A stretch of DNA of 64,000 nt from Minisyncoccota bacterium. Its GTDB lineage: Bacteria > Patescibacteriota > Minisyncoccia > Phycocordibacterales > UBA9973. The notes under the pieces were generated by a model that ran no database searches, was not told where the DNA came from, and saw only the letters and a list, made by a program, of their open reading frames with translations. Positions 1 to 64,000 of the stretch are shown here, piece after piece (positions within the stretch are counted from its first letter, which is position 1; each line of letters starts with the position of its first letter). The stretch is taken from the NCBI GenBank assembly GCA_028718635.1, contig JAQULK010000001.1, positions 316,692-380,691 on the forward strand, given 5' to 3'. Both the position numbers and the translations under genes were made by a program.

Positions 1-278
1 CGTTTACTCTTTCTGTTCCTTTGATTTTAATCGGGAATGGATTCGGCGCGTTTCTGGTGCGCCAGCTTACCATCGGTAATATTGAAAGAATCAAGAAATA
101 TGTCTATCTAAAAAATGGAGCGATGTATTCTATACTTGTTTTAGGAATAATCATGATATTGCATTCTTTTGGTTATAATATTCCGGAATATACTTCTCCT
201 CTTTGCACTTTTATCATAATCGGATTTTTCTTTTGGAAATCAATCCCGTTAGAAGCCGCGATCGCAATTAAAAAATAA
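1..278 (+). CDS. Hydrophobic membrane protein, probably a C-terminal fragment of a gene starting upstream of the window; last 11 codons are encoded by repeat element A1
   Basis: ORF 21..278 is hydrophobic with no recognisable motif; stop codon lies inside the family-A element. Confidence 0.3.
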   Translation, partial: FTLSVPLILIGNGFGAFLVRQLTIGNIERIKKYVYLKNGAMYSILVLGIIMILHSFGYNIPEYTSPLCTFIIIGFFFWKSIPLEAAIAIKK

Positions 279-361
279 ACAAAACATGAAGTTAGATATT
301 AAAAAAATTAATAATATAAAACATTAGATAAGCGAGTTGATCGCGATCTGCTTCTAACGGG
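245..361 (+). repeat. Family A hairpin element, copy A1 (about 21-bp terminal inverted repeats cccgttagaagccgcgatcgc / gatcgcgatctgcttctaacggg, AT-rich interior), ends exactly at the ATG of the downstream helicase gene
   Basis: Arms match copies at 14333, 47949 and 49214; direct reading of the sequence. Confidence 0.8.
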
Positions 362-3300
362 ATGAAAAATTTGGAAAAAAATTTTAAAGAAGGATATAAC
401 AGACTGAATAAAGCCCAAAAAGAAGCGGTAGATATTATTGATGGGCCGGTGATGGTGGTGGCGGGGCCGGGTACAGGCAAGACTCAGATATTGGCACTGC
501 GGATCGGTAATATTCTTCTTAAAACTGATATTAAGGCGGATGGCATCTTGTGTTTAACTTTTACAAATTCTGCTGTAAAAGCTATGCGCGAGCGTTTGCG
601 TAAATACATCGGGGTTGAGGCTTCAAAGGTAAAGGTTTCTACTTTTCATGGTTTTGGTATGGATATATTAGATAAATATTTCAACATATTAGGGCTTGAT
701 GAAAAACCTGAATTAATGAATGAACGGGATTCCGTGGCTCTCTGTGATGATATTTTGCAAAACAATGATTGGGAATATATTCGTCCGAGAGCCGATGTGT
801 CGCGATATTTCAAGGATTTAAAAGCGATGATTTCTTTCTTAAAACGCGAACGTATAAGCGGAGAGGATTTGAAAAAAGAAATAAACCGAGAAATTGAGAA
901 TATCAAAAGTGATCCTGCGAGTATTTCTTCTCGAGGAGAAAGCAAAGGCAAAATAAAAAAAGAGGTGGAAAAAAAGATCGAAGGACTTCATCGCACAGAA
1001 GAAGCAGTGAAATTTTATGCTCTTTATGAGGAAATAAAAAAAGAAAAGAATTTATTCGACTATGACGATATTTTGGAATCCTTGGTGCATATCGTGGAAG
1101 AATCCGAGGAAGCAAAAAATTATATCAAAGAAAGTTTTCTTTATGTTTTAATAGACGAACATCAGGATTCTAGCGGGGTGCAGAATGAGTTTTTGGAAAA
1201 AGTTTGGCAAGAAGAAGAAAAACCGAATATCTTTGTCGTAGGTGATGACAGGCAATTAATTTACGGTTTCGGAGGGGCATCCTTGCAATATTTTGAGAAT
1301 TTTAAAAATGCTTTTGGCAAAGCAAAATTAATTACCCTAGAAGAAAATTACCGTTCAACTCAAAAGATTTTAGATTCTTCGCATAATTTATTACAGAGTT
1401 CCATTTCTAAAGGAAAATTAAAGAGCAATCACAAAGAAAATCATGCATTACGTTTGATCGAAGCTTATTACCCTAGAGACGAAATTATTTTTTCAGCGTT
1501 GGAAATAAAGGAAAAGTTAAAGTCCGGATATGACTTTAATGATATAGCTATTTTGGTGCCAAAGAATCGCCAAGTGCGAAGCACTGTGGCTATATTAAAA
1601 GACATGGGTATTCCAGTGGCTGGTATGGAGAGTGTTAATTTTTTTGATGTGCCTGAAACTATTTCTTTTTTTAGGATTTTGAAAATAATCGCTAATCCCA
1701 ACAATGGCGACTCTTTAGCTTTATCTTTTTTTGATAAACTGTCTGGAATTTCTCCGCTTCAGGCGCATGAATTTTTAAAAAATAATAAAATGCGCGAGTT
1801 TTCTTTGTTGAATATAGTTGAGGAGAAAAGTGATTTATTTCATGATTCAAACGAAGTAAATATTTGGATTCAAAAATTGAAATCATGGCTTGATTCTTCA
1901 ACAGAACCTTTATATTTCTTTATTCAAAGAGTAGGTACGGAATTCTTGCTTGACACCGCCAAGGATCACCGAGATCTTATGACGAGGATAGAGGTTTTGC
2001 GAACCGTTCTTCATTTAGTTTTGGCGGAGATAGAAAAAAATCCAAAACTGACTTTGGCAGAATTTCTAAGCTTCTTTGGGCGTATAGAAAATTATGGAGA
2101 AAATATACCACTGGCAATATTTACTCCGAATGAGGGGGTGAAAGTTTTGACCTTGCATGGTTCAAAAGGTTTAGAGTTCGACTATGTCTGGATAGCGCAC
2201 ATGGACGAAAAGTCTTTTTCGGGAAGCAAGCGCGAGGGATTTGCTTTGCCCGCGTCCATAAAAGAAAAAATTGAAAAAAAAGATGAAATAGTGATGAAAC
2301 GCGAATTATACGTGGCCATTACTCGCGCGAAGAGATTTTGCACTATTTCTTATGCTTTAAAATCATACACCGGAGGCGATCAAGAGCTTGCGCATATCAT
2401 TGCCGACCTTGAAGATAATTTTGAAAAACAAAGTGCTGAAGAAACAGAAAAAATAATTTTAAAACGCGACAAGCTTGCATACGTAGAAAATAAAATGATA
2501 GCAGAAGAAAGTCTTGATTTGAAAGGTTTGGTGAAGTTGGTTTCTCGGGATTATGAAGACCGCAAAATATCGGTTTCTCTCCTTAATAATTTCTTTGAAT
2601 GTCCATGGAAATGGTATTTTAGGAATTTATTGCAATTGCCAGAATCAAAAAGCGAGAGCTTAGAATTTGGAAATATCGTTCATGGATCTATAGATGCAAT
2701 TTTAAAGCTTGGCAAGAAACCGAGCGAAGAAGAATTAAAAAATATAATTTCACACCAAGTGCGAAAATCAAATTTTGGAAATGATAGGAAGCAAAAAGAA
2801 TTATTCAATCTCGCTTTAAAAATAATTTCGAGGTGGACGAAATCAAGGCTTCCGGAGATAGGCAAAAATAGGGAAAATGAACAGAGTGTTTCTGTCAACG
2901 ACGACAGATTTCCAAATTTGAATATTTATGGAAAGATAGATTTGATAGAAAATCTACCTGCCCGACACGCTGACGCGAGTCATGCGGGCGGGGAAGGGAA
3001 CAACGTTCGCGTTACAGATTTTAAAACTGGAGGTGTTAGAAAAAAATCCGATATTGAAAAGATAAACGAGGAGGGGAGGATGAGTGATTATATGCGCCAA
3101 CTCGCCATGTATTCGTATTTGCTTAATAAGAATCCAAAATGGAAGAAAAATGTAGTAGAGTCAAAGCTTGAATTCGTGGAAGCATCAAACACGAAGGATA
3201 TTTTTTATAGTACCGTAATAAACAAAGAGCAGATCGACCTCTTGATCAACGATATTAAAGATTATGATAATTTAGTTAAAAATGGCAAATGGGTAGATAG

Positions 3301-3376
3301 ACCTTGTAATTTCAAATCTTATGGTAAAACAAATGCAATTTGTGAATACTGTAAAATGGCAGGGATCTATAAATGA
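362..3376 (+). CDS. Single-chain UvrD/PcrA-family SF1 helicase fused to a C-terminal RecB-like PD-(D/E)XK nuclease with four Cys (AddAB-like function in one polypeptide)
   Basis: N-terminal Walker A GPGTGKT with the UvrD motif order; C-terminal CPWKWYF ... CNFKSYGKTNAICEYC cysteine cluster typical of AddB/Cas4-type Fe-S nuclease domains. Confidence 0.75.
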   Translation: MKNLEKNFKEGYNRLNKAQKEAVDIIDGPVMVVAGPGTGKTQILALRIGNILLKTDIKADGILCLTFTNSAVKAMRERLRKYIGVEASKVKVSTFHGFGMDILDKYFNILGLDEKPELMNERDSVALCDDILQNNDWEYIRPRADVSRYFKDLKAMISFLKRERISGEDLKKEINREIENIKSDPASISSRGESKGKIKKEVEKKIEGLHRTEEAVKFYALYEEIKKEKNLFDYDDILESLVHIVEESEEAKNYIKESFLYVLIDEHQDSSGVQNEFLEKVWQEEEKPNIFVVGDDRQLIYGFGGASLQYFENFKNAFGKAKLITLEENYRSTQKILDSSHNLLQSSISKGKLKSNHKENHALRLIEAYYPRDEIIFSALEIKEKLKSGYDFNDIAILVPKNRQVRSTVAILKDMGIPVAGMESVNFFDVPETISFFRILKIIANPNNGDSLALSFFDKLSGISPLQAHEFLKNNKMREFSLLNIVEEKSDLFHDSNEVNIWIQKLKSWLDSSTEPLYFFIQRVGTEFLLDTAKDHRDLMTRIEVLRTVLHLVLAEIEKNPKLTLAEFLSFFGRIENYGENIPLAIFTPNEGVKVLTLHGSKGLEFDYVWIAHMDEKSFSGSKREGFALPASIKEKIEKKDEIVMKRELYVAITRAKRFCTISYALKSYTGGDQELAHIIADLEDNFEKQSAEETEKIILKRDKLAYVENKMIAEESLDLKGLVKLVSRDYEDRKISVSLLNNFFECPWKWYFRNLLQLPESKSESLEFGNIVHGSIDAILKLGKKPSEEELKNIISHQVRKSNFGNDRKQKELFNLALKIISRWTKSRLPEIGKNRENEQSVSVNDDRFPNLNIYGKIDLIENLPARHADASHAGGEGNNVRVTDFKTGGVRKKSDIEKINEEGRMSDYMRQLAMYSYLLNKNPKWKKNVVESKLEFVEASNTKDIFYSTVINKEQIDLLINDIKDYDNLVKNGKWVDRPCNFKSYGKTNAICEYCKMAGIYK

Positions 3377-3394
3377 TGTGCTATAATATCTTTA

Positions 3395-3505
3395 AATCGC
3401 GAAACATAAACTTTTCTTCGGTACGGAATTTTTGAAGCTTAAAAATTCCTGAAGTTCTCGGCTCGCCAGCCTCGAAACCCCTTCGAAAAGTTATGTTTCG
3501 CGATT
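3395..3505 (+). repeat. Family B inverted-repeat element, copy B1 (TIR aatcgcgaaacataaactttt / aaaagttatgtttcgcgatt; internal palindrome ggatttttt-gaagctt-aaaaaatcc)
   Basis: Near-identical core at 49356..49466 and 52798..52911. Confidence 0.8.
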
Positions 3506-3536
3506 CACAATATTATAAGTTTAATTTAATTTTTAT

Positions 3537-3776
3537 ATGTCAGACGAAAAAGGAGAAAATTTAGTACACGGTTTTGATATTCATGCAGGTGATCATCAGC
3601 ATGCATTAAGTTATATAGAAAGTCATATGAGTCCAGAACAATTAAAAGATATGGTTCACAGGGCAGAGAGCGGGCATAGCGCTCATTTTATGGTTACTCA
3701 CAATGGAGTACAGTCAAATTTCAAATTAATACATCAAGACGGAAAGTTAGTAATTCATCATGCGCATCACATTTAA
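3537..3776 (+). CDS. Small histidine-rich protein (13 His in 79 aa), hypothetical, possible metal-binding; stop overlaps pheS start (TAATG)
   Basis: ORF with translational coupling to pheS; composition only. Confidence 0.45.
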   Translation: MSDEKGENLVHGFDIHAGDHQHALSYIESHMSPEQLKDMVHRAESGHSAHFMVTHNGVQSNFKLIHQDGKLVIHHAHHI

Positions 3777-4498
3777 TGAACGAGGAAAATAAAAAAGGTA
3801 AAATACACCCGCTTTCAATGTTAGCTGAGGAGGCCTATCAGGCGTTTTCTGAGATGGGCTTTGAAATTGCAACTGGTCCAGAGCTTGAAAGTGATTGGTA
3901 TAATTTTTATGTTTTAAATTTCCCCAAAGATCATCCAGCGTTGGATATGCAAGATACTTTTTGGATTAAGGATCAAAAAGGAAAAGTTTTACGCACACAT
4001 ACGACGACTACCACAGCACGAGCCATAGAACAAGCAGGTAAAGATGGCAGAATGCCTTGCGCCTTTATTTCTGTTGGAAAAGTTTTTCGCAATGAAGCGA
4101 CTGATGCGACTCACGAAATGCAATTTTACCAGATAGATGGAATCATGGTGGGTAATATTGAAGATGGAATTTCTGTTGCGAATTTAAAAGGAGTACTCAC
4201 GAAATTTTATAAAAAGATGTTGGGCGAAAATACTGAGATAGAATTTCGTCCCAGTTTTTTCCCTTTTACTGAGCCTTCGCTTGAAGTTCACGCAAAGTTC
4301 AACGGGAAGTGGCTCGAAATGATGGGTGCTGGAATGGTTCATCCGAATGTGCTTCGTAACTGCGGACTTGACCCTGCAAAAGTGCAAGGATTCGCTTTTG
4401 GTGGAGGTCTCGATCGGATTGCGATGATTAAATGGAACATATCCGATATACGATTTTTTTATCAGGGAGATTTGCGTCTTAATCAATTTTCAAAATAA
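3776..4498 (+). CDS. pheS: Phenylalanyl-tRNA synthetase alpha subunit, minimal catalytic-core form
   Basis: FPFTEPS, GAGMVHPNVL, GFAFGGGLDRIAMI class II motifs. Confidence 0.92.
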   Translation: MNEENKKGKIHPLSMLAEEAYQAFSEMGFEIATGPELESDWYNFYVLNFPKDHPALDMQDTFWIKDQKGKVLRTHTTTTTARAIEQAGKDGRMPCAFISVGKVFRNEATDATHEMQFYQIDGIMVGNIEDGISVANLKGVLTKFYKKMLGENTEIEFRPSFFPFTEPSLEVHAKFNGKWLEMMGAGMVHPNVLRNCGLDPAKVQGFAFGGGLDRIAMIKWNISDIRFFYQGDLRLNQFSK

Positions 4499-4504
4499 AT
4501 TCAG

Positions 4505-6322
4505 ATGAAAATTTCTTATAATTGGCTAAAAAGTTATATTCCTGAAGTATCTAATACAGATAATCTTGTAGATATTTTTAACTATCATCTTTGCGAAGTT
4601 GAAGGCCTAGAGAAAAAAGGTAATGATACTGTTTTTGATATAAATATTTTACCAAATCGCGCGCATGATCTGCTTTCCCATCGGGGCGTTGCTCGCGAGC
4701 TTGCTTCACTTTTAGATATAAAATTTATTGATCCGATTTTAAAATATAAAATTCCCGAATCAAAACCAACTAAATTAATAAAAGAAATCAAAAGCGATAA
4801 ATGCCGCCGTTATATGGGGCGGGTTATTCGCAATGTGAAAGTGGCGCCTTCGTCAGAATGGGTCGTGAAGTATTTGGAATCGATGGGGCAGAGAAGTATA
4901 AATAATATTGTGGATGCCACAAATATTGTGATGTTTGACTGTGGACAGCCGGCGCACGTTTTTGATTTAGAAAAAGTAAAAGATTTGAGATTGCAGGTGC
5001 GATATGCTGAAAACGGAGAGAAAATTACTTTACTTGGCGGAGGAGAAAAAATCATGAATGATACTATGATGGTTATCTCTGATGATAAAGGTAATTCGCT
5101 TGATATTGCTGGTATAAAAGGCGGAACATATGCCGAACTAAATCAAAACACCACGGAGATAATTTTAGAATGTGCGAATTTTGACCCCACGAGTGTCCGC
5201 AAAACTGCTCAAGCATTGAATATTTTTACTGATGCGCGAAAACGTTTTGAAAATGATTTGTCGCCGGAGCTGGCAGAGTATGGAATAAAAGAATTGTCTG
5301 CGCTTATTTATGAAATGTGTCCAAACGCTATATTTGAGGATATCGTGGATATTTATCCGGAAAAACAAAAAGAAAGAAAGCTTTCTTTTTCCGCTGAAAA
5401 AATTTCAAAGATTTTAGGTTTAGATGTATCTATTGAGGAGATAGAGAATATATTAAAGAGATATAATTTTACATATGTAGAAGATGGTGGACGGTTTGAA
5501 ATCGTAGTGCCACCGATGCGTCTTGACCTAGTAATCGAGGAAGATATGGCTGAGGAGATCGGCAGAATTTTGGGTTACGACAAAGTCAAAGCGCAAATGC
5601 CTGAAATTGGTTTTCAACCAAAGCAAAATGAGACTTATTTCAAAATATCTTTTGCGAGAAATAAATTGCTAGAAGAAGGATATTCTGAAGTGATGACAAG
5701 CAGTTTCTGCGATGAGGGAGAGGTGGAGGTCTTGGCTTCTGCTTCTGATAAAAATTTCTTAAGAACGAATCTGACAGATGGATTGAAAGAGAGCTTAAAA
5801 TTAGATCAAGTGAATGCCCCATTGCTTGGAATAGAAAAAGTTAAAATTTTTGAGATTGGAACAATTTTCAAGAAAAGCGGAGAAGAGATGCACGTTGCTT
5901 ACGGAGATAAAAAAAGAATAAAAGAAATGAAATTGAAAGATTTTCTACCACCTCGCCCTTCGGGCACTCCTCTTCAGAAAGGAGGAGAAGAATTTCCTCC
6001 CCGCCTTGATAAGGAGGGGGCAGGGGGTGGTAAATTTAAAATGTGGTCACTGTTTCCTTTTATTGCGCGTGATATCGCTGTCTGGGTGCCGGAAAATGTC
6101 CAGAACCAGGAAGTAGCAAAAATTATAAAAGAAAACGCGGGGGGAATGGTGGTTCGCGGACCGGAACTTTTTGATGAATTTAAAAAGGGAGATAAAATAT
6201 CTTATGCTTTTAGATTAGTTTTTCAATCTTATGAAAGAACTTTGAATGACCAGGAAGTAAACGATATTATGACCAAAATAACTGATAAAATAAAGGAAAA
6301 TGTTGATTGGCAAGTGAGGTAA
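4505..6322 (+). CDS. pheT: Phenylalanyl-tRNA synthetase beta subunit (short form) carrying an in-frame palindromic element insertion
   Basis: MKISYNWLKSYIPE N-terminus typical of PheT; B3/4 and B5 regions; adjacent to pheS. Confidence 0.88.
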   Translation: MKISYNWLKSYIPEVSNTDNLVDIFNYHLCEVEGLEKKGNDTVFDINILPNRAHDLLSHRGVARELASLLDIKFIDPILKYKIPESKPTKLIKEIKSDKCRRYMGRVIRNVKVAPSSEWVVKYLESMGQRSINNIVDATNIVMFDCGQPAHVFDLEKVKDLRLQVRYAENGEKITLLGGGEKIMNDTMMVISDDKGNSLDIAGIKGGTYAELNQNTTEIILECANFDPTSVRKTAQALNIFTDARKRFENDLSPELAEYGIKELSALIYEMCPNAIFEDIVDIYPEKQKERKLSFSAEKISKILGLDVSIEEIENILKRYNFTYVEDGGRFEIVVPPMRLDLVIEEDMAEEIGRILGYDKVKAQMPEIGFQPKQNETYFKISFARNKLLEEGYSEVMTSSFCDEGEVEVLASASDKNFLRTNLTDGLKESLKLDQVNAPLLGIEKVKIFEIGTIFKKSGEEMHVAYGDKKRIKEMKLKDFLPPRPSGTPLQKGGEEFPPRLDKEGAGGGKFKMWSLFPFIARDIAVWVPENVQNQEVAKIIKENAGGMVVRGPELFDEFKKGDKISYAFRLVFQSYERTLNDQEVNDIMTKITDKIKENVDWQVR

Positions 6323-6327
6323 AATTT

Positions 6328-6460
6328 CCCCCCACACCTATTTTGTTATTGCTTTTTGTTCTGATTTTATTTTATTTCGTATTGTAAATATAAAAGAGAA
6401 TATTAAAATAATAAAAGTATTGTTTTGAAAAGCAGAACGATAACAAAATAGGTGTGGGGG
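6328..6460 (+). repeat. Family C element, copy C1: perfect 21-bp TIR cccccacacctattttgttat / ataacaaaataggtgtggggg around a 90-bp AT-rich interior
   Basis: Direct reading; related copy at 13973..14051. Confidence 0.85.
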
Positions 6461-6698
6461 TTTCTCCACAACTTACCCTTGCTTTTTAAAATAATAATGC
6501 TATAGTCTGATTATGAAACGAGGAATGCGTCCAAGTAAATATTCTTCAACAAGCACGCTGTTGCTCAGCCTTAAATTTAGAAGGCTGATGTTTGTGCTGT
6601 AAAAATCTCCAAAAAATTACAACCCAAAAATGAGCCTTCTAACCAAAGGCATTTTTTTGTTTTTCGAAAACAGAAGAGAAGAAAGGGGGTAGTAAAAG

Positions 6699-6857
6699 AT
6701 GCCAAGCGATGAACGTCATTTTCAAGAATCAAATTCTTATGTGGGGGAAATTTTTCAGGAAACAGCTCCACAAGGAGAGACTACAGTAGAGTGTCCAGTC
6801 GCCACAGCGTGTATTGACTGCGAACACTACAAAAAAGACTGCAAAGCCTGGAAGTAA
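6699..6857 (+). CDS. Candidate small cysteine-rich peptide (52 aa, MPSDERHFQESNSYVGEIFQETAPQGETTVECPVATACIDCEHYKKDCKAWK) with a strong SD (aaggggg) 8 nt upstream and a hairpin terminator downstream
   Basis: ORF below the 60-aa cutoff of the supplied track; GGGGG SD; followed by the hairpin at 6878..6919. Confidence 0.35.
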   Translation: MPSDERHFQESNSYVGEIFQETAPQGETTVECPVATACIDCEHYKKDCKAWK

Positions 6858-6877
6858 AAGTGAAGTAATCCATCATC

Positions 6878-6930
6878 AAAAGCCACAACGTCCGAAAGGA
6901 GGAAAAACGTTGTGGCTTTCGTACTTTTAC
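6878..6930 (+). terminator. Hairpin aaagccacaacg-N17-cgttgtggcttt followed by a T-containing tract; probable terminator of the small peptide gene
   Basis: 12-bp perfect stem; weak U-tract. Confidence 0.5.
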
Positions 6931-6942
6931 CCAAAAAATCAC

Positions 6943-6971
6943 TAGCAAAACTAATAATATTTTGCTATAAT
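6943..6971 (+). promoter_or_regulatory. Putative sigma70-type promoter (-35 TAGCAA, 17-nt spacer, -10 TATAAT at 6966..6971) only 8 nt upstream of the gyrB ATG, implying a leaderless or near-leaderless mRNA
   Basis: Consensus -10; no Shine-Dalgarno sequence before the ATG at 6980. Confidence 0.45.
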
Positions 6972-6979
6972 ACATATGT

Positions 6980-9900
6980 ATGGCGAAAGAAAAAGAAGAC
7001 AAAAAAGGTGCCGAAAAAGGGCACCGTTATGATGCCTCTGACATTTCCGTTTTAGAGGGGCTAGAACCCGTCAGGCGCCGTCCTGGCATGTATATCGGCA
7101 CCACGGGGCCCGAAGGATTACACCACTTAATATGGGAGATTTTTGATAATTCACGCGACGAAGCGATGGGTGGTTTTTGTAATGATATTGAAATTGTCCT
7201 TCTTCCCGGCAATCGCATTCGCGTGGCAGACAATGGCCGAGGCATACCGATCGATATTCATAAAAAAACAAAAGTTTCTGCTTTGGAAACTGTGATGACG
7301 ACGCTTCACGCTGGAGGAAAATTCGGAGGGGAAGGATACAAAGTTTCCGGAGGTCTTCATGGAGTCGGCGCTTCTGTCGTAAATGCTCTTTCTATTTATT
7401 GCAAAGCGGAAGTTTATAGGGATGGCGGAAAGTATTACCAAGAATATTCTCAAGGCAAGAAAAAATCTGCAGTTAAGAAGAGCGGTGCTTCGAAACTTCA
7501 TGGTACCATCATTACCTTTGAACCCGATGAAGAAATTTTTGGCAAAATTGTGTTTGATTGGAATACGGTAATGAGCCACATCCGCCAGCAAGCTTATTTG
7601 GTAAAAGGATTAAAAATTTTAATAATTGATGCAAGAGGGTGGGATAATCAGAAGGGCTTAAACGAAGAAGACGTTTTTTATTTTAGAGAATTAGGACTAG
7701 AGTTACCCTCAGTGACTTTTTATTTCGAAGGCGGATTGGTTTCTCTCGTAAAATATTACAATAAACTTCATAAGCCGATTCAAAACCACATTTTTTATGT
7801 TGAAAAAGAATTAGATAAAGTTGGGGTAGAAATAGCTTTACAATATGTAGATGATATTTCAGATAGAATTTTTCCTTTCGCCAATAATATTTACACCGGA
7901 GAAGGCGGAACCCACGTGACTGGTTTTAAAACAGCTCTCACTAGGACACTCAATACTTACTGCAAGAAAAATGAAATGATGAAAGAATCCGAAGGCGGAT
8001 TTACCGGCGATGATGTCCTGGAAGGATTGACGGTGGTTATTTCTGTAAAGCTTCGAGAGATACAATTTGAAGGGCAGACTAAAGGGAAATTGGGCAGTAT
8101 GGAGGCTCAGGGTGCGGTGGCGACAGTTTTCGGCGAAGCTTTTGCAAGCTTCCTAGAAGAAAATCCAGATGATGCCAAAGCAATAATCAACAAGTCAATT
8201 CTAGCTCTAAAAGCGCGTAAGGCAGCAAAGGCAGCCAAGGACTCAATCCTTCGCAAAGGCGCATTGGAGGGGATGACTTTGCCGGGGAAGTTGGCAGACT
8301 GTCAAAGTAAAAATGCCTCTGAATCGGAATTGTTTTTGGTAGAGGGGGATTCGGCAGGAGGATGTTTTTCAGCAGATACTAAGGTCGCTTTAGTTGACGG
8401 CAGAGATATTTCTTTTAAAGAATTAATTTTAGAACACAATCTAGGTAAAACAAATTATTGTTATACGATTCTGGATGATGGAAGTATCGGTATTCAAAAA
8501 ATTCTTAATCCAAGAAGAACAAAAATAAATACTGAGGTTATAAAAGTCATGCTAGACAATGAAGAAGAAATTGTTTGCACTCCAGACCACCTTTTTATGC
8601 TTCGTGATGGTAATTATAAAGCAGCTCAAGATCTCGAATCAAATGATTCATTAATGCCGTTGCGAAAGCAATTTTCTAAAATAGGCAAAAGAATTACAAT
8701 TGAAGACTATGAAATGGTTTATGACGGGAAAGATCATAGGTGGATATTTACTCATTTGCTTTCTGATAATTATAATTTAGAGCAAGGCGTTTATCCAATT
8801 ACTGAAGGTTCACATAGGCATCATAAGGATTTTAATAAAAGAAACAACAATCCTGAGAACATTATTCGTTTAACTAAGGAAGAACACATGGCATTGCATG
8901 CTCTCCTTTATGAAAAAAATTTAAAGAGGCCGGATGTTTTGGAAAAATTAAAGAACATAAGAAACACTCCTTCATATCGGGGAAAGATACGCCAGAAAAT
9001 GCTCTTAATGAGAGATGAGCTTAGCGCTCGCGCTAAAGCCCAATGGGAAAACGAAGAATATAAAAAATACATGGTTCAGAAATTTTTAGATTTTTATGCT
9101 TCCAACGAAGAATATAGAAAAAAAAGCCAAGAAATTTTAAAGATTGCTCAGAAAAAATATTGGTCAAATGAGGCAAATGTAGAAAAACAATCCCAAAAAG
9201 TAAAGAATTTTTTTAAAGCGCACCCTGAATTAAAAAAAGGACTTTCTGTAATAGCTAAAGAACAATGGGCAAACTTTGATTTATTGAAATGGCGAAGCGA
9301 TAAGACTAAAGGGCAATGGACCGAAGAATTCAGAGAAAAAAGAAAAGTTGCTTATGATAAAACCTATTATGAAAATACCATCAAGGTGTTGAGAAGAGTT
9401 TATGATAACAATAAAGAAATTGACGTAAATCTTTTTGAAGAAATAAGAAAGAGAGAAAATAATAAAAATGTTCTTTCTTTTAAAACCTTTGTAAGCAGGT
9501 TTTTTGACGGAAACGAGACTGAATTATCTGAGGCAGTGGAAAATTATAACCATAAAATAAAAAAAATTATCCAGCTTTCAGAAAAAATAGATGTTTATGA
9601 CTTAGAAGTTCCGGGAACTCATAATTTTGCTCTTGCTTCTGGAGTTTTTGTTCATAATAGCGCTAAACAGGGTAGGGATCGCCGTATCCAAGCGATATTG
9701 CCACTCCGAGGTAAAATTTTAAATGTTGAGCGCGCGCGAATAGACAAGATGCTCGCTTCCAAAGAAGTGAAATCTCTCGTTATCGCTATGGGTACTTCTA
9801 TCGGAGATACTTTTGATTTAGAAAAAATGCGTTATCATAAAATAATTATTGCTACCGATGCCGACGTGGACGGTTCGCACATTCGTACTTTATTGCTTAC

Positions 9901-18916: not shown

Positions 18917-20829
18917 TTTGTTTTTGCCATTTGGAATTTAATATTTTCTTCTTTGCCTTCTGTTATATTGCTTATTTGAAAAACAGAATTTTGTTGGGTA
19001 ATGTTTTTTACTGCTGTCATCGAGCCGTCTTTAAATAATTTTAATTCTAAAAGCATGCCTTTCATTGTCGGCTTGCTCCAAGATTGGTCAAAAATAAAAT
19101 TGCCAAGTGAATAGGCAATATAACCATTTTTGTAAATTTCGGTATCTTCTACGATATGCGGGTGTGAACCAATAATAATTTTTGCACCATCATCAATCGC
19201 TCTATGGGCTAATTCCTCTTGTCTTGCGTTATGTTTTGTCTGATACTCTACGCCGAAGTGAAAAGCGACGACTAAATAATCCACTTGTTTAGCTGCATTT
19301 TTAATTATTTGATCAAAATTGGGATTGTTTGCGAGGAGAATGCCTGCTTTGCCAGCGTCGGCAGGCAAATTGTTCGGACCAACGTCAGAAAATCCCAGGT
19401 AGCCGATCTTCATTCCATATTTTTCAATAATGGCTGGAGTTTCAGCTTCTGTTGCATTGTTTCCTCCGCCAGTATAAAGGATTTCATTTTCTTTTAGACG
19501 CGCGAGCGTATCAATAAAGGCGTTATGTCCCCAATCATTAATATGATTGTTTGCCAAAGACAAAACGCTTAAACCTGCACCTTTAAGAGTCGGGATGACG
19601 ACGGGATCCATTCTAAAGGAATATAAATTTTTCTGATCTGCCCCTTTGTCCGAAACTGGACCTTCCAAGTTAGCAAAGAAGATGTCCGTGTTTTTTGATA
19701 ATTCAAGCAAGGTGTCTGATTTTTCAAAAAGCTGAGAATAGTCATTGTTGAAATTTTTTATGACTGAATTTTTTACGCCGCGATCGAGCATTATGTCGCC
19801 GGCAAAAGACAAGGTAATAAAATTCTGATCTCTGATGTCCGGCATTCCGATTTTTTCCTGCACCCAATTCGTATTTATATCAGCAGCTCCGCCGTAGTAA
19901 ACATTTTTCCTTAAATATTTTAAAAGAGTTTCTACGTCATTATGACGGTCAGAACTTTGAAGTAAGGTAATGGCAATGGGTTGAGAACCAGTTTTTCCAA
20001 GAGGCAGATCAAAGAGAGAAACGACGGTTTCCTTTGCAGGGTCTGTATAACCGCTTTTTCCTCCCATGTATCCTTCATTCTTCAGGAACTGGCTAATGTT
20101 TGACCAACTGTGAGTTTTGGTGGAATAACTGTTTTTGGTAGTGATTTTAAATAAATCCGATTTTTGCTGAGCTATATAACCGGCCAATTTAAACATATCG
20201 GACACGGTTGATTGATTGTGGGAAGTGAGTCCGCTAGGGTCTTCATAAGAAGTAGAATTCATTTGCAGAGCTCTCGCTTCCTGATTCATTTTCGCGATGA
20301 AACTGCTTCTGCCGAAATATAAAGCAAGCGCTTCCGCTGCGTCGTTGCTTGATTCCAAAAGGAGCGGGTATATTAGATCAGAGATTTTTATTTTTTCTCC
20401 CAATCTCAATTCTCCGTTTTGGCCGGAAGTTGAGAGGGCGGTCTTGGTTATTTTGGTCGTCTCGTTTGGGTTTGCTAATTTACTGGCAACGAGCGCGGTC
20501 ATTAATTTGGAGGTAGAGGCAATCGGAAATTTTTGATCTTGATTTTTTGCAAGAATTACTTCTCCGGTATTCAAGTCGCCGACTAGATAAGCTTTAGCAG
20601 AAACTTTTGGTCCACCTTTTGTATCATTGTTTATATAATAATATTGGAGTTTTGTTGATTCTGGGGCGACAAGTTGGACTACTGAGGCCTCGTTATTTTT
20701 TGTTTGGAATATTTTTATAGAATTAATATTGTTAAAAATAAAGGATACAAAAAAAATACCAAGTATTATTGGAGGCATTGTCCAAAATATTAATTTTGTT
20801 TTATTTTTTATTTCTTTAATAAATTTCAT
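18913..20829 (-). CDS. Membrane-anchored fusion: D-alanyl-D-alanine carboxypeptidase (PBP5-like, SxxK = ASTSKLMT) and a C-terminal CapA/PGA-type metallophosphoesterase domain
   Basis: STSK motif; ANNHINDWG and GGGNNATEAE motifs of the CapA family. Confidence 0.7.
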   Translation of the reverse strand: MKFIKEIKNKTKLIFWTMPPIILGIFFVSFIFNNINSIKIFQTKNNEASVVQLVAPESTKLQYYYINNDTKGGPKVSAKAYLVGDLNTGEVILAKNQDQKFPIASTSKLMTALVASKLANPNETTKITKTALSTSGQNGELRLGEKIKISDLIYPLLLESSNDAAEALALYFGRSSFIAKMNQEARALQMNSTSYEDPSGLTSHNQSTVSDMFKLAGYIAQQKSDLFKITTKNSYSTKTHSWSNISQFLKNEGYMGGKSGYTDPAKETVVSLFDLPLGKTGSQPIAITLLQSSDRHNDVETLLKYLRKNVYYGGAADINTNWVQEKIGMPDIRDQNFITLSFAGDIMLDRGVKNSVIKNFNNDYSQLFEKSDTLLELSKNTDIFFANLEGPVSDKGADQKNLYSFRMDPVVIPTLKGAGLSVLSLANNHINDWGHNAFIDTLARLKENEILYTGGGNNATEAETPAIIEKYGMKIGYLGFSDVGPNNLPADAGKAGILLANNPNFDQIIKNAAKQVDYLVVAFHFGVEYQTKHNARQEELAHRAIDDGAKIIIGSHPHIVEDTEIYKNGYIAYSLGNFIFDQSWSKPTMKGMLLELKLFKDGSMTAVKNITQQNSVFQISNITEGKEENIKFQMAKTN

Positions 20830-22817
20830 TATATTAAAACATAGTCTATAGTTTTTTTCTCCAAATCAACTGCTTTTACTTTTATTTTAACATGATCGCC
20901 AAGACGATATCTTTTTCCTTGCCTACCGGCAGGCGGGTTCTTTTTTTGCCCGACCAATTCTAGTTTTTTTTCATTAAAAATATAAAAGTCGTCTTTCATA
21001 TCTCGTACTCGTACGAGGCCTTCGCATTTTGTACCTATCTCTTCAACATACATACCCCACTCAGTTATGCCACTTATCACTCCATCAAAACTTTCCCCTT
21101 TGCGTTTAGACATATATTCCACTTGTTTGTATTTTATGGATGCTCGTTCGGCTTCCGTTGCCCGTTTTTCTTGTTCAGAAGCGATTATGACAATTCTTTC
21201 ATATTCTAATAATTTTTCTTTTAATTTATTATTTGTCACTTTTTTCTTTGCAAGATAATCACTCAATAATCTATGGATCATAATGTCTGGATATCTTCTG
21301 ATTGGGGAAGTGAAATGCGTGTAATATTCAAAAGCTAAGCCATAATGGCCGATATTTTTTGTAGAATAAGTTGCTTTGGCCATAGACCTGATCACGGCGC
21401 GATGTACCGTATCACTCATTATTTTGTTTGGGTTTTTGCTTTTTAAATCTTCAAGTAATTTATTTATTTCATGAGTTGGAATTATCCCGTCTTGTAATGA
21501 TACTTTGTGTCCCAAGCTTCGTAAGAAAAATGCGAGATCAGCCATTTTCTCTTTTGATGGTTCATCATGGATGCGATAAATGGAAATATCTTTTGAGAGA
21601 ACTTTTGCCACTTTTTTATTTGCCAGCAACATAAACTCTTCAACTAGTCTATTGGAATCACCTCGTTCTTTTTTTATTACTTTTATCGGGGTACCCTTAT
21701 CATCTAAAATAAATTTAACTTCTTCTTGGTCAAGTGATATAGCGCCTTTAGCAAATCTTTCTTTGGTTAATTTTTTTGCTAAATTATTCAAAATGGAAAG
21801 CTCTTTATGTAGGGGAGCATTTTCATTTTTTATTGCCTCGCCCGTAGGGCTATGGCCGAGGGCTTTTTCTGCTTCTTCATATGTAAATCTTTTTTTAGAA
21901 TGTATTACAGTGCGACCAAACCATTCATCTTTTATTTCTGCGTTTTTATTAATAATAAATACTGCGCTCATGGTGAGTCGATCTTTGTGGGGGACTAAAC
22001 TGCACAAATCATTCGAAAGAGTTTCCGGGAGCATCGGTATTGTTCTGTCTACTAGATAAACCGAGGTTCCTCTTGTGCGGGCTTCTTCATCTAAAGCGCT
22101 GCCAGGTCTCACATAGTGAGACACGTCTGCTATATGGATGCCGACTTCATACACCTCACCCCCTAGCCCCCTCTCCTTATTAAGGAGAGGGGGGAGAATA
22201 CGAAAAGAAATTGCGTCATCAAAATCTTTTGCATCCTCTGGATCAATCGTAAAAGTTAGTGTTTTTGTGAAATCCCGACGTCCTTCATAATCACTTTTTC
22301 TTATTCCTTCGCGCTTTATTTTTTTTGCTTCTTCTTCTACTTTATTTGGAAGTTCTGAATCAAAACCTTTTTCTATCGCAATTGCATTCATCTCGGTAGT
22401 GTTGTCACCAGGTTTTCCCAAGATTTTTATTACTTTTCCAATGGGAGCTTTTTGCGCGTCTTTCCATGAAACTATTTCCACAAAAACTTTTTGCCCGATT
22501 TTTGCGTTATTCAAATTTTCTTTTGGAATCAAAATATCCGTGTACATTTTCGTGTCATCTGTTTTCAAAAAAACTACATTTTTTTCTTGTTCCAAAACTC
22601 CGGTAAAACGCATTTTTGCGCGAGAAATTATTTTTACTACTTCGGCAGTCTGGCGTTTCTGGCTTTTTGGGTGGAGAAGTATCTCCACCATATCTCCGTG
22701 AAGCGCAGTATTCAAATGCTTAAAATCAATTTCCGGATCTTGTTCTTTATTTTTTCCTATTCCTACGGCTACATATCCCGTGCCTTTTGAGGAGATAGAA
22801 ATAATGCCCTCGGCCAT
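20829..22817 (-). CDS. rnr: Ribonuclease R / RNB-family 3'-5' exoribonuclease with a C-terminal S1 domain; contains an in-frame palindromic insertion
   Basis: RNB domain motifs, S1 at the C-terminus; start chosen at MAEGIISI to avoid overlap with the divergent promoter. Confidence 0.85.
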   Translation of the reverse strand: MAEGIISISSKGTGYVAVGIGKNKEQDPEIDFKHLNTALHGDMVEILLHPKSQKRQTAEVVKIISRAKMRFTGVLEQEKNVVFLKTDDTKMYTDILIPKENLNNAKIGQKVFVEIVSWKDAQKAPIGKVIKILGKPGDNTTEMNAIAIEKGFDSELPNKVEEEAKKIKREGIRKSDYEGRRDFTKTLTFTIDPEDAKDFDDAISFRILPPLLNKERGLGGEVYEVGIHIADVSHYVRPGSALDEEARTRGTSVYLVDRTIPMLPETLSNDLCSLVPHKDRLTMSAVFIINKNAEIKDEWFGRTVIHSKKRFTYEEAEKALGHSPTGEAIKNENAPLHKELSILNNLAKKLTKERFAKGAISLDQEEVKFILDDKGTPIKVIKKERGDSNRLVEEFMLLANKKVAKVLSKDISIYRIHDEPSKEKMADLAFFLRSLGHKVSLQDGIIPTHEINKLLEDLKSKNPNKIMSDTVHRAVIRSMAKATYSTKNIGHYGLAFEYYTHFTSPIRRYPDIMIHRLLSDYLAKKKVTNNKLKEKLLEYERIVIIASEQEKRATEAERASIKYKQVEYMSKRKGESFDGVISGITEWGMYVEEIGTKCEGLVRVRDMKDDFYIFNEKKLELVGQKKNPPAGRQGKRYRLGDHVKIKVKAVDLEKKTIDYVLI

Positions 22818-22909
22818 AGACCTACGGGCGAGGTCTTGCCGTATGTGTTGTTTATTTAAATTATTTTTCACCTTATAAATATAGCATAATTTAAACAACC
22901 ATAGAGTGA

Positions 22910-22937
22910 TTGACAATCATTTAAAATATGGTAGAAT
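22910..22937 (+). promoter_or_regulatory. Strong promoter: -35 TTGACA (22910..22915), 16-nt spacer, extended -10 TGgTAGAAT (to 22937); the ATG at 22945 is 7 nt downstream, so the transcript is leaderless
   Basis: Direct consensus match. Confidence 0.55.
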
Positions 22938-22944
22938 CAAGGTT

Positions 22945-23553
22945 ATGGATAAAGTATCAAACAAATGGAAAAAGTTCTCAATGTTTACAGTTGTAATTCT
23001 AATGGTTTTTTTGAATTCTATTACACCGGTATTAGCATATGATGAAAGCTTCGAAACTGATATGCCTTTTTATACAGGTGTTGATTATGATACAGGCGTT
23101 AATTATATGTATGGTACGAATTACGACTCAGGTGCTTTTTTTGAAAGTGGCGAAATTTACATTACTGGTGAAGATTTCGGCACAGGTGAAATCTTTTGGA
23201 CCGGAACTGATTATTATACTGGTGTCACGTATCAAATTGGACAAACCTTTGATACCGGATCAAATTTCAGTACCGGCGTTACTTTTAGAGTAGGTAATAC
23301 TGAATACGTCGGTATTGCCTATCGAACTGGTCAAAATTTAAGAACTGGTGTTAATTATTACACTGGAATCGCATATCAAACTGGCCAAATATTTAATGCG
23401 GGGGAAAATTATTCAACTGGTATGTTTTTAGGAACAGGCAATAATTACTCTACTGGCACTATGTACCGAACTGGCCAAACTTTTGGAACCGGTACTACAT
23501 ACAATACTGGCACTATGTATAATACTGGTCAGGTTGTGAGAATGGGAAGTTAA
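22945..23553 (+). CDS. Secreted protein of about 28 tandem hexapeptide repeats (TGxxYx / TGQxFx) after a signal peptide
   Basis: Signal peptide MDKVSNKWKKFSMFTVVILMVFLNSITPVLA; regular 6-residue periodicity of T-G and aromatic residues. Confidence 0.6.
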   Translation: MDKVSNKWKKFSMFTVVILMVFLNSITPVLAYDESFETDMPFYTGVDYDTGVNYMYGTNYDSGAFFESGEIYITGEDFGTGEIFWTGTDYYTGVTYQIGQTFDTGSNFSTGVTFRVGNTEYVGIAYRTGQNLRTGVNYYTGIAYQTGQIFNAGENYSTGMFLGTGNNYSTGTMYRTGQTFGTGTTYNTGTMYNTGQVVRMGS

Positions 23554-23607
23554 ATTCAATTTTATTTTTTTGTTTGCCTTTTTAATAATTTATGCTAAGC
23601 TCTACTT

Positions 23608-23916
23608 ATGTTAAAAATAAGACTTCAGAGAATAGGAAGGAAAAATGATCCGGCGTTTCGGGTTGTTTTGACTGATTCAAAAAATAGCACCAAAAGCGGA
23701 CGATTTTTAGAAATTGTCGGAACTTATAATCCAAAAGCCGGAGAGACAAAATTCGAGGCTGAAAGAATAAAATATTGGATGTCAAAAGGCGCGAAGCTTT
23801 CCGACACAATGCACAATTTTTTGGTGTATCAAAAAGTTATTGAAGGCAAGAAAGTAAATGTTTTGCCTAAAAAGAAACCAACTGTTAAAAGAAAGGAATT
23901 GAAAGCCAAAAGATAA
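23608..23916 (+). CDS. rpsP: Ribosomal protein S16
   Basis: MLKIRLQRIGRKNDPAFRVVL. Confidence 0.92.
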   Translation: MLKIRLQRIGRKNDPAFRVVLTDSKNSTKSGRFLEIVGTYNPKAGETKFEAERIKYWMSKGAKLSDTMHNFLVYQKVIEGKKVNVLPKKKPTVKRKELKAKR

Positions 23917-23917
23917 T

Positions 23918-23968
23918 TCACCTCACCCGGCCTTTGGCCACCCTCTCCTTAATAAGGAGAGGGGCTGG
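23918..23968 (+). repeat. Family D nested palindromic element, copy D1 (outer cacctcaccc...gggggtgaggt, inner ccctctccttaataaggagagg)
   Basis: Inverted copy at 45137..45198; related in-frame copies inside pheT, smc-like, rnr and dnaG. Confidence 0.85.
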
Positions 23969-24077
23969 GGGTGAGGTCTTATTGCTACAAAATTTTAATT
24001 AGTTATAATTACAGGTATAGCAGTATGTCAGGTCGTAACACTGCAAGTTTAGTAAAAGATTAAATTAAAAAAACATT

Positions 24078-24440
24078 ATGGAAGAAGCTGATAAGACATT
24101 TCTAGAATACGTAGTGAAAGCTCTAGTCGACAATCCAAACGATGTGAAAATCGAACGTACTTTAGATGAGATGGGAGTTCTTATAACTCTCACAGTAAAC
24201 CCTGCCGATATGGGTAAAATTATCGGAAGAATGGGCAATACGGCAAAAGCTATCCGCACCTTGCTTCGCATCATTGGTATGAAAAATAACGCTCGTGTTA
24301 ACCTAAAGATCAATGAACCTGAGGGCTCCGTCAGACCCGAAAGGGCTGAACGACCAGCGGGATCAATGGGAGGGCATATGAGTTCTGCTCCAACAATGAA
24401 AACGGTTGATCAGGCGATGGAAGACTTGAAAGGAATCTAG
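24078..24440 (+). CDS. KH-domain RNA-binding protein (YlqC/UPF0109-like) in the conserved rpsP-KH-trmD arrangement
   Basis: GKIIGRMGNTAKAIRTL KH GXXG motif. Confidence 0.8.
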   Translation: MEEADKTFLEYVVKALVDNPNDVKIERTLDEMGVLITLTVNPADMGKIIGRMGNTAKAIRTLLRIIGMKNNARVNLKINEPEGSVRPERAERPAGSMGGHMSSAPTMKTVDQAMEDLKGI

Positions 24441-24445
24441 TTTTT

Positions 24446-24530
24446 AAAAAGAGCGAATACAAAAATTTTCTGGCACGCAAGAAGGGTCCAGTGCGTGCAG
24501 GCGAAAACTTTTGTATTCGCTCTTTTTTTG
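24446..24530 (+). terminator. Long hairpin (19-bp stem aaaaagagcgaatacaaaa / ttttgtattcgctcttttt, inner hairpin gcacgc...gcgtgc) followed by a T7 tract; terminator or attenuator between the KH gene and trmD
   Basis: Direct reading of the sequence. Confidence 0.45.
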
Positions 24531-24544
24531 TGTATTATGTCTAT

Positions 24545-25180
24545 ATGCGTTTTCATATAATTACAATTTTTCCCAATATTTATGATTCATACATGAATGA
24601 GTCTATTATCGGGCGAGCAATCAAAGATAAAAAAATAAAAATTCTTTTTTATAATCCCATGAGTTTTTGTAAGCCGAAGGAGCGGGTGGATGGCAGGCCG
24701 TATGGAGGAGGCCCCGGGATGGTATTAAGACCAGAATTTTTTCTTAAGGCCTTTTCTAAAATTAAAATTAAAGACAAGAAGAAAACAAAAATTATTTTAT
24801 TTTCACCAAGTGGTAAAAAATTTGATACAAATTATGCAAAAAAATCTGTACAAAAATATACAGATATTATTATGATTTCTGGACGTTATGAGGGTATAGA
24901 CGCAAGAGTGCAGAAAATTCTTAAAGCTGAAGAAATCTCAATAGGTGATTATGTGCTAACGGGCGGAGATCTTCCAGCTATGGTTTTAATAGATTCTATT
25001 TCAAGACAGATCCCTGGCGTGCTTGGTAAATATGAATCTTTAGAAGAAGAAAGAGTTTCATCAAGCGAAGTTTACACCCGTCCAGAAGTTTTAAAATATA
25101 AAGGTAAAAATTATAGAGTGCCAAAAGTTCTTCTCTCTGGGAATCATAAAAAAATAGAAGAGTGGAGAAAAAAGAAATAA
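24545..25180 (+). CDS. trmD: tRNA (guanine37-N1)-methyltransferase
   Basis: MRFHIITIFP start; GRYEGIDARV; SIGDYVLTGG. Confidence 0.9.
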   Translation: MRFHIITIFPNIYDSYMNESIIGRAIKDKKIKILFYNPMSFCKPKERVDGRPYGGGPGMVLRPEFFLKAFSKIKIKDKKKTKIILFSPSGKKFDTNYAKKSVQKYTDIIMISGRYEGIDARVQKILKAEEISIGDYVLTGGDLPAMVLIDSISRQIPGVLGKYESLEEERVSSSEVYTRPEVLKYKGKNYRVPKVLLSGNHKKIEEWRKKK

Positions 25181-25398
25181 TCCACAACATTTATTTGACA
25201 AAAGAGATGAAATAGAGTAGGGTGTTTAGGATTCATTGATTGAGTATCGGATGCAATCTTATTGTTTAATTATAAGGTTTTTAACTTAATCATATCTAAA
25301 TAATCTAAATAAATCTTGAGAAGCTAAAGAAAAGCATTTTTCATCTGTTTTTCTTTGATTTTTCTTTACTTTATTTTCTTTGTTTAGGCTAAATAACT

Positions 25399-28300
25399 AT
25401 GGCTAAAGAAATAAGCGTAAACAAGCGTCCAAAAAAGTATTTTAATAGATACAAAAAGCCTTTGGTGGAATTTCCGAATTTAATCGAAGCTCAATTAAAA
25501 AGTTTCAAATGGCTAGTGGAAACCGGCATTGGAGAAGTCTTTAAAGAATTTTCTCCTATTATAGATTACTCTGGAAAAAAGTTCCAATTGGAATTCACCT
25601 CTTTTTCTTTGAGTGAATCAAAAGTTGATGAACATAATTCTAAAATAAATAAACTTTCTTACCAAGGTTTGCTTAAAGCTAGAGTAAAATTGACTAATAA
25701 AATTCTCGGCACTGTGAAAGAACAAGAGATTTTTATGTCTGAATTTCCTCTGATGACTTCTCATGGGACTTTTATTATCAACGGAGTGGAGCGCGTCATC
25801 GTACCACAGCTTGCCCGAAGCTTCGGAGTATTTTTTACAGAGTCTGAAAGCAAAGGCAATAAATATTTCGGCGCGAAAATTATTCCAGCTCGTGGAGTTT
25901 GGATTGAAATAGAATCAGAATCAGATGGAGGGATTTATATAAGAATAGACAAAAAGAGAAAATTTCCTGCGATGTCATTATTGCGCGCTCTGGGCTATGA
26001 GAGCAATGAAATGATTTTGAAAGCGTTTGCCGGCAATTCTACCGTAGAAGAAATAATCAAAGCCTCCTTGGCAAAAGAAGGGGATAAAAGTTTAAATGAC
26101 GCTTATGTTGAGATCTATAAGCGTCTTCGAGATGGCGACATGGCGACCGCTGATAATGCCAGAGAATTCATTCATTCTTTATTTACAGCGGAGAGATACG
26201 ACCTTTCTCCAGTAGGGCGATTTAGATTCAATCAGCGCTTCGGGAAGGGAATGGGGGAGGACGAAATGGCTCGCAGAATAATTTCTAAAGAAGATTTGGT
26301 TACTGTAATTTCTCATATCATTACTTTAAATAATACGCCTCTTGCAAAAGCTGATGATATAGACCATTTAGGCCAAAGACGAGTGCGTTTTGTCGGAGAA
26401 ATACTCCAGCAAAAAGTGCGCACAGGCATGATGCAGATCAAAAGAAATATTCAAGACCGCATGTCTATTATTGATGTCGATACGGCCATGCCTATCGCCA
26501 TCATCAATCAGCGTCCGCTTCAAGCCCGCATTAAGGAATTTTTCACTACCAACCAGCTTTCACAATTTATGGCGCAAGAAAATGTGCTTTGTGAAATGGA
26601 GCATCTACGCACGCTATCGGCTCTTGGCCCCGGAGGTCTTACTCGAGAACGAGCAGGTTTGGAAGTGCGTGACGTGCACCCTTCTCATTACGGAAGAGTG
26701 TGCCCGATCCATACCCCGGAAGGTCCGAACATCGGGCTTATTTTACATCTTTCAACATACGCAAAAATAAATGATTTTGGAATTATCGAAACTCCTTATG
26801 TAAAAGTTAAAAACGGCAAGATAACCGGAGAAATTGTTTATATGAATGCGCTTGAAGAAGAAAAATACAATATTGCCCATGCTGGAATTCCTTATGATGA
26901 GAATGGCAAAATTACTAAAGAAAAAGTCGAAGCAAGAATTAAAACAGAGCCGGGAATGGTTTCTCCAGATGCTGTTGATTTTATTGATGTTGCTCCAAAC
27001 CAAGCTTTTTCTATAGCAACTTCCATGGTTCCATTTTTGGAACACAACAATGCAAACCGAGCGCTCATGGGAAGTAATATGCAGAAACAAGCTGTGCCTT
27101 GCGTGTTGCCGGAAATGCCGCTTGTCGCAACTGGAGTTGAAGAATTAGCGGCGCGAGACTCAGGCAGGTTAGTCATTGCATCTGAGGATGGTGTTGTTTC
27201 ATATTTAGATGCTAAAAAAATAGTTGTTAAGGGTAAAACAGAAAAAACTTATAATTTAATTAATTTCCTAAGGAACAACAACTTTGCCGTCTTTCATCAG
27301 CGTCCTTTGGTAAATGTCGGAGATAAAATAAAAAAGGGTGACGTACTTGCAGACACGAGCAGTACCGTGAATGGACAAATTTCTATCGGCCAAAATATTT
27401 TTGTGGCCTTTTTGTCCTGGGCTGGATCGACTTATGAAGATGCGATTGTTATTTCTGAACGCTTGGTAAAAAAGAGCAAATTTACATCTGTCTATGTTGA
27501 AGAATTTATTTGCGCAGTTCGCGACACCAAGCTCGGCCCCGAAATTACCACGCGAGATATTCCAAACGTGGGAGAGCTTCGATTGAAAGATTTGGATGAA
27601 GATGGAATCATCCGTATCGGTGCGGAAGTCAGAGAGAATGATATTTTAGTCGGGAAGATTACGCCGAAAGGGGAAACCGAGCTTACTCCGGAAGAACGTC
27701 TCCTTCGTTCGATCTTTGCCGAAAAAGCGCGCGATGTGAAAGATACTTCTCTTCGCATGGAACACGGCAAGCGCGGACGCATTATCGGGGTAAAGATTTT
27801 TTCCCGCAGTCTAGGGCATACGCTTGAAGCAGGCATTATCAAAAAAATAGTGATAGAAGTCGCTCAGATTAGAAATATTTCGGTTGGAGACAAAATTTCA
27901 GGCAGGCACGGAAACAAAGGAGTCATCTCTACGATTCTTCCAGAAGAAGATATGCCTTACATGGCTGACGGGACACCCATAGATGTCATTCTCTCTCCGC
28001 TTGGAGTTCCTTCTCGTATGAATCTGGGGCAAATTTTGGAAATACATTTAGGGATGGCCGCAAACAGCCTAGGTTATCAAGCGATAGTTCCTCCATTCTT
28101 AGGAGCAAAACATGAAGAAATTCAGGAAGAACTAAAAAAGGCTGGTTTGCCTGAAAATGGCAAGTTGAAACTTTTTGACGGGCGCACAGGAGAAGCTTTC
28201 CAGCAAGATGTGGCAGTCGGATATATGTATATGCTTAAACTGCATCACATGGTGGAAGACAAGATCCATATGCGTTCAGTGGGTCCTTATTCTCTCATCA

Positions 28301-28572
28301 CCCAACAGCCTCTCGGAGGAAAAGCTCAAGGCGGAGGACAAAGATTTGGAGAAATGGAGGTCTGGGCGCTCGAAGGTTACGGCGCGGCCTATACGCTTCG
28401 CGAAATGCTTACTATCAAGTCGGATGACATCCTCGGACGTTCTGCAGCCTTTGATTCTATTATCAAAAATGAAACGATTAAAGCGCCGAATTCTCCCGCT
28501 TCATTCAATGTGCTCTTAAATTATTTAAGGGGTCTAGCACTTGATATTGATTTAAAAAAGGAAAATAAATAA
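25399..28572 (+). CDS. rpoB: DNA-directed RNA polymerase beta subunit (reduced length)
   Basis: Conserved rpoB blocks throughout. Confidence 0.95.
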   Translation: MAKEISVNKRPKKYFNRYKKPLVEFPNLIEAQLKSFKWLVETGIGEVFKEFSPIIDYSGKKFQLEFTSFSLSESKVDEHNSKINKLSYQGLLKARVKLTNKILGTVKEQEIFMSEFPLMTSHGTFIINGVERVIVPQLARSFGVFFTESESKGNKYFGAKIIPARGVWIEIESESDGGIYIRIDKKRKFPAMSLLRALGYESNEMILKAFAGNSTVEEIIKASLAKEGDKSLNDAYVEIYKRLRDGDMATADNAREFIHSLFTAERYDLSPVGRFRFNQRFGKGMGEDEMARRIISKEDLVTVISHIITLNNTPLAKADDIDHLGQRRVRFVGEILQQKVRTGMMQIKRNIQDRMSIIDVDTAMPIAIINQRPLQARIKEFFTTNQLSQFMAQENVLCEMEHLRTLSALGPGGLTRERAGLEVRDVHPSHYGRVCPIHTPEGPNIGLILHLSTYAKINDFGIIETPYVKVKNGKITGEIVYMNALEEEKYNIAHAGIPYDENGKITKEKVEARIKTEPGMVSPDAVDFIDVAPNQAFSIATSMVPFLEHNNANRALMGSNMQKQAVPCVLPEMPLVATGVEELAARDSGRLVIASEDGVVSYLDAKKIVVKGKTEKTYNLINFLRNNNFAVFHQRPLVNVGDKIKKGDVLADTSSTVNGQISIGQNIFVAFLSWAGSTYEDAIVISERLVKKSKFTSVYVEEFICAVRDTKLGPEITTRDIPNVGELRLKDLDEDGIIRIGAEVRENDILVGKITPKGETELTPEERLLRSIFAEKARDVKDTSLRMEHGKRGRIIGVKIFSRSLGHTLEAGIIKKIVIEVAQIRNISVGDKISGRHGNKGVISTILPEEDMPYMADGTPIDVILSPLGVPSRMNLGQILEIHLGMAANSLGYQAIVPPFLGAKHEEIQEELKKAGLPENGKLKLFDGRTGEAFQQDVAVGYMYMLKLHHMVEDKIHMRSVGPYSLITQQPLGGKAQGGGQRFGEMEVWALEGYGAAYTLREMLTIKSDDILGRSAAFDSIIKNETIKAPNSPASFNVLLNYLRGLALDIDLKKENK

Positions 28573-28573
28573 T

Positions 28574-31500
28574 ATGAAAACTTTAAACACAACTGAATTT
28601 GAGCAAATCGCTATTAGGCTTGCATCGCCTGAGCAAATCAAGGAATGGTCTTTTGGAGAAGTTACCAAACCGGAAACTATAAATTATCGCACCGGCAGAT
28701 CCGAGAGAGGAGGCTTGTTTGACGAGAAGATCTTTGGTCCTGAAAAGGATTATGAGTGTTATTGCGGAAAATATCGCCGAATTCGTTATAAAGACATTAT
28801 TTGTGAAAAATGCGGAGTGGAAGTTACACGTTCTATCGTTAGAAGAGAGCGCATGGGGCACATCGAGCTTTCTACCCCCGTTTCGCATATTTGGTTTTTG
28901 CGCGGAGTTCCTTCCCGAATGAGCATTCTTTTGAATATATCTGTTTCTGATCTTGAGAAAGTCATATATTTCGCGGGGTACATCATTACCAAGGTACACG
29001 AAGAAGAAAAAGAAGCAATTCTTTCCGGCTTAGACAAAGAGTACAAAATAAAATTAAAAAATTCTTCTGATGATGAAACTCGGGAAAAATTAAAAAATCT
29101 GCTTTCTATTACCAAGAAAGAAATTGGAGAAATTTATGAAGGAAAAGTTTTAAATGAAATTTCCTTTCATCATTATTCTTTAAAATACGGGACTTGTTTT
29201 GAAGCTAATATTGGAGCTGAAGCTATTTATTCTATTTTCAAAAATCTAGATTTAAATAAACTAAAAAATCTTACAGAAAAAATGCTTGTGGACGCTAGCG
29301 CAGTTGAAAAAGATAAACTACAAAAAAGGCTTTCCCTCATCCGCGCGATGACTTACGCGGGCATTCGACCAGAATGGATGTTTTTGACTGTTATTCCAGT
29401 CATTCCGCCGGTTTTGCGTCCGATGGTGGCCCTAGACGGTGGGCGCCATGCTTCAAGTGATTTAAATGATCTTTATCGCCGTGTCATAAATAGAAACAAT
29501 CGCTTAAAGAAATTAAAAGAAATTAATGCTCCGGATGTCATTTTAAGAAATGAAAAACGCATTATTCAAGAAGCAGTAGACGCTCTTATCGACAACTCGA
29601 TCGCCAAGCAAAATGATTCTGTGGCAATGAGCCAGTCTCAGAAACGTCCTCTCAAATCACTCTCCGATAACCTAAAATCCAAACAAGGCCTTTTCCGCCA
29701 AAATCTTTTAGGAAAACGAGTGGATTATTCAGGCCGCAGCGTCATTGTCGTCGGTCCTGAACTCAAATTAAATCAATGCGGGTTGCCAAAGCATATGGCT
29801 CTCGAGCTTTTCCGACCGTTTGTAATTTCAAAAATTTTACAAGCAGAACTTGCATTTAATATTCGCGGAGCAAACAAACTCATAGAAGAGCGTTCCCCTG
29901 AAGTGTGGGCAATATTAGAAGAAGTTATCCAAGGCAAATACGTGCTTCTTAACCGTGCACCGACTTTGCATCGCTTGGGTATTCAAGCTTTTAACCCAAT
30001 TTTAATTGAAGGAAATGCTATTCAAGTTCATCCGCTTGTTTGTCAGGCTTTCAACGCCGACTTCGACGGAGACCAGATGGCAGTGTATGTACCATTACTT
30101 GAAGAAGCGCAATTCGAAGCAAAAGAATTAATGGCATCGAATAAAAATTTGCTTAAACCCCAAAACGGAGATCCGATAGTACATCCTCGCATGGACATGG
30201 TGCTTGGCAGTTATTGGATGACCAAATCGGTTGATGGGGAAGTCGGTGAAGGCAAATATTTTCCCAATCCAAATACTGCTATAACCGCTTCTGACTATGG
30301 TATTGTTTCTCTTCGTGCCAAAATAAAGGTTCTAGCAACTGATACGCATAAATACAGAAAATTTAATGGAGGGATTTTTGAAACTTCTGTCGGCAAACTT
30401 CTCTTCAATAGTATTTTGCCGAATGATTTTTCTTATGTGAATGATGAAATGACTCAAAACAGACTTTCTTCTCTTTTAGATGAGATTATCGTTCATTCCG
30501 GAGTGGAAAATACTCCTCATATTTTGGATAAGATCAAAGCATTTGGATTCAAGTATTCTACGGTTTCTGGCACCACCTGGGGATTGGACAATACTAAAGT
30601 TCCTGAAGAAAAGAAAAAAATCATAGAAGAAGGCAAGAAATTAGAAGCCGATATGGTGGCGCAGTGGAGCGAGGGTCTGCTTTCTTTGGATGAAAGATAC
30701 CAAAAGATTATCGAGATCTGGACGCAGGTTAAGAAAAATCTAGAAAAAATCCTGCCAAATACGCTTGATAAAAAAGGTTCTACTTATGATTTATTTACTT
30801 CCAAAGCGAGAGGTACGATGAGCAGTTTGATGCAAATGACGGGGATGATTGGCCTTATCCAAAACAATCAGGGTAAAATTCTAGAATTTCCAATTATTCC
30901 TTGTTACCAAGAGGGTCTTTCTCCGATTGAATATTTCGTTATTACTCACGGTGCTCGTAAGGGCGCGTCTGATACGGCGCTCAATACTGCAAAAGCCGGA
31001 TATTTGACTCGAAGACTGGTAGATGTGGCTCAAGATGTGGTGATCACTGAAGAAGATTGCGGTACCAAAGAAGGCAAAATAGTTACCAAAGAAAATATTT
31101 CCGGAATTGAAATCCCGCTTTCTAAAAATATTCGAGGACGAGTTCTGGCGAAAGATTTAAAAGACAAAGATGGGAATGTTGTTTATAGCAGAGGATTTTT
31201 AATCACCAAAGAAGAAGCTTACAATATTGAAGGAGCAGGTTTTACCGAGGTATTCGTGCGTTCCCCTCTTACTTGTAAAACAGCGCATGGCCTTTGTGTC
31301 AATTGTTACGGACTTGATTTAGGGCGAAATCGTTTAGTAGAGCTTGGCGAGGCTGTCGGTATAATTGCCGCTCAAGCTATCGGAGAACCTGGTACTCAGT
31401 TGACGCTCCGCACTTTCCACGCTGGAGGTGTGGCAGGAACAGACATCACCACAGGCTTGCCTCGTGTTGAAGAAATTTTTGAAAGACGTATTCCTAAAAA

Positions 31501-32194
31501 CCCCGCTATTATTTCCGAGACTGACGGAGAAGTAATCTCTATTACAAGCAAGGAAGGTAAAGAAAATGTAAAAGAAAAAATAATTAAAGTGTTATCTGAC
31601 AGTAAAGCCGATGGCAAAGCAAATGAGATAGAATATCTGGTGGCCTTTCGCAGAACGCCTATTGTCAAAGTCGGGGATGCGGTAAAGAAGGGGCAGCTTT
31701 TAACTGACGGGTCAGCCGATATTGCCGAGATGTTCAGATTGGGAAATAAAGAATTAGTGGAAGAATATATTATTGAAGAAATTAATAAAGTTTATGAGCT
31801 TCAAAGCGCTTCAATTTCTAGAAAACACACTGAAATTATTATTCGTCAAATGTTTTCACGCAGAAAAATAAAAGATGCCGGTGAGACCAATTTTTCTGCC
31901 GGAGACATAGTTGAGAATACCGCTTTCATAGAAGAAAATGCCAGAGTGAAAGAAATAGATGGAAAAGAAGCAAAAGCGGAGATAGTAGTGCTCGGTATTA
32001 CGGAAGTTTCTCTCCGCACCAAGAGCTGGCTCTCAGCTGCGTCATTCCAAAATACTAATCGTGTCTTAATAGAAAATGCCATCAAGGGCGGCGTGGATTC
32101 GCTCCGAGGTCTAAAAGAAAATGTCATCATCGGACGCTTGATTCCAGCCGGAACAGGGTTTAAGAATAAGTTTGTGAGCGCAAAAGAAGAATAA
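28574..32194 (+). CDS. rpoC: DNA-directed RNA polymerase beta' subunit (reduced length)
   Basis: Zn-finger [20 protein letters not shown]; catalytic NADFDGD. Confidence 0.95.
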
Positions 32195-32199
32195 AAATT

Positions 32200-34053
32200 A
32201 TGAACTCTCCTGTCCAACAAATTAAGGAGAGGCTATCAATTGAAGAAGTAGTCTCTTCTTATATAAAGCTAGAAAAGGCAGGCGCAAACCTAAAAGCAAA
32301 ATGCCCGTTTCATAACGAAAAAACTCCTTCCTTTTTTATTTCCCCTGATCGAGGCACTTACTATTGTTTTGGATGCGGGGTAAAGGGCGATATTTTTACT
32401 TTCGTAGAAGAATTTGAAGGTCTTGATTTTAGAGGAGCTCTTAAATTGCTTGCCAGCAGAGCGGGAATTGTTTTGGAATCTTACAATCCGAAAGATCAAA
32501 GAAATCAGAGCGAAAAAGAAAGATTATATGAAGTCATGGAAGAAGCGACTGTTTTTTTTGAGAAGAATTTAAAAGAAAATCCGGAAGTTTCATCTTATCT
32601 AAAAAATAGGGGGCTGAATGATGAAAGTATAAAAAATTTCCGTATTGGTTTTGCCTTATTGGAGTGGCGTAAACTTTATGATTATTTAAAATCTAAAAAT
32701 TTTTCTGACAGTGAAATAGAAAAAGCAGGACTTGCAAAGACCCCCTCCGCCGTTGGCACCTCCCCCTTGATAAGGGGGAGGCTGGGTGGGGGTCTGTATG
32801 ACAGATTTCGTGGACGAATAATGTTTCCTATCTCGGATTCTAGCGGACGGGTTATTGCTTTTTCCGGAAGAATCTTTGTTGATGACGGAAAGTCTGCGAA
32901 ATACCTAAATAGCCCTGAAACTTCTATCTTTAATAAATCCGCTGTTCTTTTCGGCATAGATAAAGCTAAAGACCCCATTCGGAAAAATGACTTTTCTATC
33001 TTAGTTGAAGGTCAAATGGATTTGATTTTATCTCACCAAGCAGGATTTAAAAATACCGTAGCTTCCTCGGGGACAGCCATGACTGATTCAGTATTGTCAA
33101 AAGAAAATATTATAAATAACCTAGGACTTATCACCAGATTGTCAAAGAACATGGTCCTTGCTTATGATGCTGATAGAGCGGGGGTGAGTGCGACTAACCG
33201 TTTTGCTAAGATTGCATTATCTTTGGGTATGGATGTAAAGGTGGCAGATATACCCGAGGGAATGGATCCGGCTGATTTGATTTCCCGTGGCTATAGCCAA
33301 ATGGGCGAGGCAAAAGTTGGAGTGGATGCCTGGCGGGAAGCGATAAGGAATTCGAAACATTTTATCGAATTTATGCTGCTGAGGATCTTAAAAGATACTA
33401 ATTCTGACAATAGAAAGGCTGGCAGGGAAATAAAGGAACGCTTGCTTCCTTTTGTGAATGAGATAGAAAGCTCCATAGAAAAATCACATTTCATTACATT
33501 AATCAGTAATAAATCAGGGATTCCTGAAAATGCCCTGATGGAAGATTTGAAAAAAGTAGAAACTGAATTTAAGAATGAAAAAGAAGATATCAAAATCGCC
33601 AAAGAAAATATAGAGAAAAAATTAAGAAAAGACCCGATCGAGCGAAGGCTTTTAGGTATAGCTTTTTGGCAAGAGAGTCTGTCGGACGTTGGACGTCCGA
33701 AATTCGGACGTCCAACGTCCGACAAAACGTCCGACAAACCTAGAATTGATCCAGAATTGATTTTTAAAAAATTAGAAAAAGCAAAAGAAAATGTTAAAGA
33801 AAAATATAAAGACAGGAGAGAGGATTTGATTTATGAGGTAGAAGAATTTTACTCAAATAATGAAAATCTGGAAAAAGACGTAGAGGAAATGCTGCTCAAT
33901 ATAGAGGAAGAATATTTAAATGAAGAATTTAGCATTAAGATGATAGAATACCAGAATTGCAAAGATAAAATAGAAAAGGAAGAAATTTTTAAAAAAATAA
34001 GTGAAATAACAAAAAGAAAAGAAGATATTAAAAATAGTCGTATAAGAAAATAA
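32200..34053 (+). CDS. dnaG: DNA primase carrying two in-frame palindromic insertions
   Basis: Zn-ribbon CPFHNEKTPSFFISPDRGTYYCFGCG; TOPRIM EGQMDLI. Confidence 0.9.
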   Translation: MNSPVQQIKERLSIEEVVSSYIKLEKAGANLKAKCPFHNEKTPSFFISPDRGTYYCFGCGVKGDIFTFVEEFEGLDFRGALKLLASRAGIVLESYNPKDQRNQSEKERLYEVMEEATVFFEKNLKENPEVSSYLKNRGLNDESIKNFRIGFALLEWRKLYDYLKSKNFSDSEIEKAGLAKTPSAVGTSPLIRGRLGGGLYDRFRGRIMFPISDSSGRVIAFSGRIFVDDGKSAKYLNSPETSIFNKSAVLFGIDKAKDPIRKNDFSILVEGQMDLILSHQAGFKNTVASSGTAMTDSVLSKENIINNLGLITRLSKNMVLAYDADRAGVSATNRFAKIALSLGMDVKVADIPEGMDPADLISRGYSQMGEAKVGVDAWREAIRNSKHFIEFMLLRILKDTNSDNRKAGREIKERLLPFVNEIESSIEKSHFITLISNKSGIPENALMEDLKKVETEFKNEKEDIKIAKENIEKKLRKDPIERRLLGIAFWQESLSDVGRPKFGRPTSDKTSDKPRIDPELIFKKLEKAKENVKEKYKDRREDLIYEVEEFYSNNENLEKDVEEMLLNIEEEYLNEEFSIKMIEYQNCKDKIEKEEIFKKISEITKRKEDIKNSRIRK

Positions 34054-34081
34054 ACTACGAGCTTAACGGTACATAAAATAT

Positions 34082-35350
34082 ATGAAAAAAATAAAAAACA
34101 AAAAGAAAATAAAAAAGGCAGTAAGAAAAGTTGTAAAAAAGATAAAAAAAGTTCAGAAAAAGCAAAAGATACCTGCCCGCAATGCTACGCATAGCGTTGC
34201 AGGCGGGAAGAAAATGAAAAAGACAGCAAAGAAGAGCAAGACTGTCAAAAAAGAAAAAATTAAAAAATTGTCTTCTGCCGAGAAAAAGGCTGAAAAATTA
34301 GATGCTTTGGCAAATAGTCTTATAGAAAAAGGAAGAAAACGCGGATTTATCACTTATGATGAGATATTGAAAACTTTTCCGGATATTGAAAACAATATTT
34401 TATTTTTGGATGAGCTTTATGAAAAGTTTTCAATAGCTTCCATTGATGTTCTAGAAGGAGGAAATTTACTCAATTTAGATATTGATCTAAATGATAAAGA
34501 TTTGAATAAAGGGAATATGCATGATTCTATCCAGATGTATTTGAAGGAGATAGGGCAGTATCCTTTAATTTACGCTAGTGATGAAAAAGATTTAGCCAAG
34601 CGCATTGAGCATGGTGATGTAGAAGCGAAGAACTTATTAGCACGGGCAAATTTGCGTCTGGTTGTTTCTATCGCAAAAAAATACGTGGGCAGAAGTGCGA
34701 ATTTGACCTTGCTTGATTTGATTCAAGAAGGGAACCTCGGATTGTTTAAGGCGGTTGAAAAATTTGATTGGACTAAAGGCTATAAATTTTCTACTTATGC
34801 CACTTGGTGGATTCGCCAGTCTATCACTCGGGCATTAGCAGATCAGTCTAGAACCATTCGTATTCCGGTGCACATGGTAGAGACAATTTCTAAATATAAG
34901 CAAACCCATCGCCGGCTTTCTCAGGACTTGGGTAGAGAACCGCTTGCTGAAGAGATTGCGACTGAAATGGGTATCCCAGTTGAAAAAATTCATGTCATTG
35001 AAAACATCTCGCAGGAAACAGTCTCCCTCGAACAGCCAGTCGGAGATGATGATGATAAATCTACACTAGAGAATTTCATTCCGGACGATAAGATTTTACG
35101 TCCAGATCAAGAATCTTCTAGAAGAATTCTATCTGATCAAATCCGGGAAGTGCTAGATGAATTAAACCCAAAAGAAAGAAAAATTTTAGAAATGCGTTAT
35201 GGTTTGCTCGATGGCATTCAGCACACCTTGGAAAGGGTGGGGGAAGAGTTTGGAGTAACCCGTGAGCGTATTCGTCAAATCGAAGCGAAAGTTCACGAAA
35301 AACTCCGCCAACACGAAAAGATCGCCAGACTAAAAAATTACTTTGATTAA
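34082..35350 (+). CDS. rpoD: RNA polymerase sigma-70 factor with a highly basic Lys-rich N-terminal extension (about 75 aa)
   Basis: Regions 1.2-4.2 conserved ([11 protein letters not shown] ... [24 protein letters not shown]). Confidence 0.9.
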
Positions 35351-36127
35351 TTATTGCAACGCAGAATCGATTTTTGGTTTTACTGTGCTCCAGGATTCTG
35401 CTCCATCTATAGTTCCTGCAATCTTATTATCTCTTAATATAAATCCTTTTGGAGTGCCAGTTACACCAGCGGTAGTTCCTTCAGTTTTAGAATCCGTAAC
35501 AGCTTCCGTATATTTGCCACTATCCAGACATTTATTAAACTCGGATGTGTCTAACCCAAGTGTCTTCGCGAAAAATTTTAAATTAGTATCCGAGAAGCCT
35601 CCCTTATTTTCTCCATTTTGGTGTCCATAGAGATAGTTATAATATTCCCAAAATTTTCCCTGATCTCCAGCGCACCTTGCGGCCTCGGAGGCTTTCACGG
35701 ATTCTGGACCGAGAAAAGTAAAATCTCTGTAAACAAACAAAACTTTCCCAGTATTTACATAATTATTTATAATCTCAGGCATAAAAGGAGTCCATGTGGG
35801 ATCATTTTTTTTAAGATAATCCATTACGGGTTTCATGGAAGGTGAGTTGAGCTCAAGTCCAGTTACTGCTCCGCAAAACGGACATTGAAAATCTTCATAC
35901 ATAATGAGAGTGACTTTTGCTTGCGGGTTTCCTAGGGTTTTATCTTCTTTTCCGACTGGTGCCAAGGTAGCAGTTGTTACTGGAATTCCATTTATTACTG
36001 GAACCCCTTTCTCATTTGCTTGGGGATTTTTAGGGATTGAGCTGCCTTTTAGTAAAATTGCTCCAGCTATTAAGACTCCTACTATAATAATTGCACTAAC
36101 TATTGATTTTTGACTATTATTTTCCAT
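35351..36127 (-). CDS. DsbA-like thiol:disulfide oxidoreductase (secreted or anchored)
   Basis: CPFCG thioredoxin-fold active site; signal/TM N-terminus. Confidence 0.75.
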   Translation of the reverse strand: MENNSQKSIVSAIIIVGVLIAGAILLKGSSIPKNPQANEKGVPVINGIPVTTATLAPVGKEDKTLGNPQAKVTLIMYEDFQCPFCGAVTGLELNSPSMKPVMDYLKKNDPTWTPFMPEIINNYVNTGKVLFVYRDFTFLGPESVKASEAARCAGDQGKFWEYYNYLYGHQNGENKGGFSDTNLKFFAKTLGLDTSEFNKCLDSGKYTEAVTDSKTEGTTAGVTGTPKGFILRDNKIAGTIDGAESWSTVKPKIDSALQ

Positions 36128-36218
36128 ATTTCTTTAATTAAATTTGTAATACACTATTGTAGCATATTTTATAAAAAGTAGTATAATATGGGTATTAATA
36201 ATTTAATTAATAAAATAT

Positions 36219-36512
36219 ATGGATATGAATAAATGCAAAGGTATGTGTGTCTGTTCTAAGATTGGTAAAATCCTATTAATCATAGGAGGCTTAAATTGGG
36301 GCTTAGTCGGTATTGGAATGTTGATAGGCAGTGGGGATTCATGGAATGTCGTTCGAATGATTTTTGGAACAATGCCAGTGGTTGAAGGAATAATTTATGT
36401 TCTTGTGGGTATTGCAGCCATCATGGGTATTTTTGGTTGCAGATGCAAGAAAAATATGGAAGCGCGCGCTGCTTGTTGCGGAGGGGTAGAAAAGATGGAA
36501 GGAAAGATGTAA
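36219..36512 (+). CDS. DUF378-family small membrane protein with a Cys-rich C-terminal tail
   Basis: GGLNWGLVG motif. Confidence 0.6.
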   Translation: MDMNKCKGMCVCSKIGKILLIIGGLNWGLVGIGMLIGSGDSWNVVRMIFGTMPVVEGIIYVLVGIAAIMGIFGCRCKKNMEARAACCGGVEKMEGKM

Positions 36513-36530
36513 TTTGAGCATATTTAAGTT

Positions 36531-36566
36531 GCAAAACTCCTCCGACCCAGGTCGGAGGAGTTTTGC
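36531..36566 (+). terminator. Rho-independent terminator (stem ctcctccgac / gtcggaggag, loop cca, then TTTTG; A-tract upstream makes it bidirectional)
   Basis: Perfect 10-16 bp stem plus U-tract. Confidence 0.7.
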
Positions 36567-36602
36567 GTTAAAGCCTAAAAAATGCTATGATATTGCCAGT
36601 AG

Positions 36603-37847
36603 ATGACTTCAATTTTTGACCTTATATTTTATATTTTGATCTTTTTATCTGTCTACGCGCAGGTGTTTTTTCTTATTACTTTTCTTGAGAATAGAAAAAA
36701 AATAGTCATCAGAAATGGAAAAATAACCTTAAAGGATTATCCGGCTGTGACTATTGCCGTGCCTTGTTGGAATGAAGAAAATACAGTTGAAAAAACAGTA
36801 AATTCTTTGCTCGGTTTGAATTATCCGAAAGACAAGCTTCAAATATTTTTGATTGACGATGGTTCTACGGACGGCACCTTCGAGGTGATAAATAAGTTTA
36901 AAGATTTTACAAATATAAAAGTTTTTCAAAAAGAAAACGGAGGCAAGTTTACCGCGCTCAATTTAGCGCTCGAGCATTGTGAGACGGATTTCTTCGGCGG
37001 TCTTGATGCTGATTCTTTTGCAGATTCCGAATCCCTTATTCGTATTATGAGTTATTTTGAAAAAGATTCTAACATTATGGCGGTCGTTCCGTCTGTGATT
37101 GTTTCTAACTCAAAAAATATTCTAAAAAAGGCGCAAAAAGCCGAATACAGCATGGGTGTTTATTTCAAAAAAATGCTTTGTTTTCTGGGAGCTATCAACG
37201 TAACTCCGGGGCCGATGACGATCTTTAAGAAAAAAGTTTTTGATAATTTAGGAGGTTACTGCCATGGTCACAATACGGAAGACATGGAGATCGCTTACCG
37301 TATGCAAAAAAATAGATATATAATAGAACATTGCAATGACGCATATATTTATACAAACACTCCTGAAACAGCCAAAAAGCTCTACAAACAAAGGATCCGT
37401 TGGATTTATGGTTTTATTAACAACACCATAGATTATCGAAAAGTTTTATTTAAGAAAAAATACGGGAACTTCGCTCTTTTCACTTTACCTTTGGGTGTTA
37501 TCTCTATATTTTCCATTGTTTATCTTTTTGGAAGAATCGTTTATAATTTTGGAAATTTCCTATATACAAAGATTATTCAATTTGAGACAGTCGGCTTTAT
37601 TTTTAAATTGAAAAGTTTTGTTTTTGATCCTTTTTTCATAAATACGCAGTTCTTTGTATTCTTGTTTCTCTCTATTTATATTTTGGTGATTTTTGCCATG
37701 ATCTTGGGGCAGAAAATGACAGAAGGGAAGTGGAGCTTGTCTTTAGATATGGTTTATTTCTTTCCAGTTTTTACTATCATTGCCCCATTTTGGCTTATTA
37801 GGGCATTTTATAATACGCTTATCCAGCGAAAGCCAGCCTGGAGATAG
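36603..37847 (+). CDS. Family-2 membrane glycosyltransferase (processive, cellulose/chitin-synthase-like)
   Basis: DDGSTDGT, DAD, QRIRWIYG (QxxRW) motifs. Confidence 0.8.
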   Translation: MTSIFDLIFYILIFLSVYAQVFFLITFLENRKKIVIRNGKITLKDYPAVTIAVPCWNEENTVEKTVNSLLGLNYPKDKLQIFLIDDGSTDGTFEVINKFKDFTNIKVFQKENGGKFTALNLALEHCETDFFGGLDADSFADSESLIRIMSYFEKDSNIMAVVPSVIVSNSKNILKKAQKAEYSMGVYFKKMLCFLGAINVTPGPMTIFKKKVFDNLGGYCHGHNTEDMEIAYRMQKNRYIIEHCNDAYIYTNTPETAKKLYKQRIRWIYGFINNTIDYRKVLFKKKYGNFALFTLPLGVISIFSIVYLFGRIVYNFGNFLYTKIIQFETVGFIFKLKSFVFDPFFINTQFFVFLFLSIYILVIFAMILGQKMTEGKWSLSLDMVYFFPVFTIIAPFWLIRAFYNTLIQRKPAWR

Positions 37848-37883
37848 AATCAATTTAAAATTACGAATTACGAATTTAAAATT

Positions 37884-38591
37884 ATGAACTCAAATAATAT
37901 AGATTGGAAAAAATATTTGATTGTATTGCTGATAACCGCCGGGCTTTTTATAACTGCTATTTATTTGAGCAATTATTTTGGCAATCAAAAAATCAATCAA
38001 TTAAAAACAATTCAAGATAAAATAGCTATAGATATATTGTCTTCCGAAACTCAATTTTCTCTTCTCTCTGAACTTTCTTGTAAAAGCATTTCTGATTCTG
38101 TTTTTTCGAGCGAGCTCGGAGAACTCGGCAGCAAGCTAGAATGGAGCGAAAACAATTTAGGTTCTTCGGCTACAGACGAAGTGACTTATTTAAAGAAGTA
38201 CTATTCTTTATTGCAAATTAAAGATTATTTGCTGACGAAAAAGATTTCTTCAAGATGTGGAACAAAGTCTGCCTTTATTCTCTATTTTTATACTACCGCC
38301 CAAAACTGCAGTGATTGCGAGAAGCAAGGCCTAGTGCTTTCGACGCTTCGTTCGGAATATCCCGAGCTTCGCGTGTATTCTTTTGATTACAGTACCGATC
38401 TTTCCGCTGTTACCTCTATGCTTCAGATTTATAAAATAAAAGACACAGAGCTTCCTGCTTTAGTCATAGACGATGAGGTGTTGACCGGTTTCCAAAGCTT
38501 AATAGATCTAGAAAATCGAGTTCAAGAATCTTTCAAGCTCCAGCAGGGAACACCAACTCAACAAAAAGTTTCAACGCCTAAGAAACAATAA
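37884..38591 (+). CDS. Membrane-anchored hypothetical protein with a possible thioredoxin-like CxxC (NCSDCEKQG)
   Basis: Single N-terminal TM; no firm motif. Confidence 0.4.
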   Translation: MNSNNIDWKKYLIVLLITAGLFITAIYLSNYFGNQKINQLKTIQDKIAIDILSSETQFSLLSELSCKSISDSVFSSELGELGSKLEWSENNLGSSATDEVTYLKKYYSLLQIKDYLLTKKISSRCGTKSAFILYFYTTAQNCSDCEKQGLVLSTLRSEYPELRVYSFDYSTDLSAVTSMLQIYKIKDTELPALVIDDEVLTGFQSLIDLENRVQESFKLQQGTPTQQKVSTPKKQ

Positions 38592-38600
38592 ACGAATTTC

Positions 38601-38676
38601 TGGAGCCGCCTCTCGGATTCGAACCGAGGACCTTCACTTTACAAAAGTGTTGCTCTACCAACTGAGCTAAGGCGGC
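38601..38676 (-). tRNA. tRNA-Thr (anticodon UGU), CCA encoded
   Basis: Reverse complement folds into a cloverleaf: GCCGCCT acceptor, GGTTCGAATCC T-arm, anticodon loop TTTGTAA. Confidence 0.85.
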
Positions 38677-38687
38677 AATTATTTTTT

Positions 38688-39122
38688 TTACAAATTCTCT
38701 TCTTCCCTTATTTTGTGTCTTATTTCTCTGATTTTTTGTTTGTATTCTGAGATGATTTTTAAGAATTTTGGGACTTCTTGTTTTTCTTTTATCACACTAT
38801 TACTTCTTATTTTTTTACAGTAGATTTCTTTTATTTTTATTTTTACTTGTTCGTATTTATTTTTTATAAAATTGGAAGATCTGACATAAATTCTAACAAT
38901 TGTGACCAGCCCAGTGTATCTGTGTTTCTTGATTGTTTTGACAGCGGAATGTTTTAACTCTTCGAAATATTGCGCTTTTAAAAAAGTTTCCTCATTGTCA
39001 TTGTAGGATATTTGTCCGCTCTGAAGCATCAACAGCTTCTTTCCGATCATGAAAGTGATTCCAATAAATGATCCAAAAAACAAAATTAAAATAAGATACA
39101 TATTGTTTATTATATTGAACAA
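38688..39122 (-). CDS. Hypothetical membrane-anchored protein
   Basis: ORF with an N-terminal TM segment. Confidence 0.35.
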   Translation of the reverse strand: MFNIINNMYLILILFFGSFIGITFMIGKKLLMLQSGQISYNDNEETFLKAQYFEELKHSAVKTIKKHRYTGLVTIVRIYVRSSNFIKNKYEQVKIKIKEIYCKKIRSNSVIKEKQEVPKFLKIISEYKQKIREIRHKIREEENL

Positions 39123-39901
39123 ACCTTTACTTCTTTGATTTTTGCGTGATTATTTTCTAGAAGCTTGCCCACTGTTATCTCTCCATCTTTTATAAATATT
39201 TGGTTAACTAAGGTTTTTTCTTTGAAATAGGTTGCCATTTTTCCATCCAACATCTTTTTCTTTATTTCTGCAGGCTTGTCGACATTAGCAACTTCTTTTT
39301 CGAAAATCTCTTGCATTGTTTTTTTAGCATCGTCAGTTATTTCTGCTTCTGTAATATATTCTGGTTTCATGGCGGTTATGTGCATGGCTACATCTTTTGC
39401 GAGCTCTGCATTGCCTCCTTCTAATGAAACAATCACCCCTGTCTTATTGTTGTGGACATAATTTCCCAACACGCTCCCCATTACTTCGTACACATCGCCC
39501 AATTGAATATTTTCTCCAGTTTTTTGAATTATGGGATTTATTATATCTTTTGCATCCATTTTTATTTTTTCCACTCCTTCCTCTAATGCTTTATTGGCGA
39601 GAGTTTCAAGCAAGGCCACAAAGTCTTCGTTTTTAGCGACGAAATCAGTTTCGCAAAGCAGGGAAATCAATACTGCTTTATTCGTTTCGTCTTCATTTTT
39701 GACTTTTATTGCCACTCTTCCCTCAGAGACTGCGCGATTGACTTTCTTTAATGCGATGTCCGAACTAGTCTTTTTTAGGATAGCCAGAGCTTTTTTCATA
39801 TCACCCTCAGCTTCTTCGAGAGCGTGTTTGCATTGCATTACTGAGATGCCCGTGGCATCTCTTAATTCCTTTATCTGTTCAGTTGTTATTTGTATTGACA
39901 T
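39110..39901 (-). CDS. tsf: Elongation factor Ts
   Basis: N-terminal UBA-like ITTEQIKELRDATGISVMQCKHALEEAEGDMKKA. Confidence 0.88.
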   Translation of the reverse strand: MSIQITTEQIKELRDATGISVMQCKHALEEAEGDMKKALAILKKTSSDIALKKVNRAVSEGRVAIKVKNEDETNKAVLISLLCETDFVAKNEDFVALLETLANKALEEGVEKIKMDAKDIINPIIQKTGENIQLGDVYEVMGSVLGNYVHNNKTGVIVSLEGGNAELAKDVAMHITAMKPEYITEAEITDDAKKTMQEIFEKEVANVDKPAEIKKKMLDGKMATYFKEKTLVNQIFIKDGEITVGKLLENNHAKIKEVKVCSI

Positions 39902-39946
39902 AATAAAAACTCTTTTACCTGCCTGCCGGCAGGCAGGTTTGCTCTG

Positions 39947-50557: not shown

Positions 50558-51367
50558 ATGAAAAGTAAAAGGATTTCCTATTTAACCAACATAAGCAACG
50601 GCTGGTTCTTAGAGGATGAGTATCTGATTGGGTTACTTCGTGGTATCGGTTACGAAGTAAAAATATGCCATCCTCTGCATCCGGATTACGACACGGATGC
50701 GTTCGTAATTAGAAACGTCTGGCCTTCTCCTTCAGAATACAGGGAGGAGTGGGAGAAAGTTAAAAAGAGAATTGTCGAATCCGGCATCCCGTCGTATAAT
50801 CCTTTGACGGGGAAAGGAGATAATGCCGGCAAAAATTATCTTGTCGAGTTGTACCTGGATGGATATCCAGTCATTCCCTCCATCGACATGGTGGAGTATT
50901 TGGATATCCTCCCTGAACCTGAGACTGGGTTGTATTACATCAAGCCGAAAATCGGCTGTGATGGCTCAGGGGCATGGAAAAGTACTTGCCCATGGCAAAC
51001 AGGGAAGTTGGTTGATGATTCTATAATTCAGCCCTTTCTTAAATTTGTCTCAGAGCCGTCGTTTTTCTTTCTTGACGGCAAGTTCCTTTACGCGATCGAC
51101 ATGCCCAATAGGATTGCGGACACTGATATAGAACTGTACAAGCCGACCCTAAAAGAGTTGTTTTGGGCGGCTCAGTTTGTTCAGTGGAACAATTTATCTT
51201 ACGGTATTCAACGTATCGATGCCGTGAGGACAAAAAGTGGTGAGCTTCTGCTCACCGAAGTAGAAGATATCGAAGAATTTTTGTATCTCTTCAACCTCCC
51301 TCAGAAAAAGAGGGAAGAGATTGCGAACGCACTTCTGCGCTCGATAATTAAGAATTGTTGTCTTTAG
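50558..51367 (+). CDS. Small ATP-grasp-like protein of unknown substrate located inside the polyamine cluster
   Basis: YYIKPKIGCDGSGAWK resembles the ATP-grasp phosphate-binding loop; LLTEVEDIE acidic site. Confidence 0.4.
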   Translation: MKSKRISYLTNISNGWFLEDEYLIGLLRGIGYEVKICHPLHPDYDTDAFVIRNVWPSPSEYREEWEKVKKRIVESGIPSYNPLTGKGDNAGKNYLVELYLDGYPVIPSIDMVEYLDILPEPETGLYYIKPKIGCDGSGAWKSTCPWQTGKLVDDSIIQPFLKFVSEPSFFFLDGKFLYAIDMPNRIADTDIELYKPTLKELFWAAQFVQWNNLSYGIQRIDAVRTKSGELLLTEVEDIEEFLYLFNLPQKKREEIANALLRSIIKNCCL

Positions 51368-51539
51368 TACCCCACACTTGTGTGTGGATGGTGCAGAGCA
51401 ACGTATCATTCACACGCAAGTGAGCAGTAGGATTTTTCCACGCTCACTTGTTTTTATTTTAGGTACAATTTTTATTGACATTAGGGTACTAAGTAGTAAA
51501 CTATTCTTATTATTATTTTATAATTTTTTTTTAAAAAAT

Positions 51540-52790
51540 ATGGCTAGAGTACTTGTAATAGGTTCTGGAAATGTTGGCAGAGTGGGCTTGCATAAAATGG
51601 CTCAATATCCGGAGATTTTTTCTGACATCCATGTAGTCAGCAGGACCACTAAAAATTCGGAAGCGGTCCAGGCTTCAATTTTAAAGAAAACACGCGGGAA
51701 GGTAAAAATAAATATTCACCAAGGAGATGCAGGGGACAAGAAATTCTTACTAGAGCTTTTCAAAAAAGTCAGGCCTGATATTTTAGTGCATTTTGGGCTG
51801 TCTTACGACAATTTAGTCATTATGGATGTATGTTTGGAAATGGGCGTCCACTACATTGACACCTGTTGTTATGAAGATCCAAAAAAATACGGCTTCTCTT
51901 ATAAATTGCAATTGGCCAAAGATAAAGCTTTCAAAGAAAAAGGATTGCTGGCTGTTACTGGTTTAGGTTTTGCTCCGGGAGTTACAAACATTTTTGCCGC
52001 TTATGCGCGAGATTATATTTTTGATAAAATAGACACTATTGACATTATCGACTGTAACGGTGGTTCTAAAGACAAGAAAATTAAATTTGCTCCGAACTTT
52101 AATCCAGAGATTAATTTACGCGAATTAATTTTACCAATTCATTTTTGGGAAAAAGGGAAGTGGCAGAAACGCGGGCGTTTGATAGATGAAGACGCAGCTT
52201 TCTTTGAATTTGATTTTCCAGAGACTGGCAAATTTACGCCATACTTGATGTATCACGAGGAGTTAGAAACTCTAGTCACTCGCATTCCCCATCTAAAAAG
52301 AGCAAGATTTTGGATGACTTTTTCACCAGTCTACCTTTCATATTTGAGAGTGTTGTTTGATGTTGGAATGACTAGAATTGACCAAGTCGAATACAACGGC
52401 TTTCCGGTTATTCCAGTAAAATTTTTGAAAGCGCTCTTGCCTACAGGTGATGATTTTAATAAAGGTTATAAAGGCAAGACCATCGCTGGGGACATTATTT
52501 CTGGAACCAAAGACGGTAAGAAAAAAGTAGTTTACATCTACAATGTTACTGATCATCACAAGGCCTTTTTAGAAACTGGTGGTAATGGGATAGGGTACAA
52601 TACAGCTGTTCCTACAGTTGCTTGCGCCAAACTAATGCTGGAAGGGAAATGGGCAGGTAGTGGAGTAAAAGTTCCTGAGGATAAAACTCTCGATTCAAAA
52701 ATATTTTTGGAAGAAATGTTCAAGCTCGGTTTGCCTTGGGTCGTTAAAAAAATGAAAGATTTACCAGCGCCTTTAAAAAAGAATTATTAA
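51540..52790 (+). CDS. Carboxy(nor)spermidine dehydrogenase (saccharopine-dehydrogenase fold)
   Basis: MARVLVIGSGNVGRVGLHKMAQ Rossmann N-terminus typical of CASDH/CANSDH; length 416 aa. Confidence 0.75.
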   Translation: MARVLVIGSGNVGRVGLHKMAQYPEIFSDIHVVSRTTKNSEAVQASILKKTRGKVKINIHQGDAGDKKFLLELFKKVRPDILVHFGLSYDNLVIMDVCLEMGVHYIDTCCYEDPKKYGFSYKLQLAKDKAFKEKGLLAVTGLGFAPGVTNIFAAYARDYIFDKIDTIDIIDCNGGSKDKKIKFAPNFNPEINLRELILPIHFWEKGKWQKRGRLIDEDAAFFEFDFPETGKFTPYLMYHEELETLVTRIPHLKRARFWMTFSPVYLSYLRVLFDVGMTRIDQVEYNGFPVIPVKFLKALLPTGDDFNKGYKGKTIAGDIISGTKDGKKKVVYIYNVTDHHKAFLETGGNGIGYNTAVPTVACAKLMLEGKWAGSGVKVPEDKTLDSKIFLEEMFKLGLPWVVKKMKDLPAPLKKNY

Positions 52791-52797
52791 TTAACTT

Positions 52798-52911
52798 TGA
52801 ATTACAAAACATAAACTTTTCTTCGGTACGGATTTTTTGAAGCTTAAAAAATCCTGAAGTTCTCGGCTCGTCAGCCTCGAAACCCCTTCGAAAAGTTATG
52901 TTTCATAATTC
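52798..52911 (+). repeat. Family B element, copy B3; ends immediately before the ATG of the decarboxylase gene at 52912
   Basis: Core shared with B1 and B2. Confidence 0.8.
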
Positions 52912-54165
52912 ATGATAAATATCATGTCACATTGCAATCCGGAAGAAAGACAAGTTGAGCCTTGGGTTAACGAAGAAGGTTTTCAAAAATTGAATTTAAA
53001 AAATGTTGAAACTCCTTGCTATATTGTAAGCGAGGGGAATCTTGAGCGTAATTTAAAAATTCTCGAAAAAATACAGAAAGATTTAGGAGTAAAAATTTTA
53101 ATTGCCCTTAAATGCTTTTCGATGTATTCTGTCTTTCCGCTCATAAGAAAATATTTAGCGGGGACAGAAGTGAGTTCAGTAAATGAAGCGCGTCTAGGAT
53201 ATGAAGAATTCGGCAAGGAAAATCATATTTTTTCTCCATCCTACACCGATAAAAATATCAAAGAATATATAAAATACGGCAACCATATATCTTTCAACTC
53301 TTTTTCTCAATGGAACAAGTTCAAAAAAACCATCAAAAATTCCCTCGGTCGTAGCCCTACGGGTGAGACCAAGAAAAAAGTGTCTTGCGGTATCCGAGTA
53401 AATCCAGAACACAGCGAAGGAACCATGCCTATGTATGACCCTTGTGTGCCCCGTTCGCATCTAGGCGTGACTTTAGCGAATTTTGAAACAAATAACATGG
53501 AAGGGATAGAAGGATTGCATTTTCACACTCTTTGTGAAAATGGCGCCGATAAGTTTGCGCGCACTCTGAAAGCTTTTGAAGAAAAGTTTGGAAAATTTTT
53601 AGGAAAGATGAAATGGGTAAATTTCGGAGGCGGGCATCTTCTTACCAATTCCGATTATGACCTTGATTTGCTTTATAAGGTCGTTTCTGATTTTAAAAAA
53701 AGATACCCGCACTTGACGGTCTATTTCGAGCCGGGAGAAGCAGTAGTGATGAATACCGGAGGTCTAGTGGCTTCTGTGATAGACATTTTTAATAACGGAG
53801 TAGATATTGCCGTTCTTGATGTGTCAGCGGCGTGTCATATGCCGGATGTTTTAGAAGTGCCGTATTTGCCGAAAATTGTGGGTGCGAAACCTATAACTGG
53901 TAATTGTAAAATTGAGGGAGAAAAAAATGTTTATAAGCTAGTGGCGCCGACGTGTTTGACTGGAGACGTTATCGGTTTTTATTCTTTTCCTAATAAATTA
54001 AAAATCGGAGACAAGATAATTTTTCTCAATATGGCGATTTATACGATGGTAAAGAATAATACCTTTAATGGAGTCAATTTGCCGAATATCACCAAGATGG
54101 ACAAGAAGGGGAAAATAAAGGTCTTGAAAAGATTTGGGTATGAGGATTTTAAAAGAAGGCTATAG
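52912..54165 (+). CDS. nspC: Carboxy(nor)spermidine decarboxylase (NspC family)
   Basis: TPCYIVSEGNLERNLKIL ... ILIALKCFS ... GGGHLLT pattern of NspC. Confidence 0.78.
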   Translation: MINIMSHCNPEERQVEPWVNEEGFQKLNLKNVETPCYIVSEGNLERNLKILEKIQKDLGVKILIALKCFSMYSVFPLIRKYLAGTEVSSVNEARLGYEEFGKENHIFSPSYTDKNIKEYIKYGNHISFNSFSQWNKFKKTIKNSLGRSPTGETKKKVSCGIRVNPEHSEGTMPMYDPCVPRSHLGVTLANFETNNMEGIEGLHFHTLCENGADKFARTLKAFEEKFGKFLGKMKWVNFGGGHLLTNSDYDLDLLYKVVSDFKKRYPHLTVYFEPGEAVVMNTGGLVASVIDIFNNGVDIAVLDVSAACHMPDVLEVPYLPKIVGAKPITGNCKIEGEKNVYKLVAPTCLTGDVIGFYSFPNKLKIGDKIIFLNMAIYTMVKNNTFNGVNLPNITKMDKKGKIKVLKRFGYEDFKRRL

Positions 54166-54170
54166 AATTT

Positions 54171-54260
54171 TGAATTACGAAACTTGTCGCAGGCGCAGTT
54201 TTATAGAAGCATTGCGCAGGCTGACGAGCCGAGCATAGCAAAAAATCAGCAGATTTTTAT
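54171..54260 (+). repeat. Degenerate/rearranged family B fragment (gaattacgaaac ... ggctgacgagccgag)
   Basis: Shares the left TIR and inverted core with B3. Confidence 0.5.
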
Positions 54261-54358
54261 GTGTGCTGATATAAAACTTGTGCCAAGAAAGAGTTTCGTA
54301 ATTCAAAAGAACTTCTTATTTACTTTTTTGTATTTTGTACTACAATTAGAGTTGGTCC

Positions 54359-54654
54359 TGCATTTGATAGCTACTCTCTGACTTAGGTCAGAGGGAGGAA
54401 AGTCCGAACACATACTCCGACCTCGCGTCGGAGAAGCGTAGCGGGTAACGCCCGTCGTCCGTAAGGACAGAGTTGCGAACAGTGACGAACCGATTTAGTT
54501 CGGGTGAAACGGCAAAATACTTACGTGTGTGCAAGATCGTGCTCCCCGACCCAGGTCGGGGAGAGAATCGCTTGAGCTTGGGAGTAATTTCAGGCCTAGA
54601 TAAATTGCTATCGTCCGACTTCGGTCGGATCACAAAATTCGGCTTATAAATGCA
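54359..54654 (+). ncRNA. rnpB: RNase P RNA (bacterial type A, reduced length) with a compensatory P4 variant
   Basis: GAGGAAAGUCCGAAC paired with ACAAAAUUCGGCUUAUAAA (consensus GUCCGGGC / ACCCGGCUUA; GG->AA compensated by CC->UU); P1 tgcatttgatagc / gcttataaatgca. Confidence 0.75.
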
Positions 54655-54668
54655 AGACCACAAACATG

Positions 54669-54700
54669 AAAAATCCTCTCTAACGAGAGGATTTTTCTAT
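54669..54700 (+). terminator. Rho-independent terminator after rnpB (aaatcctctc-taac-gagaggattt + T tract)
   Basis: 10-bp perfect stem. Confidence 0.75.
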
Positions 54701-54956
54701 TTAATTCATAAAAACTTGCATTTTTTTTGCAAGTATGCTATACTGTTCCTTAGTGAGTGTAAGGTTTTATCTTACATTTTTCGTGAACAACATAAGTGCC
54801 GCAAAAAAACGCCGTAAGGTGTTTTTTTGTTTTGTCTTTTGTTTCAGTTAGGGTTGTCCTCGCTAGGTGCATAACTTGCTATAGTCAATTACATGAAAAG
54901 TAGTATAATTGTACTTGAAGACTTTTGCACTAAACAATTTAAAAGGAGGGAAGGAG

Positions 54957-55151
54957 ATGATTCCTCTACAATTTTGCAAGGGAGGTATTTTGTTACAGTG
55001 TAAATACTGTAACAAAATTTATCGTCTTGGAGAAAGGGTAAAGTTAAGCTTAGCTTTGGAATTAAAAGCTAGAGCTAATGGATGTACTTTCATAGAAGAC
55101 GATTGTGGGTGTAGTAAAGATACTGCCACCCTAATCGCTGTATGGAGGTAA
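54957..55151 (+). CDS. Small Cys-rich protein (64 aa; CKGG..CKYCNKIYRLGERVKL ... C ... CGC) with a strong SD aggaggg
   Basis: SD 6-12 nt upstream; zinc-ribbon-like Cys spacing; terminator downstream. Confidence 0.45.
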   Translation: MIPLQFCKGGILLQCKYCNKIYRLGERVKLSLALELKARANGCTFIEDDCGCSKDTATLIAVWR

Positions 55152-55171
55152 ATCATTCTCAATTTTAGGCA

Positions 55172-55204
55172 AGGAGTTTGCATTTTTGCACGCTCCTTTT
55201 TTTT
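55172..55204 (+). terminator. Rho-independent terminator (aggagtttgca / tgcacgctcct + T8)
   Basis: Hairpin followed by TTTTTTTT. Confidence 0.6.
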
Positions 55205-55256
55205 CATATAAAGAATTCTAATTTGAGTAAATGCAATTTAATAGTACAATAGTTAT

Positions 55257-56177
55257 ATGCAATGGTTTTTCATAGCTTTAGCCGCACCATTTTTATGGGC
55301 TTTAGTAAATGTAGCTGATAAATATTTAGTCACTAGATTTTCTCACAAAGAAGAAGAACGTAGCTCTGGAGGACTGGTTCTTTTTTCTAGTCTTATTGGT
55401 ATTGTTATTTCTTTTTTAATTTGGATTTTTGTTCCAGATGTATTTAATATTCCAATACTGGATAAATTTTTGCTTTTTATTTGTGGTATTTTGACTATTA
55501 TTTGGATTGTTTTTTATTTATTTGCTTTGGAAATAGAAGAGATTTCTAATGTTGTGCCTTGGTTTCTCTCTGTTCCTATTTTTGGATATATATTAGGTTT
55601 TTTCTTTCTCGGGGAAAAGTTAACATTTAGTCAATTTATTGGATCTGGAATAATTTTTTTAGGTTTGATTTTAATTTCTTTGGATTTTAGTAAAGAAAAA
55701 AAATCTTTTAAACATAAGCCTGTATTTTATATGCTTTTTGCGTGCATAGCTGTAGCTATCTCTGGAGTTATTTTTAAATATGTTACGGTAGGAAATAATT
55801 TTTGGATTTCTTCATTTTGGGAATATTTAGGTTTAGGGGTGTCTGGTTTGTTTATTTTTCTATTTATTCCACATTACAGGAAATCTTTTTTGCATATGAA
55901 TAGAACAGGAGGGTATACGATTTTTATCGTAAATACTGTAAGCGAATTTATGTCAATTATTGGCAACCTTTTAACCAGCTATGCATTGCTTTTAGCCCCC
56001 GTTGCTATGGTATTTTTAGTCGGAAGTTTTCAGCCTGCCATTGTGCTTTTTTTAACTATTTTTACTACTAAATTTTTCCCTGAAATTACAAAAGAAAATT
56101 TAGAAAAACGCATGTTATTGCCTAAAATGGTTGCCATTGCGATTATGATTATCGGGAGTGTGATATTGTTTTTGTAA
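55257..56177 (+). CDS. EamA/DMT-family transporter (10 TM)
   Basis: Two repeats of 5 hydrophobic helices. Confidence 0.6.
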   Translation: MQWFFIALAAPFLWALVNVADKYLVTRFSHKEEERSSGGLVLFSSLIGIVISFLIWIFVPDVFNIPILDKFLLFICGILTIIWIVFYLFALEIEEISNVVPWFLSVPIFGYILGFFFLGEKLTFSQFIGSGIIFLGLILISLDFSKEKKSFKHKPVFYMLFACIAVAISGVIFKYVTVGNNFWISSFWEYLGLGVSGLFIFLFIPHYRKSFLHMNRTGGYTIFIVNTVSEFMSIIGNLLTSYALLLAPVAMVFLVGSFQPAIVLFLTIFTTKFFPEITKENLEKRMLLPKMVAIAIMIIGSVILFL

Positions 56178-56182
56178 TAAAT

Positions 56183-56620
56183 ATGAAAACTATAATTAAC
56201 AAATGGCATTCGATTTTAGATATGCCGAAAAAAGATTTTGAATGGCACAAAGCTGATGTTTTGGAAGAGTTGAAAGAATTTGAGGAGACAAGGGGATTGA
56301 TAAACAAATGGAGCGAATTATCAGATATTGCTTATACATATACCAGAGCGCATTGGTCTGGGTATAAAACTATAGAATATCCTTTAAGTAAAATTAGTTT
56401 TTATTTAGGACTTTTATATATGTTTCCTAAATATTCTCTTCGCTGGAAATTTTATAGAGTTTTAGGGCAGAAAATTGATAAAAACGTAAAAATGACCGAG
56501 GTACGTAATCCTAGAAAGACATGGAAATTAAAACATATTGCCTTAAAATATAATCTAGATGAAGAACAATTTATAAATCAAGCAGAAAAATTAATGAAAA
56601 GGTGGGTGTTTTTGAAATAG
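56183..56620 (+). CDS. Hypothetical protein
   Basis: ORF only. Confidence 0.35.
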   Translation: MKTIINKWHSILDMPKKDFEWHKADVLEELKEFEETRGLINKWSELSDIAYTYTRAHWSGYKTIEYPLSKISFYLGLLYMFPKYSLRWKFYRVLGQKIDKNVKMTEVRNPRKTWKLKHIALKYNLDEEQFINQAEKLMKRWVFLK

Positions 56621-56649
56621 AAAGAATCGCTCTTGTTTAAACACCAGAT

Positions 56650-57111
56650 TTATTTCCCCCTTTTTATTTTTGCAGCTAGTTTGGCAAGTTTTACATCATC
56701 AGCTCTTTTGGAATCATGTGAAGAAATATACCCTTCATATTTATCAAAATATTTATTCACTTTTGATTCGATAGGCTTCCATTTTTTTAGGTTTGCAGTT
56801 CCATGCATTGGAAAAAGTTTTGCGTGAACATGATCAACGCCAAAACCTTCGAATACCATAGCGGTCCGACCAACGCCCTTTAATTTTAAATCGAGTAGTT
56901 TTGCGACCTTTTTAGTGGCAAGTAAAAGATCAGTGAGTATTTTGTCCGGTAAATCAAAAGCGTAGCTTGTATAATGAGTTTTTGGAATTACTACAGTAGC
57001 ACCTTCAGTATTTGGAAAAATAGACAAAAAAGCTATATGCTTTTTATCCTCCCAAATTATATGAGCCGGAGCTTCGCCTTTTACAATTTTACAAAATATA
57101 CAATTGTTCAT
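56650..57111 (-). CDS. HIT-family (histidine triad) nucleotide hydrolase
   Basis: CIFCKI N-terminus; HVHAKLFP histidine triad. Confidence 0.85.
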   Translation of the reverse strand: MNNCIFCKIVKGEAPAHIIWEDKKHIAFLSIFPNTEGATVVIPKTHYTSYAFDLPDKILTDLLLATKKVAKLLDLKLKGVGRTAMVFEGFGVDHVHAKLFPMHGTANLKKWKPIESKVNKYFDKYEGYISSHDSKRADDVKLAKLAAKIKRGK

Positions 57112-57243
57112 GTTAAATTTATAGCAAGTTTTTTTGTGAATAGCAAAATATAATGTTATTATCCTCTTATGATAAGCTTATGTACTAACTAGTGTCATTG
57201 TATTGTCTTCGCTAGTCTTAATTAAAAGTAATAATATAAAAAT

Positions 57244-57585
57244 ATGAATATATACAGAATGAAATTAGATCGCGAGCCATTTGAAAAAATAGCAAGTGGT
57301 CAAAAAATAATAGAATCGAGACTTTATGACGAGAAACGCCAATTAATTAAAGTCGGTGATAGTATAGAATTTTATCAGAATGATGATGAAGAGAAAAGAG
57401 TTATAACAAAAGTTAAGTCTTTACATAAATACAAAACATTCAGTGAGTTATTTTCTGCTTTTCCTGTTGAGTATTTTGGGGGGATATCAAAAAAATTTTT
57501 AATTAGGGAAATAAAAAGATTTTATTCAAATGAAGATGAAAAAAAATACGGGGTTGTTGGAATAAAAATAGAGCTTAAAAAATAA
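57244..57585 (+). CDS. Stand-alone ASCH-domain protein
   Basis: FEKIASGQKIIESRLYDEKRQLIKVGDSIEF ASCH pattern. Confidence 0.55.
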   Translation: MNIYRMKLDREPFEKIASGQKIIESRLYDEKRQLIKVGDSIEFYQNDDEEKRVITKVKSLHKYKTFSELFSAFPVEYFGGISKKFLIREIKRFYSNEDEKKYGVVGIKIELKK

Positions 57586-57637
57586 GAAAGGAGTCCAGAC
57601 ATGTGTCAGGACTCCTTCGATTGTTTTGTTTGTTATG

Positions 57638-58990
57638 CTATTTTTTTTGAGTTGGGGTAATATCAAAAACGATGACCCCAAGTTTCTCCTTGTCTTTTGC
57701 GTAGATATTTTTCAATAAATTGAGAACATCTTCACTCGAAGAAGCGTCAGGAGAAATACGTTCGTAAGATTCTTTTGCAAGCATTGCTTCAAAAGTCTGA
57801 TAGTGGCGAACTGCATTTACTCGAACAACACAGCTTGATGTGTGTGTTACCATCCTAATATCTTCACCAGCGTTTATGCGCTTAAGTGAATTATACCCAA
57901 CACGCACCTCAAGAGTTTTTTTACCTGAACTTATAAGATCAAAAAACCTTTTTTTTATTCTCATTGTTTTCATAGTTGTTTCTCCTATATGCAGACTCCA
58001 TTGCTGAGTAATTATGCCTGGGTGGTATGCTGACGGTAATGCTGCATCCAGTTTCCATCCAAGTCTTTGGAGAGAAGTAACTTCATCTGCCGTTGGATTA
58101 ATGTGAATATAAAGTTTGTGTCCGTATGGCACCAGTTGGTAGGGGATATCAATAAGCATGGCTTCAAATGCAACTATGTTCGTCGCAATAAAAGGCATTA
58201 CTTTGATGGGATTTCCCTTTTTAGGTGTTGCACCTGCCACACCTTTCACTCTTCCAGTACTGTCAGTGGCAACATAAATCAATTTGTACTTGGCGTTGAT
58301 ATCAGCTGCGTGCCTACGGCTGTAGCCGTTAAAAAGCGCATTGACCCATTCATCAGTTATTCCTTCAAACGATTCTGGTAGTTTTTCGAGCAACAAGCGC
58401 CCCACTTGTTTTCGAAGTTCTGTATTTGTTTCATCAAATAGTACGACAGAAACATGAAGCTGATCCAGAGAAATAATTTTACTCGTGCTATATAAAGGCT
58501 TATACAGCATGGTTTCAACAACGCCACTCTTATAGTGACTATCTGAACTTCCTGCTCGTATAAATCCTTTGTGAACAAAAAACTGCATCGCTGATTTGTT
58601 TTTTTCTGCTACGGTGCAATATATTTGACGGGAATTTTGACTACGGATGTACTTCTCAGCATATTTTAGAAGTTGGCTACCAATTCCGAATTGACCTTGA
58701 AAGGCAGGGGCAACAATAATAGGGCTTATTTTGTAAGTGGATTGCCTCTTGCCGACTAAGTGAATCATTCCTGCACGTGTGTTATTTGCTTCTATGATGA
58801 ACATACGCTGTTCAAAAGAAAAAAATCCCACATTATCATGGCCACCAGCCATATGAGCATCAAAAATTCTTTTTGCATGAGCACGATGATCTCCACCATA
58901 ATATTGCTCAAGAGAATTATGCATTAGATCAGCGACCCAATCAAAATCATGAATTTGTGCTTCCCTAATCGAGGTGGTAATACTTTTCAT
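57638..58990 (-). CDS. Three-domain protein: GNAT acetyltransferase + second GNAT-like domain + C-terminal ASCH domain
   Basis: GNAT motif A region QGQFGIGSQLLKYAEKYIR; C-terminal FFDLISSGKKTLEVRVGYNSLKRINAGEDI ASCH pattern; SD aaggaga before MKSITTS. Confidence 0.55.
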   Translation of the reverse strand: MKSITTSIREAQIHDFDWVADLMHNSLEQYYGGDHRAHAKRIFDAHMAGGHDNVGFFSFEQRMFIIEANNTRAGMIHLVGKRQSTYKISPIIVAPAFQGQFGIGSQLLKYAEKYIRSQNSRQIYCTVAEKNKSAMQFFVHKGFIRAGSSDSHYKSGVVETMLYKPLYSTSKIISLDQLHVSVVLFDETNTELRKQVGRLLLEKLPESFEGITDEWVNALFNGYSRRHAADINAKYKLIYVATDSTGRVKGVAGATPKKGNPIKVMPFIATNIVAFEAMLIDIPYQLVPYGHKLYIHINPTADEVTSLQRLGWKLDAALPSAYHPGIITQQWSLHIGETTMKTMRIKKRFFDLISSGKKTLEVRVGYNSLKRINAGEDIRMVTHTSSCVVRVNAVRHYQTFEAMLAKESYERISPDASSSEDVLNLLKNIYAKDKEKLGVIVFDITPTQKK

Positions 58991-59232
58991 TTCTTCTCCT
59001 TGCTGAGTTGCTATCCTAATATCAGGATATGCGCAACTCAAATTAAATGATTTGTAAATGTGCAAGCTCATCTGTGATACTTGCGTTGATATACCTTTTC
59101 TACCTCCTTTCTTATTTTGTCGAAGAATTTACATCTATATGAAGTCTAGCCTCCTGTTGCCAAAAGTCAAGCTCGTGGTGTAATAATAATCTTTTTAATT
59201 AATTTAATTAATTATTATGTTATAATGAATCT

Positions 59233-59610
59233 ATGTCTGAAGAAGATAAAAAGAGTGATTGGTTTTTGTGGTTGATTGGCATTAGCTGTCTAGTTGCAAT
59301 TCTTGTATCTTTTTATTTTTTTTATTTTAAAAAAGACTATGACTTTATCGTGGAGGTTGCTTGTGATCCATCTGTGGAGATTTGTTTTCAGCGTGATTGT
59401 TCTAATCCTGACGATTGCCCGCCGAATGAACTCTCAGATTTTAAAAGATTTAGCTTGAAAGCTAGTGATTTCAAAATGTGTGAGAATGAAGACTGCGCCA
59501 ATGCCTGTGAAGCTGGAACAATAAAATGCGAACCCATAGAATGTGAAGAAGATGAAGAAATGGGGGAGTCTTGTAGTGTGTTAGAATTACCGGTTGCTGA
59601 AGAAGAATAA
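59233..59610 (+). CDS. Membrane-anchored acidic Cys-rich protein
   Basis: One TM, then 12 Cys in about 90 aa. Confidence 0.4.
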   Translation: MSEEDKKSDWFLWLIGISCLVAILVSFYFFYFKKDYDFIVEVACDPSVEICFQRDCSNPDDCPPNELSDFKRFSLKASDFKMCENEDCANACEAGTIKCEPIECEEDEEMGESCSVLELPVAEEE

Positions 59611-60445
59611 AATTATGATAAAGATTGGTGACTACAATACAATAATGAATGATCGGAATATTTTTAATCAAATTGTCTATACTCCTCTATCTGAAGCATT
59701 ACTGCTTTTAGAGAAAAGAAGAAAAGATCCAGAACTGATGGCGAAGGTTGAGAAATTACTAAAGGGAGATATCCCAGAGGTTTTTAAAAAAGATAAGAAA
59801 TACGCTGTACTTTTTAGACAAATTTCTACACCAGATTACGAAACCAATAGATTTATAGCATTAGCTAAGGAAAATAACTTACACCCAGTTGTTTTTGAAT
59901 ATCATGACGACATATTTTCGCCTGATGATAATCCATTTAAGTATTCATTAGGGATATTGTCTATCCATAAAGGCTCGTGCAAGAAAAATAATACTAACCT
60001 AGTAGAAAATCTTAGGATTGTTGATTTTAATGAACACAGAGGAAATAAACTAAATGAGGTAAAAACGTTATGGTCTGAACCCCTTATTGATTTCCATAAG
60101 TTTTTATTTAATGATCATTTTAAGGATGAAAAAATTATCACTTGGGATGGATCAGGGTGGTTAAAAAGTAAAGGTGCTCATGCACGAGATTATTATAAAT
60201 ATGTTTTTCTTCTTTTTGTTTATCATGGAATAATTTTTGAAAATTTTTTAACATCTAAAGATAGTGGTGGAGATTTCTCTAAAAAAATAGTATTGCCAGC
60301 TATTGAGGAGGTTATGAATATGACAGGAGTGAAGCCCCTTATCGTGCCGATTGAGCCATTTGAAATCGAATTAGATGATTTTTGGACATATCATAGCCTT
60401 AATGTAAAACAATTAATAAAAGATCGTAAAAAAATAAAAAGATAA
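59594..60445 (+). CDS. Hypothetical protein
   Basis: ORF only. Confidence 0.35.
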   Translation: MLKKNKIMIKIGDYNTIMNDRNIFNQIVYTPLSEALLLLEKRRKDPELMAKVEKLLKGDIPEVFKKDKKYAVLFRQISTPDYETNRFIALAKENNLHPVVFEYHDDIFSPDDNPFKYSLGILSIHKGSCKKNNTNLVENLRIVDFNEHRGNKLNEVKTLWSEPLIDFHKFLFNDHFKDEKIITWDGSGWLKSKGAHARDYYKYVFLLFVYHGIIFENFLTSKDSGGDFSKKIVLPAIEEVMNMTGVKPLIVPIEPFEIELDDFWTYHSLNVKQLIKDRKKIKR

Positions 60446-60446
60446 T

Positions 60447-62114
60447 ATGATTAATTTCGCAAATACAATAGTAAATACATGTTTTTTAACTAGAGGAGAT
60501 TCTGGTACTATCGCTTATTATTCTCACGTAATTCCAATAGTTTTATCACTTATTTTAGGAACTTTTGTATTTATAAAAACAAAATTTAATCTTTTTTCAA
60601 AAGTTTTCCTTGCTTTTATTATTGTGTTCTCACTTTGGCTTATTGGTGATGTGGTTCTTTGGACACAAAATAATTATTTTCTTCAATATGCTTCATGGGC
60701 ACCACTTGATTATCTTGAAATAGTTTTTTATGTGTTAGGATTTTATTTTGCTCTTATATTCGTAAAGAAGTCTGACATATCTATATTATGGAAAATATTT
60801 CTTTTTGTCTTAACTTTACCGACACTTTTTCTAACCATAATTAAACAATCATTGACTGGATTTTATTATCCTGTGTGTGAAGCGTTAAGTAATAATTTTA
60901 TAAGTGAATATAAACTTGCTGTTGAAGTAATATTATTGTTGATAATTTTTATCTACGCAATTATCCCATTTTTCAAAAAGTTTTCACGGGAAGAGAAAAA
61001 AGCAGATTTAATAGTTCTGGGTTCTATGTTTCTTTTTCTTTCAATCTTTGGAGTGACAGAATATCTTGCATCAACAACCGGATATTATGAAATGAATTTA
61101 TACAGCTTATTTCTTTTGCCGGTATTTTTGATTGCAATTATTTATTCTGTATTTGAACTTGATATTTTTAAAGTCCATATTCTTGGTACTTATTATCTAG
61201 TGGTAGGTCTTATTATTCTTATGGGGGGGCAATTATTCTTTATCACTAGCACGACCAATAGACTACTCACTATTTTAACTATCGTCTTGCTCGCTCTTTT
61301 AAGCTTGATTCTTTTCAGAAATTTAAAAAAAGAGTCTGACCAAAGAATACAAATTGAAAAACTTAATATTGACCTTCAAGATCTCCTCAAGCAAAGAGAG
61401 AGTCTCGTGCACTTGGTTACCCATAAAGTGAAGGGTTCTTTTACTCGCTCAAAATATATTTTTGCTGGGCTTTTGGATGGGACTTTCGGTGAAATAAGTG
61501 AAGTGGTAAAAAAATATGCGCAGATGGGCTTGGAGTCGGACAATGGTGGAATCCAAACGGTTAATCTAGTTTTGAATGCTTCTAATCTTTCTACTGGGTC
61601 AGTCAAATATGAAATGAAACCGGTTGATTTTAAAGAAATAGTGTTAAAAGTTTTGGTGGACAAAAAAGTGCAAGCGGAAGCGAAGGGGCTTCAAATGGAA
61701 AGCAATATCCATGACGACAAGAGTGATGTGTATAATGTTTCGGGTGATGCTTTCTGGCTCACCGAATCGGTCAATAATCTGATTGATAATTCTATTAAAT
61801 ATACCAAGGAAGGGAAGATAAGTGTCGATTTGCATGACGGCAATGGAAAAGTGAATCTCTCTGTGAAGGACACCGGCATAGGCATCACTGAAGAAGATAA
61901 AAAACATTTATTTACCGAAGGCGGAAGAGGTAAAGAATCTGTCAAAATAAATGTGGACAGTACTGGCTACGGGCTCTATTCAGTCAAACTGATTATCGAA
62001 GAACACAAAGGCAAGGTCTGGGCAGAGTCCGCAGGCGAGGGCAAAGGTTCGGCCTTCTATATAGAGTTGCCAGCTAATTCTACTCCTGTTGTTTCTGAGG
62101 TGGCTAAAGCATAA
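60447..62114 (+). CDS. Sensor histidine kinase with a polytopic membrane N-terminus (no adjacent response regulator)
   Basis: H-box LVHLVTHKVKGSF; N, G1 (DTGIGI), G2 boxes. Confidence 0.75.
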   Translation: MINFANTIVNTCFLTRGDSGTIAYYSHVIPIVLSLILGTFVFIKTKFNLFSKVFLAFIIVFSLWLIGDVVLWTQNNYFLQYASWAPLDYLEIVFYVLGFYFALIFVKKSDISILWKIFLFVLTLPTLFLTIIKQSLTGFYYPVCEALSNNFISEYKLAVEVILLLIIFIYAIIPFFKKFSREEKKADLIVLGSMFLFLSIFGVTEYLASTTGYYEMNLYSLFLLPVFLIAIIYSVFELDIFKVHILGTYYLVVGLIILMGGQLFFITSTTNRLLTILTIVLLALLSLILFRNLKKESDQRIQIEKLNIDLQDLLKQRESLVHLVTHKVKGSFTRSKYIFAGLLDGTFGEISEVVKKYAQMGLESDNGGIQTVNLVLNASNLSTGSVKYEMKPVDFKEIVLKVLVDKKVQAEAKGLQMESNIHDDKSDVYNVSGDAFWLTESVNNLIDNSIKYTKEGKISVDLHDGNGKVNLSVKDTGIGITEEDKKHLFTEGGRGKESVKINVDSTGYGLYSVKLIIEEHKGKVWAESAGEGKGSAFYIELPANSTPVVSEVAKA

Positions 62115-62224
62115 AAGAATGCTTTTGTGGGGGAAAATTGTATTGAAAACAGTGAAAATAAAAGAAAAAATATAGTTTTTCACGGTTATGTTGACAAAAG
62201 CGTGAAAAAGACTATAATTTATAT

Positions 62225-63106
62225 ATGTCAAAGACACCAGCAGTATTTAATAAAATAAATTCTTTACGAGAGCGTTACTATAAAGCTTCTATTGGTAAAG
62301 AGGCACTTATTAGGCTCGTTAGTGAAGCAGAAGTTGCTGAGCAAGTATATAACTCAAATGCTATAGAAAATAGTACATTGTCACTTGAAGAAACAGAAAA
62401 AATTTTACTTCAAATTGATCTTGAAAGGTTTATTAGTCAGAGAGAAATTTTTGAAGCCAAAAATCTCGCGCGAGTAGTATCGTATATTGACAAACGATCG
62501 AAAGAACAAGAATTGACACTTGATGTAATTCTTTCACTTCACAAAATGCTCATTACAAATATTCGTGATGACGTCGCAGGAAGATTTCGTAAAAATAATG
62601 AATATGTCAGAGTGGGAAGTCACATCGCTCCAAAACCAGAAGAAGTTTTAGAAAGACTTGAAAAAATGTTGTCCGAGTATAATGCAAAAAGTCACGAAAA
62701 TATTATTAAACGGATAGCAAAATTACATTTAACATTTGAATATACACATCCTTTTATCGATGGTAATGGGCGTATTGGCCGTGTGCTAAACAATTATCTT
62801 TTGATTCGTGAAGGATTCGTTCCTATAAATATTAAGTTTATAGACCGCAAGAAATATTATGATGCATTTAAGGAATTTGACGAAAAAGGTAAAACAAAAA
62901 TAATGGAGGAGATTGTCGCTAAAGCTTTGACTAATAGTTATCATAAGCGTTTGGCATATTTGGAAGGCAAAAAAATTATGACATTAGTTGAGTATGCAAA
63001 ATCTAAAAAAATTTCTCACTCTAATCTTATTAACAAAGCAACACGTCAGACAATTGAAGCTTTCTTGGAAAAAGGTGTTTGGAAAATAGGAGTACATAAA
63101 AAATGA
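62225..63106 (+). CDS. Fic-family protein (AMPylase) with an intramolecular N-terminal inhibitory motif (class II)
   Basis: HPFIDGNGRIGRVL Fic motif; SNAIEN = (S/T)xxxE(G/N). Confidence 0.85.
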   Translation: MSKTPAVFNKINSLRERYYKASIGKEALIRLVSEAEVAEQVYNSNAIENSTLSLEETEKILLQIDLERFISQREIFEAKNLARVVSYIDKRSKEQELTLDVILSLHKMLITNIRDDVAGRFRKNNEYVRVGSHIAPKPEEVLERLEKMLSEYNAKSHENIIKRIAKLHLTFEYTHPFIDGNGRIGRVLNNYLLIREGFVPINIKFIDRKKYYDAFKEFDEKGKTKIMEEIVAKALTNSYHKRLAYLEGKKIMTLVEYAKSKKISHSNLINKATRQTIEAFLEKGVWKIGVHKK

Positions 63107-63192
63107 GTTTATGTGTGATAAGAATCTTTCTGTGGATTTATATAATAATTTGCATTATTAGTAAAATAAGATAGAATAGTTTTATTGAATAA

Positions 63193-63268
63193 GGGCCCAT
63201 AGCTCATCTGGTAGAGCGCCTCATTTGCAATGAGGAGGTAAGGAGTTCGAGTCTCCTTGGGTCCACCA
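63193..63268 (+). tRNA. tRNA-Cys (GCA), CCA encoded
   Basis: Cloverleaf GGGCCCA...TGGGTCC; anticodon loop TTTGCAA; T-loop TTCGAGT. Confidence 0.85.
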
Positions 63269-63275
63269 GAGTATT

Positions 63276-64000
63276 ATGCTTTATAAATTTTTCACTAATT
63301 CGAAACGGGCGTGGCAAGCCATGTTTGCCGACATGAGCAGGGCTGAAAAATCAATATTTTTAGAAATGTATATCTTCGTAGATGATATGTCGGAATTTAA
63401 TTTTTTAAAATTATTAAAAGAAAAAGCAGAATCCGGGGTTAAAGTAAAAATAATTATAGATTCTTTTGGAAGTTCTGATTTAAGCAAAGAAGGAATTTTA
63501 AGTTTAAAAAATGCAGGAGCAGAAATTATTTTCTTCAGTCATATTTTTTATCGGACGCACAGAAAGGTCCTGATAGTGGATGAAAAAGTGGCATTCATCG
63601 GAGGAGTTAATTTTGAAGAGAAGATGAATAAATGGATGGATTTGGTAGTCAGAGTGGAAGGCAGTTTGGTCAAAAGCATTACTCGATCTTTTAGCAAAGC
63701 TTATGCTAATTATGGAGGCAAAGACCAAGCCTTGATTGCTTTGAATAAGGAGATTGTTTTTAGCAAGGCCAAAACTTGGGTTATGGAGCATTTTCCAATC
63801 AGTAATAAATATCATTTGAAGAAACTTTACAAGGAAGCGCTGAGAGATTCTGAAACAAGTGTTCTTTTAGTAAGTCCGTATTTTACACCCAAACGCTGGC
63901 TCATGGGAGCTATACATCAGGCTGTTTTGCGCGGGGTAAAAGTCGAGGTTCTTATTCCGAAGACGACTGATCATTTTCTTGTCGATCGCGTCAATCATTT
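63276..64000 (+). CDS. Phospholipase D / cardiolipin-synthase family protein (3' end beyond the window)
   Basis: HRKVLIVDEKVAFIGGVN HKD motif. Confidence 0.7.
   Translation, partial: MLYKFFTNSKRAWQAMFADMSRAEKSIFLEMYIFVDDMSEFNFLKLLKEKAESGVKVKIIIDSFGSSDLSKEGILSLKNAGAEIIFFSHIFYRTHRKVLIVDEKVAFIGGVNFEEKMNKWMDLVVRVEGSLVKSITRSFSKAYANYGGKDQALIALNKEIVFSKAKTWVMEHFPISNKYHLKKLYKEALRDSETSVLLVSPYFTPKRWLMGAIHQAVLRGVKVEVLIPKTTDHFLVDRVNH

Follow-up and report, generated by a model that had tools for sequence, protein, structure and literature searches.

Rickettsia provides the textbook case of palindromic selfish DNA carried in frame inside protein-coding genes, and some Proteobacteria are known to have intragenic REPs. 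In mitochondria, GC clusters and hairpin elements (those of yeast and sponge and the double-hairpin elements) are short GC-rich palindromes that spread in compact AT-rich genomes; these organellar repeats are mostly intergenic, with occasional in-frame coding copies. As for the bacterial systems, RPE inserts are tolerated with an effect that is neutral or slightly harmful, gmk being the tested case (PMC2229807), and REP copies are partly intragenic, often lying in replication and repair genes (PMC3733652). The mobilizing activity is still not known for RPEs (PMC2229807) or for CGTC-tagged REPs (PMC3733652). Our search of the literature found no report of in-frame palindromic selfish repeats in the streamlined genomes of CPR/Patescibacteria. 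Here, we describe a segment inside pheT of a member of this group that is, with good confidence, a copy of a selfish REP/RPE-type palindromic repeat that is dispersed, modular, and GC-rich and that the gene tolerates in a permissive loop.

The pheT gene (positions 4505-6322, + strand, 605 aa) adjoins pheS (3776-4498) in the 64-kb stretch of DNA that was analyzed, referred to below as the window. Its protein product is identical to one annotated in a 'Candidatus Pacebacteria' MAG (671,958-bp contig), which makes the host a Paceibacteria/Nomurabacteria-like CPR bacterium. The segment, ~87 bases at 5946-6032 (+), is GC-rich (0.53-0.58 versus 0.37 for the window), forms hairpins, and lies in the sense orientation with the pheT frame kept, so that in the frame of the gene it reads LPPRPSGTPLQKGGEEFPPRLDKEGAGGGK(F), residues 481-510(511); the two strings quoted in the preliminary description, accacctcgcccttcgggc and cctccccgccttgataaggagggggcagggggtgg, are located at 5947-5965 and 5996-6030, respectively. 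The ends of the segment form an outer stem, the 5′ strand of which (the head, TACCACCTC, 5946-5954, +) pairs with the 3′ strand (the tail, GGGGTGGTA, 6024-6032, +). Three hairpins on the + strand lie within it: hairpin 1 (GCCC-TTC-GGGC, 5955-5965), the short-form counterpart of which is GGCC-TTT-GGCC; hairpin 2 (CTCCTCTT-CAGAA-AGGAGGAG, 5967-5987); and hairpin 3 (TCCCC-G-CCTT-GAT-AAGG-A-GGGGG, 5998-6020), the core hairpin of what we call family D. Hairpin 2 is the additional hairpin that defines the long form and that bears out the earlier description of this copy as a longer one. The whole fold has a dG of −43 kcal/mol and a z of −3.2, and none of 200 shuffles folded equally well.

Repeat finding and alignment revealed that the window has five further copies of family D. 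Two short-form copies are in frame in smc (16963-17019, +) and in dnaG (32738-32795, +), both encoding ...TSPLIRGRLGGG..., and a copy consisting of module B only (defined below) is in frame in the RNase R gene, rnr (22153-22195, −), where it encodes ILPPLLNKERGLGGEV. The remaining two are intergenic short-form copies, one of them 2 nt past the rpsP stop codon (23919-23977, +) and the other occupying the mreC-tgt spacer (45137-45196, −). The D copies of the window have a common fold, in which an outer stem surrounds a small hairpin and a core hairpin of the form CCYCYCCTT-NNN-AAGGRGRGG. The pheT copy likewise has the core hairpin and, after it, a G-rich tail that forms the outer stem with the C-rich head, and it combines in one unit all the parts of the long form, namely, head ACCACCTC, hairpin 1, hairpin 2 (CTCCTCCT/AGGAGGAG), hairpin 3, and tail GGGGGTGGT.

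A profile built from the five other copies matched pheT at 5998-6026 (+) with an E value of 1.5e-4 in the 64-kb window; apart from its own five copies, it matched only reverse-strand echoes, namely, those of the five copies and a marginal one (E = 1.9) within the pheT element. With a broader seed set from which the pheT copy was again left out, the match to the pheT copy reached E = 7.5e-7. Conversely, a covariance model of the long form, 10 of whose 11 sequences came from other genomes, recovered the four other full D copies in the window, all of the short form, with E values from 1e-7 to 1.5e-4, and the pheT copy is ~83% identical in nucleotide sequence to 10 copies in other genomes. We thereby confirmed that 5946-6032 is a full-length long-form copy of repeat family D, sharing the nested fold and giving significant profile and covariance-model matches, as its resemblance to the full D element had suggested at the outset. 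A single short-form copy used as an nhmmer query matched the pheT copy only weakly (E = 3.5 in 1.46 Mb), so that profiles or covariance models were needed; it is because a search with one short-form sequence is too weak that the label "diverged" given to this copy fits it well. The same weak match is what speaks for regarding the segment as an ordinary lineage-specific linker, shaped by point mutation and selection on the protein and resembling family D through chance or low complexity. We find that reading hardly credible, given that the leave-one-out profile and the covariance model were both significant, that unrelated genes, frames, and genomes contain nearly the same DNA, and that the stems are conserved at all three codon positions (see below). 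A scan of the window for GC islands was too noisy to serve as a census of copies. Rfam gave no relevant match, either at gathering thresholds for the whole window or by E value for 5880-6100, and its sole matches were chance miRNA hairpins (17-20 bits versus thresholds of 87-100).

Pfam recognizes B3_4, B5, a partial CLM, and FDX-ACB in the PheT protein, the domain order of which is B1, B3_4 (residues 99-272), B5 (294-358), a reduced CLM (B6/7, 363-460), and FDX-ACB (B8, 515-605); B2 is absent. When we compared PheT by HMMER with solved PheT structures, residues 41-410 aligned to residues 154-524 of 4p71 and residues 510-600 to residues 693-786, and residues 411-509 found no alignment to 4p71, 6p8t, or the other structures compared. 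The insert stands directly before KFKMWSLFPFIARD, the alignment of which starts at residue 693 of 4p71. The segment therefore does not align to conserved PheT residues of other phyla, since 411-509 is unaligned and B8 begins at 510. Its site, however, is not the one first proposed, between B5 and B6/7; both Pfam and the 4p71 alignment place it between the B6/7 (CLM) remnant and B8/FDX-ACB. The suggestion that the short overall length of PheT reflects remodeling driven by repeats must also be given up. The shortness of PheT comes from the absence of B2 and the reduction of B6/7, and all 120 of its closest homologues measure 573-661 aa, whatever linker they carry; a short PheT characterizes the lineage and is unrelated to the repeats. 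An AlphaFold model of the protein, of moderate quality overall (mean pLDDT of 68), leaves residues 483-517 without secondary structure and with pLDDT values of less than 50; the structure on either side is better predicted, the block means being 74-81 ahead of the insert and 81-92 over most of FDX-ACB. The insert thus models as a disordered interdomain linker.

Comparison of the 120 homologues showed that the flanks of this linker (...EIKEM.L.EF and FKMWSLFPFIARD) are nearly invariant and that the stretch between them is hypervariable. This hypervariability among close homologues, together with the absence of any alignment of 411-509 to solved PheT, upholds the original reading of the segment as a Pro/Gly-rich, in-frame, repeat-derived insertion. 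We surveyed the linker DNA of 80 species representatives, 76 of which had scorable linkers. The basal linker is ~20 residues long (e.g., CKDMPKDFSLEPRSYNLEAK), AT-rich, and unstructured; the alternative state consists of inserts of 70-170 nt that are GC-rich, fold strongly, and belong to several unrelated sequence families. Strongly folding linkers (mean length, 96 nt; GC, 0.50; mean shuffle z, −5.6) were found in 42 of the 76 cases, with 18 intermediate and 16 unstructured. The element in the window stands in place of the basal linker, for a net gain of ~10 residues, and full long-form copies occupy the same pheT site in L005, L031, L036, and L082-L087. A loop in PheS (IK-DQKGK-VLRTHTT) is empty in the window; a minority of the related sequences that were recovered have it filled, by the set of families that also occupy the pheT linker.

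The distribution of family D among close relatives pointed to recurrent gain. A neighbor-joining tree was star-like and poorly resolved, and we therefore used nearest-neighbor identities instead, calculated outside the linker. For the nine D-carrying PheT proteins, only 2 of 54 nearest-neighbor slots were filled by a protein that also carries D, and several nearest neighbors, at 78-83% identity, retain the conserved basal linker. A basal linker could not be restored once it was lost. The element thus occupies the pheT site in at least nine PheT lineages whose closest relatives have other linkers, and several lineages acquired it there independently. The junctions vary from copy to copy, with L031 keeping CKDS and L036 keeping SLK. 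Spread of a pheT cassette by homologous recombination between species found no support, as the similarity of the flanks adjoining the element was no higher among D carriers (0.63-0.72) than at 10 basal-linker control loci (0.58-0.69). AATT/GATT, which is a frequent continuation of the ends, was dropped as a fixed junction target motif, since the PheS junctions do not fit it. Metagenome assemblers can be confused by short GC-rich repeats, and the segment could in principle be an artifact of assembly or binning, such as a chimeric join at a repeat. We give this next to no weight, as the frame is unbroken, the NCBI MAG and an independent Logan assembly both contain the identical PheT protein, and dozens of assemblies from separate projects show an insertion at this same site.

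The pattern of conservation showed at what level the element is constrained. In 10 pheT copies, the mean pairwise nucleotide identity of the element was 83% over all columns, 95% over stem columns, and 59% over unpaired columns, compared with 67-69% for the flanking coding DNA and 45% for its third codon positions. In the stems, conservation extends to all three codon positions. The same four helices emerged whether 11 or 36 copies were used for consensus folding, with near-invariant stems and variable loops; compensatory changes were few, and the U-G wobble pairs, of which that in the outer stem is present in 36 of 36 long-form copies, were never replaced. In two copies (L085 and L142), one hairpin has been exchanged for an unrelated one. 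Copies within other genes and between genes keep the stems equally well. The constraint on the element is thus at the DNA rather than the protein level, and because copies outside pheT share these stems, stem conservation reflects the family rather than PheT function.

Nevertheless, functional selection on the stems could be an alternative explanation for 95% stem identity across species with diverged loops, and this raises the question of whether the element is kept for use, as a very stable mRNA structure that slows ribosomes at a domain boundary to aid cotranslational folding or that stabilizes the transcript, or as a longer flexible tether that benefits B8. The repeat would then be raw material that persists because of its function. 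In keeping with such a role, strongly folding GC-rich linker DNA from unrelated families is present in 42 of the 76 species, which may reflect convergence on a hairpin, the stems are conserved while the loops drift, and the never-replaced U-G wobbles favor folding of the sense strand. We nevertheless consider retention for function unlikely. Sixteen of the 76 species, close relatives of D carriers among them, have the unstructured AT-rich basal linker, the stems are conserved to the same degree in intergenic copies and in those within other genes, whichever way the copies point relative to neighboring genes, and the PheS loop has been colonized in the same manner at a lower occupancy. A selfish repeat that is tolerated at a permissive site therefore remains the reading that we prefer.

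Family D is not confined to pheT. The long form occurs within PheS (L019, L085, L086, L089, L102, and L147) and at sites in FtsK, RsmA/KsgA, AtpD, IF2, LepA, UvrA, and MnmA, as well as in DNA beside gene ends; the host genes of metagenome copies were assigned by conserved flanking motifs, and FtsK has two sites. The element is built of two modules. Module A comprises the head ACCACCTC and two hairpins, and module B comprises one hairpin and the tail GGGGGTGGT, which is complementary to the head. The modules are found singly, as A-B (the arrangement of the pheT copy), or as B-A, where the complementary head and tail make a central hairpin and the encoded peptide is ...PLLxEEGxGGG-NSKK-PPRPSGTPPQKGGE.... 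Scanning metagenomes with the 5′ module yielded 101 stretches, and the 80 loci that were retrieved contain 84 occurrences; 44 of the 84 lie in the sense orientation in long open reading frames (ORFs), 8 are antisense, and 32 lie outside long ORFs, often a few bases from a gene end. The related pheT loci (1.46 Mb) and the window gave, for module B, 31 copies in the sense orientation, 3 in the antisense orientation, and 7 that do not lie in long ORFs.

The bias toward the sense strand is accompanied by a bias in frame. All three sense frames are in use, with the PPRPSGTPP frame the commonest; the PPRPSG frame is also the one most often free of stop codons (30 of 36 copies), but stop codons alone do not explain frame usage. 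Intergenic copies occur in either orientation relative to the neighboring genes, and where a long ORF lies immediately upstream, most of the distinct intergenic copies are oriented against it, so that the preference for the sense orientation and for a single frame is confined to copies within genes. Because intergenic copies point both ways and stop codons are insufficient, the bias is best explained by selection on the encoded hydrophilic Pro/Gly/Ser/Thr-rich peptide, and a strand-specific insertion mechanism is a less likely cause.

CPR genomes are known for intervening sequences in their rRNA. With that precedent, and with a segment that is highly structured as RNA, the insert might be thought to be an intron- or intein-like intervening sequence that is removed after transcription or translation. 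This is very improbable. The copies within genes keep the host frame open, and one frame, encoding a hydrophilic peptide, dominates, which would be needless if the segment were spliced out; moreover, the Rfam search, which includes introns, gave no match. An intein is excluded, the insert having 30 residues and lacking Cys/Ser/Thr...Asn junctions.

How family D compares with the described systems could then be judged. Like the RPEs, it is a dispersed palindromic repeat with terminal inverted repeats and a stable stem-loop, occurring both between genes and in frame in housekeeping genes (here pheT, smc, rnr, and dnaG, the pheT copy lying in a predicted disordered linker), and no transposase is known for either. 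Compared by description rather than by sequence, the two also differ. RPEs are 105-146 bp long and specific to Rickettsia, whereas the family D element is 60-90 nt long and has a CPR host; family D is built of smaller tagged hairpin modules that also occur singly or in reverse order; and it is GC-rich in an AT-rich genome, where several unrelated families colonize the same loops across species. With REPs, BIMEs, and REPINs, family D shares GC-rich imperfect palindromes of 20-40 nt, a short conserved tag at one end, G-T pairs in the stems, and head-to-head or tail-to-tail pairing of units, the A-B and B-A arrangements resembling such dimers. In contrast to the GTAG/CGTC tag of REPs, which is unpaired and terminal, the ends of family D (ACCACC/GGTGGT) are base paired; GGTGGTAG is present in only 2 of 11 long-form copies. 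Furthermore, REPs are found mainly outside genes, but long ORFs contain 34 of the 41 module B copies of the window and the related pheT loci. The mitochondrial GC clusters and hairpin elements offer an analogy only, without any sequence relationship. MITEs such as Correia/NEMIS, ERIC, and RUP are also small nonautonomous repeats with inverted ends and stable RNA folds, some of them having open frames that are fused to genes (PMC2229807), but they are ~100-200 bp long and usually have a TA target-site duplication and a recognizable parent IS, neither of which was seen for family D. Family D is thus filed among the small palindromic selfish repeats that are able to live in coding sequence.

The following sequence of events would account for the pheT copy. 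As DNA, the repeat would have inserted into the interdomain linker of pheT, or taken its place, and would have been retained by virtue of being in frame, free of stop codons, and at a structurally permissive site. The insert is presumably translated, yielding a predicted disordered Pro/Gly-rich tether (~30 residues) that joins the catalytic-like core to the anticodon-binding domain B8, and it is probably neutral, or nearly so, for the enzyme. The family as a whole may be mobile, or may once have been, through a factor acting in trans and probably recognizing a single-stranded fold, with selection on the encoded peptide presumably filtering the insertions that survive. A search of 2.15 Mb of element-carrying DNA with a one-sequence query of low sensitivity (a Pfam-validated IS200 Y1 TnpA) gave no match to an IS200/RAYT-type transposase, no target-site duplication was evident at the junctions inspected, and the 3′ module pattern had no matches in the viral contigs scanned, which gave no sign of a phage vector.

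The use of the same linker by unrelated families raises a broader possibility, which we put forward tentatively and regard as rather doubtful at present, that the Paceibacteria (CPR) host a whole community of hairpin-element families, unrelated to one another, each invading time and again, and independently, a small common set of surface loops in essential genes. If this were true, it would point to a directed process rather than to random insertion followed by selection, the candidates being integration guided by structure or by single-stranded DNA and replacement of one element by another. On this view, the 95% identity of the stems between species would be due to continuing transfer from lineage to lineage, and family D would be the first REP/RPE-like system to favor coding loops in ultrasmall genomes. 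Such elements would explain part of the odd lineage-specific insertions in the housekeeping proteins of CPR bacteria, and GC-rich repeats recurring in many genes can confound alignments, phylogenies, and the assembly of MAGs. Their insertion sites provide a natural map of tolerant loops in essential enzymes (PheRS, FtsK, AtpD, and IF2), and the combination of entry by multiple families with conservation of the stems offers a route to the study of how repeats spread in tiny genomes without obvious transposases.

Besides the pheT linker, the stretch between the reduced CLM (B6/7) and FDX-ACB (B8) domains that is occupied by several unrelated element families, the PheT proteins of relatives contain three further insertion hot spots. 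These lie in an N-terminal loop at about aa 35-45 (in the DNA loci L010, 10106-10151; L013, 10090-10135; L016, 10092-10141; and L045, 10090-10141), near aa 458 (SSSAQGFGGT; in the proteins P0003, P0018, and P0022), and in a loop within B8 (L085 and L086). In PheS, a beta-turn loop precedes VLRTHTT (IK-DQKGK-VLRTHTT; window positions 3947-4006). The window's own PheS has no element in this loop. A minority of the related sequences do carry one here (loci L019, L085, L086, L089, L147, L016, L076, and L005), drawn from the families that also fill the pheT linker.

Other coding genes of the window carry further palindromic families. A GC-rich hairpin distinct from family D, the dispersed GC-rich palindromic repeat found in pheT, is present in frame in tgt as two direct copies (46046-46090 and 46382-46426; ΔG of about -24.5), both of which encode the same 11-residue peptide. 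A third palindromic family (CCTCGCCCGTAGGGCTATGGCCGAGGG) occurs in frame in the ORF at 52912-54165 (53336-53378) and twice, in mutually opposite orientations, in the RNase R gene (21832-21868 and 22801-22835); together with one family D copy, the latter pair gives the RNase R gene three repeat-derived segments. Single GC-rich palindromic islands were found in frame in the uvrD/addA-like gene (2966-3010, encoding HADASHAGGEGNNVR) and at the C-terminus of gyrB (10076-10108, encoding TLEEVGVPTPD), and these may be decayed elements from other families. The product of gyrB (6980-10357) is 1,125 aa long and includes an insert of ~430 residues (approximately aa 462-893, between GDSAGG|C and VHN|S) that is intein-like; the gyrB products of two relatives, at 681-693 aa, do not have it.

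Repeats are also present in and around the intergenic spacers. Three copies of a 126-nt repeat (71-90% identity) lie at spacer edges (3387-3512, 49348-49473, and 52792-52917) and adopt a long, closed, multibranch fold (ΔG of -34 to -42), the closing stem of which shows compensatory changes. The repeat has no match in Rfam, and it could be a further mobile element or a small RNA. Members of the family ATCCCGTTAGAAGC.G.TCGCGGTC (239-279, 338-372, 14423-14457, 47929-47974, 48045-48076, 49203-49240, and 49296-49336) form inverted pairs on either side of genes, such as the lysA-like gene and asd. Short-form copies of family D sit at gene edges as well. One (23919-23977), beginning 2 nt past the stop codon of rpsP, is placed much as a terminator would be, and another (45137-45196) occupies the entire mreC-tgt spacer, where it supplies, 4 nt upstream of the tgt ATG (45201), the motif GGTGAGGTG, which resembles a ribosome-binding site.

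Follow-up and report, generated by a model that had tools for sequence, protein, structure and literature searches.

A widespread family of small inverted-repeat elements, probably MITE-like, in Patescibacteria and Planctomycetota

Two inverted-repeat elements and their surroundings

The window, i.e., the whole 64-kb stretch of Minisyncoccota DNA analysed here, contains two small elements, C1 and C2, which both start with CCCCCACACCTA and end with TAGGTGTGGGGG (Table 1). C1 is located in the spacer between pheT and gyrB, and C2 occupies the region from which thrS and rpmF diverge; rpmF starts with an ATG at 14095. The arms of C1 are 21 nt long, 100% complementary and separated by 90 nt, just as the first-pass annotation had described its terminal inverted repeats (TIRs). 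From the span of 6328-6460 given there, the end can be kept, but the element starts at 6329, since base 6328 closes a flanking TTTC. Also, C1 had been placed directly after the pheT stop; it is indeed found downstream of pheT, but 6 nt separate it from the TAA codon (6320-6322). The position of C2 and its perfect 15-bp TIRs proved correct as annotated. Its arms extend to 29 nt with 79% complementarity because of a 5-nt indel in one of them. A search of the window for CCCCCACACCTA with at most one mismatch returned four matches, which are all element ends, against 0.02 expected from shuffled sequences (0 of 100 shuffles reached four), and a chance origin of these matches was thus rejected. No additional degenerate copies of the C family were found in the 64-kb window. 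Positions 3471-7056 of the window are also found, without any difference, on a Logan contig from SRR22315506.

Table 1. Positions of the C elements, their parts and other repeats in the window
Feature	Position	Strand	Remark
C1	6329..6460	.	132-bp non-autonomous element (probable); member of the ~133-bp Patescibacteria subfamily
C1 left TIR	6329..6349	+	conserved 12-bp tip CCCCCACACCTA, variable 7-bp spacer TTTTGTT, AT
C1 right TIR	6440..6460	-	partner of 6329..6349
C1 8-nt segment TGCTTTTT	6350-6357		precedes GTTCTG; mostly missing from the other arm
C1 subterminal box GTTCTG	6358..6363	+	long arm
C1 subterminal box CAGAAC	6433..6438	+	short arm; complement of GTTCTG
C1 target-site duplication TTTC, left copy	6325..6328	.	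removal of C1 and one TTTC gives colinearity with L228
C1 target-site duplication TTTC, right copy	6461..6464	.	
C2	13973..14051	.	79-bp element between divergent thrS and rpmF
C2 left TIR	13973..13987	+	15 bp, perfect
C2 right TIR	14037..14051	-	15 bp, perfect
C2 target-site duplication TTTA, left copy	13969..13972	.	compared with uninterrupted L123
C2 target-site duplication TTTA, right copy	14052..14055	.	
D family, GC-rich palindromes ACCTCACCC..CCCTCTCCTTAATAAGGAGAGGG..GGGGGTGAGGT	16980-17019, 22153-22195, 23936-23977, 32754-32793, 45137-45177		
Second inverted-repeat family, CCCGTTAGARG...CYTCTAACGGG	245-364, 14333-14451, 47949-48070, 49214-49333		
126-nt repeat, 20-nt inverted arms (AATCGCGAAACATAAACTTT...)	3387-3512, 49348-49473, 52792-52917		

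Several other repeats are present in the window. The palindromes of the D family had been proposed to share their termini, and hence a mobilisation mechanism, with the C family. However, their outer ends are ACCTCACCCCC...GGGGGTGAGGT, and the C5/G5 run is located on the inner side. The D termini are thus the mirror image of the C polarity and provide no evidence for a common mechanism. Three of the D copies (16980-17019, 22153-22195 and 32754-32793) are embedded in long mechanical ORFs (16129-18327, 20829-22916 and 32200-34053, respectively), which is reminiscent of in-frame palindromic insertions. The last of these ORFs also contains a perfect palindrome, TGTCGGACGTTGGACGTCCGAA/TTCGGACGTCCAACGTCCGACA, at 33680-33724, with arms of 22 nt and 1 nt between them. 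All four copies of the CCCGTTAGARG family directly abut a start codon, with TCTAACGGG immediately followed by ATG on either strand, and no duplication is visible in the flanks of these four window copies. A related element in another genome (L014), CCCCGTTAGAGAA...TTCTCTAACGGGG, has TCAA on both flanks. The 126-nt repeat has a conserved interior with the motif ctcggctcgYcagcctcg. This motif is also found in inverted-repeat elements at 45849-45964 and 54168-54308, one of which is located just upstream of the RNase P RNA gene.

The spacer between C1 and gyrB contains a hairpin with 26-nt arms as well as a 52-aa Cys-rich ORF with a terminator-like hairpin behind it (6565-6650 and 6699-6857). The hairpin region and its promoter-like sequence are kept in a relative (L228, see below), there with a different small Cys-rich ORF; none of these features is present in the pheT-gyrB spacer of L122-L124. 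The gyrB gene itself (6980-10357, plus strand) encodes a protein of 1125 aa, vs. ~700 aa in relatives. The surplus corresponds to an intein (Intein_splicing, residues 498-893) with a weak match to an HNH endonuclease.

Insertion sites and target duplications

Both window copies are insertions relative to orthologous sites in related Paceibacterota contigs, and each has duplicated 4 bp of its target. For C2, the empty site was found in L123, a relative from a JGI metagenome, the PheT protein of which is 74% identical and the gene order of which is the same as in the window. L123 reads cacaTTTTAttttgc, uninterrupted and with a single TTTA (longer context, tcacaTTTTAttttgcttttcatctataat), whereas the filled site in the window reads cacatTTTA, then C2, then TTTAttttgc (right flank context, TTTAttttgcttttcatctataat). 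For C1, the empty site was found in L228, a relative from Logan SRR22387874 with 77% identity in PheT. In L228, the sequence passes from the pheT stop directly into ggttttccacaac...cttgctttttaaaat, and the window without C1 and one TTTC is colinear with it. The entire pheT-gyrB spacer measures 657 nt in the window vs. 22-76 nt in three more distant relatives. A further empty site was sought in the syntenic pair L005/L068, where the intergenic DNA was not alignable. Thus, the view that the C elements are mobile, TIR-bounded repeats was borne out, and the 4-bp direct repeats beside C1 and C2, of which the first-pass annotation made no mention, are target-site duplications. The empty site in L123 also bears on the start of thrS. 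C2 had been thought to overlap the 5' end of this gene and to supply a possible GTG-initiated extension. However, the conserved ATG (13949-13947) lies 23 nt off the element, and the GTG extension is unsupported since this codon is situated within C2, which is absent in L123, while the context of the ATG is conserved.

The duplication is a general property of the family. An exact 4-bp flanking repeat was found in 70 of the 126 paired elements, whereas permutations gave 8.0 on average and never more than 17. Flanking repeats of 2, 3, 6 and 7 bp occurred at chance level, and five elements showed a 5-bp repeat. Many of the other 56 copies are only one base off an exact duplication. Among the 21 different duplication sequences, TAAA/TTTA, TTGA/TCAA and TATA predominate, while TTAA occurs in 1 of 70. 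The rebuilt empty target is a palindrome, G/TWWA/C (the slashes mark the limits of the duplicated bases), with frequencies of 79% for T, 87% for each W and 79% for A, and with G preceding and C following in 49% each. The commonest outward flanks are TAAAAT, TTGACA, TTTATT, TATACT and TAAAAA. Many insertions thereby appear to sit in hexamers that resemble -35 or -10 boxes, of which the duplication presumably keeps one copy intact.

Distribution and anatomy of the family

The first-pass annotation had expected further copies beyond this window. In a scan for the two 12-mers at a distance of 51-111 nt, with one genome per species, paired ends were indeed found in at least 120 stretches from the genomes of other species. 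Approximately 94 loci among the matches listed are labelled as Patescibacteria lineages or plain 'bacterium'. The Patescibacteria among the matches listed include Paceibacterota, Saccharibacteria, Nomura-, Yonath-, Wolfe-, Moran-, Kaiser- and Buchananbacteria, and others, and a coherent group outside the Patescibacteria is formed by the Planctomycetota (Phycisphaerae, Sedimentisphaerales and Planctomycetaceae). A few loci carry the database labels Gammaproteobacteria, Nitrospinota, Stahlbacteria or Actinomyces, which are given here as deposited; several copies under these labels have no duplication, and one contig labelled gammaproteobacterial has a flank in common with a Portnoybacteria contig. 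Up to seven copies were sampled per metagenome-assembled genome (MAG), and the 64-kb window holds two. The copies are mostly intergenic, as 96 of 125 do not overlap any ORF of at least 150 aa.

Copies with one or two mismatches in the tips, retrieved by a search for pairs with relaxed ends at 30-420 bp, likewise have duplications. In the Phycisphaerae class, orthologous copies with identical flanks were found in different MAGs, i.e., at 528-629 of L012 and 170-271 of L044, which differ by eye at ~5 of 102 bases, and at 556-660 of L009 and 1088-1192 of L112; hence, the elements persist across species-level divergence in that lineage. Tandem arrays of elements or ends are present in L093 (3706-3953), L078 (1964-2063) and L120 (3134-3407), in each case separated by one common 4-bp duplication (CTTG four times, CAAG three times and TTTG, respectively), which hints at either recurrent insertion into one site or unequal recombination. 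At three loci, a complete tRNA gene lies exactly between both 12-mers (L046, 377-489; L103, 2987-3090; L118, 5040-5141). The enclosed tRNAs, Thr-CGT once and Arg-GCG twice, are set off by spacers of 1-9 nt, and no duplication is found there. Truncated 5' fragments of tRNA genes abut solitary left ends in L046 and L097 (7216-7314).

The length of the elements ranges from 44 to 144 bp among 127 copies, with modes at ~105 and 131-135; the latter sits at the limit of the search pattern, and longer members therefore probably exist. Elements of such a length are too short to encode a transposase. The perfect TIRs measure 12-22 bp (median 17) in these copies and read H-T-T at positions 13-15. The interiors are highly diverse: for 86 of 127, no match was found among the other sampled copies. 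Two subfamilies can be discerned, one of ~105 bp with 13 copies in Planctomycetota, the other of ~133 bp with 11 copies in Patescibacteria, including C1, the interior of which is 83% identical to that of a copy in L004. For the C2 interior, the best identity to any sampled copy was 0.58, which is inside the range of the shuffled controls. In the 133-bp subfamily, the tip is followed by a 7-bp variable spacer, AT and the GTTCTG box, a layout kept in 17-18 members, and the ends are asymmetric because one arm has an extra 6-8 nt before the box.

The spacer adjacent to the tip varies from copy to copy, and yet it matches between both arms of each copy. Of the cells in the arms, evaluated over 21 pairs, 97.5% are Watson-Crick, and G-U pairs are nearly absent. 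Among the variable pairs, eight of nine change on both sides, with double changes in 44 cells vs. 14 in shuffles. Since the arms covary with hardly any G-U, their identity appears to be maintained at the DNA level and not as an RNA structure. Within a genome, the copies have a subterminal motif in common that is specific to the lineage (GAGGAA-like, CTTTT-like or TTTGCA-like) and differ in the bases adjacent to the tip. Predicted folds are very stable, with z-scores from -5.3 to -10.6 overall. For C1, the values are -33 kcal/mol as DNA (z = -10.4) and -51 kcal/mol as RNA, and for C2, -17.7 kcal/mol as DNA (z = -5.3).

Relationship to known elements and proposed mechanism

An autonomous partner was sought in various ways. 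Among 121 fetched loci, no pairs of ends 0.4-4 kb apart with a duplication were found when up to three mismatches were allowed, nor was any gene flanked by C ends in the correct orientation, and ORFs of 750-2400 bp between inverted repeats were only genes between two separate small elements. In total, the searches covered ~0.9 Mb of flanks, with ~8 kb per copy, and yielded no autonomous copy. In viral contigs, the pattern of paired ends gave 0 matches, and a single-end 16-mer gave 22, all without a partner end, an extended repeat or a duplication. Annotated plasmid and phage records contained no C element. An all-against-all BLAST of 612 neighbouring ORFs revealed no enriched protein family; the largest clusters were housekeeping proteins, i.e., PilB-like ATPase, EF-Tu, RuvB, MurE, PBP2 and others. 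Six-frame translations of the 121 loci and of the window, probed with phmmer and hmmsearch, gave no match to an IS1380-type transposase (NF033539). One locus, L113, contains an IS66/Mutator-like fragment that is unrelated to the C elements.

In many respects, the C elements resemble known bacterial miniature inverted-repeat transposable elements (MITEs), such as Correia in Neisseria, RUP in Streptococcus pneumoniae and ERIC in enterobacteria. All of these are non-coding elements of ~70-160 bp with TIRs and a short duplication, which are located in intergenic regions, often beside promoters or gene ends, form hairpins upon transcription and vary in presence among related genomes. However, Correia elements duplicate TA, whereas the C family duplicates 4 bp at G/TWWA/C. 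Furthermore, the part common to all C elements is the 12-bp tip alone, with most interiors being unrelated, and the family is spread over many classes of Patescibacteria and the Planctomycetota, in contrast to the one genus of the other families. The features of MITEs in general are found in the C family, i.e., small size, absence of coding capacity, TIRs that reach the tips, a duplication of fixed length, dispersed copies and empty orthologous sites. A further one, an autonomous partner with the same ends, was not found in the 121 loci or the viral contigs, and we know of no parent insertion sequence for the family.

The IS1380 family has ends that begin with CC and repeats of 4-5 bp. Starting from the sequence of the ISEcp1 transposase, which was confirmed as NF033539, and with an alignment of 12 sequences as the query, 80 metagenome loci with 43 complete copies were sampled. 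The ends of these elements begin with CC and their duplications are short and AT-rich, as in the C family; exact flanking repeats of 4 bp were found in five of the complete copies (TTAA in four) and of 5 bp in seven. However, the tips read CCTRAA (CCTAAA or CCTGAA) in 35 of 43, while those of the C elements read CCCCCA (CCCCCACACCTA). Eight nt inwards, the C tip has CCTA and a T-rich stretch, a weak resemblance to IS1380. The C 12-mer was not present at the element ends among the 80 IS1380-family loci, and no IS1380-like ORF was found near C elements. The possibility that the C elements are derivatives of IS1380 was, therefore, rejected. One subgroup of the sample (within L148-L227) has CCTGAATCCGGCGTGA ends and TTAA flanks and is, in this respect, piggyBac-like. 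IS1380 transposases serve as the prokaryotic outgroup of piggyBac (PMC10813416).

The piggyBac elements of eukaryotes and their MITEs share with the C family the 4-bp duplication of a palindrome with T and A at its ends, tips that consist of a C run and an asymmetric subterminal spacing, comparable with the extra 6-8 nt on one arm in the 133-bp subfamily. However, piggyBac inserts strictly at TTAA, which accounts for one of the 70 C duplications, the C elements reside in bacteria, and the likeness in sequence is limited to the C run, so that the comparison is one of mechanism and not of membership. Thus, the C elements resemble IS1380 and piggyBac in the manner of insertion but do not have their ends. 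Another family, IS701, is like the C family in that its target duplications are exactly 4 bp and its phylogenetic spread is wide (PMC2266710). Its end signature, ---YACT-Y--YR, is a published consensus that is not family-wide (PMC2266710). The C tip fits this signature weakly, with agreement at 2 of 7 positions when aligned in register and at 5 of 7 after a shift of 1 nt. A tblastn search of plasmids, performed with respect to IS701, returned IS1380 elements only.

C1 and C2 are, in our view, probably copies of a family of MITE-like, non-autonomous transposons that is defined by the 12-bp tips CCCCCACACCTA/TAGGTGTGGGGG. The duplications of fixed length but variable sequence, the symmetric target, the TIRs that reach the tips, the lack of coding capacity, the dispersed copies and the empty sites together point to a non-autonomous cut-and-paste element. 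The transposase would be supplied in trans and most probably be a DDE-type, cut-and-paste enzyme that acts as a symmetric multimer; as no autonomous element was found, this class is deduced only from the duplication and the symmetry of the target. It may recognise the tips and, in subfamilies, a subterminal box, e.g., GTTCTG. The target would be cut with a 4-bp stagger and the element ends joined, after which gap repair would create the duplication. When transcribed, an element would form a long hairpin, which for C1 would be located at the 3' end of pheT, while C2 may affect the host by its position within the shared promoter region of thrS and rpmF. Insertions may be tolerable in the very short intergenic regions of these genomes, because on one side the first bases of a TTGACA- or TAWAAT-like hexamer would be restored by the duplicated 4 bp. 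Several observations stand against the MITE reading: with 86 of 127 interiors unmatched, the family is more heterogeneous than most bacterial MITE families, 56 of 126 copies have no exact duplication, although many of them are one base off, and three end pairs enclose a whole tRNA gene without a duplication. In addition, simple protein recognition of each end would not account for a spacer that varies between copies, even those of one genome, and yet agrees between both arms. Possibly, the arms are homogenised neutrally in extruded hairpins; alternatively, a folded substrate may be required.

The latter option leads to a different view of the family, in which the folded strand, consisting of the tip and the arm-matched stem, is the substrate of an unrecognised enzyme that integrates it with a 4-bp stagger. 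The enzyme need not be an IS transposase; its gene could be a chromosomal one, present as a single copy in Patescibacteria or Planctomycetota. In favor of this view are the covariation of the spacer between the arms in every copy, the different arms among copies of one genome, the mostly unrelated interiors, the very stable folding and the lack of an autonomous partner in the flanks, the viral contigs and the IS1380 loci. However, the identity of the arms may be neutral, e.g., by mismatch correction in extruded hairpins or by derivation from masters with identical arms, and, with searches that spanned ~8 kb per copy, an autonomous element may be located elsewhere in the genomes. Moreover, the hairpin-recognising transposases known to us make no target duplications. 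Such a substrate is, therefore, considered improbable. In a broader form, the C elements would constitute a new class of hairpin mini-elements of Patescibacteria and Planctomycetota that need only the 12-bp tip and an arbitrary self-complementary stem and are not deletion derivatives of insertion sequences, with either an unrecognised transposase family or a chromosomal, non-IS enzyme as the mover. This would account for the copy-by-copy covariation of the arms, the unrelated interiors and the missing partner, but it is still considered rather unlikely. The mobiliser that the first-pass annotation had brought up, a Y1 HUH transposase (TnpA) of the IS200/IS605 type that recognises hairpin ends and moves single-stranded DNA, can be dismissed almost entirely. 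The C elements can fold as long hairpins, and IS200/IS605 elements yield small non-autonomous palindromic derivatives known as PATEs, but elements of this family lack TIRs, do not duplicate their target and insert 3' of a single fixed tetra- or pentanucleotide. In the C family, in contrast, the repeats extend to the tips, 4-bp duplications that vary in sequence flank 70 of 126 copies, the duplication is genuine at both empty sites (L123 and L228), and no neighbouring gene recurs.

Equally doubtful in the extreme is a REPIN, i.e., two REP sequences that are dispersed as a doublet by a single-copy RAYT transposase. The size of ~100 bp, the inverted, hairpin-forming arrangement, the intergenic location and the many dispersed copies would all fit. 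However, REPINs lack a target duplication and begin, on the outer 5' side, with a conserved GTAG head, whereas the C elements have a 4-bp duplication, their outer ends are CCCCC/GGGGG, the nearest TAG/GTAG-like motif faces inwards, and no recurring gene flanks them. As a non-mobile alternative, a conserved structured RNA or regulatory hairpin (terminator, stem processed by RNase III or small RNA gene) would explain the strong predicted folds, the position of C1 just 3' of pheT, the conservation of the tips across phyla and the three loci where the 12-mers bracket a tRNA gene in the fashion of a processing stem. It is, nevertheless, very improbable, given that orthologous sites are filled in one genome and empty in another, with the target duplicated upon insertion, that the interiors are not conserved, that the covariation is strictly Watson-Crick with hardly any G-U and that C2 is located upstream of both divergent promoters. 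Also, no Rfam family matched C at the gathering threshold, where RNase P and two tRNAs were the only matches in the window. At a permissive threshold, C1 matched plant miRNA precursor families with 11-38 bits vs. thresholds of 80-171, which is generic hairpin similarity, and two very weak matches to bacterial sRNAs were obtained (9.5 and 11.9 bits), one of which lies outside C1. A simple terminator scan flagged neither element as a whole; its sole match near C1 was a stem of five pairs on the minus strand over the right boundary (6470-6453). Secondary use of some copies by the host is possible.

The C family is real and widespread. A description of it was not found in the full-text literature searched, in Rfam or in annotated plasmid and phage records, and literature matches to the 12-mer or to MITEs in these phyla were unrelated primers and oligonucleotides only. 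The Patescibacteria, or candidate phyla radiation, have tiny, gene-dense genomes that are usually thought to be poor in mobile elements. Here, one family of mini-transposons with identical 12-bp tips is distributed across many of their classes and the Phycisphaerae, with precise insertions in the promoter or terminator regions of essential genes (pheT, thrS and rpmF). The elements can serve as markers of strain-level variation and are likely to cause contig breaks in genome assemblies. Their tips also provide a means to track down the transposase that moves them; such an enzyme could be developed into a genetic tool for organisms for which hardly any exist at present.

Follow-up and report, generated by a model that had tools for sequence, protein, structure and literature searches.

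A GC-rich palindromic repeat with a triplex-type mirror tail lies in frame within the RNase R gene of a Nomurabacteria genome

What is a GC-rich palindrome doing inside rnr, and how did it get there? The gene lies in a 64-kb stretch of DNA, hereafter the window, from a Nomurabacteria genome (Patescibacteria/CPR, ~37% GC), where the rnr ORF occupies positions 20829–22916 of the minus strand. Its homologues are named ribonuclease R and carry the Pfam domains OB_Dis3, CSD2, RNB, and S1, and its product matches the RNase R structure PDB 8cdu at E = 2e-120. A gene for RNase III lies near rnr. The sequence quoted by a first-pass annotation as a dispersed palindromic element is located at 22152–22196 of the plus strand, and the minus-strand ORF accordingly contains DFDDAISFRILPPLLNKERGLGGEVYEVGIHIADVSHY. 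The repeat is a real element. It is probably a single-sided member of a dispersed, GC-rich and structure-forming repeat family of the triplex type that colonises genes and may multiply by templated, transposase-free copying.

The repeat comprises 42 GC-rich nucleotides on the minus strand (22152–22193) that read CCCCCTCTCCTT-AAT-AAGGAGAGGGGG-CTA-GGGGGTGAGGTG, or d(CCCCCTCTCCTTAATAAGGAGAGGGGGCTAGGGGGTGAGGTG) as one single strand, and that translate in the rnr frame as PPLLNKERGLGGEV. The pyrimidine arm (22182–22193), which comes first (5') in the hairpin when the sense strand is read, pairs with the purine arm (22167–22178), the 3' arm, in a perfect 12-bp stem around the first loop, AAT (22179–22181). 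A second loop, CTA (22164–22166), leads into the G/T-rich tail (22152–22163), which mirrors the purine arm: set against the reversed purine arm GGGGGAGAGGAA, GGGGGTGAGGTG gives 11 of 12 triads (G opposite G, A or T opposite A), with loops of 3 nt. As DNA, the hairpin has a calculated stability of -13.7 kcal/mol (z = -4.2). A single DNA strand built in this way can adopt a hairpin together with a class II purine-motif intrastrand triple helix (G·G-C, A·A-T, T·A-T), in which the tail is the reverse-Hoogsteen-type strand. The repeat has the arms of at least 8 nt, the loop of 1–6 nt, and the mirror third domain with at most one mismatch that define this class, and by analogy with the TM_ECO motif of E. 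coli a triplex is its predicted fold. The palindrome recognised at first pass is thus present, whereas the 3' mirror tail that defines the repeat had been overlooked, as had three more GC-rich in-frame inserts in the same rnr gene.

The insert sits in the β-hairpin between RNB motif I (DFDDA, 22212–22226) and RNB motif II (HIADV, 22122–22136). This segment is 25 residues long in 73 of 84 related loci, every Bacteroidota-titled locus included, versus 35 in the window. The orthologues at loci L001 (88% protein identity) and L002 (84%) are empty, reading DFDDAISF-KEIANNE/KEVSNDE-YEIGIHIADV. It had been claimed that the insertion is in frame and that element-free orthologues should show a gap; a gap of exactly 10 residues was found in L001, L002, the related loci, and the B. 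subtilis RNase R (8cdu), at the insert point. Codon comparison with L001, L002, L004, L230, and L231 places 51 nt in the window (CGT ATT CTC ... GAG GTG, 22152–22202) where the empty allele has the 21 nt AAA GAA ATT GCA AAT AAT GAA, a net gain of 30 nt or 10 codons. A four-codon tight turn has been replaced by 14 residues, and the RNB catalytic motifs are intact despite it. The open frame suggests that the insert is translated as part of RNase R, and the variability of the sequence suggests that the turn is surface-exposed. An AlphaFold2 model built with 39 close homologues reached a mean pLDDT of 59 and in the RNB domain stayed mostly under 50; the loop is not placeable in this low-confidence model, which predicts two strands, 204–210 and 225–232, on either side of the insert.

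The repeat belongs to a family. A search of the window for the core palindrome CCCCTCTCCTTATTAAGGAGAGGGG at up to 3 mismatches matched three loci, versus 0.00 expected from 100 shuffles, which bears out the earlier description of a dispersed family with a copy in rnr. Looser matching and a scan for triplex motifs brought the number of family loci in the 64 kb to six, four of which lie in frame within ORFs. A decayed copy in the pheT interdomain linker (5996–6032, plus strand; PPRLDKEGAGGG; gene assigned by Pfam) combines an imperfect hairpin with an intact tail, GGGGGTGGT. Full double-sided copies lie in frame in an SMC-like gene (16963–17020, plus strand; DPFRHSDTSPLIRGRLGGG) and, by motif scan and Pfam, in dnaG (32739–32794, plus strand; TPSAVGTSPLIRGRLGGG). 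The SMC copy is missing from L001 and L002, and the SMC-like gene of L233 carries the same insert with the same junctions. Two further full double-sided copies are intergenic: one begins 3 nt past the rpsP stop (23919–23978) and has a triplex-type motif on both strands, and the other lies between the mreC stop and the tgt start (45137–45196). Units measure 42–60 nt and their ends vary, being single-sided, as in rnr, or double-sided, with or without the extra side hairpin that full copies carry. The arms resemble Shine-Dalgarno and anti-SD words (TAAGGAG / CTCCTTA); in seven start regions, however, SD usage was seen solely where the tail of the element adjoins tgt, and such mimicry was set aside.

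The orientation and reading frames of these copies qualify the initial description. The rnr copy is indeed read in a different frame from the others, as LLNKER versus PLIRGR in the SMC-like gene and dnaG. Its "opposite orientation" holds in window coordinates, not relative to the host gene: on the host sense strand the pyrimidine arm leads in all four coding copies, and the G-rich tail is at the 3' side. The claim that the element is open in multiple frames and orientations was overstated. The rnr copy is stop-free in one of three sense frames, the one used, and in one of three antisense frames; in the others, stops come from TAA in the loop (TTAATAAGG), TAG in CTAGGG, and TGA in GGTGAGG.

A metagenomic census of at least 120 contigs, plus 25 from IMG/VR, indicates that the mirror tail is a property of the family. 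Among the matches listed, more than 150 metagenomic copies fall into six arm subfamilies, each with its own matching tail. In 158 metagenomic sites among these matches, 51% have 9–10 of 10 triads; when tails are swapped between subfamilies, 0% reach 10 triads and 10.7% reach 9. Watson-Crick covariation at free Y/R positions stands at 96%, versus 53% with shuffled partners. A G-quadruplex formed by the G-runs was considered and ranked below the triplex because the interruptions follow a mirrored order, which a quadruplex would not need. Forty of 162 sites (metagenomic, IMG/VR, and window, among the matches listed) lie within ORFs of at least 150 aa, and the metagenomic copies occur in both orientations relative to the ORF.

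The same RNase R turn has been occupied repeatedly. Among 120 Nomurabacteria orthologues, 59 have some insertion here, and an NJ tree needs no fewer than 30 changes of state to account for presence and absence. The allele states include empty, filled, tail-only remnant (L230, where the tail is the sole survivor), and doubly filled, as in L233 with two motifs back to back. L005 has a different subfamily plus an old tail. Distinct subfamilies and junctions occur at this one turn (KEL|PLL.., RIL|PPLL.., KEL|PSL..), with insert peptides that are unrelated between lineages. Every difference among the inserts of the window, L004, and L231 falls outside the 36 structure-forming nucleotides. Peptide variation among alleles is located in the loop codons: the first loop encodes N, D, A, or G in LL-x-KER. 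The second loop is TTA in L004 and L231. The same insert with identical junctions is found in lineages just 73–85% identical, while nearer relatives are empty.

The closest structural relative among known systems is the BoxC/PIT/TM_ECO family of E. coli, a class II purine-motif intrastrand triplex motif (2015, PMC4666352; Hoyne et al. 2000 as cited there). For TM_ECO, CD and NMR show triplex formation in vitro, for example by CCCTCTCCC-TTGA-GGGAGAGGG-TTA-GGGTGAGGG, while footprinting in vivo revealed no stable triplex (PMC4666352). The parts follow one another alike in the two motifs: a C-rich arm and a loop, then a G-rich arm and a 3-nt loop, then a G/T-rich mirror arm. The words are nearly the same (CCCTCTCC / GGAGAGGG / GGGTGAGG), and the second loop is TTA or CTA, TTA being the type A second loop of TM_ECO (PMC4666352). 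Both families are multi-copy and dispersed, with single-sided and palindromic double-sided forms, copy numbers that differ sharply between close relatives, and local deletions that leave partial motifs. Polymerase arrest has been reported for PIT elements. The differences are also clear. By eye, the window repeat is one base off per block (CCCTCTCCT, AGGAGAGGG, GGGTGAGGT) from the TM_ECO consensus CCCTCNCCC N3-6 GGGNGAGGG N3 GGGNGAGGG; its arms measure 12 nt rather than 9; its host is a CPR bacterium of ~37% GC; and its full copies carry the extra side hairpin. TM_ECO copies in E. coli K-12 are all intergenic (PMC4666352), whereas four of the six window copies are in-frame parts of essential genes. 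A blastn search of the element against E. coli genomes gave no match, with a 53-nt query that is too short to inform on common descent.

In its choice of sites, the repeat resembles the Rickettsia palindromic elements (RPEs; Ogata et al. 2000, as reviewed in PMC10969869), which are palindromic repeats lying in frame in unrelated housekeeping genes of a reduced genome and read through into function-compatible peptides. Insertions in pheT, the SMC-like gene, rnr, and dnaG are likewise in-frame insertions in unrelated conserved genes, and no transposase is known for either kind of element. However, RPEs form Rickettsia-specific sequence families of ~100–150 bp and are not described with a mirror or triplex tail, unlike the 42–60-nt window unit (PMC10969869). 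The window repeat also conserves nucleic-acid structure and no conserved peptide. A parallel for GC-rich palindromes spreading in an AT-rich genome is offered by the mobile GC clusters of yeast mitochondria, with an in-frame case in var1; these belong to an organelle system, have other sequences, and are described without a triplex-type tail.

The preferred reading, a triplex-type repeat that colonises genes by templated copying, would work as follows. The repeat would behave as selfish or neutral DNA and, given the little intergenic space in this genome, would land in genes as well, where retention would be limited to in-frame, stop-free copies in tolerant surface turns. Copying may proceed by replication- or repair-associated templated patching, or by gene conversion from other copies. 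We infer this because no target duplication was found in the three filled/empty comparisons (the rnr, SMC, and rpsP-downstream sites), 12–21 nt of target were instead replaced at every insertion, and truncation differs from copy to copy. In addition, filled alleles may be passed between lineages by homologous recombination, and the hairpin would later be lost by deletion, leaving the tail behind. The recurrence of identical junctions in distant lineages with closer relatives empty fits random templated patching poorly and points instead to site specificity, allele transfer, or long-lived polymorphism.

One alternative is a non-autonomous mobile element, MITE- or REP-like, that travels as single-stranded DNA. 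The enzyme moving it would recognise hairpins and have its gene in another part of the genome; an HUH/Y1 transposase (RAYT or IS200/IS605 kind) is an example. Identical junctions in separate lineages fit a site-specific enzyme. Transposases of this sort leave no target duplication and insert beside a short target word, in keeping with a hairpin repeat that has neither terminal inverted repeats nor target duplication, the two marks of a MITE. The lineage-specific load also suits this explanation: the window and L233 are loaded, and L001 and L002 are clean, with zero copies in ~20 kb of syntenic DNA. AAT or AATT pre-exists before the insert in three filled/empty comparisons; as a common target word it was dropped as unproven, since the left flanks of metagenomic copies share no such word. 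Variable copy ends and the loss of target at every insertion also speak against mobilisation, and no transposase or RAYT domain was found by a Pfam scan of the 42 ORFs of the window, which is part of the genome, or on reading the ORF list and DNA around the repeat array of the multi-copy locus L107, where none was obvious. REP elements mobilised by RAYTs are GC-rich imperfect palindromes too, short and highly repeated, occurring singly or in clusters (PMC3733652). They are extragenic and have a GTAG/CGTC tag at the hairpin foot (PMC3733652), whereas the window repeat also lies in genes, has TATTCT, GGCCA, TGGCA, or TGACA flanking its hairpins, and has the mirror third arm that REPs lack. TM_ECO, for its part, was not found linked to mobile elements in E. 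coli (PMC4666352). We consider mobilisation by such an enzyme unlikely, while ranking it first among the alternatives.

It is less likely still that transformation and homologous recombination have carried whole filled alleles from one related genome to another, as the main route of spread, with intragenomic copying secondary. Such spread may be helped by a signal that is preferred in uptake or stimulates recombination, or by GC-biased conversion. At rnr and SMC, filled and empty states conflict with gene similarity, and the repeat sequence is far better conserved than its flanks. Around the SMC insert, L233-like sites rise to 12 versus 19 and 15 versus 13, from a baseline of ~4 versus 13. The rnr site itself gives a different picture: the 90 nt upstream hold 2 versus 15 informative sites, and a recombination patch was rejected there because the filled alleles share no flank and the identity between the window and L004 shows no local rise beyond the insert. 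The differing subfamilies and junctions at one turn would need several independent origins anyway. Known uptake signals are words of 9–12 nt, unlike structures of 40–60 nt. A related and equally doubtful proposal is that triplex-type repeats form a drive system on single-stranded or incoming DNA, in which the fold is selected even in essential genes, biases recombination or uptake, and thereby carries filled alleles from one Nomurabacteria lineage to another. Such a drive would account for why distant relatives share identical inserts and junctions while closer ones keep the ancestral empty site.

Two explanations based on the host gene itself are very improbable. The hairpin could be a functional RNA element of the rnr mRNA (a processing, pause, or autoregulatory site) that selection on the transcript maintains. 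The RNA hairpin with its flanks is stable (-29 kcal/mol, z = -3.0), its stems are conserved among alleles, and RNase III is encoded close by. Yet the same repeat occurs in unrelated genes, in intergenic DNA, and in both ORF orientations in metagenomes; half of the orthologues have no insert; and the tail covaries with its arm in a way that has no Watson-Crick reading, which counts against an RNA role. Purine-motif triplexes, moreover, do not form in RNA (PMC4666352). The elements had no Rfam match at gathering thresholds, only chance-level snoRNA matches at E ~0.5. With as little probability, the 10 extra residues could be an adaptive loop of RNase R and the palindrome incidental. The frame is kept, catalytic motifs adjoin the insert, and many orthologues are extended here. 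Against this, the same nucleotides recur in non-coding DNA and, in another frame, in other proteins; variation tracks the loops and stems of the DNA, not the properties of the residues; and the closest relatives do without the insert. Finally, an assembly or sequencing artefact is scarcely credible: GC-rich hairpins can disturb assembly and nothing else favours it, while the identical protein occurs in another source (P0001) and the same insert in independent JGI metagenomes (L004, L231).

In this genome, several repeats of the kind found in rnr have colonised essential genes, much as palindromic elements have done in Rickettsia. Triplex motifs of the BoxC/PIT type and in-frame palindromic colonisers of genes, the RPEs, were each known before, and the rnr finding joins the two; a literature search for CPR bacteria with palindromic, in-frame, or triplex repeats returned no relevant report. 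A triplex-type repeat family is abundant in CPR bacteria and would become part of the products of essential genes, among them RNase R, primase, PheRS beta, and an SMC-like protein. GC-rich peptide inserts such as PPLLNKERGLGGEV will distort alignments of CPR marker proteins, and with them phylogenies and structure predictions. At a single β-turn followed through 120 relatives, the empty, filled, remnant, and doubly filled alleles offer a natural experiment on the nature of BoxC/PIT motifs and their mode of multiplication.

The bases quoted in the first-pass annotation (22152-22196) lie within the minus-strand ORF 20829-22916 (695 codons), whose product is RNase R. Its 120 best homologues, mostly from Candidatus Nomurabacteria/Paceibacterota, are annotated as ribonuclease R, with the domains OB_Dis3, CSD2, RNB and S1, and the closest solved structure is B. 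subtilis RNase R (PDB 8cdu, E = 2e-120). The DFDDA-HIADV spacing is 35 residues in the window protein versus 25 in the closest orthologues, the window stretch RILPPLLNKERGLGGEV corresponding to KEIANNE or KEVSNDE in the related loci L001 (88% identical) and L002 (84%). The 25-residue segment occurs in 73 of 84 related loci drawn from species-representative genomes and metagenomes, including every locus titled Bacteroidota. At the DNA level, 51 nt (22152-22202) stand in place of 21 nt of the empty allele. In the PDB alignment, a gap of 10 residues falls exactly at the insert; since element-free orthologues show this gap, the insertion finding stands, and the annotation was right to place a family copy in frame in rnr. 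Across the related loci, the surrounding block is nearly invariant and varies only at the turn residues (xNGx or xNNx), a pattern expected of a tight, solvent-exposed beta-hairpin turn. An AlphaFold model predicts a strand on either side of the insert, but its quality (mean pLDDT 59) is too low for this to carry weight.

The core palindrome matches three loci of the window (GC ~37%) at up to three mismatches, where zero are expected, and repeat finding combined with a dedicated scan yields a family of six copies. With host genes identified by Pfam, copies lie in pheT (5996-6032), an SMC-like gene (16963-17020), rnr (22152-22193, minus strand) and dnaG (32739-32794), and in the intergenic regions after rpsP (23919-23978) and between mreC and tgt (45137-45196). 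The rnr element is a real feature and not a product of chance: an in-frame copy of a triplex-type palindromic repeat, predicted to be translated, in a probable surface turn of RNase R. It had been described as inserted in the opposite orientation and in a different frame. The copy does occupy the other strand of the window, but all four coding copies run the same way relative to their host genes; the rnr frame differs from those of the SMC and dnaG copies and is shared by the pheT copy. The proposal that the element is open in multiple frames and orientations fails for the rnr copy, which is open in just one sense and one antisense frame, and strictly also for the family, in which one frame per orientation always meets the loop TAA. 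In metagenomes, the repeat occurs in both orientations inside long ORFs (40 of 162 metagenomic, IMG/VR and window sites, among the matches listed, in ORFs of at least 150 aa).

The rnr element reads CCCCCTCTCCTT-AAT-AAGGAGAGGGGG-CTA-GGGGGTGAGGTG on the sense strand. Its first two arms pair without mismatch over 12 bp to give a hairpin (-13.7 kcal/mol as DNA, z = -4.2), which also folds as RNA. The full-length copies starting at 23919, 45137, 32739 and 16963 are extended on the 5' side by a small side hairpin and a sequence complementary to the tail; as RNA, they fold into a Y shape of -35 to -41 kcal/mol. The subfamilies are distinguished by substitutions that compensate each other in every stem. 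Across 157 metagenomic and IMG/VR sites among the matches listed, the arms were scored only at the three positions per arm left free by the search pattern; these are complementary in 96%, versus 53% with shuffled partners.

The 3' tail follows a different relation. When the reversed purine arm GGGGGAGAGGAA of the rnr copy is set against the tail GGGGGTGAGGTG, the tail puts G against G, or A or T against A, at 11 of the 12 positions, a relation without any Watson-Crick reading. We examined the rule in copies that a scan recovered in at least 120 metagenome contigs and 25 IMG/VR contigs. Among the matches listed, 51% of the 158 sites show at least 9 of 10 mirror matches; when tails were swapped between sites with different arms, 10 matches occurred in none and 9 in 10.7%. 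Each of six arm subfamilies among these matches has its own matching tail, for example GGGAGGGGAA/GGGTGGGGTA, GGAGGGGGAA/GGTGGGGGTT and AGGGGAAGGGGAA/AGGGGATAGGGTT. Because copies of one subfamily are not independent, the data amount effectively to about six covariation events, all consistent. A G-quadruplex would not need the observed mirrored order of interruptions. The pairing pattern (G*G-C, A*A-T and T*A-T with an antiparallel third strand) is, as read from the bases, that of a purine-motif triple helix.

Such an architecture has already been described, from E. coli BoxC through potential intrastrand triplex (PIT) elements to TM_ECO, with the consensus CCCTCNCCC N3-6 GGGNGAGGG N3 GGGNGAGGG and the example CCCTCTCCCTTGAGGGAGAGGGTTAGGGTGAGGGT (PMC4666352). 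By CD and NMR, single-stranded TM_ECO folds in vitro into a stable triplex of the class II purine-motif type; RNA does not form purine-motif triplexes; the motifs block DNA polymerase in vitro, have neither promoter nor terminator activity, are always intergenic in E. coli K-12, differ sharply in number among close strains and are associated with local deletions and rearrangements, and a stable triplex was not seen in vivo (PMC4666352). The window element is built of almost identical words, but it is one base off the consensus in each block and its arms are 12 nt long, so we file it in the triplex-type structural class rather than in TM_ECO proper. It is not a REP, being neither extragenic nor marked by a GTAG/CGTC tag, and a classical MITE is ruled out because target duplication is absent. 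Inside genes, it behaves like the Rickettsia palindromic elements (RPEs; PMC10969869), but its size, its sequence and its triplex tail set it apart from them.

The same turn has been altered repeatedly. An insertion of 3-28 residues is present there in 59 of the best 120 orthologues (71-100% identical), and at least 30 state changes are required on a neighbour-joining tree. The ancestral, empty state was recovered as DNA in L001, L002 and L008 (KEIANNE, KEVSNDE and RILNDNE). The window type recurs in L004 (85% identical) and L231 (73%) with identical junctions and 2-3 differences in 51 nt. L230 retains a tail-only remnant (ATT CTT GGG GGT GAG GTG), the hairpin and loop 2 (30 nt) being gone; L232 has the window subfamily at a different junction, KEL followed by PLLDKERAGGEV, with a decayed stem; L005 has a different subfamily with its own tail, then an old GGGTGAGGTC tail; and L233 has two back-to-back motifs in opposite orientation (26 extra residues). 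The three window-type inserts differ exclusively outside the 36 structure-forming bases, and peptide variation among filled alleles falls in loop codons (LL-N/D/A/G-KER); what is constrained, or homogenised by other copies, is therefore the nucleic acid rather than the peptide.

Several neighbouring features were recorded. L233, a Nomurabacteria relative with an RNase R 75% identical (sites 10621-10703, 15317-15374 and 17910-17968, the back-to-back motifs among them), also carries a double-sided copy between nusB and rpmF as well as the window's 57-nt SMC insert. In L107, a tandem array of ~110-nt units, each with a triplex-type element, occupies 14570-14896 at a metagenomic contig end, adjoining a 132-aa ORF. 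The window rnr has three further GC-rich in-frame minus-strand inserts relative to its closest orthologues (22806-22835, 21834-21860 and 20916-20936): DLARRSMAEG and LGHSPTGEA belong, in opposite orientations, to a single repeat family that has a third member at 53336-53378, and PPAGRQG resembles the palindrome ACCTGCCTGCCGGCAGGCAGGT at 39917-39938. In dnaG, a perfect palindrome with a 21-bp stem (33680-33724, TGTCGGACGTTGGACGTCCGAAATTCGGACGTCCAACGTCCGACA, read through as LSDVGRPKFGRPTSD) belongs to another coding-region family. The tgt ORF (tRNA-guanine transglycosylase) holds two 45-nt GC-rich direct repeats (46042-46086 and 46378-46422, 93% identical), both read as the same 11-residue peptide, and its Pfam TGT match is split in two stretches. 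The PheRS beta linker before the FDX-ACB domain (5925-6032) is made up of two GC-rich elements, LPPRPSGTPLQKGGEE and PPRLDKEGAGGG; in L002, the gene call breaks at this linker into two ORFs that overlap in different frames (21600-21941). The gyrB gene (6971-10357, 1128 aa) contains an intein (Intein_splicing, residues 501-896) that L002 gyrB (697 aa) lacks. The repeat GACCGCGACCTGC(C/T)TCTAACGGGATG ends exactly at the ATG of the addA-like helicase, nusB, decarboxylase and asd genes (338-372, 14423-14457, and 47946-47974 and 49203-49237 on the minus strand), with inverted partners ~70 nt upstream (239-279, 14330-14363, 48045-48076 and 49296-49336); it may be MITE-like, or else a leader or regulatory element that these genes share. 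At 45185-45203, the tail of the intergenic element places GGTGAGGTGAATTATG before tgt, the sole Shine-Dalgarno-like sequence in seven start regions inspected, the others being AT-rich. Just 3' of rpsP (23917-23990), the GC hairpin differs between lineages: L231 has CCTGCCTGCCGGCAGGCAGG, L001 and L004 have a decayed form of it, and the window has the triplex-type repeat. Hairpins therefore seem to recur at this end of the gene. The class A RNase P RNA (54355-54662) and two tRNA genes (38604-38676 and 63193-63265) are ordinary.

How many repeats are present depends on the lineage: six copies lie in the 64 kb of the window and four sites in 22 kb of L233, and none were found in ~20 kb each of L001, L002 and eleven other relatives. 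The SMC insert is shared with L233 at identical junctions, with 2 differences in 57 nt, although the two SMC proteins are 77% identical and the L001 SMC, 87.5% identical to the window's, is empty. Its flanks show a modest excess of L233-like sites within ~90 nt; a corresponding excess was sought beside the rnr insert and not found. Such sharing may reflect site-specific insertion or very short conversion tracts, and a long-lived filled/empty polymorphism or concerted evolution would fit it as well. As to copying, no target duplication was found at the insertions, 12-21 nt of target being replaced instead; truncation is variable, and no transposase or RAYT domain was detected in the 42 window ORFs scanned. 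These observations weakly favour replication- or repair-associated templated copying with allele exchange over a dedicated transposase.

For the RNase R protein, the repeat probably has no function. It unites two known kinds, BoxC/PIT-type structure and RPE-type behaviour, and no report of such repeats in CPR bacteria was found in the literature searched. The rnr copy is one among several invasions of essential genes in a CPR genome, and the identical alleles shared against phylogeny are the most interesting loose end.

Follow-up and report, generated by a model that had tools for sequence, protein, structure and literature searches.

The window, a 64-kb stretch of a contig of about 672 kb from a small Paceibacteria (CPR) genome, contains six copies of a GC-rich hairpin repeat of 40-85 bases (Table 1). 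Two of these copies lie in spacers, one between rpsP and a KH-domain gene and the other between mreC and tgt. The remaining four lie inside genes that Pfam assigns to PheT, SMC_N, RNB/RNase R and DnaG. The six copies share the core CCYYCYCCTT-NN-TAAGGRGRRGG, for which the number expected by chance is 0. Searching the whole window with the pattern CCYCYCCTTNNTAAGGRGRGG and allowing up to two mismatches returned 11 strand-hits, all at the six known places, and the same search in 100 dinucleotide shuffles gave 0 hits. A covariance model run across the whole window with its filters off found no seventh copy. An earlier, sequence-only reading had proposed a dispersed family of nested palindromes with diverged copies in frame within pheT, the SMC-like gene, rnr and dnaG. 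With six copies set against no hits in the shuffles the family is real, and Pfam together with a check of the reading frames bears out the coding copies.

Table 1. Positions of the six repeat copies in the window, with covariance model scores
Feature	Position	Strand	Score and fold
pheT (4505-6322), composite in-frame copy	5947..6031	+	weak, 15-17 bits
SMC/Rad50-like gene (16129-18327), in-frame copy	16963..17020	+	61.2 bits
rnr (20829-22916, minus strand), partial in-frame copy	22152..22194	-	35.6 bits
Intergenic copy 1, full-length Y	23919..23977	+	71.5 bits, E=1.4e-15; fold -28 kcal/mol
dnaG (32200-34053), in-frame copy	32739..32794	+	59.2 bits
Intergenic copy 2, full-length, inverted	45137..45196	- (model orientation)	60.4 bits

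The basic unit is approximately 40 nt long and consists of a polypyrimidine/polypurine hairpin of 10-12 bp, CCCCTCTCCTT-NNN-AAGGAGAGGGG, followed by a conserved tail, GGGGTGAGGT. Hairpin and tail together form the minimal repeated unit, as observed in the rnr copy, in five phage copies and in many genome matches. Full copies adopt a Y fold, with ACCTCACCC/GGGTGAGGT as the outer stem and two hairpins, one small and variable, the other long. The outer stem arises from a second, inverted tail, ACCTCACCCC, on the opposite side of the hairpin, and full-length copies have outer terminal inverted repeats of 9-10 bp. In the window the Y shape results from a small hairpin of free sequence between the tail and the main hairpin. 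Predicted folds of the copies range from -28 to -43 kcal/mol, with z-scores of -2.5 to -4.3 relative to shuffles, and their G+C content is 0.51-0.71 compared with 0.37 for the window. The structure is conserved in a set of 64 copies from many taxa, where 93.6% of the cells are paired, 112 cells show double-sided compensatory changes (24 in shuffles and 9-30 in slid controls) and four of the four pairs in the small hairpin covary. At the gathering threshold Rfam gave no family for any of the six window sites or for 15 loci of other phyla. The best match below this threshold was to an unrelated snoRNA (19 bits, E=0.03).

Copies in the rpsP and tgt spacers

Intergenic copy 1 begins 3 nt after the stop codon of rpsP (23914-23916) and is followed by CTTATTGC. 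A promoter-like site for the KH-domain gene (23982-24009) is located downstream. An element had been placed at 23918..23968 and one is indeed present, but this interval cuts off the right arm, and the full extent is 23919-23977. The inverted copy placed at 45137..45198 was also recovered, on the minus strand, with its end refined to 45196. The two copies are 92% complementary over 63 nt. Copy 2 fills the mreC-tgt spacer completely and, on the plus strand, its 3' arm GGGTGAGGTG stops 4 nt short of the tgt ATG (45201). This arm holds the sole Shine-Dalgarno-like sequence before tgt. In the relative L121, the orthologous spacer on the rpsP side is without copy 1, and the mreC-tgt junction has an unrelated 47-nt spacer with no Shine-Dalgarno-like sequence. 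Neither intergenic copy is a canonical intrinsic terminator, meaning a GC-rich hairpin followed by a U-run, according to terminator scans, which report neither of them.

These positions may hint that the repeat is a functional nucleic-acid module under selection, with mobility being secondary, which either protects mRNA 3' ends or sequesters and releases the Shine-Dalgarno sequence. The arms could act as an anti-Shine-Dalgarno mimic (CACCTCC / CCTCCTTA) paired with Shine-Dalgarno sequences (GGAGGT / TAAGGAG), and when a ribosome reaches the mreC stop, the outer stem would open and GAGGTG would become accessible for tgt. The location of copy 1 immediately after rpsP is REP-like (PMC3733652) and fits this idea, as does the supply of the tgt Shine-Dalgarno-like sequence by copy 2. 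Compensatory changes also conserve the structure even in coding regions, over 65-80% protein divergence. The wobble pairs are suggestive as well. In the window copies every wobble is G-U in the transcribed strand, and in intragenic copies 17 are G-U on the sense and 8 on the antisense strand, a count that includes orthologous, non-independent copies. Because the copies are not independent we do not rely on this asymmetry, and across all 64 copies the split between the strands is 35 versus 24, which is not decisive. The terminator signature and an Rfam family are both lacking, however, and five of the six sites are empty in the closest relative. Selection for such a module therefore strikes us as improbable, although the persistence of sequence and structure within coding regions over long times could reflect a function.

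In-frame copies and their history in relatives

All four coding copies are in frame (4/4) and have the same orientation relative to their gene. The peptides encoded are TSPLIRGRLGGG in smc and dnaG, PPLLNKERGLGGEV in rnr and FPPRLDKEGAGGG in pheT. In the SMC-like protein the encoded DPFRHSDTSPLIRGRLGGG lies where the coiled coil is broken, and the AlphaFold model has pLDDT<50 there (residues 282-295), between helices 178-277 and 298-339. The dnaG copy encodes TPSAVGTSPLIRGRLGGG, which sits in the turn immediately preceding the conserved YDRFRGR motif, modelled as a loop between regular secondary-structure elements with pLDDT<50 at residues 185-196. The copy in rnr is made up of the long hairpin and a GGGGGTGAGGTG tail only, the left arm and the small hairpin being missing. 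It encodes LPPLLNKERGLGGEV, directly after the catalytic DxDDA motif, and the solved B. subtilis RNase R has a 10-residue gap opposite this insert. The proposal that the inserts are tolerated as surface loops is supported by all three of these proteins.

The pheT copy is a composite. Besides the outer stem, the long hairpin and the small hairpin (GCCC-TTC-GGGC), it has a further hairpin (CTCCTCTTCAGAAAGGAGGAG) nested inside, and the whole is predicted to form a four-way fold of -43.2 kcal/mol. It lies in the linker preceding the FDX-ACB domain. This linker is hypervariable, measuring 41-72 aa across orthologues. The composite peptide is also found in P0249, P0266, P0271 and P0297, and the linkers of other orthologues hold other palindromes. 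All four coding sites are hot-spot loops, occupied by different palindromes in different lineages.

It could be argued that the coding copies are kept for the function of their peptide (SPLIRGRLGGG / PLLNKERGLGGEV) and that the palindrome is incidental, given that TSPL(I/L)RGR.GGG is retained in DnaG and SMC orthologues across lineages. We regard this as highly improbable. No such insert is present in 103 of the 120 DnaG orthologues or in 110 of the 120 SMC orthologues, and elsewhere the other frames or the other strand give unrelated peptides (TSPPAPLLNKERVAERPGEV). Two of the window copies are identical DNA in an intergenic setting. Substitutions are compensatory at the nucleotide level, conservation of synonymous sites is confined to stem positions, and the models place the inserts in loops of low confidence.

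The closest syntenic relative (L121/L124) is empty at five of the six window sites, comprising both intergenic sites, smc, dnaG and rnr. At the sixth site, its pheT linker carries an unrelated palindrome, leaving the window protein with a net gain of 4 aa. Its absence from this relative at the five alignable sites supports the earlier reading, but the pheT copy is no simple lineage-specific indel, as its linker is hypervariable and holds other palindromes in relatives. Conversely, a copy scoring 75 bits follows rpmF in L124, a position at which the window carries a different element. The rnr element is missing in L124 and L125, and the corresponding position in L126 is taken by another GC-rich insert. 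The copies in smc, dnaG and rnr each stand in place of 3-8 ancestral residues and are not clean insertions, and among the relatives compared no filled and empty pair was close enough to define the insertion boundaries.

The same SMC copy was found in 10 of the 120 orthologues, with carriers scattered over the tree, and the same DnaG copy in 8 of 120, with 7 state changes on a neighbour-joining tree. In both genes the copy occupies the same codon in scattered lineages, corresponding to 6-7 state changes on the neighbour-joining trees. Carriers have 65-80% protein identity and share even the small hairpin specific to each copy. Because the same copy and its small hairpin are present in orthologues at this level of identity, the smc and dnaG inserts are old, and the earlier description of the element as active or recently active fails for the coding copies. 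The copies in the two spacers are younger than those in smc and dnaG. A comparison of the smc copy in L126 with that in the window reveals a compensatory change from GTC..GAC to GCCC..GGGC and a stem pair changed from T-A to A-T. Near the smc insert, identity is 0.89 between the window and L125 and 0.55 between the window and L124. Over the whole gene the values are 0.80 for L124, which is the overall nearest relative, and 0.76 for L125.

The presence of one copy at one codon in scattered lineages is unlike independent transposition and needs either recombination or repeated loss. We judge repeated independent insertion at a single codon to be the weaker explanation and prefer one origin with later recombination, because the orthologous copies share their small hairpin and the sequence around the smc insert is a local mosaic. 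Short-patch homologous recombination appears to carry the smc and dnaG copies from one related lineage to another.

Distribution and comparison with known repeat families

The same architecture, with covariation, was observed in cyanobacteria, Bacteroidota, Ignavibacteria, Chloroflexota, many Patescibacteria and a phage fragment. Further copies had been anticipated outside the window and many were found. The earlier reading had placed the family in a CPR-type host, but it is not peculiar to such an organism, being shared with cyanobacteria, Bacteroidota, Chloroflexota and phages. This distribution over many phyla and phages suggests a widespread selfish mini-element that is not specific to the window host. 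An exact match to a 32-nt stretch, covering the long hairpin and right flank with one free position, was found in 17 metagenome contigs with a G+C content from 0.32 to 0.62. Most of these contain the full Y element, again with a variable small hairpin. Seven metagenome copies lie within ORFs of 276-824 codons, one of which is a putative DNA polymerase I-like protein based on its N-terminal sequence. The long hairpin (23-27 nt) is abundant in Nostoc, Rivularia and Scytonema, where it is often nested in larger inverted-repeat elements.

The phage fragment, L128, encodes terminase, portal and head proteins and carries five near-identical hairpin and tail units in 7.3 kb. Two of the five keep the reading frame, one within the terminase gene and one within that of the minor head protein. 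Together with the metagenome matches, these units speak for spread that is current or recent. Within the wider sample of 21 intragenic copies, 10 are sense and 11 antisense, and we rejected on this basis a rule behind the uniform orientation of the four coding copies in the window. The occurrence of both orientations within genes, together with unrelated contexts that include phage structural genes, also argues against selection for a functional module.

An assembly or binning artefact, arising from chimeric reads or from cyanobacterial or phage contamination, might be suspected from a G+C content far above the 0.37 of the host and from the same sequence in other phyla. We consider this close to inconceivable, as every coding copy keeps the frame, the copies differ from one another by compensatory changes, and orthologous copies are present in independent assemblies from NCBI, JGI, ENA and Logan.

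In-frame insertions of REP, RPE and MITE sequences are known, many of them in replication and repair genes and in tRNA synthetases (PMC3733652, PMC6006769, PMC10969869). The Rickettsia palindromic elements (RPEs; Ogata et al. 2000 and 2002), as summarised in two of these sources (PMC10969869, PMC3733652), are like our element in being selfish palindromes of a compact genome with little space between genes, with many in-frame copies in housekeeping genes, tolerated at loop positions, and with intergenic copies too. PMC3733652 gives RPEs a length of ~100-150 bp, a range restricted to Rickettsia and relatives and a terminal CGTC tag. In contrast, the window element has units of 40-85 nt with a polypyrimidine/polypurine hairpin and a ACCTCACCCC/GGGGTGAGGT tail, and is set apart by its length, its termini and the missing tag. 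The CGTC tag is not present at the termini ACCTCACCC/GGGTGAGGT, and the element spans many phyla and phages.

With REP and REPIN sequences the element shares a short GC-rich hairpin with a conserved single-stranded tail and no target duplication (PMC3733652, PMC6006769, PMC3116915). Single units occur together with inverted-tail forms resembling a 'double foot', positions just downstream of genes are used, and in-frame copies occur within genes, frequently those for replication and repair or for tRNA synthetases. The host range of RAYT subclass 2.4 is equally odd, including cyanobacteria, Bacteroidetes and scattered phyla. The hallmark of REP sequences is a GTAG/GT[AG]G tetranucleotide 0-2 nt 5' of the hairpin (PMC6006769, PMC3733652). 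Neither this nor CGTC is found at the 5' foot of our element, which has ACCTCACCCC(NN) 5' of the hairpin, and GTGG or GTGA occurs inside the 3' tail only. The conserved tail differs in its length of 10 nt and in its place on the 3' side of the hairpin, read on the G-rich strand. The loci searched contained no RAYT gene with element units on its flanks, and REP families are normally specific to a species or genus, whereas this element is cross-phylum.

The small dispersed repeats (SDRs) of heterocystous cyanobacteria were reportedly described by Elhai et al. (2008, Genome Res 18:1484) as hairpin-forming mobile repeats of 21-27 nt in Nostoc-type genomes, nested in larger repeats. At the level of this description, our element resembles them in its 23-27 nt hairpin, its abundance in Nostoc-type cyanobacteria and its nesting. 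According to PMC5861425, SDRs are reported only in the Nostocaceae lineage, whereas our element is also found in Patescibacteria, Bacteroidota, Chloroflexota and phages. The element works like REP, RPE and MITE sequences but lacks defining features of each of these families. A text search of the literature for its 10-11-mers and encoded peptides gave nothing relevant, and we found no paper linking CPR genomes to such palindromic repeats.

Mobility and proposed origin

We examined 15 nt on either side of 54 full-length copies and found no direct repeats indicative of a target-site duplication, no target consensus and no position-specific base preference. The insertion context is AT-rich. The sequence ATAAT was rejected as a target, as it precedes three window copies only and is not general in the wider sample. 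Elements derived from IS200/IS605 insert 3' of a fixed target of 4-5 nt, without duplication. No fixed upstream tetra- or pentanucleotide of this type was found in the 54 full-length copies. Clustering of the ORFs within 1.5 kb of the elements at ~180 loci revealed no recurrent neighbour gene or transposase. A Y1 transposase next to rpoD in the relative L122 was rejected as the mobiliser, being flanked by different hairpins (CTAGGTC-n-GACCTAG), and tblastn with the L122 RAYT against ~125 loci matched only L122 and L053, neither of which is flanked by units of the family.

Like the MITEs Correia/NEMIS, ERIC, Nezha and QMITE, the element is non-autonomous, with terminal inverted repeats and a strong fold, and for both, in-frame fusion with host ORFs and regulatory signals for neighbouring genes are possible (PMC10969869, PMC5896051). 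It could be a classical MITE, a deletion derivative of an IS with a DDE transposase that recognises the 10-bp termini (G)ACCTCACCC...GGGTGAGGT(C). The inverted repeats are sharp and conserved, and the dispersed copies, the nesting in larger inverted-repeat elements in cyanobacteria and the AT-rich context all fit such an origin. However, the 54 full-length copies lack a target-site duplication, and 40-60 nt is much smaller than the usual MITE. The L128 units and the rnr copy look functional with only one 'terminus', and a two-ended DDE enzyme should not move these. No parent IS bearing these ends was seen in ~1.6 Mb of loci. On balance a MITE origin seems to us quite unlikely.

We favour the interpretation that the copies represent a non-autonomous, selfish, palindromic mini-element, with a probability of roughly three in four. 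New sites would be reached by copying of the unit, with the help of a trans-acting factor that the window does not encode. Our leading, though tentative, candidate for this agent is a hairpin-recognising single-strand DNA enzyme of the HUH/Y1 (RAYT-like) kind, because neither a target-site duplication nor a conserved target is seen, and because the hairpins are kept by compensatory changes. In a genome with almost no intergenic space, surviving insertions would be those that adjoin stop or start codons. Others would survive where the frame is kept, the loop frame containing TAA is avoided and a permissive surface loop is hit. Such a filter would lead to the same few PheT, SMC, RNase R and DnaG loops holding palindromes in many lineages. 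The copies in smc and dnaG would then be old ones maintained as hairpins, and phages, which carry the family, are a plausible vehicle.

A more far-reaching possibility, which we think unlikely, is a pan-bacterial element of hairpin and tail, shuttled by phages and near-identical across phyla, whose arms mimic an anti-Shine-Dalgarno/Shine-Dalgarno duplex and whose structure is maintained even in essential coding regions. This would be unlike the known REP or MITE families, which are bound to a species or genus. It would imply either undescribed host-independent copying, for example phage-encoded or RNA-mediated, or domestication as a portable translation or mRNA-processing signal. The refilling of loops by successive palindromes would in that case be a general and unrecognised route of protein-loop evolution in CPR bacteria.

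Selfish DNA within coding genes, classic in Rickettsia, is extended here to the ultra-small Patescibacteria, and the proteins affected belong to core replication, chromosome maintenance, RNA decay and translation. If confirmed, a near-identical family in distant phyla and phages could serve as a tracer of DNA traffic across phyla, and such sharing would point to a mobilising activity of very broad host range. The refilled hot-spot loops of DnaG, the SMC/Rad50-like protein, RNase R and PheT offer a concrete mechanism for the lineage-specific loop insertions of CPR proteins. In practical terms, the inserts inflate protein divergence and create spurious 'hypothetical' peptides, and they can mislead both alignment-based phylogeny and G+C binning.

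Family D in the window

The sequence-only reading had proposed a dispersed family of palindromic mini-elements, and family D proved to be real. A degenerate core pattern allowing up to two mismatches matched at only six places in the window (Table), with no match in any of 100 dinucleotide shuffles. A covariance model (R1), run over the whole 64-kb window with filters off, recovered the same six sites and no seventh copy. For the first intergenic copy the proposed span, 23918-23968, does hold an element, but only its left four-fifths. The two intergenic copies are 92% complementary over 63 nt, and the elements have a G+C content of 0.51-0.71, compared with 0.37 for the window.

Every full copy is predicted to fold into a three-way junction, and fold z-scores of the copies against shuffles were -2.5 to -4.3. 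The outer stem of 9-10 bp (ACCTCACCC/GGGTGAGGT in the intergenic copies, ACCCC(C/T)TCC/GGGTGGGGGT in smc and dnaG) is accompanied by a small hairpin of free sequence (GGCC-TTT-GGCC, GACC-TTC-GGCC, GTC-ATTCT-GAC or GCC-GTT-GGC) and a main hairpin of 10-11 bp. The rnr copy contains the main hairpin and 3' tail only, and the pheT copy has an extra hairpin nested within it, giving a four-way fold of -43 kcal/mol.

Coordinates of family-D copies and other features (window positions unless another locus is named)
Feature	Position	Description
Family D, copy 1 (+)	23919-23977	59 nt, after rpsP; CACCTCACCC-GGCCTTTGGCC-A-CCCTCTCCTTAATAAGGAGAGGG-GCT-GGGGGTGAGGT
Family D, copy 2 (-)	45137-45196	mreC-tgt spacer; inverted relative to copy 1, occupies whole span
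Core-pattern matches	5999, 16986, 22170, 23942, 32760, 45153	
SMC-like gene	16129-18327	732 aa
Second repeat family	243-381, 14330-14452, 47929-48076, 49203-49336	~120-130 bp; terminal inverted repeats ATCCCGTTAGAAGC(N)G(N)TCGCGGTC
Third palindrome family	21826-21868, 22803-22833, 53336-53378	CCTCGCCCGTAGG(G/T)CTATGGCCGAGGGC
dnaG C-terminal palindrome	33680-33724	perfect 21-bp stem, in frame; TGTCGGACGTTGGACGTCCG-AAATT-CGGACGTCCAACGTCCGACA
Same palindrome, L122 dnaG	11465-11511	
RNase R C-terminal region	20829-20950	holds insert NPPAGRQG
Palindrome	39917-39938	ACCTGCCTGCCGGCAGGCAGGT
tgt direct repeat	46042-46086, 46378-46422	45 nt, 93% identical, GC-rich; CCCCGTACGGAGCCGCAGGCTCTCGTTCGGGG
126-nt dispersed repeat	3387-3512, 49348-49473, 52792-52917	three copies, 71-90% identical
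ORF between rnr and rpsP	22906-23553	
Imperfect tandem repeat in this ORF	23193-23531	start-to-start spacing alternating 90/54 nt
Hairpin	36531-36566	16-bp stem, directly 3' of DUF378 gene; GCAAAACTCCTCCGACC-CAGG-TCGGAGGAGTTTTGC
Part of RNase P RNA region	54542-54563	motif TCCGACCCAGGTCGG
L122 RAYT-like Y1 transposase	13601-14263	between rpoD and dsbA; NHFH...YIHLNP
L122 family-D-like hairpin	13049-13090	just after rpoD
L128 hairpin+tail units	1894-7274	five units
pheT linker DNA	L124 2573-4378; L125 563-2371	palindrome of another family

Distribution and possible mobilisation

Taking one genome per species, we found a 23-nt core at 120 loci or more. Among the matches listed are cyanobacteria (Nostoc, Rivularia, Scytonema, Microcoleus), Bacteroidota, Ignavibacteria/Melioribacteraceae, Chthonomonadaceae, Dehalococcoidia, Turneriella, Planctomycetota and many Patescibacteria, and the core was also found in 41 viral contigs, so the family is not confined to a CPR-type host. 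The listed loci have the design seen in the window (ACCTCACCCC, a small hairpin with no fixed sequence, A, main hairpin, GGGGTGAGGT); forms that lack the small hairpin, with one tail or two, are present among them as well. At E<1e-5, R1 detected 64 copies in 100 sources. In their alignment 93.6% of cells were paired, 112 were double-sided compensatory, compared with 24 in shuffles and 9-30 with slid partners, and all four small-hairpin pairs covaried. A 32-nt stretch comprising the long hairpin and right flank of the window's intergenic subfamily was present in 17 metagenome contigs (G+C 0.32-0.62), most with a full Y element and a variable small hairpin. Seven copies in this set lie within ORFs of 276-824 codons, one of them resembling DNA polymerase I in its N-terminal sequence.

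The clearest sign of recent proliferation comes from a phage fragment (L128, IMGVR_UViG_3300048592_001291) with genes for the terminase large subunit and for portal, minor head and neck proteins. Five near-identical hairpin+tail units lie within 7.3 kb of it, two of them in frame within the genes for the terminase large subunit and the minor head protein. The fragment also shows the one-tailed 40-nt unit to be sufficient. Altogether 21 of 116 distinct copies lie in long ORFs, 10 sense and 11 antisense.

The element matched no Rfam family, and a terminator scan found no terminator signature at either intergenic copy. In 54 full-length copies there was no target-site duplication or conserved flanking base, and neither a linked transposase nor a recurrent gene lay beside the elements at the fetched loci. 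Unlike REP-type and RPE-type elements, family D lacks the GTAG and CGTC tags. In-frame REP and RPE insertions are known, many in replication/repair genes and tRNA synthetases (PMC3733652, PMC6006769, PMC10969869). The best-supported reading is that family D is a non-autonomous selfish repeat working like REP, RPE and MITE elements. We do not file it under any of these, because every testable defining feature beyond general architecture fails. Tentatively, its mobilising agent might be a hairpin-recognising single-strand DNA enzyme of HUH/Y1 type, a possibility favoured by the lack of duplication, by the proliferation of one-ended units and by a small hairpin that is conserved in structure, not in sequence. 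The RAYT-like Y1 transposase of the relative L122 is flanked by hairpins of a different family, CTAGGTC-n-GACCTAG.

It is possible that family D also has a functional role as RNA. Its arms mimic an anti-SD/SD duplex, the only SD-like sequence of tgt comes from copy 2, and wobble pairs lean to the sense strand (17 vs 8); all this would fit a selfish element that was co-opted later.

The literature searched gave no description of family D or of in-frame palindromic repeats in CPR genomes. Elhai et al. reportedly described small dispersed repeats of cyanobacteria in 2008, with which the main hairpin could overlap. Elements of this kind are already known; new here are the occurrence across phyla and in phages, the modular Y shape and the turnover of hot-spot loops in essential CPR genes.

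Coding copies and their turnover among relatives

Pfam confirmed DnaG, PheT (B3_4, B5, FDX-ACB), the SMC-like protein (SMC_N) and RNase R (RNB, CSD2, S1), and identified the genes flanking the intergenic copies (rpsP, a KH-domain gene, mreC and tgt). The four coding copies all have the same orientation relative to their gene and, as the sequence-only reading had claimed, all four are in frame. Two frames are used, TSPLIRGRLGGG in smc and dnaG, and PPLLNKERGLGGEV (rnr) and FPPRLDKEGAGGG (pheT); the sequence itself shows that stop codons shut the loop's third frame, T-TAA-TAA-GG. The dnaG and smc insertion sites have no flank sequence in common.

The expectation that the inserts form loops agrees with AlphaFold models of two of the proteins. 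In DnaG (63-sequence alignment, mean pLDDT 71.5) residues 185-196 of the insert (aa 181-198), between two short strands, have pLDDT<50. In the SMC-like protein (mean pLDDT 71.0) an unstructured stretch with pLDDT<50 (282-295) separates a long helix (178-277) from a second (298-339), so the insert sits in a coiled-coil interruption. In PheT the Pfam match to the last catalytic-like module ends at aa 460 and the FDX-ACB domain begins at aa 515, with the element between the two, and B. subtilis RNase R (8cdu) has a 10-residue gap exactly at the rnr insert. The SMC-like protein also carries a conserved G-x-CP-x-CG at the apex between two long helices (aa ~340-357), which is suggestive of a zinc hook of the Rad50/SbcC type instead of an SMC hinge, and small GGTCGGACC-type palindromes in a low-confidence C-terminal stretch (aa 584-612).

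DnaG, PheT and the SMC-like protein of the window match proteins of a 'Candidatus Pacebacteria/Paceibacterota' MAG, on a contig of 671,958 bp, at 100% identity. The closest syntenic relative (JGI 3300037810 Ga0376277_0000190, loci L121 and L124; identity 80% for DnaG, 84% for SMC) has the window's gene order from pheT to tgt. Presence/absence differences were observed: this relative has no family D after rpsP, in the mreC-tgt spacer, or in dnaG, rnr and smc. Directly after rpmF, L124 has a strong copy (75 bits) and the window a different element of ~120 bp with inverted-repeat ends; site differences therefore run both ways.

In 103 of 120 DnaG orthologues YDRFRGR is preceded by a short turn (KKTEKGF or KKPEDKSKAM); at this point eight others have the family-D peptide and nine have different GC-rich inserts, such as PLPTSPEGGGGKPSPLGRVGRG. 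At the DNA level the L122 insert of this kind has the family-D design, an outer stem and two hairpins. The SMC-like insert occurs in 10 of 120 orthologues, always with a copy-specific small-hairpin peptide (RHSD or RPEG); others have NPRHGGA or PPERPRSLGRAG there. The PheT linker varies in length between 41 and 72 residues. Four other orthologues share the composite peptide of the window, and five or more further types of peptide occur among the remainder. The DNA encoding the linker of L124 and L125 is an AT-richer palindrome of another family with a 20-22 bp stem (AAATGCTGGCACAGAAAAATTT... / AAATATCGGAGCAGAATTCTT...). Because these two palindromes differ by compensatory changes, a hairpin is kept at this coding position even without family D. 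With different peptides or palindromes at the same points, each of the four coding sites is thus a hot-spot loop.

In neighbour-joining trees for which the insert was masked, carriers are scattered, needing 6 changes (SMC) and 7 (DnaG), and almost all of them have a nearest neighbour without the insert. The smc and dnaG copies are old, and not active or recently active as had been suggested. The Y fold is retained by smc copies in the window, L125 and L126; in L126 both sides of a stem have changed together, from GTC/GAC to GCCC/GGGC in the small hairpin and from T-A to A-T in the main stem. The L123 dnaG copy keeps the fold via G-T wobbles. Gene-wide, the window smc has identities of 0.80 to L124 and 0.76 to L125; over ~200 nt around the insert the order is reversed (0.55 and 0.89). 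A short recombination tract carrying the insert would give this reversal, which is suggestive only. For the scattered identical orthologous inserts, a single gain with later exchange among lineages is a better explanation than transposition that hit the same codon again and again.

Other repeats

The rpmF-nusB spacer is filled by a second-family copy abutting the ATG of the next gene, where L124 has family D instead. One third-family copy is in frame in rnr, encoding ALGHSPTGEA, and has no counterpart in L124, L125 or L126; a second lies across the likely start codon of rnr. The dnaG C-terminal palindrome is absent from L121, and the DnaG AlphaFold model has pLDDT<50 there (aa 497-511). Three relatives and B. 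subtilis lack the 7-residue insert near the C-terminus of RNase R; the palindrome at 39917-39938 could encode a similar peptide. TGT has 465 aa in the window, with its Pfam match in two stretches, and 424 aa in L121. The 126-nt repeats apparently lie upstream of genes, and the tandem repeat in the ORF between rnr and rpsP suggests a repetitive small protein. The DUF378-gene hairpin shares its motif with part of the RNase P RNA region.

Follow-up and report, generated by a model that had tools for sequence, protein, structure and literature searches.

The window analysed here, a stretch of 64 kb, contains a dnaG gene followed directly by rpoD (at 34082). The dnaG product is 100% identical to P0001, a protein named DNA primase [Candidatus Pacebacteria bacterium], found on a single contig only and carrying the Pfam domains Zn_ribbon_DnaG, DNAG_N and Toprim. 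The first-pass annotation had placed a perfect palindrome, gtcggacgttggacgtccgaa-a-ttcggacgtccaacgtccgac, at positions 33681-33723 inside this gene. The sequence lies exactly there, and the inverted repeat reaches one base further on each side, giving a perfect palindrome of 45 bp whose two arms (33680-33701 and 33703-33724) are 22 nt each, 100% complementary, and separated by one central nucleotide. Each arm is by itself a 19-nt hairpin, so that the palindrome is a doublet of two inverted units. The invariant core of the repeat family described below, GACGTTGGACGTC, occupies 33685-33697 in the left unit and 33707-33719 in the right one. Coordinates are collected in Table 1.

Table 1. Features of the dnaG locus (positions in the window).
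Feature	Coordinates	Strand	Description or basis
dnaG, DNA primase, 617 aa	32200..34053	+	ORF; identical to P0001
Palindrome: doublet of two inverted REP-type units (REPIN-like)	33680..33724	.	Arm complementarity, DNA hairpin energy
Left REP unit, TCGGACGT-TGG-ACGTCCGA	33682..33700	+	8-bp stem, 3-nt loop
Right REP unit, reverse complement of the left unit	33704..33722	-	TCGGACGT-CCA-ACGTCCGA on the + strand
Tandem duplication, ACGTCCGACAAA x2	33715..33738	+	Copies at 33715-33726 and 33727-33738

Folded as single-stranded DNA, the 19-nt left unit is stable on its own (-8.2 kcal/mol), and the doublet as a whole can alternatively form a single long hairpin. The palindrome region as a whole reaches -28.6 kcal/mol as single-stranded DNA, against -10.75 +/- 2 for shuffled sequences (z = -8.9; 0 of 200 shuffles as good), and -42.6 kcal/mol as RNA (z = -7.6). 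The palindrome is not a chance feature, since its 23-nt centre found no match in 100 dinucleotide-preserving shuffles. It has no companion in the window: no second copy of the core was detected even with 2 mismatches, and a search with the centre and the core, allowing up to 3 mismatches, returned only the palindrome itself. A promoter and terminator scan showed the palindrome to be devoid of a terminator and yielded promoter-like matches at chance level. The only Rfam match, to a miRNA hairpin (27.7 bits, threshold 90), was rejected as a generic hairpin match far below threshold.

The partial repeat acgtccgac reported to follow the palindrome proved to be part of a 12-bp tandem duplication, which copies the end of the right arm and adds the residues TSDK in frame. 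The duplication is private to the source assembly. It is absent at all other filled dnaG sites (L001-L004, L075, L082 and L117-L121), and a metagenome scan for filled dnaG sites, which recovered 5 loci and 2 new palindrome variants, produced none with the duplication. It offers an alternative pairing between 33677-33690 and 33726-33739, and may have arisen by later slippage at the foot of the hairpin.

As the first-pass annotation had stated, the palindrome is translated in frame; within the dnaG ORF the segment reads SDVGRPKFGRPTSDKTSDKP. All frames of the element are free of stop codons. It codes for approximately residues 494-513, which belong to an interhelical loop of the C-terminal region of DnaG. 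The AlphaFold model assigns pLDDT values below 50 to residues 491-514 and shows residues 497-517 as coil between helices H479-496 and H518-528. At least three patchy insertions can be counted in the protein (residues 185-196, 362-373 and about 494-513), all of them low-confidence coil in the model; the two independent repeat insertions originally proposed for DnaG are thus upheld. So is the separation of the palindrome from the family D repeat present in the same gene, whose sequence (CACCTCCCCCTTGATAAGGGGGAGG..., 32754-32793) differs.

The segment had been taken for an insertion rather than a conserved part of the primase, and comparison of orthologues agrees. Of the 120 best DnaG homologues, five (P0001, P0002, P0004, P0016 and P0065) contain the insertion and the other 115 lack it; the closest relatives of the filled genes are mostly empty. 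Filled genes exceed empty ones by 13 codons, a net insertion of about 39 nt. The borders and the target of the insertion are approximate because the flanks have diverged in the closest filled and empty pairs (the window and L001 compared with L005 and L006). No direct repeat flanks the element at any filled dnaG site. A candidate excision scar in the empty orthologue P0025 (ESLSDKK) was discarded, the corresponding DNA, CTT TCT GAT AAA AAG, consisting of ordinary AT-rich codons.

Independent assemblies (JGI, ENA, Logan, NCBI) carry nine palindrome variants at a single dnaG codon position, the related loci being L001-L004, L075, L082, L117 and L119, with the reading frame kept throughout. Such same-site palindromes argue against an assembly error. 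All nine variants remain palindromic through compensatory changes, and these changes alter amino acids (S/L/A/T and D/N/A/V). Among orthologous dnaG copies, 10 to 15 of the 15 third codon positions within the element are identical, compared with 43-71% at flanking synonymous sites. The occupied position is scattered over the dnaG clades, a distribution that would require the element either to prefer this target strongly or to have been lost cleanly more than once.

Outside the window, the sequence belongs to a repeat family. The invariant core GACGTTGGACGTC / GACGTCCAACGTC was found in 106 species-representative genome stretches, mostly from Paceibacterota, Nomurabacteria and Saccharibacteria, in many unrelated genes; the proposal that the palindrome represents a second class of palindromic element within ORFs is therefore supported. 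The search pattern, ACGTTGGACGT-N5-25-ACGTCCAACGT in species-representative genomes, gave matches most of which were from CPR, and none in 2.9 million viral contigs. Loci carrying the core pattern numbered at least 13 in MAG_BO118, at least 10 in SO_2016_GW1_104 and at least 15 in one Saccharibacteria MAG, counts that, like the doublet-to-singlet ratio, are biased by the use of a doublet pattern to gather the loci. Unrelated genes (L055, L098 and L067, all from other genomes) contain a 39-41-nt sequence identical to that of the window. A set of 198 units gave the consensus C[A/G]GACGTTGGACGTC[T/C]G, corresponding to a 17-19-nt hairpin, C[A/G]GACGT-TGG-ACGTC[T/C]G. Its flanks show C at position -2 (92%), A or G at -1, T at -4 (68%) and otherwise weak T/C preferences; the GTAG motif is absent. 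The commonest core-to-core distance, seen in 36 of 89 doublets, is 22 nt, which is also that of the dnaG copy.

Fifty-six of 90 CPR doublets lie within long ORFs (at least 120 aa). Forty-five of these 56 are read in one frame, encoding DVGRP..GRPTS (p = 7e-13), a bias that persists when shared sites are collapsed (26 of 33). The element occurs at 32 or more further sites in unrelated genes, and at least 11 codon sites besides the one in dnaG are shared. Pairing across the doublet is well kept: in a set of 36 copies, positions 8 and 44 pair without exception (10 double changes) and positions 6 and 46 do so in 29 (11 double changes), the covariation score being 0.212 against 0.101 +/- 0.011 for shuffles. 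Two small hairpins were considered as the conserved structure and rejected, since pairs of the long hairpin are kept more often than those of the small ones (8-44 in 36/36 against 8-22 in 29/36; 6-46 in 29/36 against 28-46 in 13/36).

In related genomes, copies of this multi-copy family bracket transposase genes of one particular Y1/HUH (RAYT-type) clade. Searching with the palindrome led to Y1 genes, mutually 69-80% identical, that adjoin copies (L048, L064, L024, both sides; L109, one side). The reciprocal test was begun from the protein, at the loci of P0198, P0170 and P0209. Five units with an unaltered core surround the P0198 gene (L114); the genes of P0170 (L113) and P0209 (L115) are flanked by CGGGTG-TTGGA-CACCCG, a variant with a covaried stem and an unchanged loop. 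All seven loci examined in this clade are thus flanked by REP units or stem-covaried variants. The copies next to Y1 genes are single units of REP type. A DnaA-box-like tag, TTATCCACA / TGTGGATAAC, adjoins the RAYT-proximal copies and, on the more far-reaching reading given below, might tie the elements to replication. Near two distant Y1 genes (35% identity; L002 and L029) the family was absent, the L002 gene being flanked by a different palindrome and the L029 gene having no core copy nearby.

The Y1 proteins match PF01797 (Y1_Tnp) with 23.5-41.9 bits, the gathering score being 23; their sole NCBIfam match is NF047646, "REP-associated tyrosine transposase", at 25-45 bits, far below the cut-off of 80. 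The HUH motif (H85-F86-H87) and the catalytic tyrosine (Y145) are invariant. A structural model (pLDDT 83) gave as its best PDB fold match 4ER8_A (E = 2.1e-6, TM 0.64 on the target), the E. coli RAYT in complex with a REP hairpin; IS608 and ISDra2 followed lower in the list (ranks 2-21). This match comes from fold comparison only, PDB sequence searches with the RAYT and its profile having returned nothing meaningful. The gene order RAYT..Bact_surface_Ig-like..L10-L12..MS_channel is common to L113, L114 and L115, with FtsK and PG_binding upstream in L113 and L115 only. The window itself contains no Y1/RAYT gene detectable by tblastn with three Y1 proteins (best E about 7) and no match to the RAYT..L10-L12 neighbourhood; among the 120 best RAYT homologues, not one is encoded on the 671,958-nt source contig. 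Since neither a Y1/RAYT gene nor a second copy occurs in the window, and the contig harbours none of these 120 homologues, the dnaG element may be an orphan in its source genome.

These results make it probable that the dnaG palindrome is a REP-type copy from the family seen in Paceibacterota, Nomurabacteria and Saccharibacteria, a REPIN-like doublet of two head-to-head units. We infer that a RAYT-type transposase would have put the doublet into dnaG in trans, acting on single-stranded hairpin DNA and, as in IS200/IS605-RAYT systems, inserting it without duplication of the target. The insertion may have been tolerated on three counts: its length, 39 nt or 13 codons, preserves the frame; no frame contains a stop codon; and it would have landed in a surface loop, the frame DVGRPxxGRPTS giving a peptide rich in Gly, Pro, Ser and Thr. 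Compensatory changes would since have maintained the two-fold symmetry, either under selection for the hairpin or by repair within the extruded hairpin.

A different origin, in which the palindrome was made locally in dnaG by template switching or a snap-back replication error and has nothing to do with a repeat family, could be argued from its single copy in the 64-kb window and from the adjacent 12-bp duplication, which shows that slippage occurred here. We find this scarcely credible: the 13-nt core and the identical 39-41-nt sequence turn up in other genomes at more than 100 places, both between genes and inside unrelated ones, and a local error cannot give many genes the same sequence. 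Likewise, a protein found on one contig and a duplication seen in no other assembly might suggest an artefact of assembly or amplification (a chimeric inverted junction, for example), but such an artefact is very unlikely to account for nine variants that share a dnaG codon position in independent assemblies and all keep the frame.

The strong covariation at the orthologous site and the third-position conservation above that of the flanks could also reflect a conserved cis-regulatory structure of a dnaG-rpoD operon, selected for its position as an RNA processing, stability or pause site; rpoD does lie directly downstream, and in other bacteria REPs reportedly make upstream mRNA more stable (PMC3733652). 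This explanation appears improbable, as it would have to accommodate a hairpin that 115 of the 120 closest orthologues lack, empty sites without scars, an element present at 32 or more other sites in unrelated genes, and the lack of a T-tract, a terminator call or an Rfam family at threshold. Retention for the peptide itself, DVGRPxxGRPTS serving as a functional module in the DnaG linker, would fit the bias towards one frame (45/56; 26/33 unique sites) and the insertion in an exposed loop. We judge it distinctly improbable: it leaves unexplained the two-fold symmetry of the DNA and the compensatory changes that alter amino acids, as well as the third-position conservation, the intergenic copies and the copies flanking transposase genes, and the frame bias is equally expected if harmful peptides are filtered out.

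The REP-type doublet placed by a transposase thus stands as the preferred reading. A more far-reaching version of it, which we put forward as doubtful but conceivable, is that the CPR REP-doublet/RAYT system is a long-lived resident of coding sequences and not a passing parasite, with sites re-targeted or long held, palindromy actively maintained, and the elements acting as a source of loop insertions. Palindromy might in that case be upheld by hairpin-templated correction or by selection for recognition by the RAYT, and re-targeting would be site-specific, in dnaG and at 11 or more other shared sites in essential genes. If so, reduced genomes would regularly gain protein loop insertions from these elements.

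What looked like an odd palindrome in an essential replication gene can be given the identity of a specific doublet of REP type, for which relatives supply a nameable cognate Y1 transposase, and this kind of selfish element thereby reaches the Patescibacteria. Intergenic space is scarce in these organisms, and most copies found lie in frame within genes, often essential ones, where they partly account for the many small patchy insertions that inflate and confuse CPR protein alignments and annotation. The dnaG series, with its nine compensated variants, constitutes a natural dataset on the upkeep of palindromic symmetry in coding DNA.

REP/REPIN sequences and RAYTs have been described in Pseudomonas and E. 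coli (Bertels & Rainey 2011, PMC3116915, PMC3337134; Bertels et al. 2017, PMC5581495). Like REPs, the units analysed here are short GC-rich hairpins (19 nt) that form a larger hairpin when paired in inverted orientation. Related genomes hold many dispersed copies (the window, one), and copies bracket a Y1/HUH transposase gene in a conserved neighbourhood, the REP stem and the transposase clade covarying. Unlike REPINs, which are defined as extragenic, the dnaG copy is intragenic, as are the 56 of 90 CPR doublets in ORFs, most of them in frame; moreover, CPR doublets are near-perfect palindromes, almost spacerless and without the GTAG tag. The CPR transposase, of about 220 aa, differs from the E. 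coli RAYT, with 14% identity in structural alignment and scores below the NCBIfam cut-off. The host, a member of the CPR/Patescibacteria, also departs from known REP/RAYT systems; a literature search for REP, RAYT or in-frame palindromes in CPR, Patescibacteria or Parcubacteria found nothing relevant. Intragenic REP monomers and dimers do occur elsewhere, the dimers encoding 20-30 amino acids, many in replication and repair genes (Di Nocera, De Gregorio & Rocco 2013, PMC3733652). The dnaG element resembles these GTAG/CGTC REPs in being a dimer in a coding region, here contributing 13-17 residues to a primase gene. GTAG/CGTC-tagged families carry an unpaired tag at one end of the stem-loop, and the CGTC families have no associated transposase (PMC3733652); in the CPR family, by contrast, CGTC is found only inside the stem, which sets it apart from tagged REPs, and a transposase is associated. 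MITEs (70-300 bp, with terminal inverted repeats of DDE-type IS and a target-site duplication) were dismissed, the element measuring 39-45 bp and having no flanking direct repeat.

Palindromic repeats in frame within genes are known as RPE in Rickettsia (as cited in PMC3733652, refs 13, 14). The resemblance lies in these features: a palindrome in frame in a gene that stays functional (the dnaG ORF is full length), a small AT-rich genome, and a peptide at a tolerated position. RPE-1 measures about 100-150 bp and is not known to have a transposase, unlike the present element, which is 39-45 bp long and for which relatives carry a cognate Y1 transposase. With the IS200/IS605 family (IS608, ISDra2; PDB 2VJV, 2XM3) the clade shares the Y1 HUH transposase fold. 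Members of that family recognise subterminal hairpins in single-stranded DNA, with no target duplication expected, and the CPR counterpart is predicted to do the same; unlike them, the dnaG element carries no gene, and the transposase genes of the clade appear at one conserved locus rather than in multiple mobile copies. We class the dnaG palindrome as a new member of the REP/RAYT type, RPE-like through its intragenic location.

The first-pass annotation had singled out a perfect palindrome inside the window's dnaG gene, followed by a partial repeat and translated in frame. The palindrome is present as described, except that the inverted repeat reaches one base further on each side, and the partial repeat proves to be a 12-bp tandem duplication of ACGTCCGACAAA. 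Both lie within a 617-aa ORF (32200-34053) and are read as SDVGRPKFGRPTSDKTSDKP. The palindrome centre had no match in 100 shuffles, and the region folds at -28.6 kcal/mol as single-stranded DNA (z = -8.9) and at -42.6 kcal/mol as RNA (z = -7.6). Since the window is AT-rich (32-42% GC), the element forms a GC-rich island. No second copy of its core occurs elsewhere in the 64-kb window.

Positions of repeats, insertions and associated genes in the window and in loci of other assemblies (L-numbers)
Feature	Locus	Position	Remarks
Palindrome arms	window	33680-33701 and 33703-33724	22 nt each, 100% complementary, one central base
12-bp tandem duplication	window	33715-33726 and 33727-33738	after palindrome
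DnaG insertion, family D	window	residues 185-196	
DnaG insertion, SRGYSQMGEAK	window	residues 362-373; 33283-33315	27 nt, contains GGCTATAGCC
Family D copies	window	32754-32793; 16980-17019; 5993-6032; 22167-22193; 23936-23975; 45151-45177	
AAGGTCGGACCTT...AAGGTCCGACCTT	window	17893-17928	in frame inside ORF 16126-18327
...GACCGCGACCTGCTTCTAACGGGATGAA... family	window	339-370; 14427-14458; 47944-48097; 49209-49360	two 74-96-nt copies 1.26 kb apart
rpoD start	window	34082-34240	
PemK-type toxin gene	L002; L003	8971-9997; 3782-4183	between rpoC and dnaG
ACTAGGTCnGACCTAGT copies	L002	13560-13600; 14258-14285	flank RAYT-like gene 13601-14263
Y1 gene	L048	1076-1738	doublet 967-1010, complex copy just downstream
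Y1 gene	L064	2256-2915	doublet 2170-2220, singlet ~2928, doublet 3040-3090
Y1 gene	L024	767-1483	copies both sides, in-frame units inside gene
Y1 gene	L109	3081-3845	doublet 3883-3930
REP unit inside RAYT gene	L024; L113; L115	~1264; 10184; 10190	in frame
DnaA-box-like motif near RAYT	L048; L109; L064; L115	1015-1030, ~1835; ~3865; ~2150, ~3025; ~10700	
DnaA-box-like motif in doublet loops	L045, L064, L066, L088		

The window DnaG shares 100% identity with a protein that bears the name DNA primase ('Candidatus Pacebacteria/Paceibacterota') and is encoded on a 671,958-nt contig. Alignment of 37 DnaG orthologues identified the palindrome-encoded segment as an insertion, as had been proposed: the majority lack it, most reading ...AFWQES-L-x-x-KKIDP where the window protein reads ...AFWQESLSDVGRPKFGRPTSDKTSDKPRIDP. 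Nor is the segment conserved, being found in only five of the 120 best homologues (P0001, P0002, P0004, P0016 and P0065). These filled genes are scattered among empty relatives. Thus, the empty P0003 is the nearest relative of both P0001 and P0002 (90% identity in gap-free columns), and the six nearest relatives of P0016 are all empty, as are those of the filled locus L075. Several other small patchy insertions occur in the family, and the idea that DnaG carries multiple independent repeat insertions held true, the window protein having two besides the palindrome. In its AlphaFold model (mean pLDDT 65.7), all three are coil with pLDDT <50 and are located between secondary-structure elements; residues encoded by the palindrome belong to a low-confidence segment (491-514) that separates helices 479-496 and 518-528. 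The SRGYSQMGEAK insertion is common only to the window DnaG, P0047, P0065 and P0067.

DNA of the site was compared in filled genes (L001-L004; L075 and L082, from a species-representative genome scan; L117-L121, from a metagenome scan) and in empty ones (L005, L006, L116). The exact same codon position is occupied by nine distinct palindrome variants, all having GACGTTGGACGTC-N9-GACGTCCAACGTC in common and varying at outer and inner stem positions in a compensated manner. The outer arm is TGTCGGACG/CGTCCGACA in the window, TATCGG/CCGATA in L117, TATTGG/CCAATA in L003, TAGCGG/CCGCTA in L082 and TTACAG/CTGTAA in L004; the inner stem is CCGAA-A-TTCGG in the window and CCGGA-A-TCCGG in L001, with a half-step, CCGAA-A-TCCGG, in L002. 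An assembly error, which the first-pass annotation had considered, is ruled out as the source of the palindrome because these compensated variants from other assemblies share one codon position and a net insertion of 39 nt (13 codons). The extra 12 nt of the duplication are known from the window assembly alone. Between the window and other filled genes, 10-15 of 15 third codon positions are identical inside the element, as opposed to only 43-71% of synonymous third positions in 80 upstream codons, which argues for constraint, or common origin, at the nucleotide level. The clean empty sites of close relatives could reflect either precise excision or independent gain; no excision scar was seen at the empty site of P0025 (ESLSDKK), which reads CTT TCT GAT AAA AAG, without a GC-rich remnant. 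In the window dnaG directly follows rpoC; some relatives have a PemK-type toxin gene between the two, along with an AAA/zeta-toxin-like gene in L002. At its N-terminus the product of the window rpoD (sigma-70) has a long low-complexity stretch rich in Lys; a GC-rich segment within it resembles a further small insertion of this sort.

Each arm of the palindrome is a hairpin by itself (TCGGACGT-TGG-ACGTCCGA, -8.2 kcal/mol as single-stranded DNA), and 198 such units yield the consensus C[A/G]GACGTTGGACGTC[T/C]G; the dnaG element is therefore a head-to-head doublet. Single units also exist (22, found incidentally). Among 36 gap-free copies, pair 8-44 is always formed (10 double changes), pair 6-46 in 29 copies (11 double changes) and pair 5-47 in 28; pairing falls off beyond column 4. 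The observed covariation score, 0.212, was not reached in any of 500 shuffles (0.101 +/- 0.011). Palindromy is conserved through compensatory change, and the long hairpin is the better-kept structure in these copies; a model with two small hairpins as the conserved structure fits the variable positions more poorly.

The palindrome in dnaG is one member of a dispersed REP-type hairpin family with multiple copies in relatives. Scanning one genome per species with ACGTTGGACGT-N5-25-ACGTCCAACGT recovered the core in 106 stretches, most of them from Paceibacterota, Nomurabacteria, Saccharibacteria or other Patescibacteria (CPR) MAGs, with at least 13 loci in MAG_BO118, at least 10 in SO_2016_GW1_104 and at least 15 in one Saccharibacteria MAG. 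No copy was found among 2.9 million viral contigs. Three other genomes carry, in unrelated genes, a 39-41-nt sequence identical to the window's (L055, L098, L067), and the genome of L006 (contig of 377,753 nt) has an empty dnaG site yet carries a copy in another gene (L085). Twelve insertion sites are common to 2-12 loci of different genomes. Copies within genes show a strong bias towards one frame, and in DnaG they occupy a loop position. For 56 of 90 CPR doublets, the surrounding ORF is >=120 aa long and extends >=20 aa to either side; 45 of these 56 are read in the DVGR... frame (binomial p = 7e-13 versus 1/3), and collapsing shared-site copies leaves 26 of 33 sites. The core lacks stop codons in all frames of both strands. 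The commonest core-to-core distance is 22 nt (36/89 doublets). A distance of 1 mod 3 makes the translation symmetric (DVGRPxxGRPTS) and occurs in 46/56 genic versus 20/34 other doublets (Fisher p = 0.026). Matches outside CPR (L023, L047, L050, L058 and L079, Planctomycetia MAG; L101, Chitinophagales; L062, Chthoniobacterales) are inverted arrays of the heptamer GGACGTT/AACGTCC, 2-4 copies per arm, several inside long ORFs (LDVGRWTLDVGRS...); none of these loci showed a Y1 gene. The CPR core itself consists of two such heptamers.

The second gene downstream of dnaG in L002 is a Y1_Tnp gene, which led us to search all loci for Y1 genes by tblastn. Four such genes, 69-80% identical to each other, directly adjoin copies of the palindrome family. 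Those of L002 and L029 are more distant (35% identity) and lack the dnaG-type family: the former has another palindrome, ACTAGGTCnGACCTAGT, on its flanks, and no core copy lies near the latter. The search from the protein side returned 3,439 homologues (E <=1e-5) of CPR sources, some named 'REP element-mobilizing transposase RayT' (JGI) or 'REP-associated tyrosine transposase [Patescibacteria group bacterium]' (NCBI). In a reciprocal test, three loci were picked from these proteins, disregarding the palindrome. The exact core is present in five units flanking P0198 (L114); P0170 (L113) and P0209 (L115) have CGGGTG-TTGGA-CACCCG in the flanks and inside the gene, the stem having covaried and the loop being kept relative to the dnaG-type unit. 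RAYT-type Y1 genes of one cognate clade are bracketed by the family, and the REP stems co-vary with that clade. All three loci share the downstream neighbourhood ..RAYT..Bact_surface_Ig-like..L10-L12..MS_channel, and upstream of the gene FtsK and PG_binding are found in L113 and L115 but not in L114; this pattern would fit a resident single-locus gene rather than an IS. Neither a RAYT gene nor this syntenic locus was found in the 64-kb window.

The Y1 protein passes Pfam Y1_Tnp, and its sole NCBIfam match is NF047646, REP-associated tyrosine transposase, at 25-45 bits, well below the curated cut-off of 80. H85-F86-H87 and Y145 do not vary across 40 sequences. The best PDB match of its model (pLDDT 83, pTM 0.80) is 4ER8_A (E = 2.1e-6), a complex of the REP-associated tyrosine transposase of E. 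coli with a REP hairpin; the transposases of IS608 and ISDra2 rank lower. Some RAYT genes contain a REP unit at one position, in a low-confidence loop of the model (~residues 60-69). Near 18 of 198 units (~1 expected) there is a motif, TGTGGATAAC/GTTATCCACA, identical to the DnaA-box consensus TTATCCACA. It is placed 2-4 nt beyond units that flank RAYT genes or, in doublets with large loops, within the spacer; the window dnaG copy does not have it.

Other repeats were seen in the window. Family D (CACCTCCCCCTTGATAAGGGGGAGG then GGGTGGGGGT) is a distinct GC-rich family, as annotated. Its in-frame translation is TSPLIRGRLGGG both in dnaG and in ORF 16126-18327, and variants lie in ORFs 4499-6322 and 20829-22916(-); at the position of the dnaG copy, DnaG orthologues have related or different insertions (PEGGGGKPSPLGRVGRG and others). 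The AAGGTCGGACCTT...AAGGTCCGACCTT element resembles ACTAGGTCnGACCTAGT, which in L002 flanks a second, distantly related RAYT-like gene, and the type may represent a further REP family served by a transposase of its own. The two copies of the ...GACCGCGACCTGCTTCTAACGGGATGAA... family that are 1.26 kb apart lie in inverted-looking arrangements.

IS200/IS605 and RAYT enzymes are HUH Y1 endonucleases that recognise single-stranded DNA hairpins and leave no target duplication (PMC5581495, PMC3116915, 4ER8). By analogy, a RAYT-type Y1 enzyme acting in trans would have inserted the doublet into dnaG, where it presumably persisted because 39 nt keep the frame and the encoded peptide is tolerated. The 12-bp duplication is best read as probable replication slippage at the foot of the hairpin. 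The dnaG feature is a REP-doublet insertion, with nothing specific to primase; worth following up are the set of compensated palindromes at the orthologous dnaG site and the repeated occupation of identical codon positions in essential genes.

Literature searches found no published REP/REPIN description for Patescibacteria; the transposase already carries the label RayT in databases. The closest system to the dnaG palindrome family is REP/REPIN-RAYT. Classic in-frame palindromic insertions are the Rickettsia RPEs. Intragenic REPs, often dimers and often in replication/repair genes, have already been described for GTAG/CGTC-tagged families (PMC3733652). Unlike these, the CPR family carries no unpaired GTAG/CGTC tag; it is mostly intragenic, in a biased sample, and is hosted by Patescibacteria.

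Follow-up and report, generated by a model that had tools for sequence, protein, structure and literature searches.

The stretch of DNA analyzed here, hereafter the window, spans 64,000 nucleotides of a Minisyncoccota bacterium and has a G+C content of ~37%. By pattern scan and BLAST, it belongs with the Parcubacteria-type Patescibacteria and is Nomurabacteria-like. It contains three full copies of a small palindromic repeat, which we refer to as family B, all on the + strand and each at a boundary between genes. B1 (3395–3505) lies between a UvrD/PD-(D/E)XK helicase-nuclease gene (362–3376) and a small ORF (3537–3776) that is followed by pheS. B2 (49356–49466) separates asd (48125–49213, minus strand) from a gene for a lysC-like amino-acid kinase (49466–50404, minus strand). 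As both of these genes are encoded on the minus strand, B2 is antisense to its neighbors; its 3' arm covers 1–3 nt of the lysC-like stop codon (49466–49468), an overlap already reported in the first-pass annotation of this DNA. B3 (52798–52912) occupies the spacer between a saccharopine-dehydrogenase-like gene (CANSDH-type, 51378–52790) and an Orn/DAP-decarboxylase-like gene (nspC-type, ORF 52912–54165). Judging from Pfam families only, these two genes may form the carboxynorspermidine pathway pair, and B3 is probably located within an operon, 12–24 nt upstream of the next start codon.

B3 had been described as abutting an ATG at 52912. This codon does adjoin the element and is the first ATG of the nspC ORF, but it is probably not the real start. 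Homologues begin at the equivalent of 52924, where the predicted N-terminus reads MSHCNPEE in the window and MPHCNPEE in a close relative (L121), so translation probably starts 12 nt further downstream, at 52924. Elements that overlap stop codons and create spurious starts can therefore mislead gene calling, as they did for nspC here.

The three copies were recovered by several searches. A repeat search of the window returned them as one 126-nt family (3387–3512, 49348–49473 and 52792–52917; identity 100, 71, and 90%), and their alignment is gap-free across ~115 nt. Inverted arms were located at 3395–3414/3486–3505 in B1, 49356–49376/49446–49466 in B2, and 52798–52819/52891–52912 in B3. An nhmmer profile built from B1–B3 matched them with E-values of 4.5e-41, 1.5e-40, and 5.8e-39, in agreement with the three full copies proposed initially, and found no further same-strand match in the window above the E = 1e-4 significance level. 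A covariance model scored them at 120.1, 114.6, and 118.4 bits, respectively. Compared with dinucleotide shuffles, the predicted folds of B1, B2, and B3 have z-scores of about −6 on both strands, with none of 200 shuffles equaling them. The repeat and inverted-arm searches also found several other palindromic families in the window, as had been suggested.

Patescibacteria form a separate lineage of ultra-small, host-dependent bacteria. A census with a 23-nt core pattern, in which assemblies were counted by accession prefix, matched at least 120 stretches in at least ~78 Patescibacteria (Parcubacteria-type) assemblies. Among the matches listed, all carriers are Patescibacteria MAGs, assigned to Nomurabacteria, Paceibacterota, Yonath-, Yanofsky-, and Vogelbacteria, Minisyncoccia, and Parcubacteria; some of the carrier assemblies among these matches are TPA bins with generic labels. 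The carriers span 36–47% G+C, and the core is near-invariant throughout. Copy density is approximately one per 20–100 kb, with the exact core occurring about once per 50–100 kb on long contigs. Such a distribution contradicts the idea that the elements are unique to the window, and the ~78 independent assemblies, together with the shuffle statistics, exclude an assembly artefact or chance.

The family is apparently undescribed so far. Rfam 15, applied at gathering thresholds to the whole window, identified RNase P RNA and two tRNAs only, and no B family. When B1 and B3 were searched at E-values up to 10, the best hits reached at most 21 bits, compared with thresholds of 40–245, which is chance level. 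The searchable literature on palindromic, MITE, or ncRNA motifs in Patescibacteria/CPR, and on the core sequence itself, yielded no earlier description.

For a detailed comparison, we used 126 copies, 123 from other genomes and the three from the window. In the predicted fold, each element is a Y-shaped three-way junction composed of an outer stem, P1, and two hairpins, P2 and P3. In B3, inverted-arm search and folding place the 5' arm of P1, TGAATTACAAAACATAAACTTTTC, at 52798–52821, followed by an internal loop TTC and a pair-forming GG (52822–52826), and the 3' arm, GAAAAGTTATGTTTCATAATTCA, at 52890–52912. Enclosed by these arms is a 61-nt core (52826–52886; 3421–3481 in B1 and 49382–49442 in B2) that is near-invariant across the 126 copies and reads GTAC-GGATTTTTT-GAAGCTT-AAAAAATCC-TGAAG-TT-C-[TC]-GGCT-CGTC-AGCC-[TC]-G-AAACCCC. 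Hairpin P2 (GGATTTTTT-GAAGCTT-AAAAAATCC, 52830–52854) is AU-rich and carries in its loop the HindIII site AAGCTT (52840–52845), which together with the core had been quoted correctly before. Hairpin P3 (TT-C-[TC]-GGCT-CGTC-AGCC-[TC]-G-AA, 52860–52881) is GC-rich; its 2 × 2 internal loop, UC/UC, is conserved, and its apex is a CGNC tetraloop. At the junction, the three helices are connected by the strands UAC, UGAAR (UGAAG in B3), and ACC. P1 comprises a median of ~26 Watson–Crick pairs (26.5); its sequence is copy-specific, with the two arms still complementary. Variants of P2 are few and compensatory (GGAAT/ATTCC in B1 and five others, C–G in L004, and A–U in L021), although its near-invariance is partly an ascertainment effect, since the search pattern lay in P2.

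This Y structure is under selection, as covariation is seen in the stems, whereas the junction and loops do not vary. In the 126-row alignment, 81% of the cells are paired (65% in shuffles), with a covariation score of 0.371 (0.129 in shuffles); none of 500 shuffles reached any of the structure measures. The true alignment register outscores every slid register, and RNAalifold, run unguided, gives the same Y. Changes on both sides were found for all seven pairs of P3 and for 24 of the 26 pairs of P1, and the arms of one copy pair far better with each other than with arms from different copies (pairing score 35.8 versus 14.7). The outer arms had been interpreted as TIRs, but they are not conserved terminal repeats of the transposase type. 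They differ between copies and stay complementary, and because the arms covary around a conserved center, they constitute a stem, the reverse of the organization of a classical MITE.

A structured RNA used by the host would also fit these data: P1 and P3 covary strongly, the junction, the internal loop, and the other loops are fixed, and the core is near-invariant in at least ~78 assemblies. Such an RNA would form a three-way junction in 3'-UTRs or intercistronic regions, co-transcribed with the upstream gene, for the most part vertically inherited, and maintained by purifying selection. It could bind a conserved Patescibacteria protein or serve as a signal for processing or stability, such as an RNase III site or a block to 3'-exonucleases, and it may descend from a mobile element that became domesticated. 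We regard this explanation as possible but rather unlikely. In its favor, G·U pairs outnumber A·C mismatches on the element + strand (207 versus 145), and in the RNAalifold model a G-to-A variant at the base of P2, present in 29 copies, changes a G·U pair to A–U. On the other hand, 145 A·C mismatches are a frequent occurrence, and the G·U share hardly differs between sense (0.64) and antisense (0.60) contexts, so the bias follows the orientation of the element and is a property of the element, not of host transcription. The lack of a matching Rfam family also counts against a host RNA.

Two types of known folded element were compared with the core and rejected. Hammerhead ribozymes share a core of C3 U4 G5 A6 N7 G8 A9 ... 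G12 A13 A14 and a UH cleavage site. The B core (...GGUA|C-[hairpin]-CUGAAG-[hairpin]-GAAAC...) is reminiscent of type III hammerheads in its three-way junction and in its CUGA.G and GAAA-like strands. However, the nucleotide at "G12" behaves as half of an ordinary covarying base pair (C–G to U–A in 43 copies, G–C in 11), three nucleotides stand in the place of the single A9, "C3" is paired within P2, and no Rfam ribozyme model matched B1 or B3 even at E-values up to 10. The register is therefore wrong, and we give a self-cleaving ribozyme of this type almost no credence. Integron attC sites have conserved R''/R' ends (RYYYAAC/GTTRRRY) and a variable center, and lie downstream of cassettes beside an integrase. 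The B elements present the reverse pattern, with a fixed center and variable ends, and they flank core housekeeping genes, which speaks against attC.

The window contains two further elements that share the Y architecture. B' (54168–54308, minus strand) is a complete 141-bp sister element, recognized by the covariance model with 26 bits (E 1.7e-4), in the spacer that separates nspC from the RNase P RNA gene. The interval 54171–54260 had been taken for a rearranged fragment of B; it instead lies within this intact element of opposite orientation. B' has the same termini as B (GAATTACGAAAC...GTTTCGTAATTC), the same outer framework, and a B-like P3 (GGCTCGTCAGCC), but it differs in P2 (ATCAGCA...TGCTGAT). 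A counterpart with 91% identity is found at L052:1539–1679.

The second element lies inside tgt, where a core fragment had been proposed. The gene does harbor a relative of B, which is not a fragment but a complete 116-bp sister element in frame (45849–45964, + strand; 45.2 bits, E 6.9e-10), aligned by the covariance model from end to end. It has a Y architecture and P3 as in B and a G+C content of 55%. Alignment to solved TGT structures indicates that it adds ~35 residues (aa 212–246) absent from them. The same coding form is found in frame in L020 (sense) and twice in one gene in L051 (antisense). A protein search with the 46-aa insert peptide of tgt, intended to count further in-frame insertions, yielded no candidate with sufficient 5-residue words in common. 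The sister subfamilies retain a hairpin at the P2 position, with a sequence different from that of B. In 123 of 126 copies, the core of B has stops in each of the three forward frames. Of the four copies of the coding form, by contrast, three are open in 4–5 of the six frames and the second L051 copy in one. In-frame insertion of a palindrome into genes is thus a feature of the open-frame sister subfamily and not of B proper, with its forward stops in all frames, and it adds inserts of 11–35 residues to enzymes such as TGT. The presence of this form within coding sequences, in both orientations, counts against a host RNA.

In line with the initial description of a multi-copy small palindromic family at gene boundaries, 116 of the 126 copies are intergenic. 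The core lies at a median of 36 nt from the upstream gene, and the stop codon or last codons of that gene are covered by the outer stem in 60% of cases. The element is found next to the stop codons of housekeeping genes, or overlapping them; these neighbors are unrelated and diverse and include efp, ftsZ, fusA, recA, rplL, smpB, and others. We found no transposase family and no recurrent partner gene among 118 adjacent genes. Three of these neighbors are Phage_integrase-family genes.

Orientation had been described as independent of the neighboring genes. This is correct within the window, where B2 is antisense, but family-wide there is a bias in tandem contexts, with 45 sense and 16 antisense copies (p = 0.0003). 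The sense bias and the placement where genes such as efp, ftsZ, fusA, recA, and rplL end would fit a host RNA; conversely, a quarter of the copies, including B2, are antisense to their genes. Part of this ~3:1 bias may be explained by the three-frame forward stops, since a sense insertion that clips the native stop would still end translation within the element. In the informative cases, orientation also follows the base composition of the strands. The + strand of the element is the local G-rich strand in 45 of 53 informative copies, as judged from noisy 8-kb skews, and orientation tracks the G-rich strand over the adjacent genes (41:7 versus 1:4), a comparison limited by small numbers and the same noisy skews.

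The location directly 3' of stop codons and the prevalence of convergent over divergent gene pairs (37 versus 7) would also be compatible with intrinsic terminators, possibly bidirectional, with a conserved apex. An intrinsic terminator consists of a GC-rich stem followed at once by a U-tract on the transcribed strand. Some outer stems of B are indeed A-tract/T-tract pairs, T-runs of at least five occur at the 3' end of the hairpin in 20–25% of 125 copies versus 10% in the background, and the window site orthologous to the L050 copy holds another long A/T-flanked hairpin. Three quarters of the copies, however, have no U-tract, and no T-run follows B1, B2, or B3. The frequency of T-runs is independent of the presence of a gene end upstream (0.25 with and 0.18 without), and the stems next to the tails are AU-rich, 25–30 bp long, and non-canonical. 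Moreover, B3 lies inside a probable operon, just before the next start codon, and a consensus terminator and promoter scan of 49200–54800 predicted none in B2, B3, or B'. A terminator function is, in our view, very unlikely.

The ends of the elements bear on whether they are classical MITEs, that is, deletion derivatives of insertion sequences with conserved terminal inverted repeats and target-site duplications. Small size, the lack of ORFs, multiple copies, inverted arms, and presence/absence polymorphism all fit this description, and some of the copies, from several genomes, have the termini GAATYRCGAAAC(TC) in common. One pair of filled and empty sites (L052) shows a possible 7-bp duplication, GTTTGCT. 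Nevertheless, the termini of most copies differ and covary, and the conserved sequence is internal. The search for target-site duplications that the first-pass annotation recommended gave a negative result: the longest flanking direct repeats are distributed as in shuffled-pair controls, a comparison compatible with duplications of 2–4 bp. There is no transposase beside the copies, and because the terminal motif in the window is confined to the ends of B elements, the window holds no longer element with the same ends. A classical MITE is accordingly very unlikely. Stems that contain the host stop codon had suggested that the outer stem originated from an inverted target duplication, an idea that proved unsupported: the overlaps are short and AT-rich, and chance or stop replacement can explain them.

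The comparison with relatives that had been proposed showed that sites are variously empty, filled, flipped, or swapped. In L121, whose genes are 80–85% identical to those of the window at the nucleotide level, the region syntenic with 48773–56620 has elements in the same three spacers. Its copy between asd and lysC is flipped relative to the window and has another P3 subtype than B2 (GGCTCGCCGTCGCTCGCC); its copy between the CANSDH-type gene and nspC is closest to B2 (94%) and not to its positional partner B3; and an ordinary B with the same termini stands at the site of B' in the window. The CANSDH|nspC spacer is empty (0–40 nt) in at least 12 more distant relatives, and in L127 and L138 it contains an unrelated ~150-nt palindrome in opposite orientations. 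Further pairs of filled and empty sites include one that is filled in L052 and empty in L077, with flanks 88–89% identical. The element is therefore gained, lost, flipped, and exchanged as DNA between close relatives, even if the empty sites could in principle be deletions.

Similarity between copies is also distributed unevenly. Copies elsewhere are 91–98% identical to those of the window. In particular, the window copies are 96–98% identical to L026 (Nomurabacteria, MFUV01), including at stem positions that are variable elsewhere, while in MFUV01, the only assembly whose genes could be compared, those in locus L050 are just 67–76% identical to those of the window. Many genomes have discrete subtypes in common: P3 haplotypes are shared by, for example, 25 copies in 18 assemblies and 13 copies in 11, with several per genome. 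The outer arms are more alike within assemblies than between them (0.45 versus 0.37; p = 5e-9). Elements with these properties could mark strains and trace DNA exchange among uncultured Patescibacteria.

One orthologous spacer shows a different behavior. Between a gene ending in ...RLSRLTK* and a thioredoxin-like gene starting with MNHLLEFYGTECPHC, five genomes carry B in the same orientation, with flanks 70–80% identical, and a sixth carries another Y element. The outer stems of the five copies are wholly different and compensated, and their P3 variants differ. Either repeated insertion or long persistence under selection for the structure and core would explain this spacer. Because of this site, and because the core is fixed over 36–47% G+C, we continue to take an RNA used by the host, or a domesticated element, seriously as an alternative. 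Same-site flips of orientation between close relatives, the absence of the element from the CANSDH|nspC spacer of most relatives, discrete subtypes common to several genomes, and stems that vary elsewhere yet are identical between distant genomes all argue against a host RNA.

Taken together, covariation, turnover at the DNA level, shared subtypes, placement at gene ends, and a coding sister form suggest that family B is probably a non-autonomous palindromic insertion element resembling those of Rickettsia (RPE) and Neisseria (Correia), selected as a folded single strand and mobilized by an enzyme acting in trans. Several observations weigh against an insertion element. Target-site duplications do not exceed chance, neither a transposase nor a recurrent gene lies beside the copies, and a search of 2.9 million viral contigs gave no exact match to the core of B or of the coding form. 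In addition, the termini are not conserved, unlike those of a MITE, the copy number appears modest, and both the near-invariant core and the site filled in five genomes would be expected of a vertically inherited host RNA as well. The insertion-element and host-RNA readings are compatible and do not exclude each other.

As an insertion element, B would spread as DNA within and between genomes. It may be recognized through its folded single strand, either as ssDNA during replication or transformation or possibly as a transcript, by an enzyme supplied in trans, and ectopic gene conversion between copies could contribute to turnover. Once inserted, it would be co-transcribed as a 3'-UTR or intercistronic hairpin and may be tolerated, or be mildly useful, at the 3' ends of genes. 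A process specific for single strands fits these data, given the bias of the + strand towards the G-rich strand and the G·U bias that follows the element. More tentatively, the 61-nt junction could be, instead of inert selfish DNA, a structured signal with a dedicated and conserved partner in Parcubacteria-type Patescibacteria, either as a new class of host RNA module at gene 3' ends, serving processing, stability, or protein binding, or as the structure recognized by a new hairpin-guided ssDNA system linked to mobility or replication. The invariant junction, the covarying stems, the shared subtypes, and the natural series of filled, empty, flipped, and swapped sites offer a handle on the mechanism.

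Among described systems, RPE (Ogata et al. 2000, 2002) are close in form and placement. They are palindromic repeats of 105–146 bp in the reduced genome of host-dependent Rickettsia, with a long stem-loop and no genes of their own; as far as the account in PMC2229807 goes, no transposase or duplication is established for them, and they are either intergenic or fused in frame into housekeeping genes as tolerated extra peptides. Family B is likewise palindromic, of similar size, gene-less, found in intergenic and in-frame forms, and hosted by a reduced genome. It differs in belonging to another phylum, in dividing its intergenic and coding forms between separate subfamilies, and in its fold, a three-way junction whose core is invariant while the outer stem covaries freely. 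Moreover, B occurs in at least ~78 species-level genomes of several candidate lineages, whereas RPE are known from one genus. By this likeness, we consider B a putative functional analogue of RPE rather than a member. How such inserts are tolerated has reportedly been tested with an RPE-containing guanylate kinase. RPE-like behavior in Patescibacteria suggests a general consequence of lifestyle or a shared mechanism.

The Correia or NEMIS elements of Neisseria comprise a 155-bp and a 107-bp species, one of which has stops in all frames and is nearly always intergenic, while the other has an open frame and is found fused to genes (PMC2229807). The same split is seen between the intergenic B form with stops and the open coding form. 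Correia elements are co-transcribed as hairpins able to act on neighboring mRNAs through RNase III, and they have conserved 24–26-bp TIRs, TA duplications, and an IHF site (PMC2229807). In contrast, B has variable termini, a conserved center, and no detected duplication. REP/BIME sequences are associated with RAYT transposases (IS200/IS605-like Y1) and include forms with GTAG/CGTC tags; individual REPs are simple hairpins of 20–40 nt with a terminal tetranucleotide tag and hundreds of copies (PMC3733652). They resemble B as structure-defined repeats at gene 3' ends, without duplications, that are recognized as a folded single strand (putatively so for B) and whose orientation is tied to strand biology, as the 45 of 53 B copies on the G-rich strand illustrate. 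However, B is ~115 nt long, Y-shaped, and of low copy number, and its CGTC is the loop of P3 rather than an end tag.

ERIC/IRU, RUP, YPAL, and other MITE-like repeats of enterobacteria and streptococci are co-transcribed imperfect palindromes of 100–170 bp (PMC2229807, PMC3184786). Like B, they show filled and empty sites between relatives and occasional in-frame fusions; unlike B, they are restricted to genera or families and defined by conserved ends, and in none of them has an outer stem been described that covaries while the three-way junction it encloses stays invariant. By analogy, then, B appears to work like RPE and Correia elements while standing outside every described family; what is new is the fixed three-way junction with a free outer stem, together with the breadth across Patescibacteria. 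A more distant parallel is provided by the mobile GC clusters and palindromic repeats of AT-rich organelle genomes, such as those of yeast mitochondria and Volvox (PMC8811140, PMC2670323). These organellar repeats are shorter than B and unrelated to it in sequence and fold, but in both cases short, GC-richer palindromic modules proliferate in compact AT-rich genomes, coding regions included.

The palindromic B elements of about 115 bp also exist in a longer form of about 140 nt, which occurs in other Patescibacteria assemblies (loci L012, L069, L090, L094, L106, L111, L114, L116 and others). In this subtype the outer stem is extended and carries a conserved 6 × 6 internal loop (ACTC-TTTCTC-GGCA ... 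TGCC-TTCAAC-GAGT). The termini, GAATYRCGAAAC, are common to the longer subtype, the B copies of the window and B', the sister element in opposite orientation between nspC and the RNase P RNA gene.

The third window copy, B3, bears directly on gene annotation. At window 52912–52926, the first ATG of the nspC-like ORF (52912) arises at the end of the B3 3' arm, and homologues begin at the equivalent of 52924; automatic gene calls would therefore add four spurious residues (MINI). This ORF, which is Orn/DAP-decarboxylase-like, belongs to a cluster at 48125–54165 together with asd and the genes for a lysC-like kinase and a saccharopine-dehydrogenase-like protein. Judged from Pfam families only, that gene content fits an aspartate-semialdehyde-dependent route to polyamines (the carboxynorspermidine route).

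The window also contains a second family of palindromes, TTCATCCCGTTAGAAGC...GCTTCTAACGGGA, at 47944–48097 and 49209–49360 as well as at 239–381 and 14423–14458. The first two copies lie on either side of asd, are each about 150 nt long and are 81–85% identical. Since the copy at 49209–49360 abuts B2, the 252-nt spacer between asd and lysC consists of two different elements placed back to back.

Palindromes were also located within coding sequences. Three such inserts lie in tgt: the in-frame Y element, a coding sister of B (45849–45964), and two in-frame copies of a GC-rich 45-nt hairpin, CCCCGTACGGAGCCGCAGGCTCTCGTTCGGGG (46042–46086 and 46378–46422), each of which adds 11 residues at a site corresponding to a gap in solved TGT structures. 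A family of CCCCCTTAATAAGGGGGAGG-centred palindromes (5993–6032, 16980–17019, 22152–22192, 23908–23975, 32754–32793 and 45145–45207) has its first copy in pheT, where it translates as ...PPRPSGTPLQKGGEEFPPRLDKEGAGGG... and appears to be an in-frame insertion. A further hairpin family, CCTCGCCCGTAGGGCTATGGCCGAGGG, is found at 21826–21868, 22803–22833 and 53336–53378, the last copy falling within the nspC-like coding sequence, and a 617-aa ORF (32200–34053) contains a perfect 22+22-nt palindrome, TGTCGGACGTTGGACGTCCGAA / TTCGGACGTCCAACGTCCGACA, at 33680–33724.

The same gene-end site is filled by unlike long hairpins in different genomes. After the gene ending at 24440, the window has an A/T-flanked hairpin with a 25-bp stem and a GC apex (24446–24527), whereas the orthologous spacer of Nomurabacteria MFUV01 (L050) holds a B element in exactly the same place. 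In two other lineages, the spacer between the saccharopine-dehydrogenase-like gene (CANSDH) and nspC contains an unrelated palindromic element of about 150 nt (L127, about 2850–3000; L138, about 2815–2975), the two being reverse complements of one another.

Finally, the segment of about 310 bp carrying the RNase P RNA gene (rnpB, window 54355–54662) has opposite orientations in the window and in its close relative L121: L121 4350–4661 matches window 54703–54396 on the reverse strand, with collinear flanks on both sides. A B-type element directly adjoins the inverted segment in both genomes, and a hairpin with a 13-bp stem follows rnpB in the window (54668–54697).
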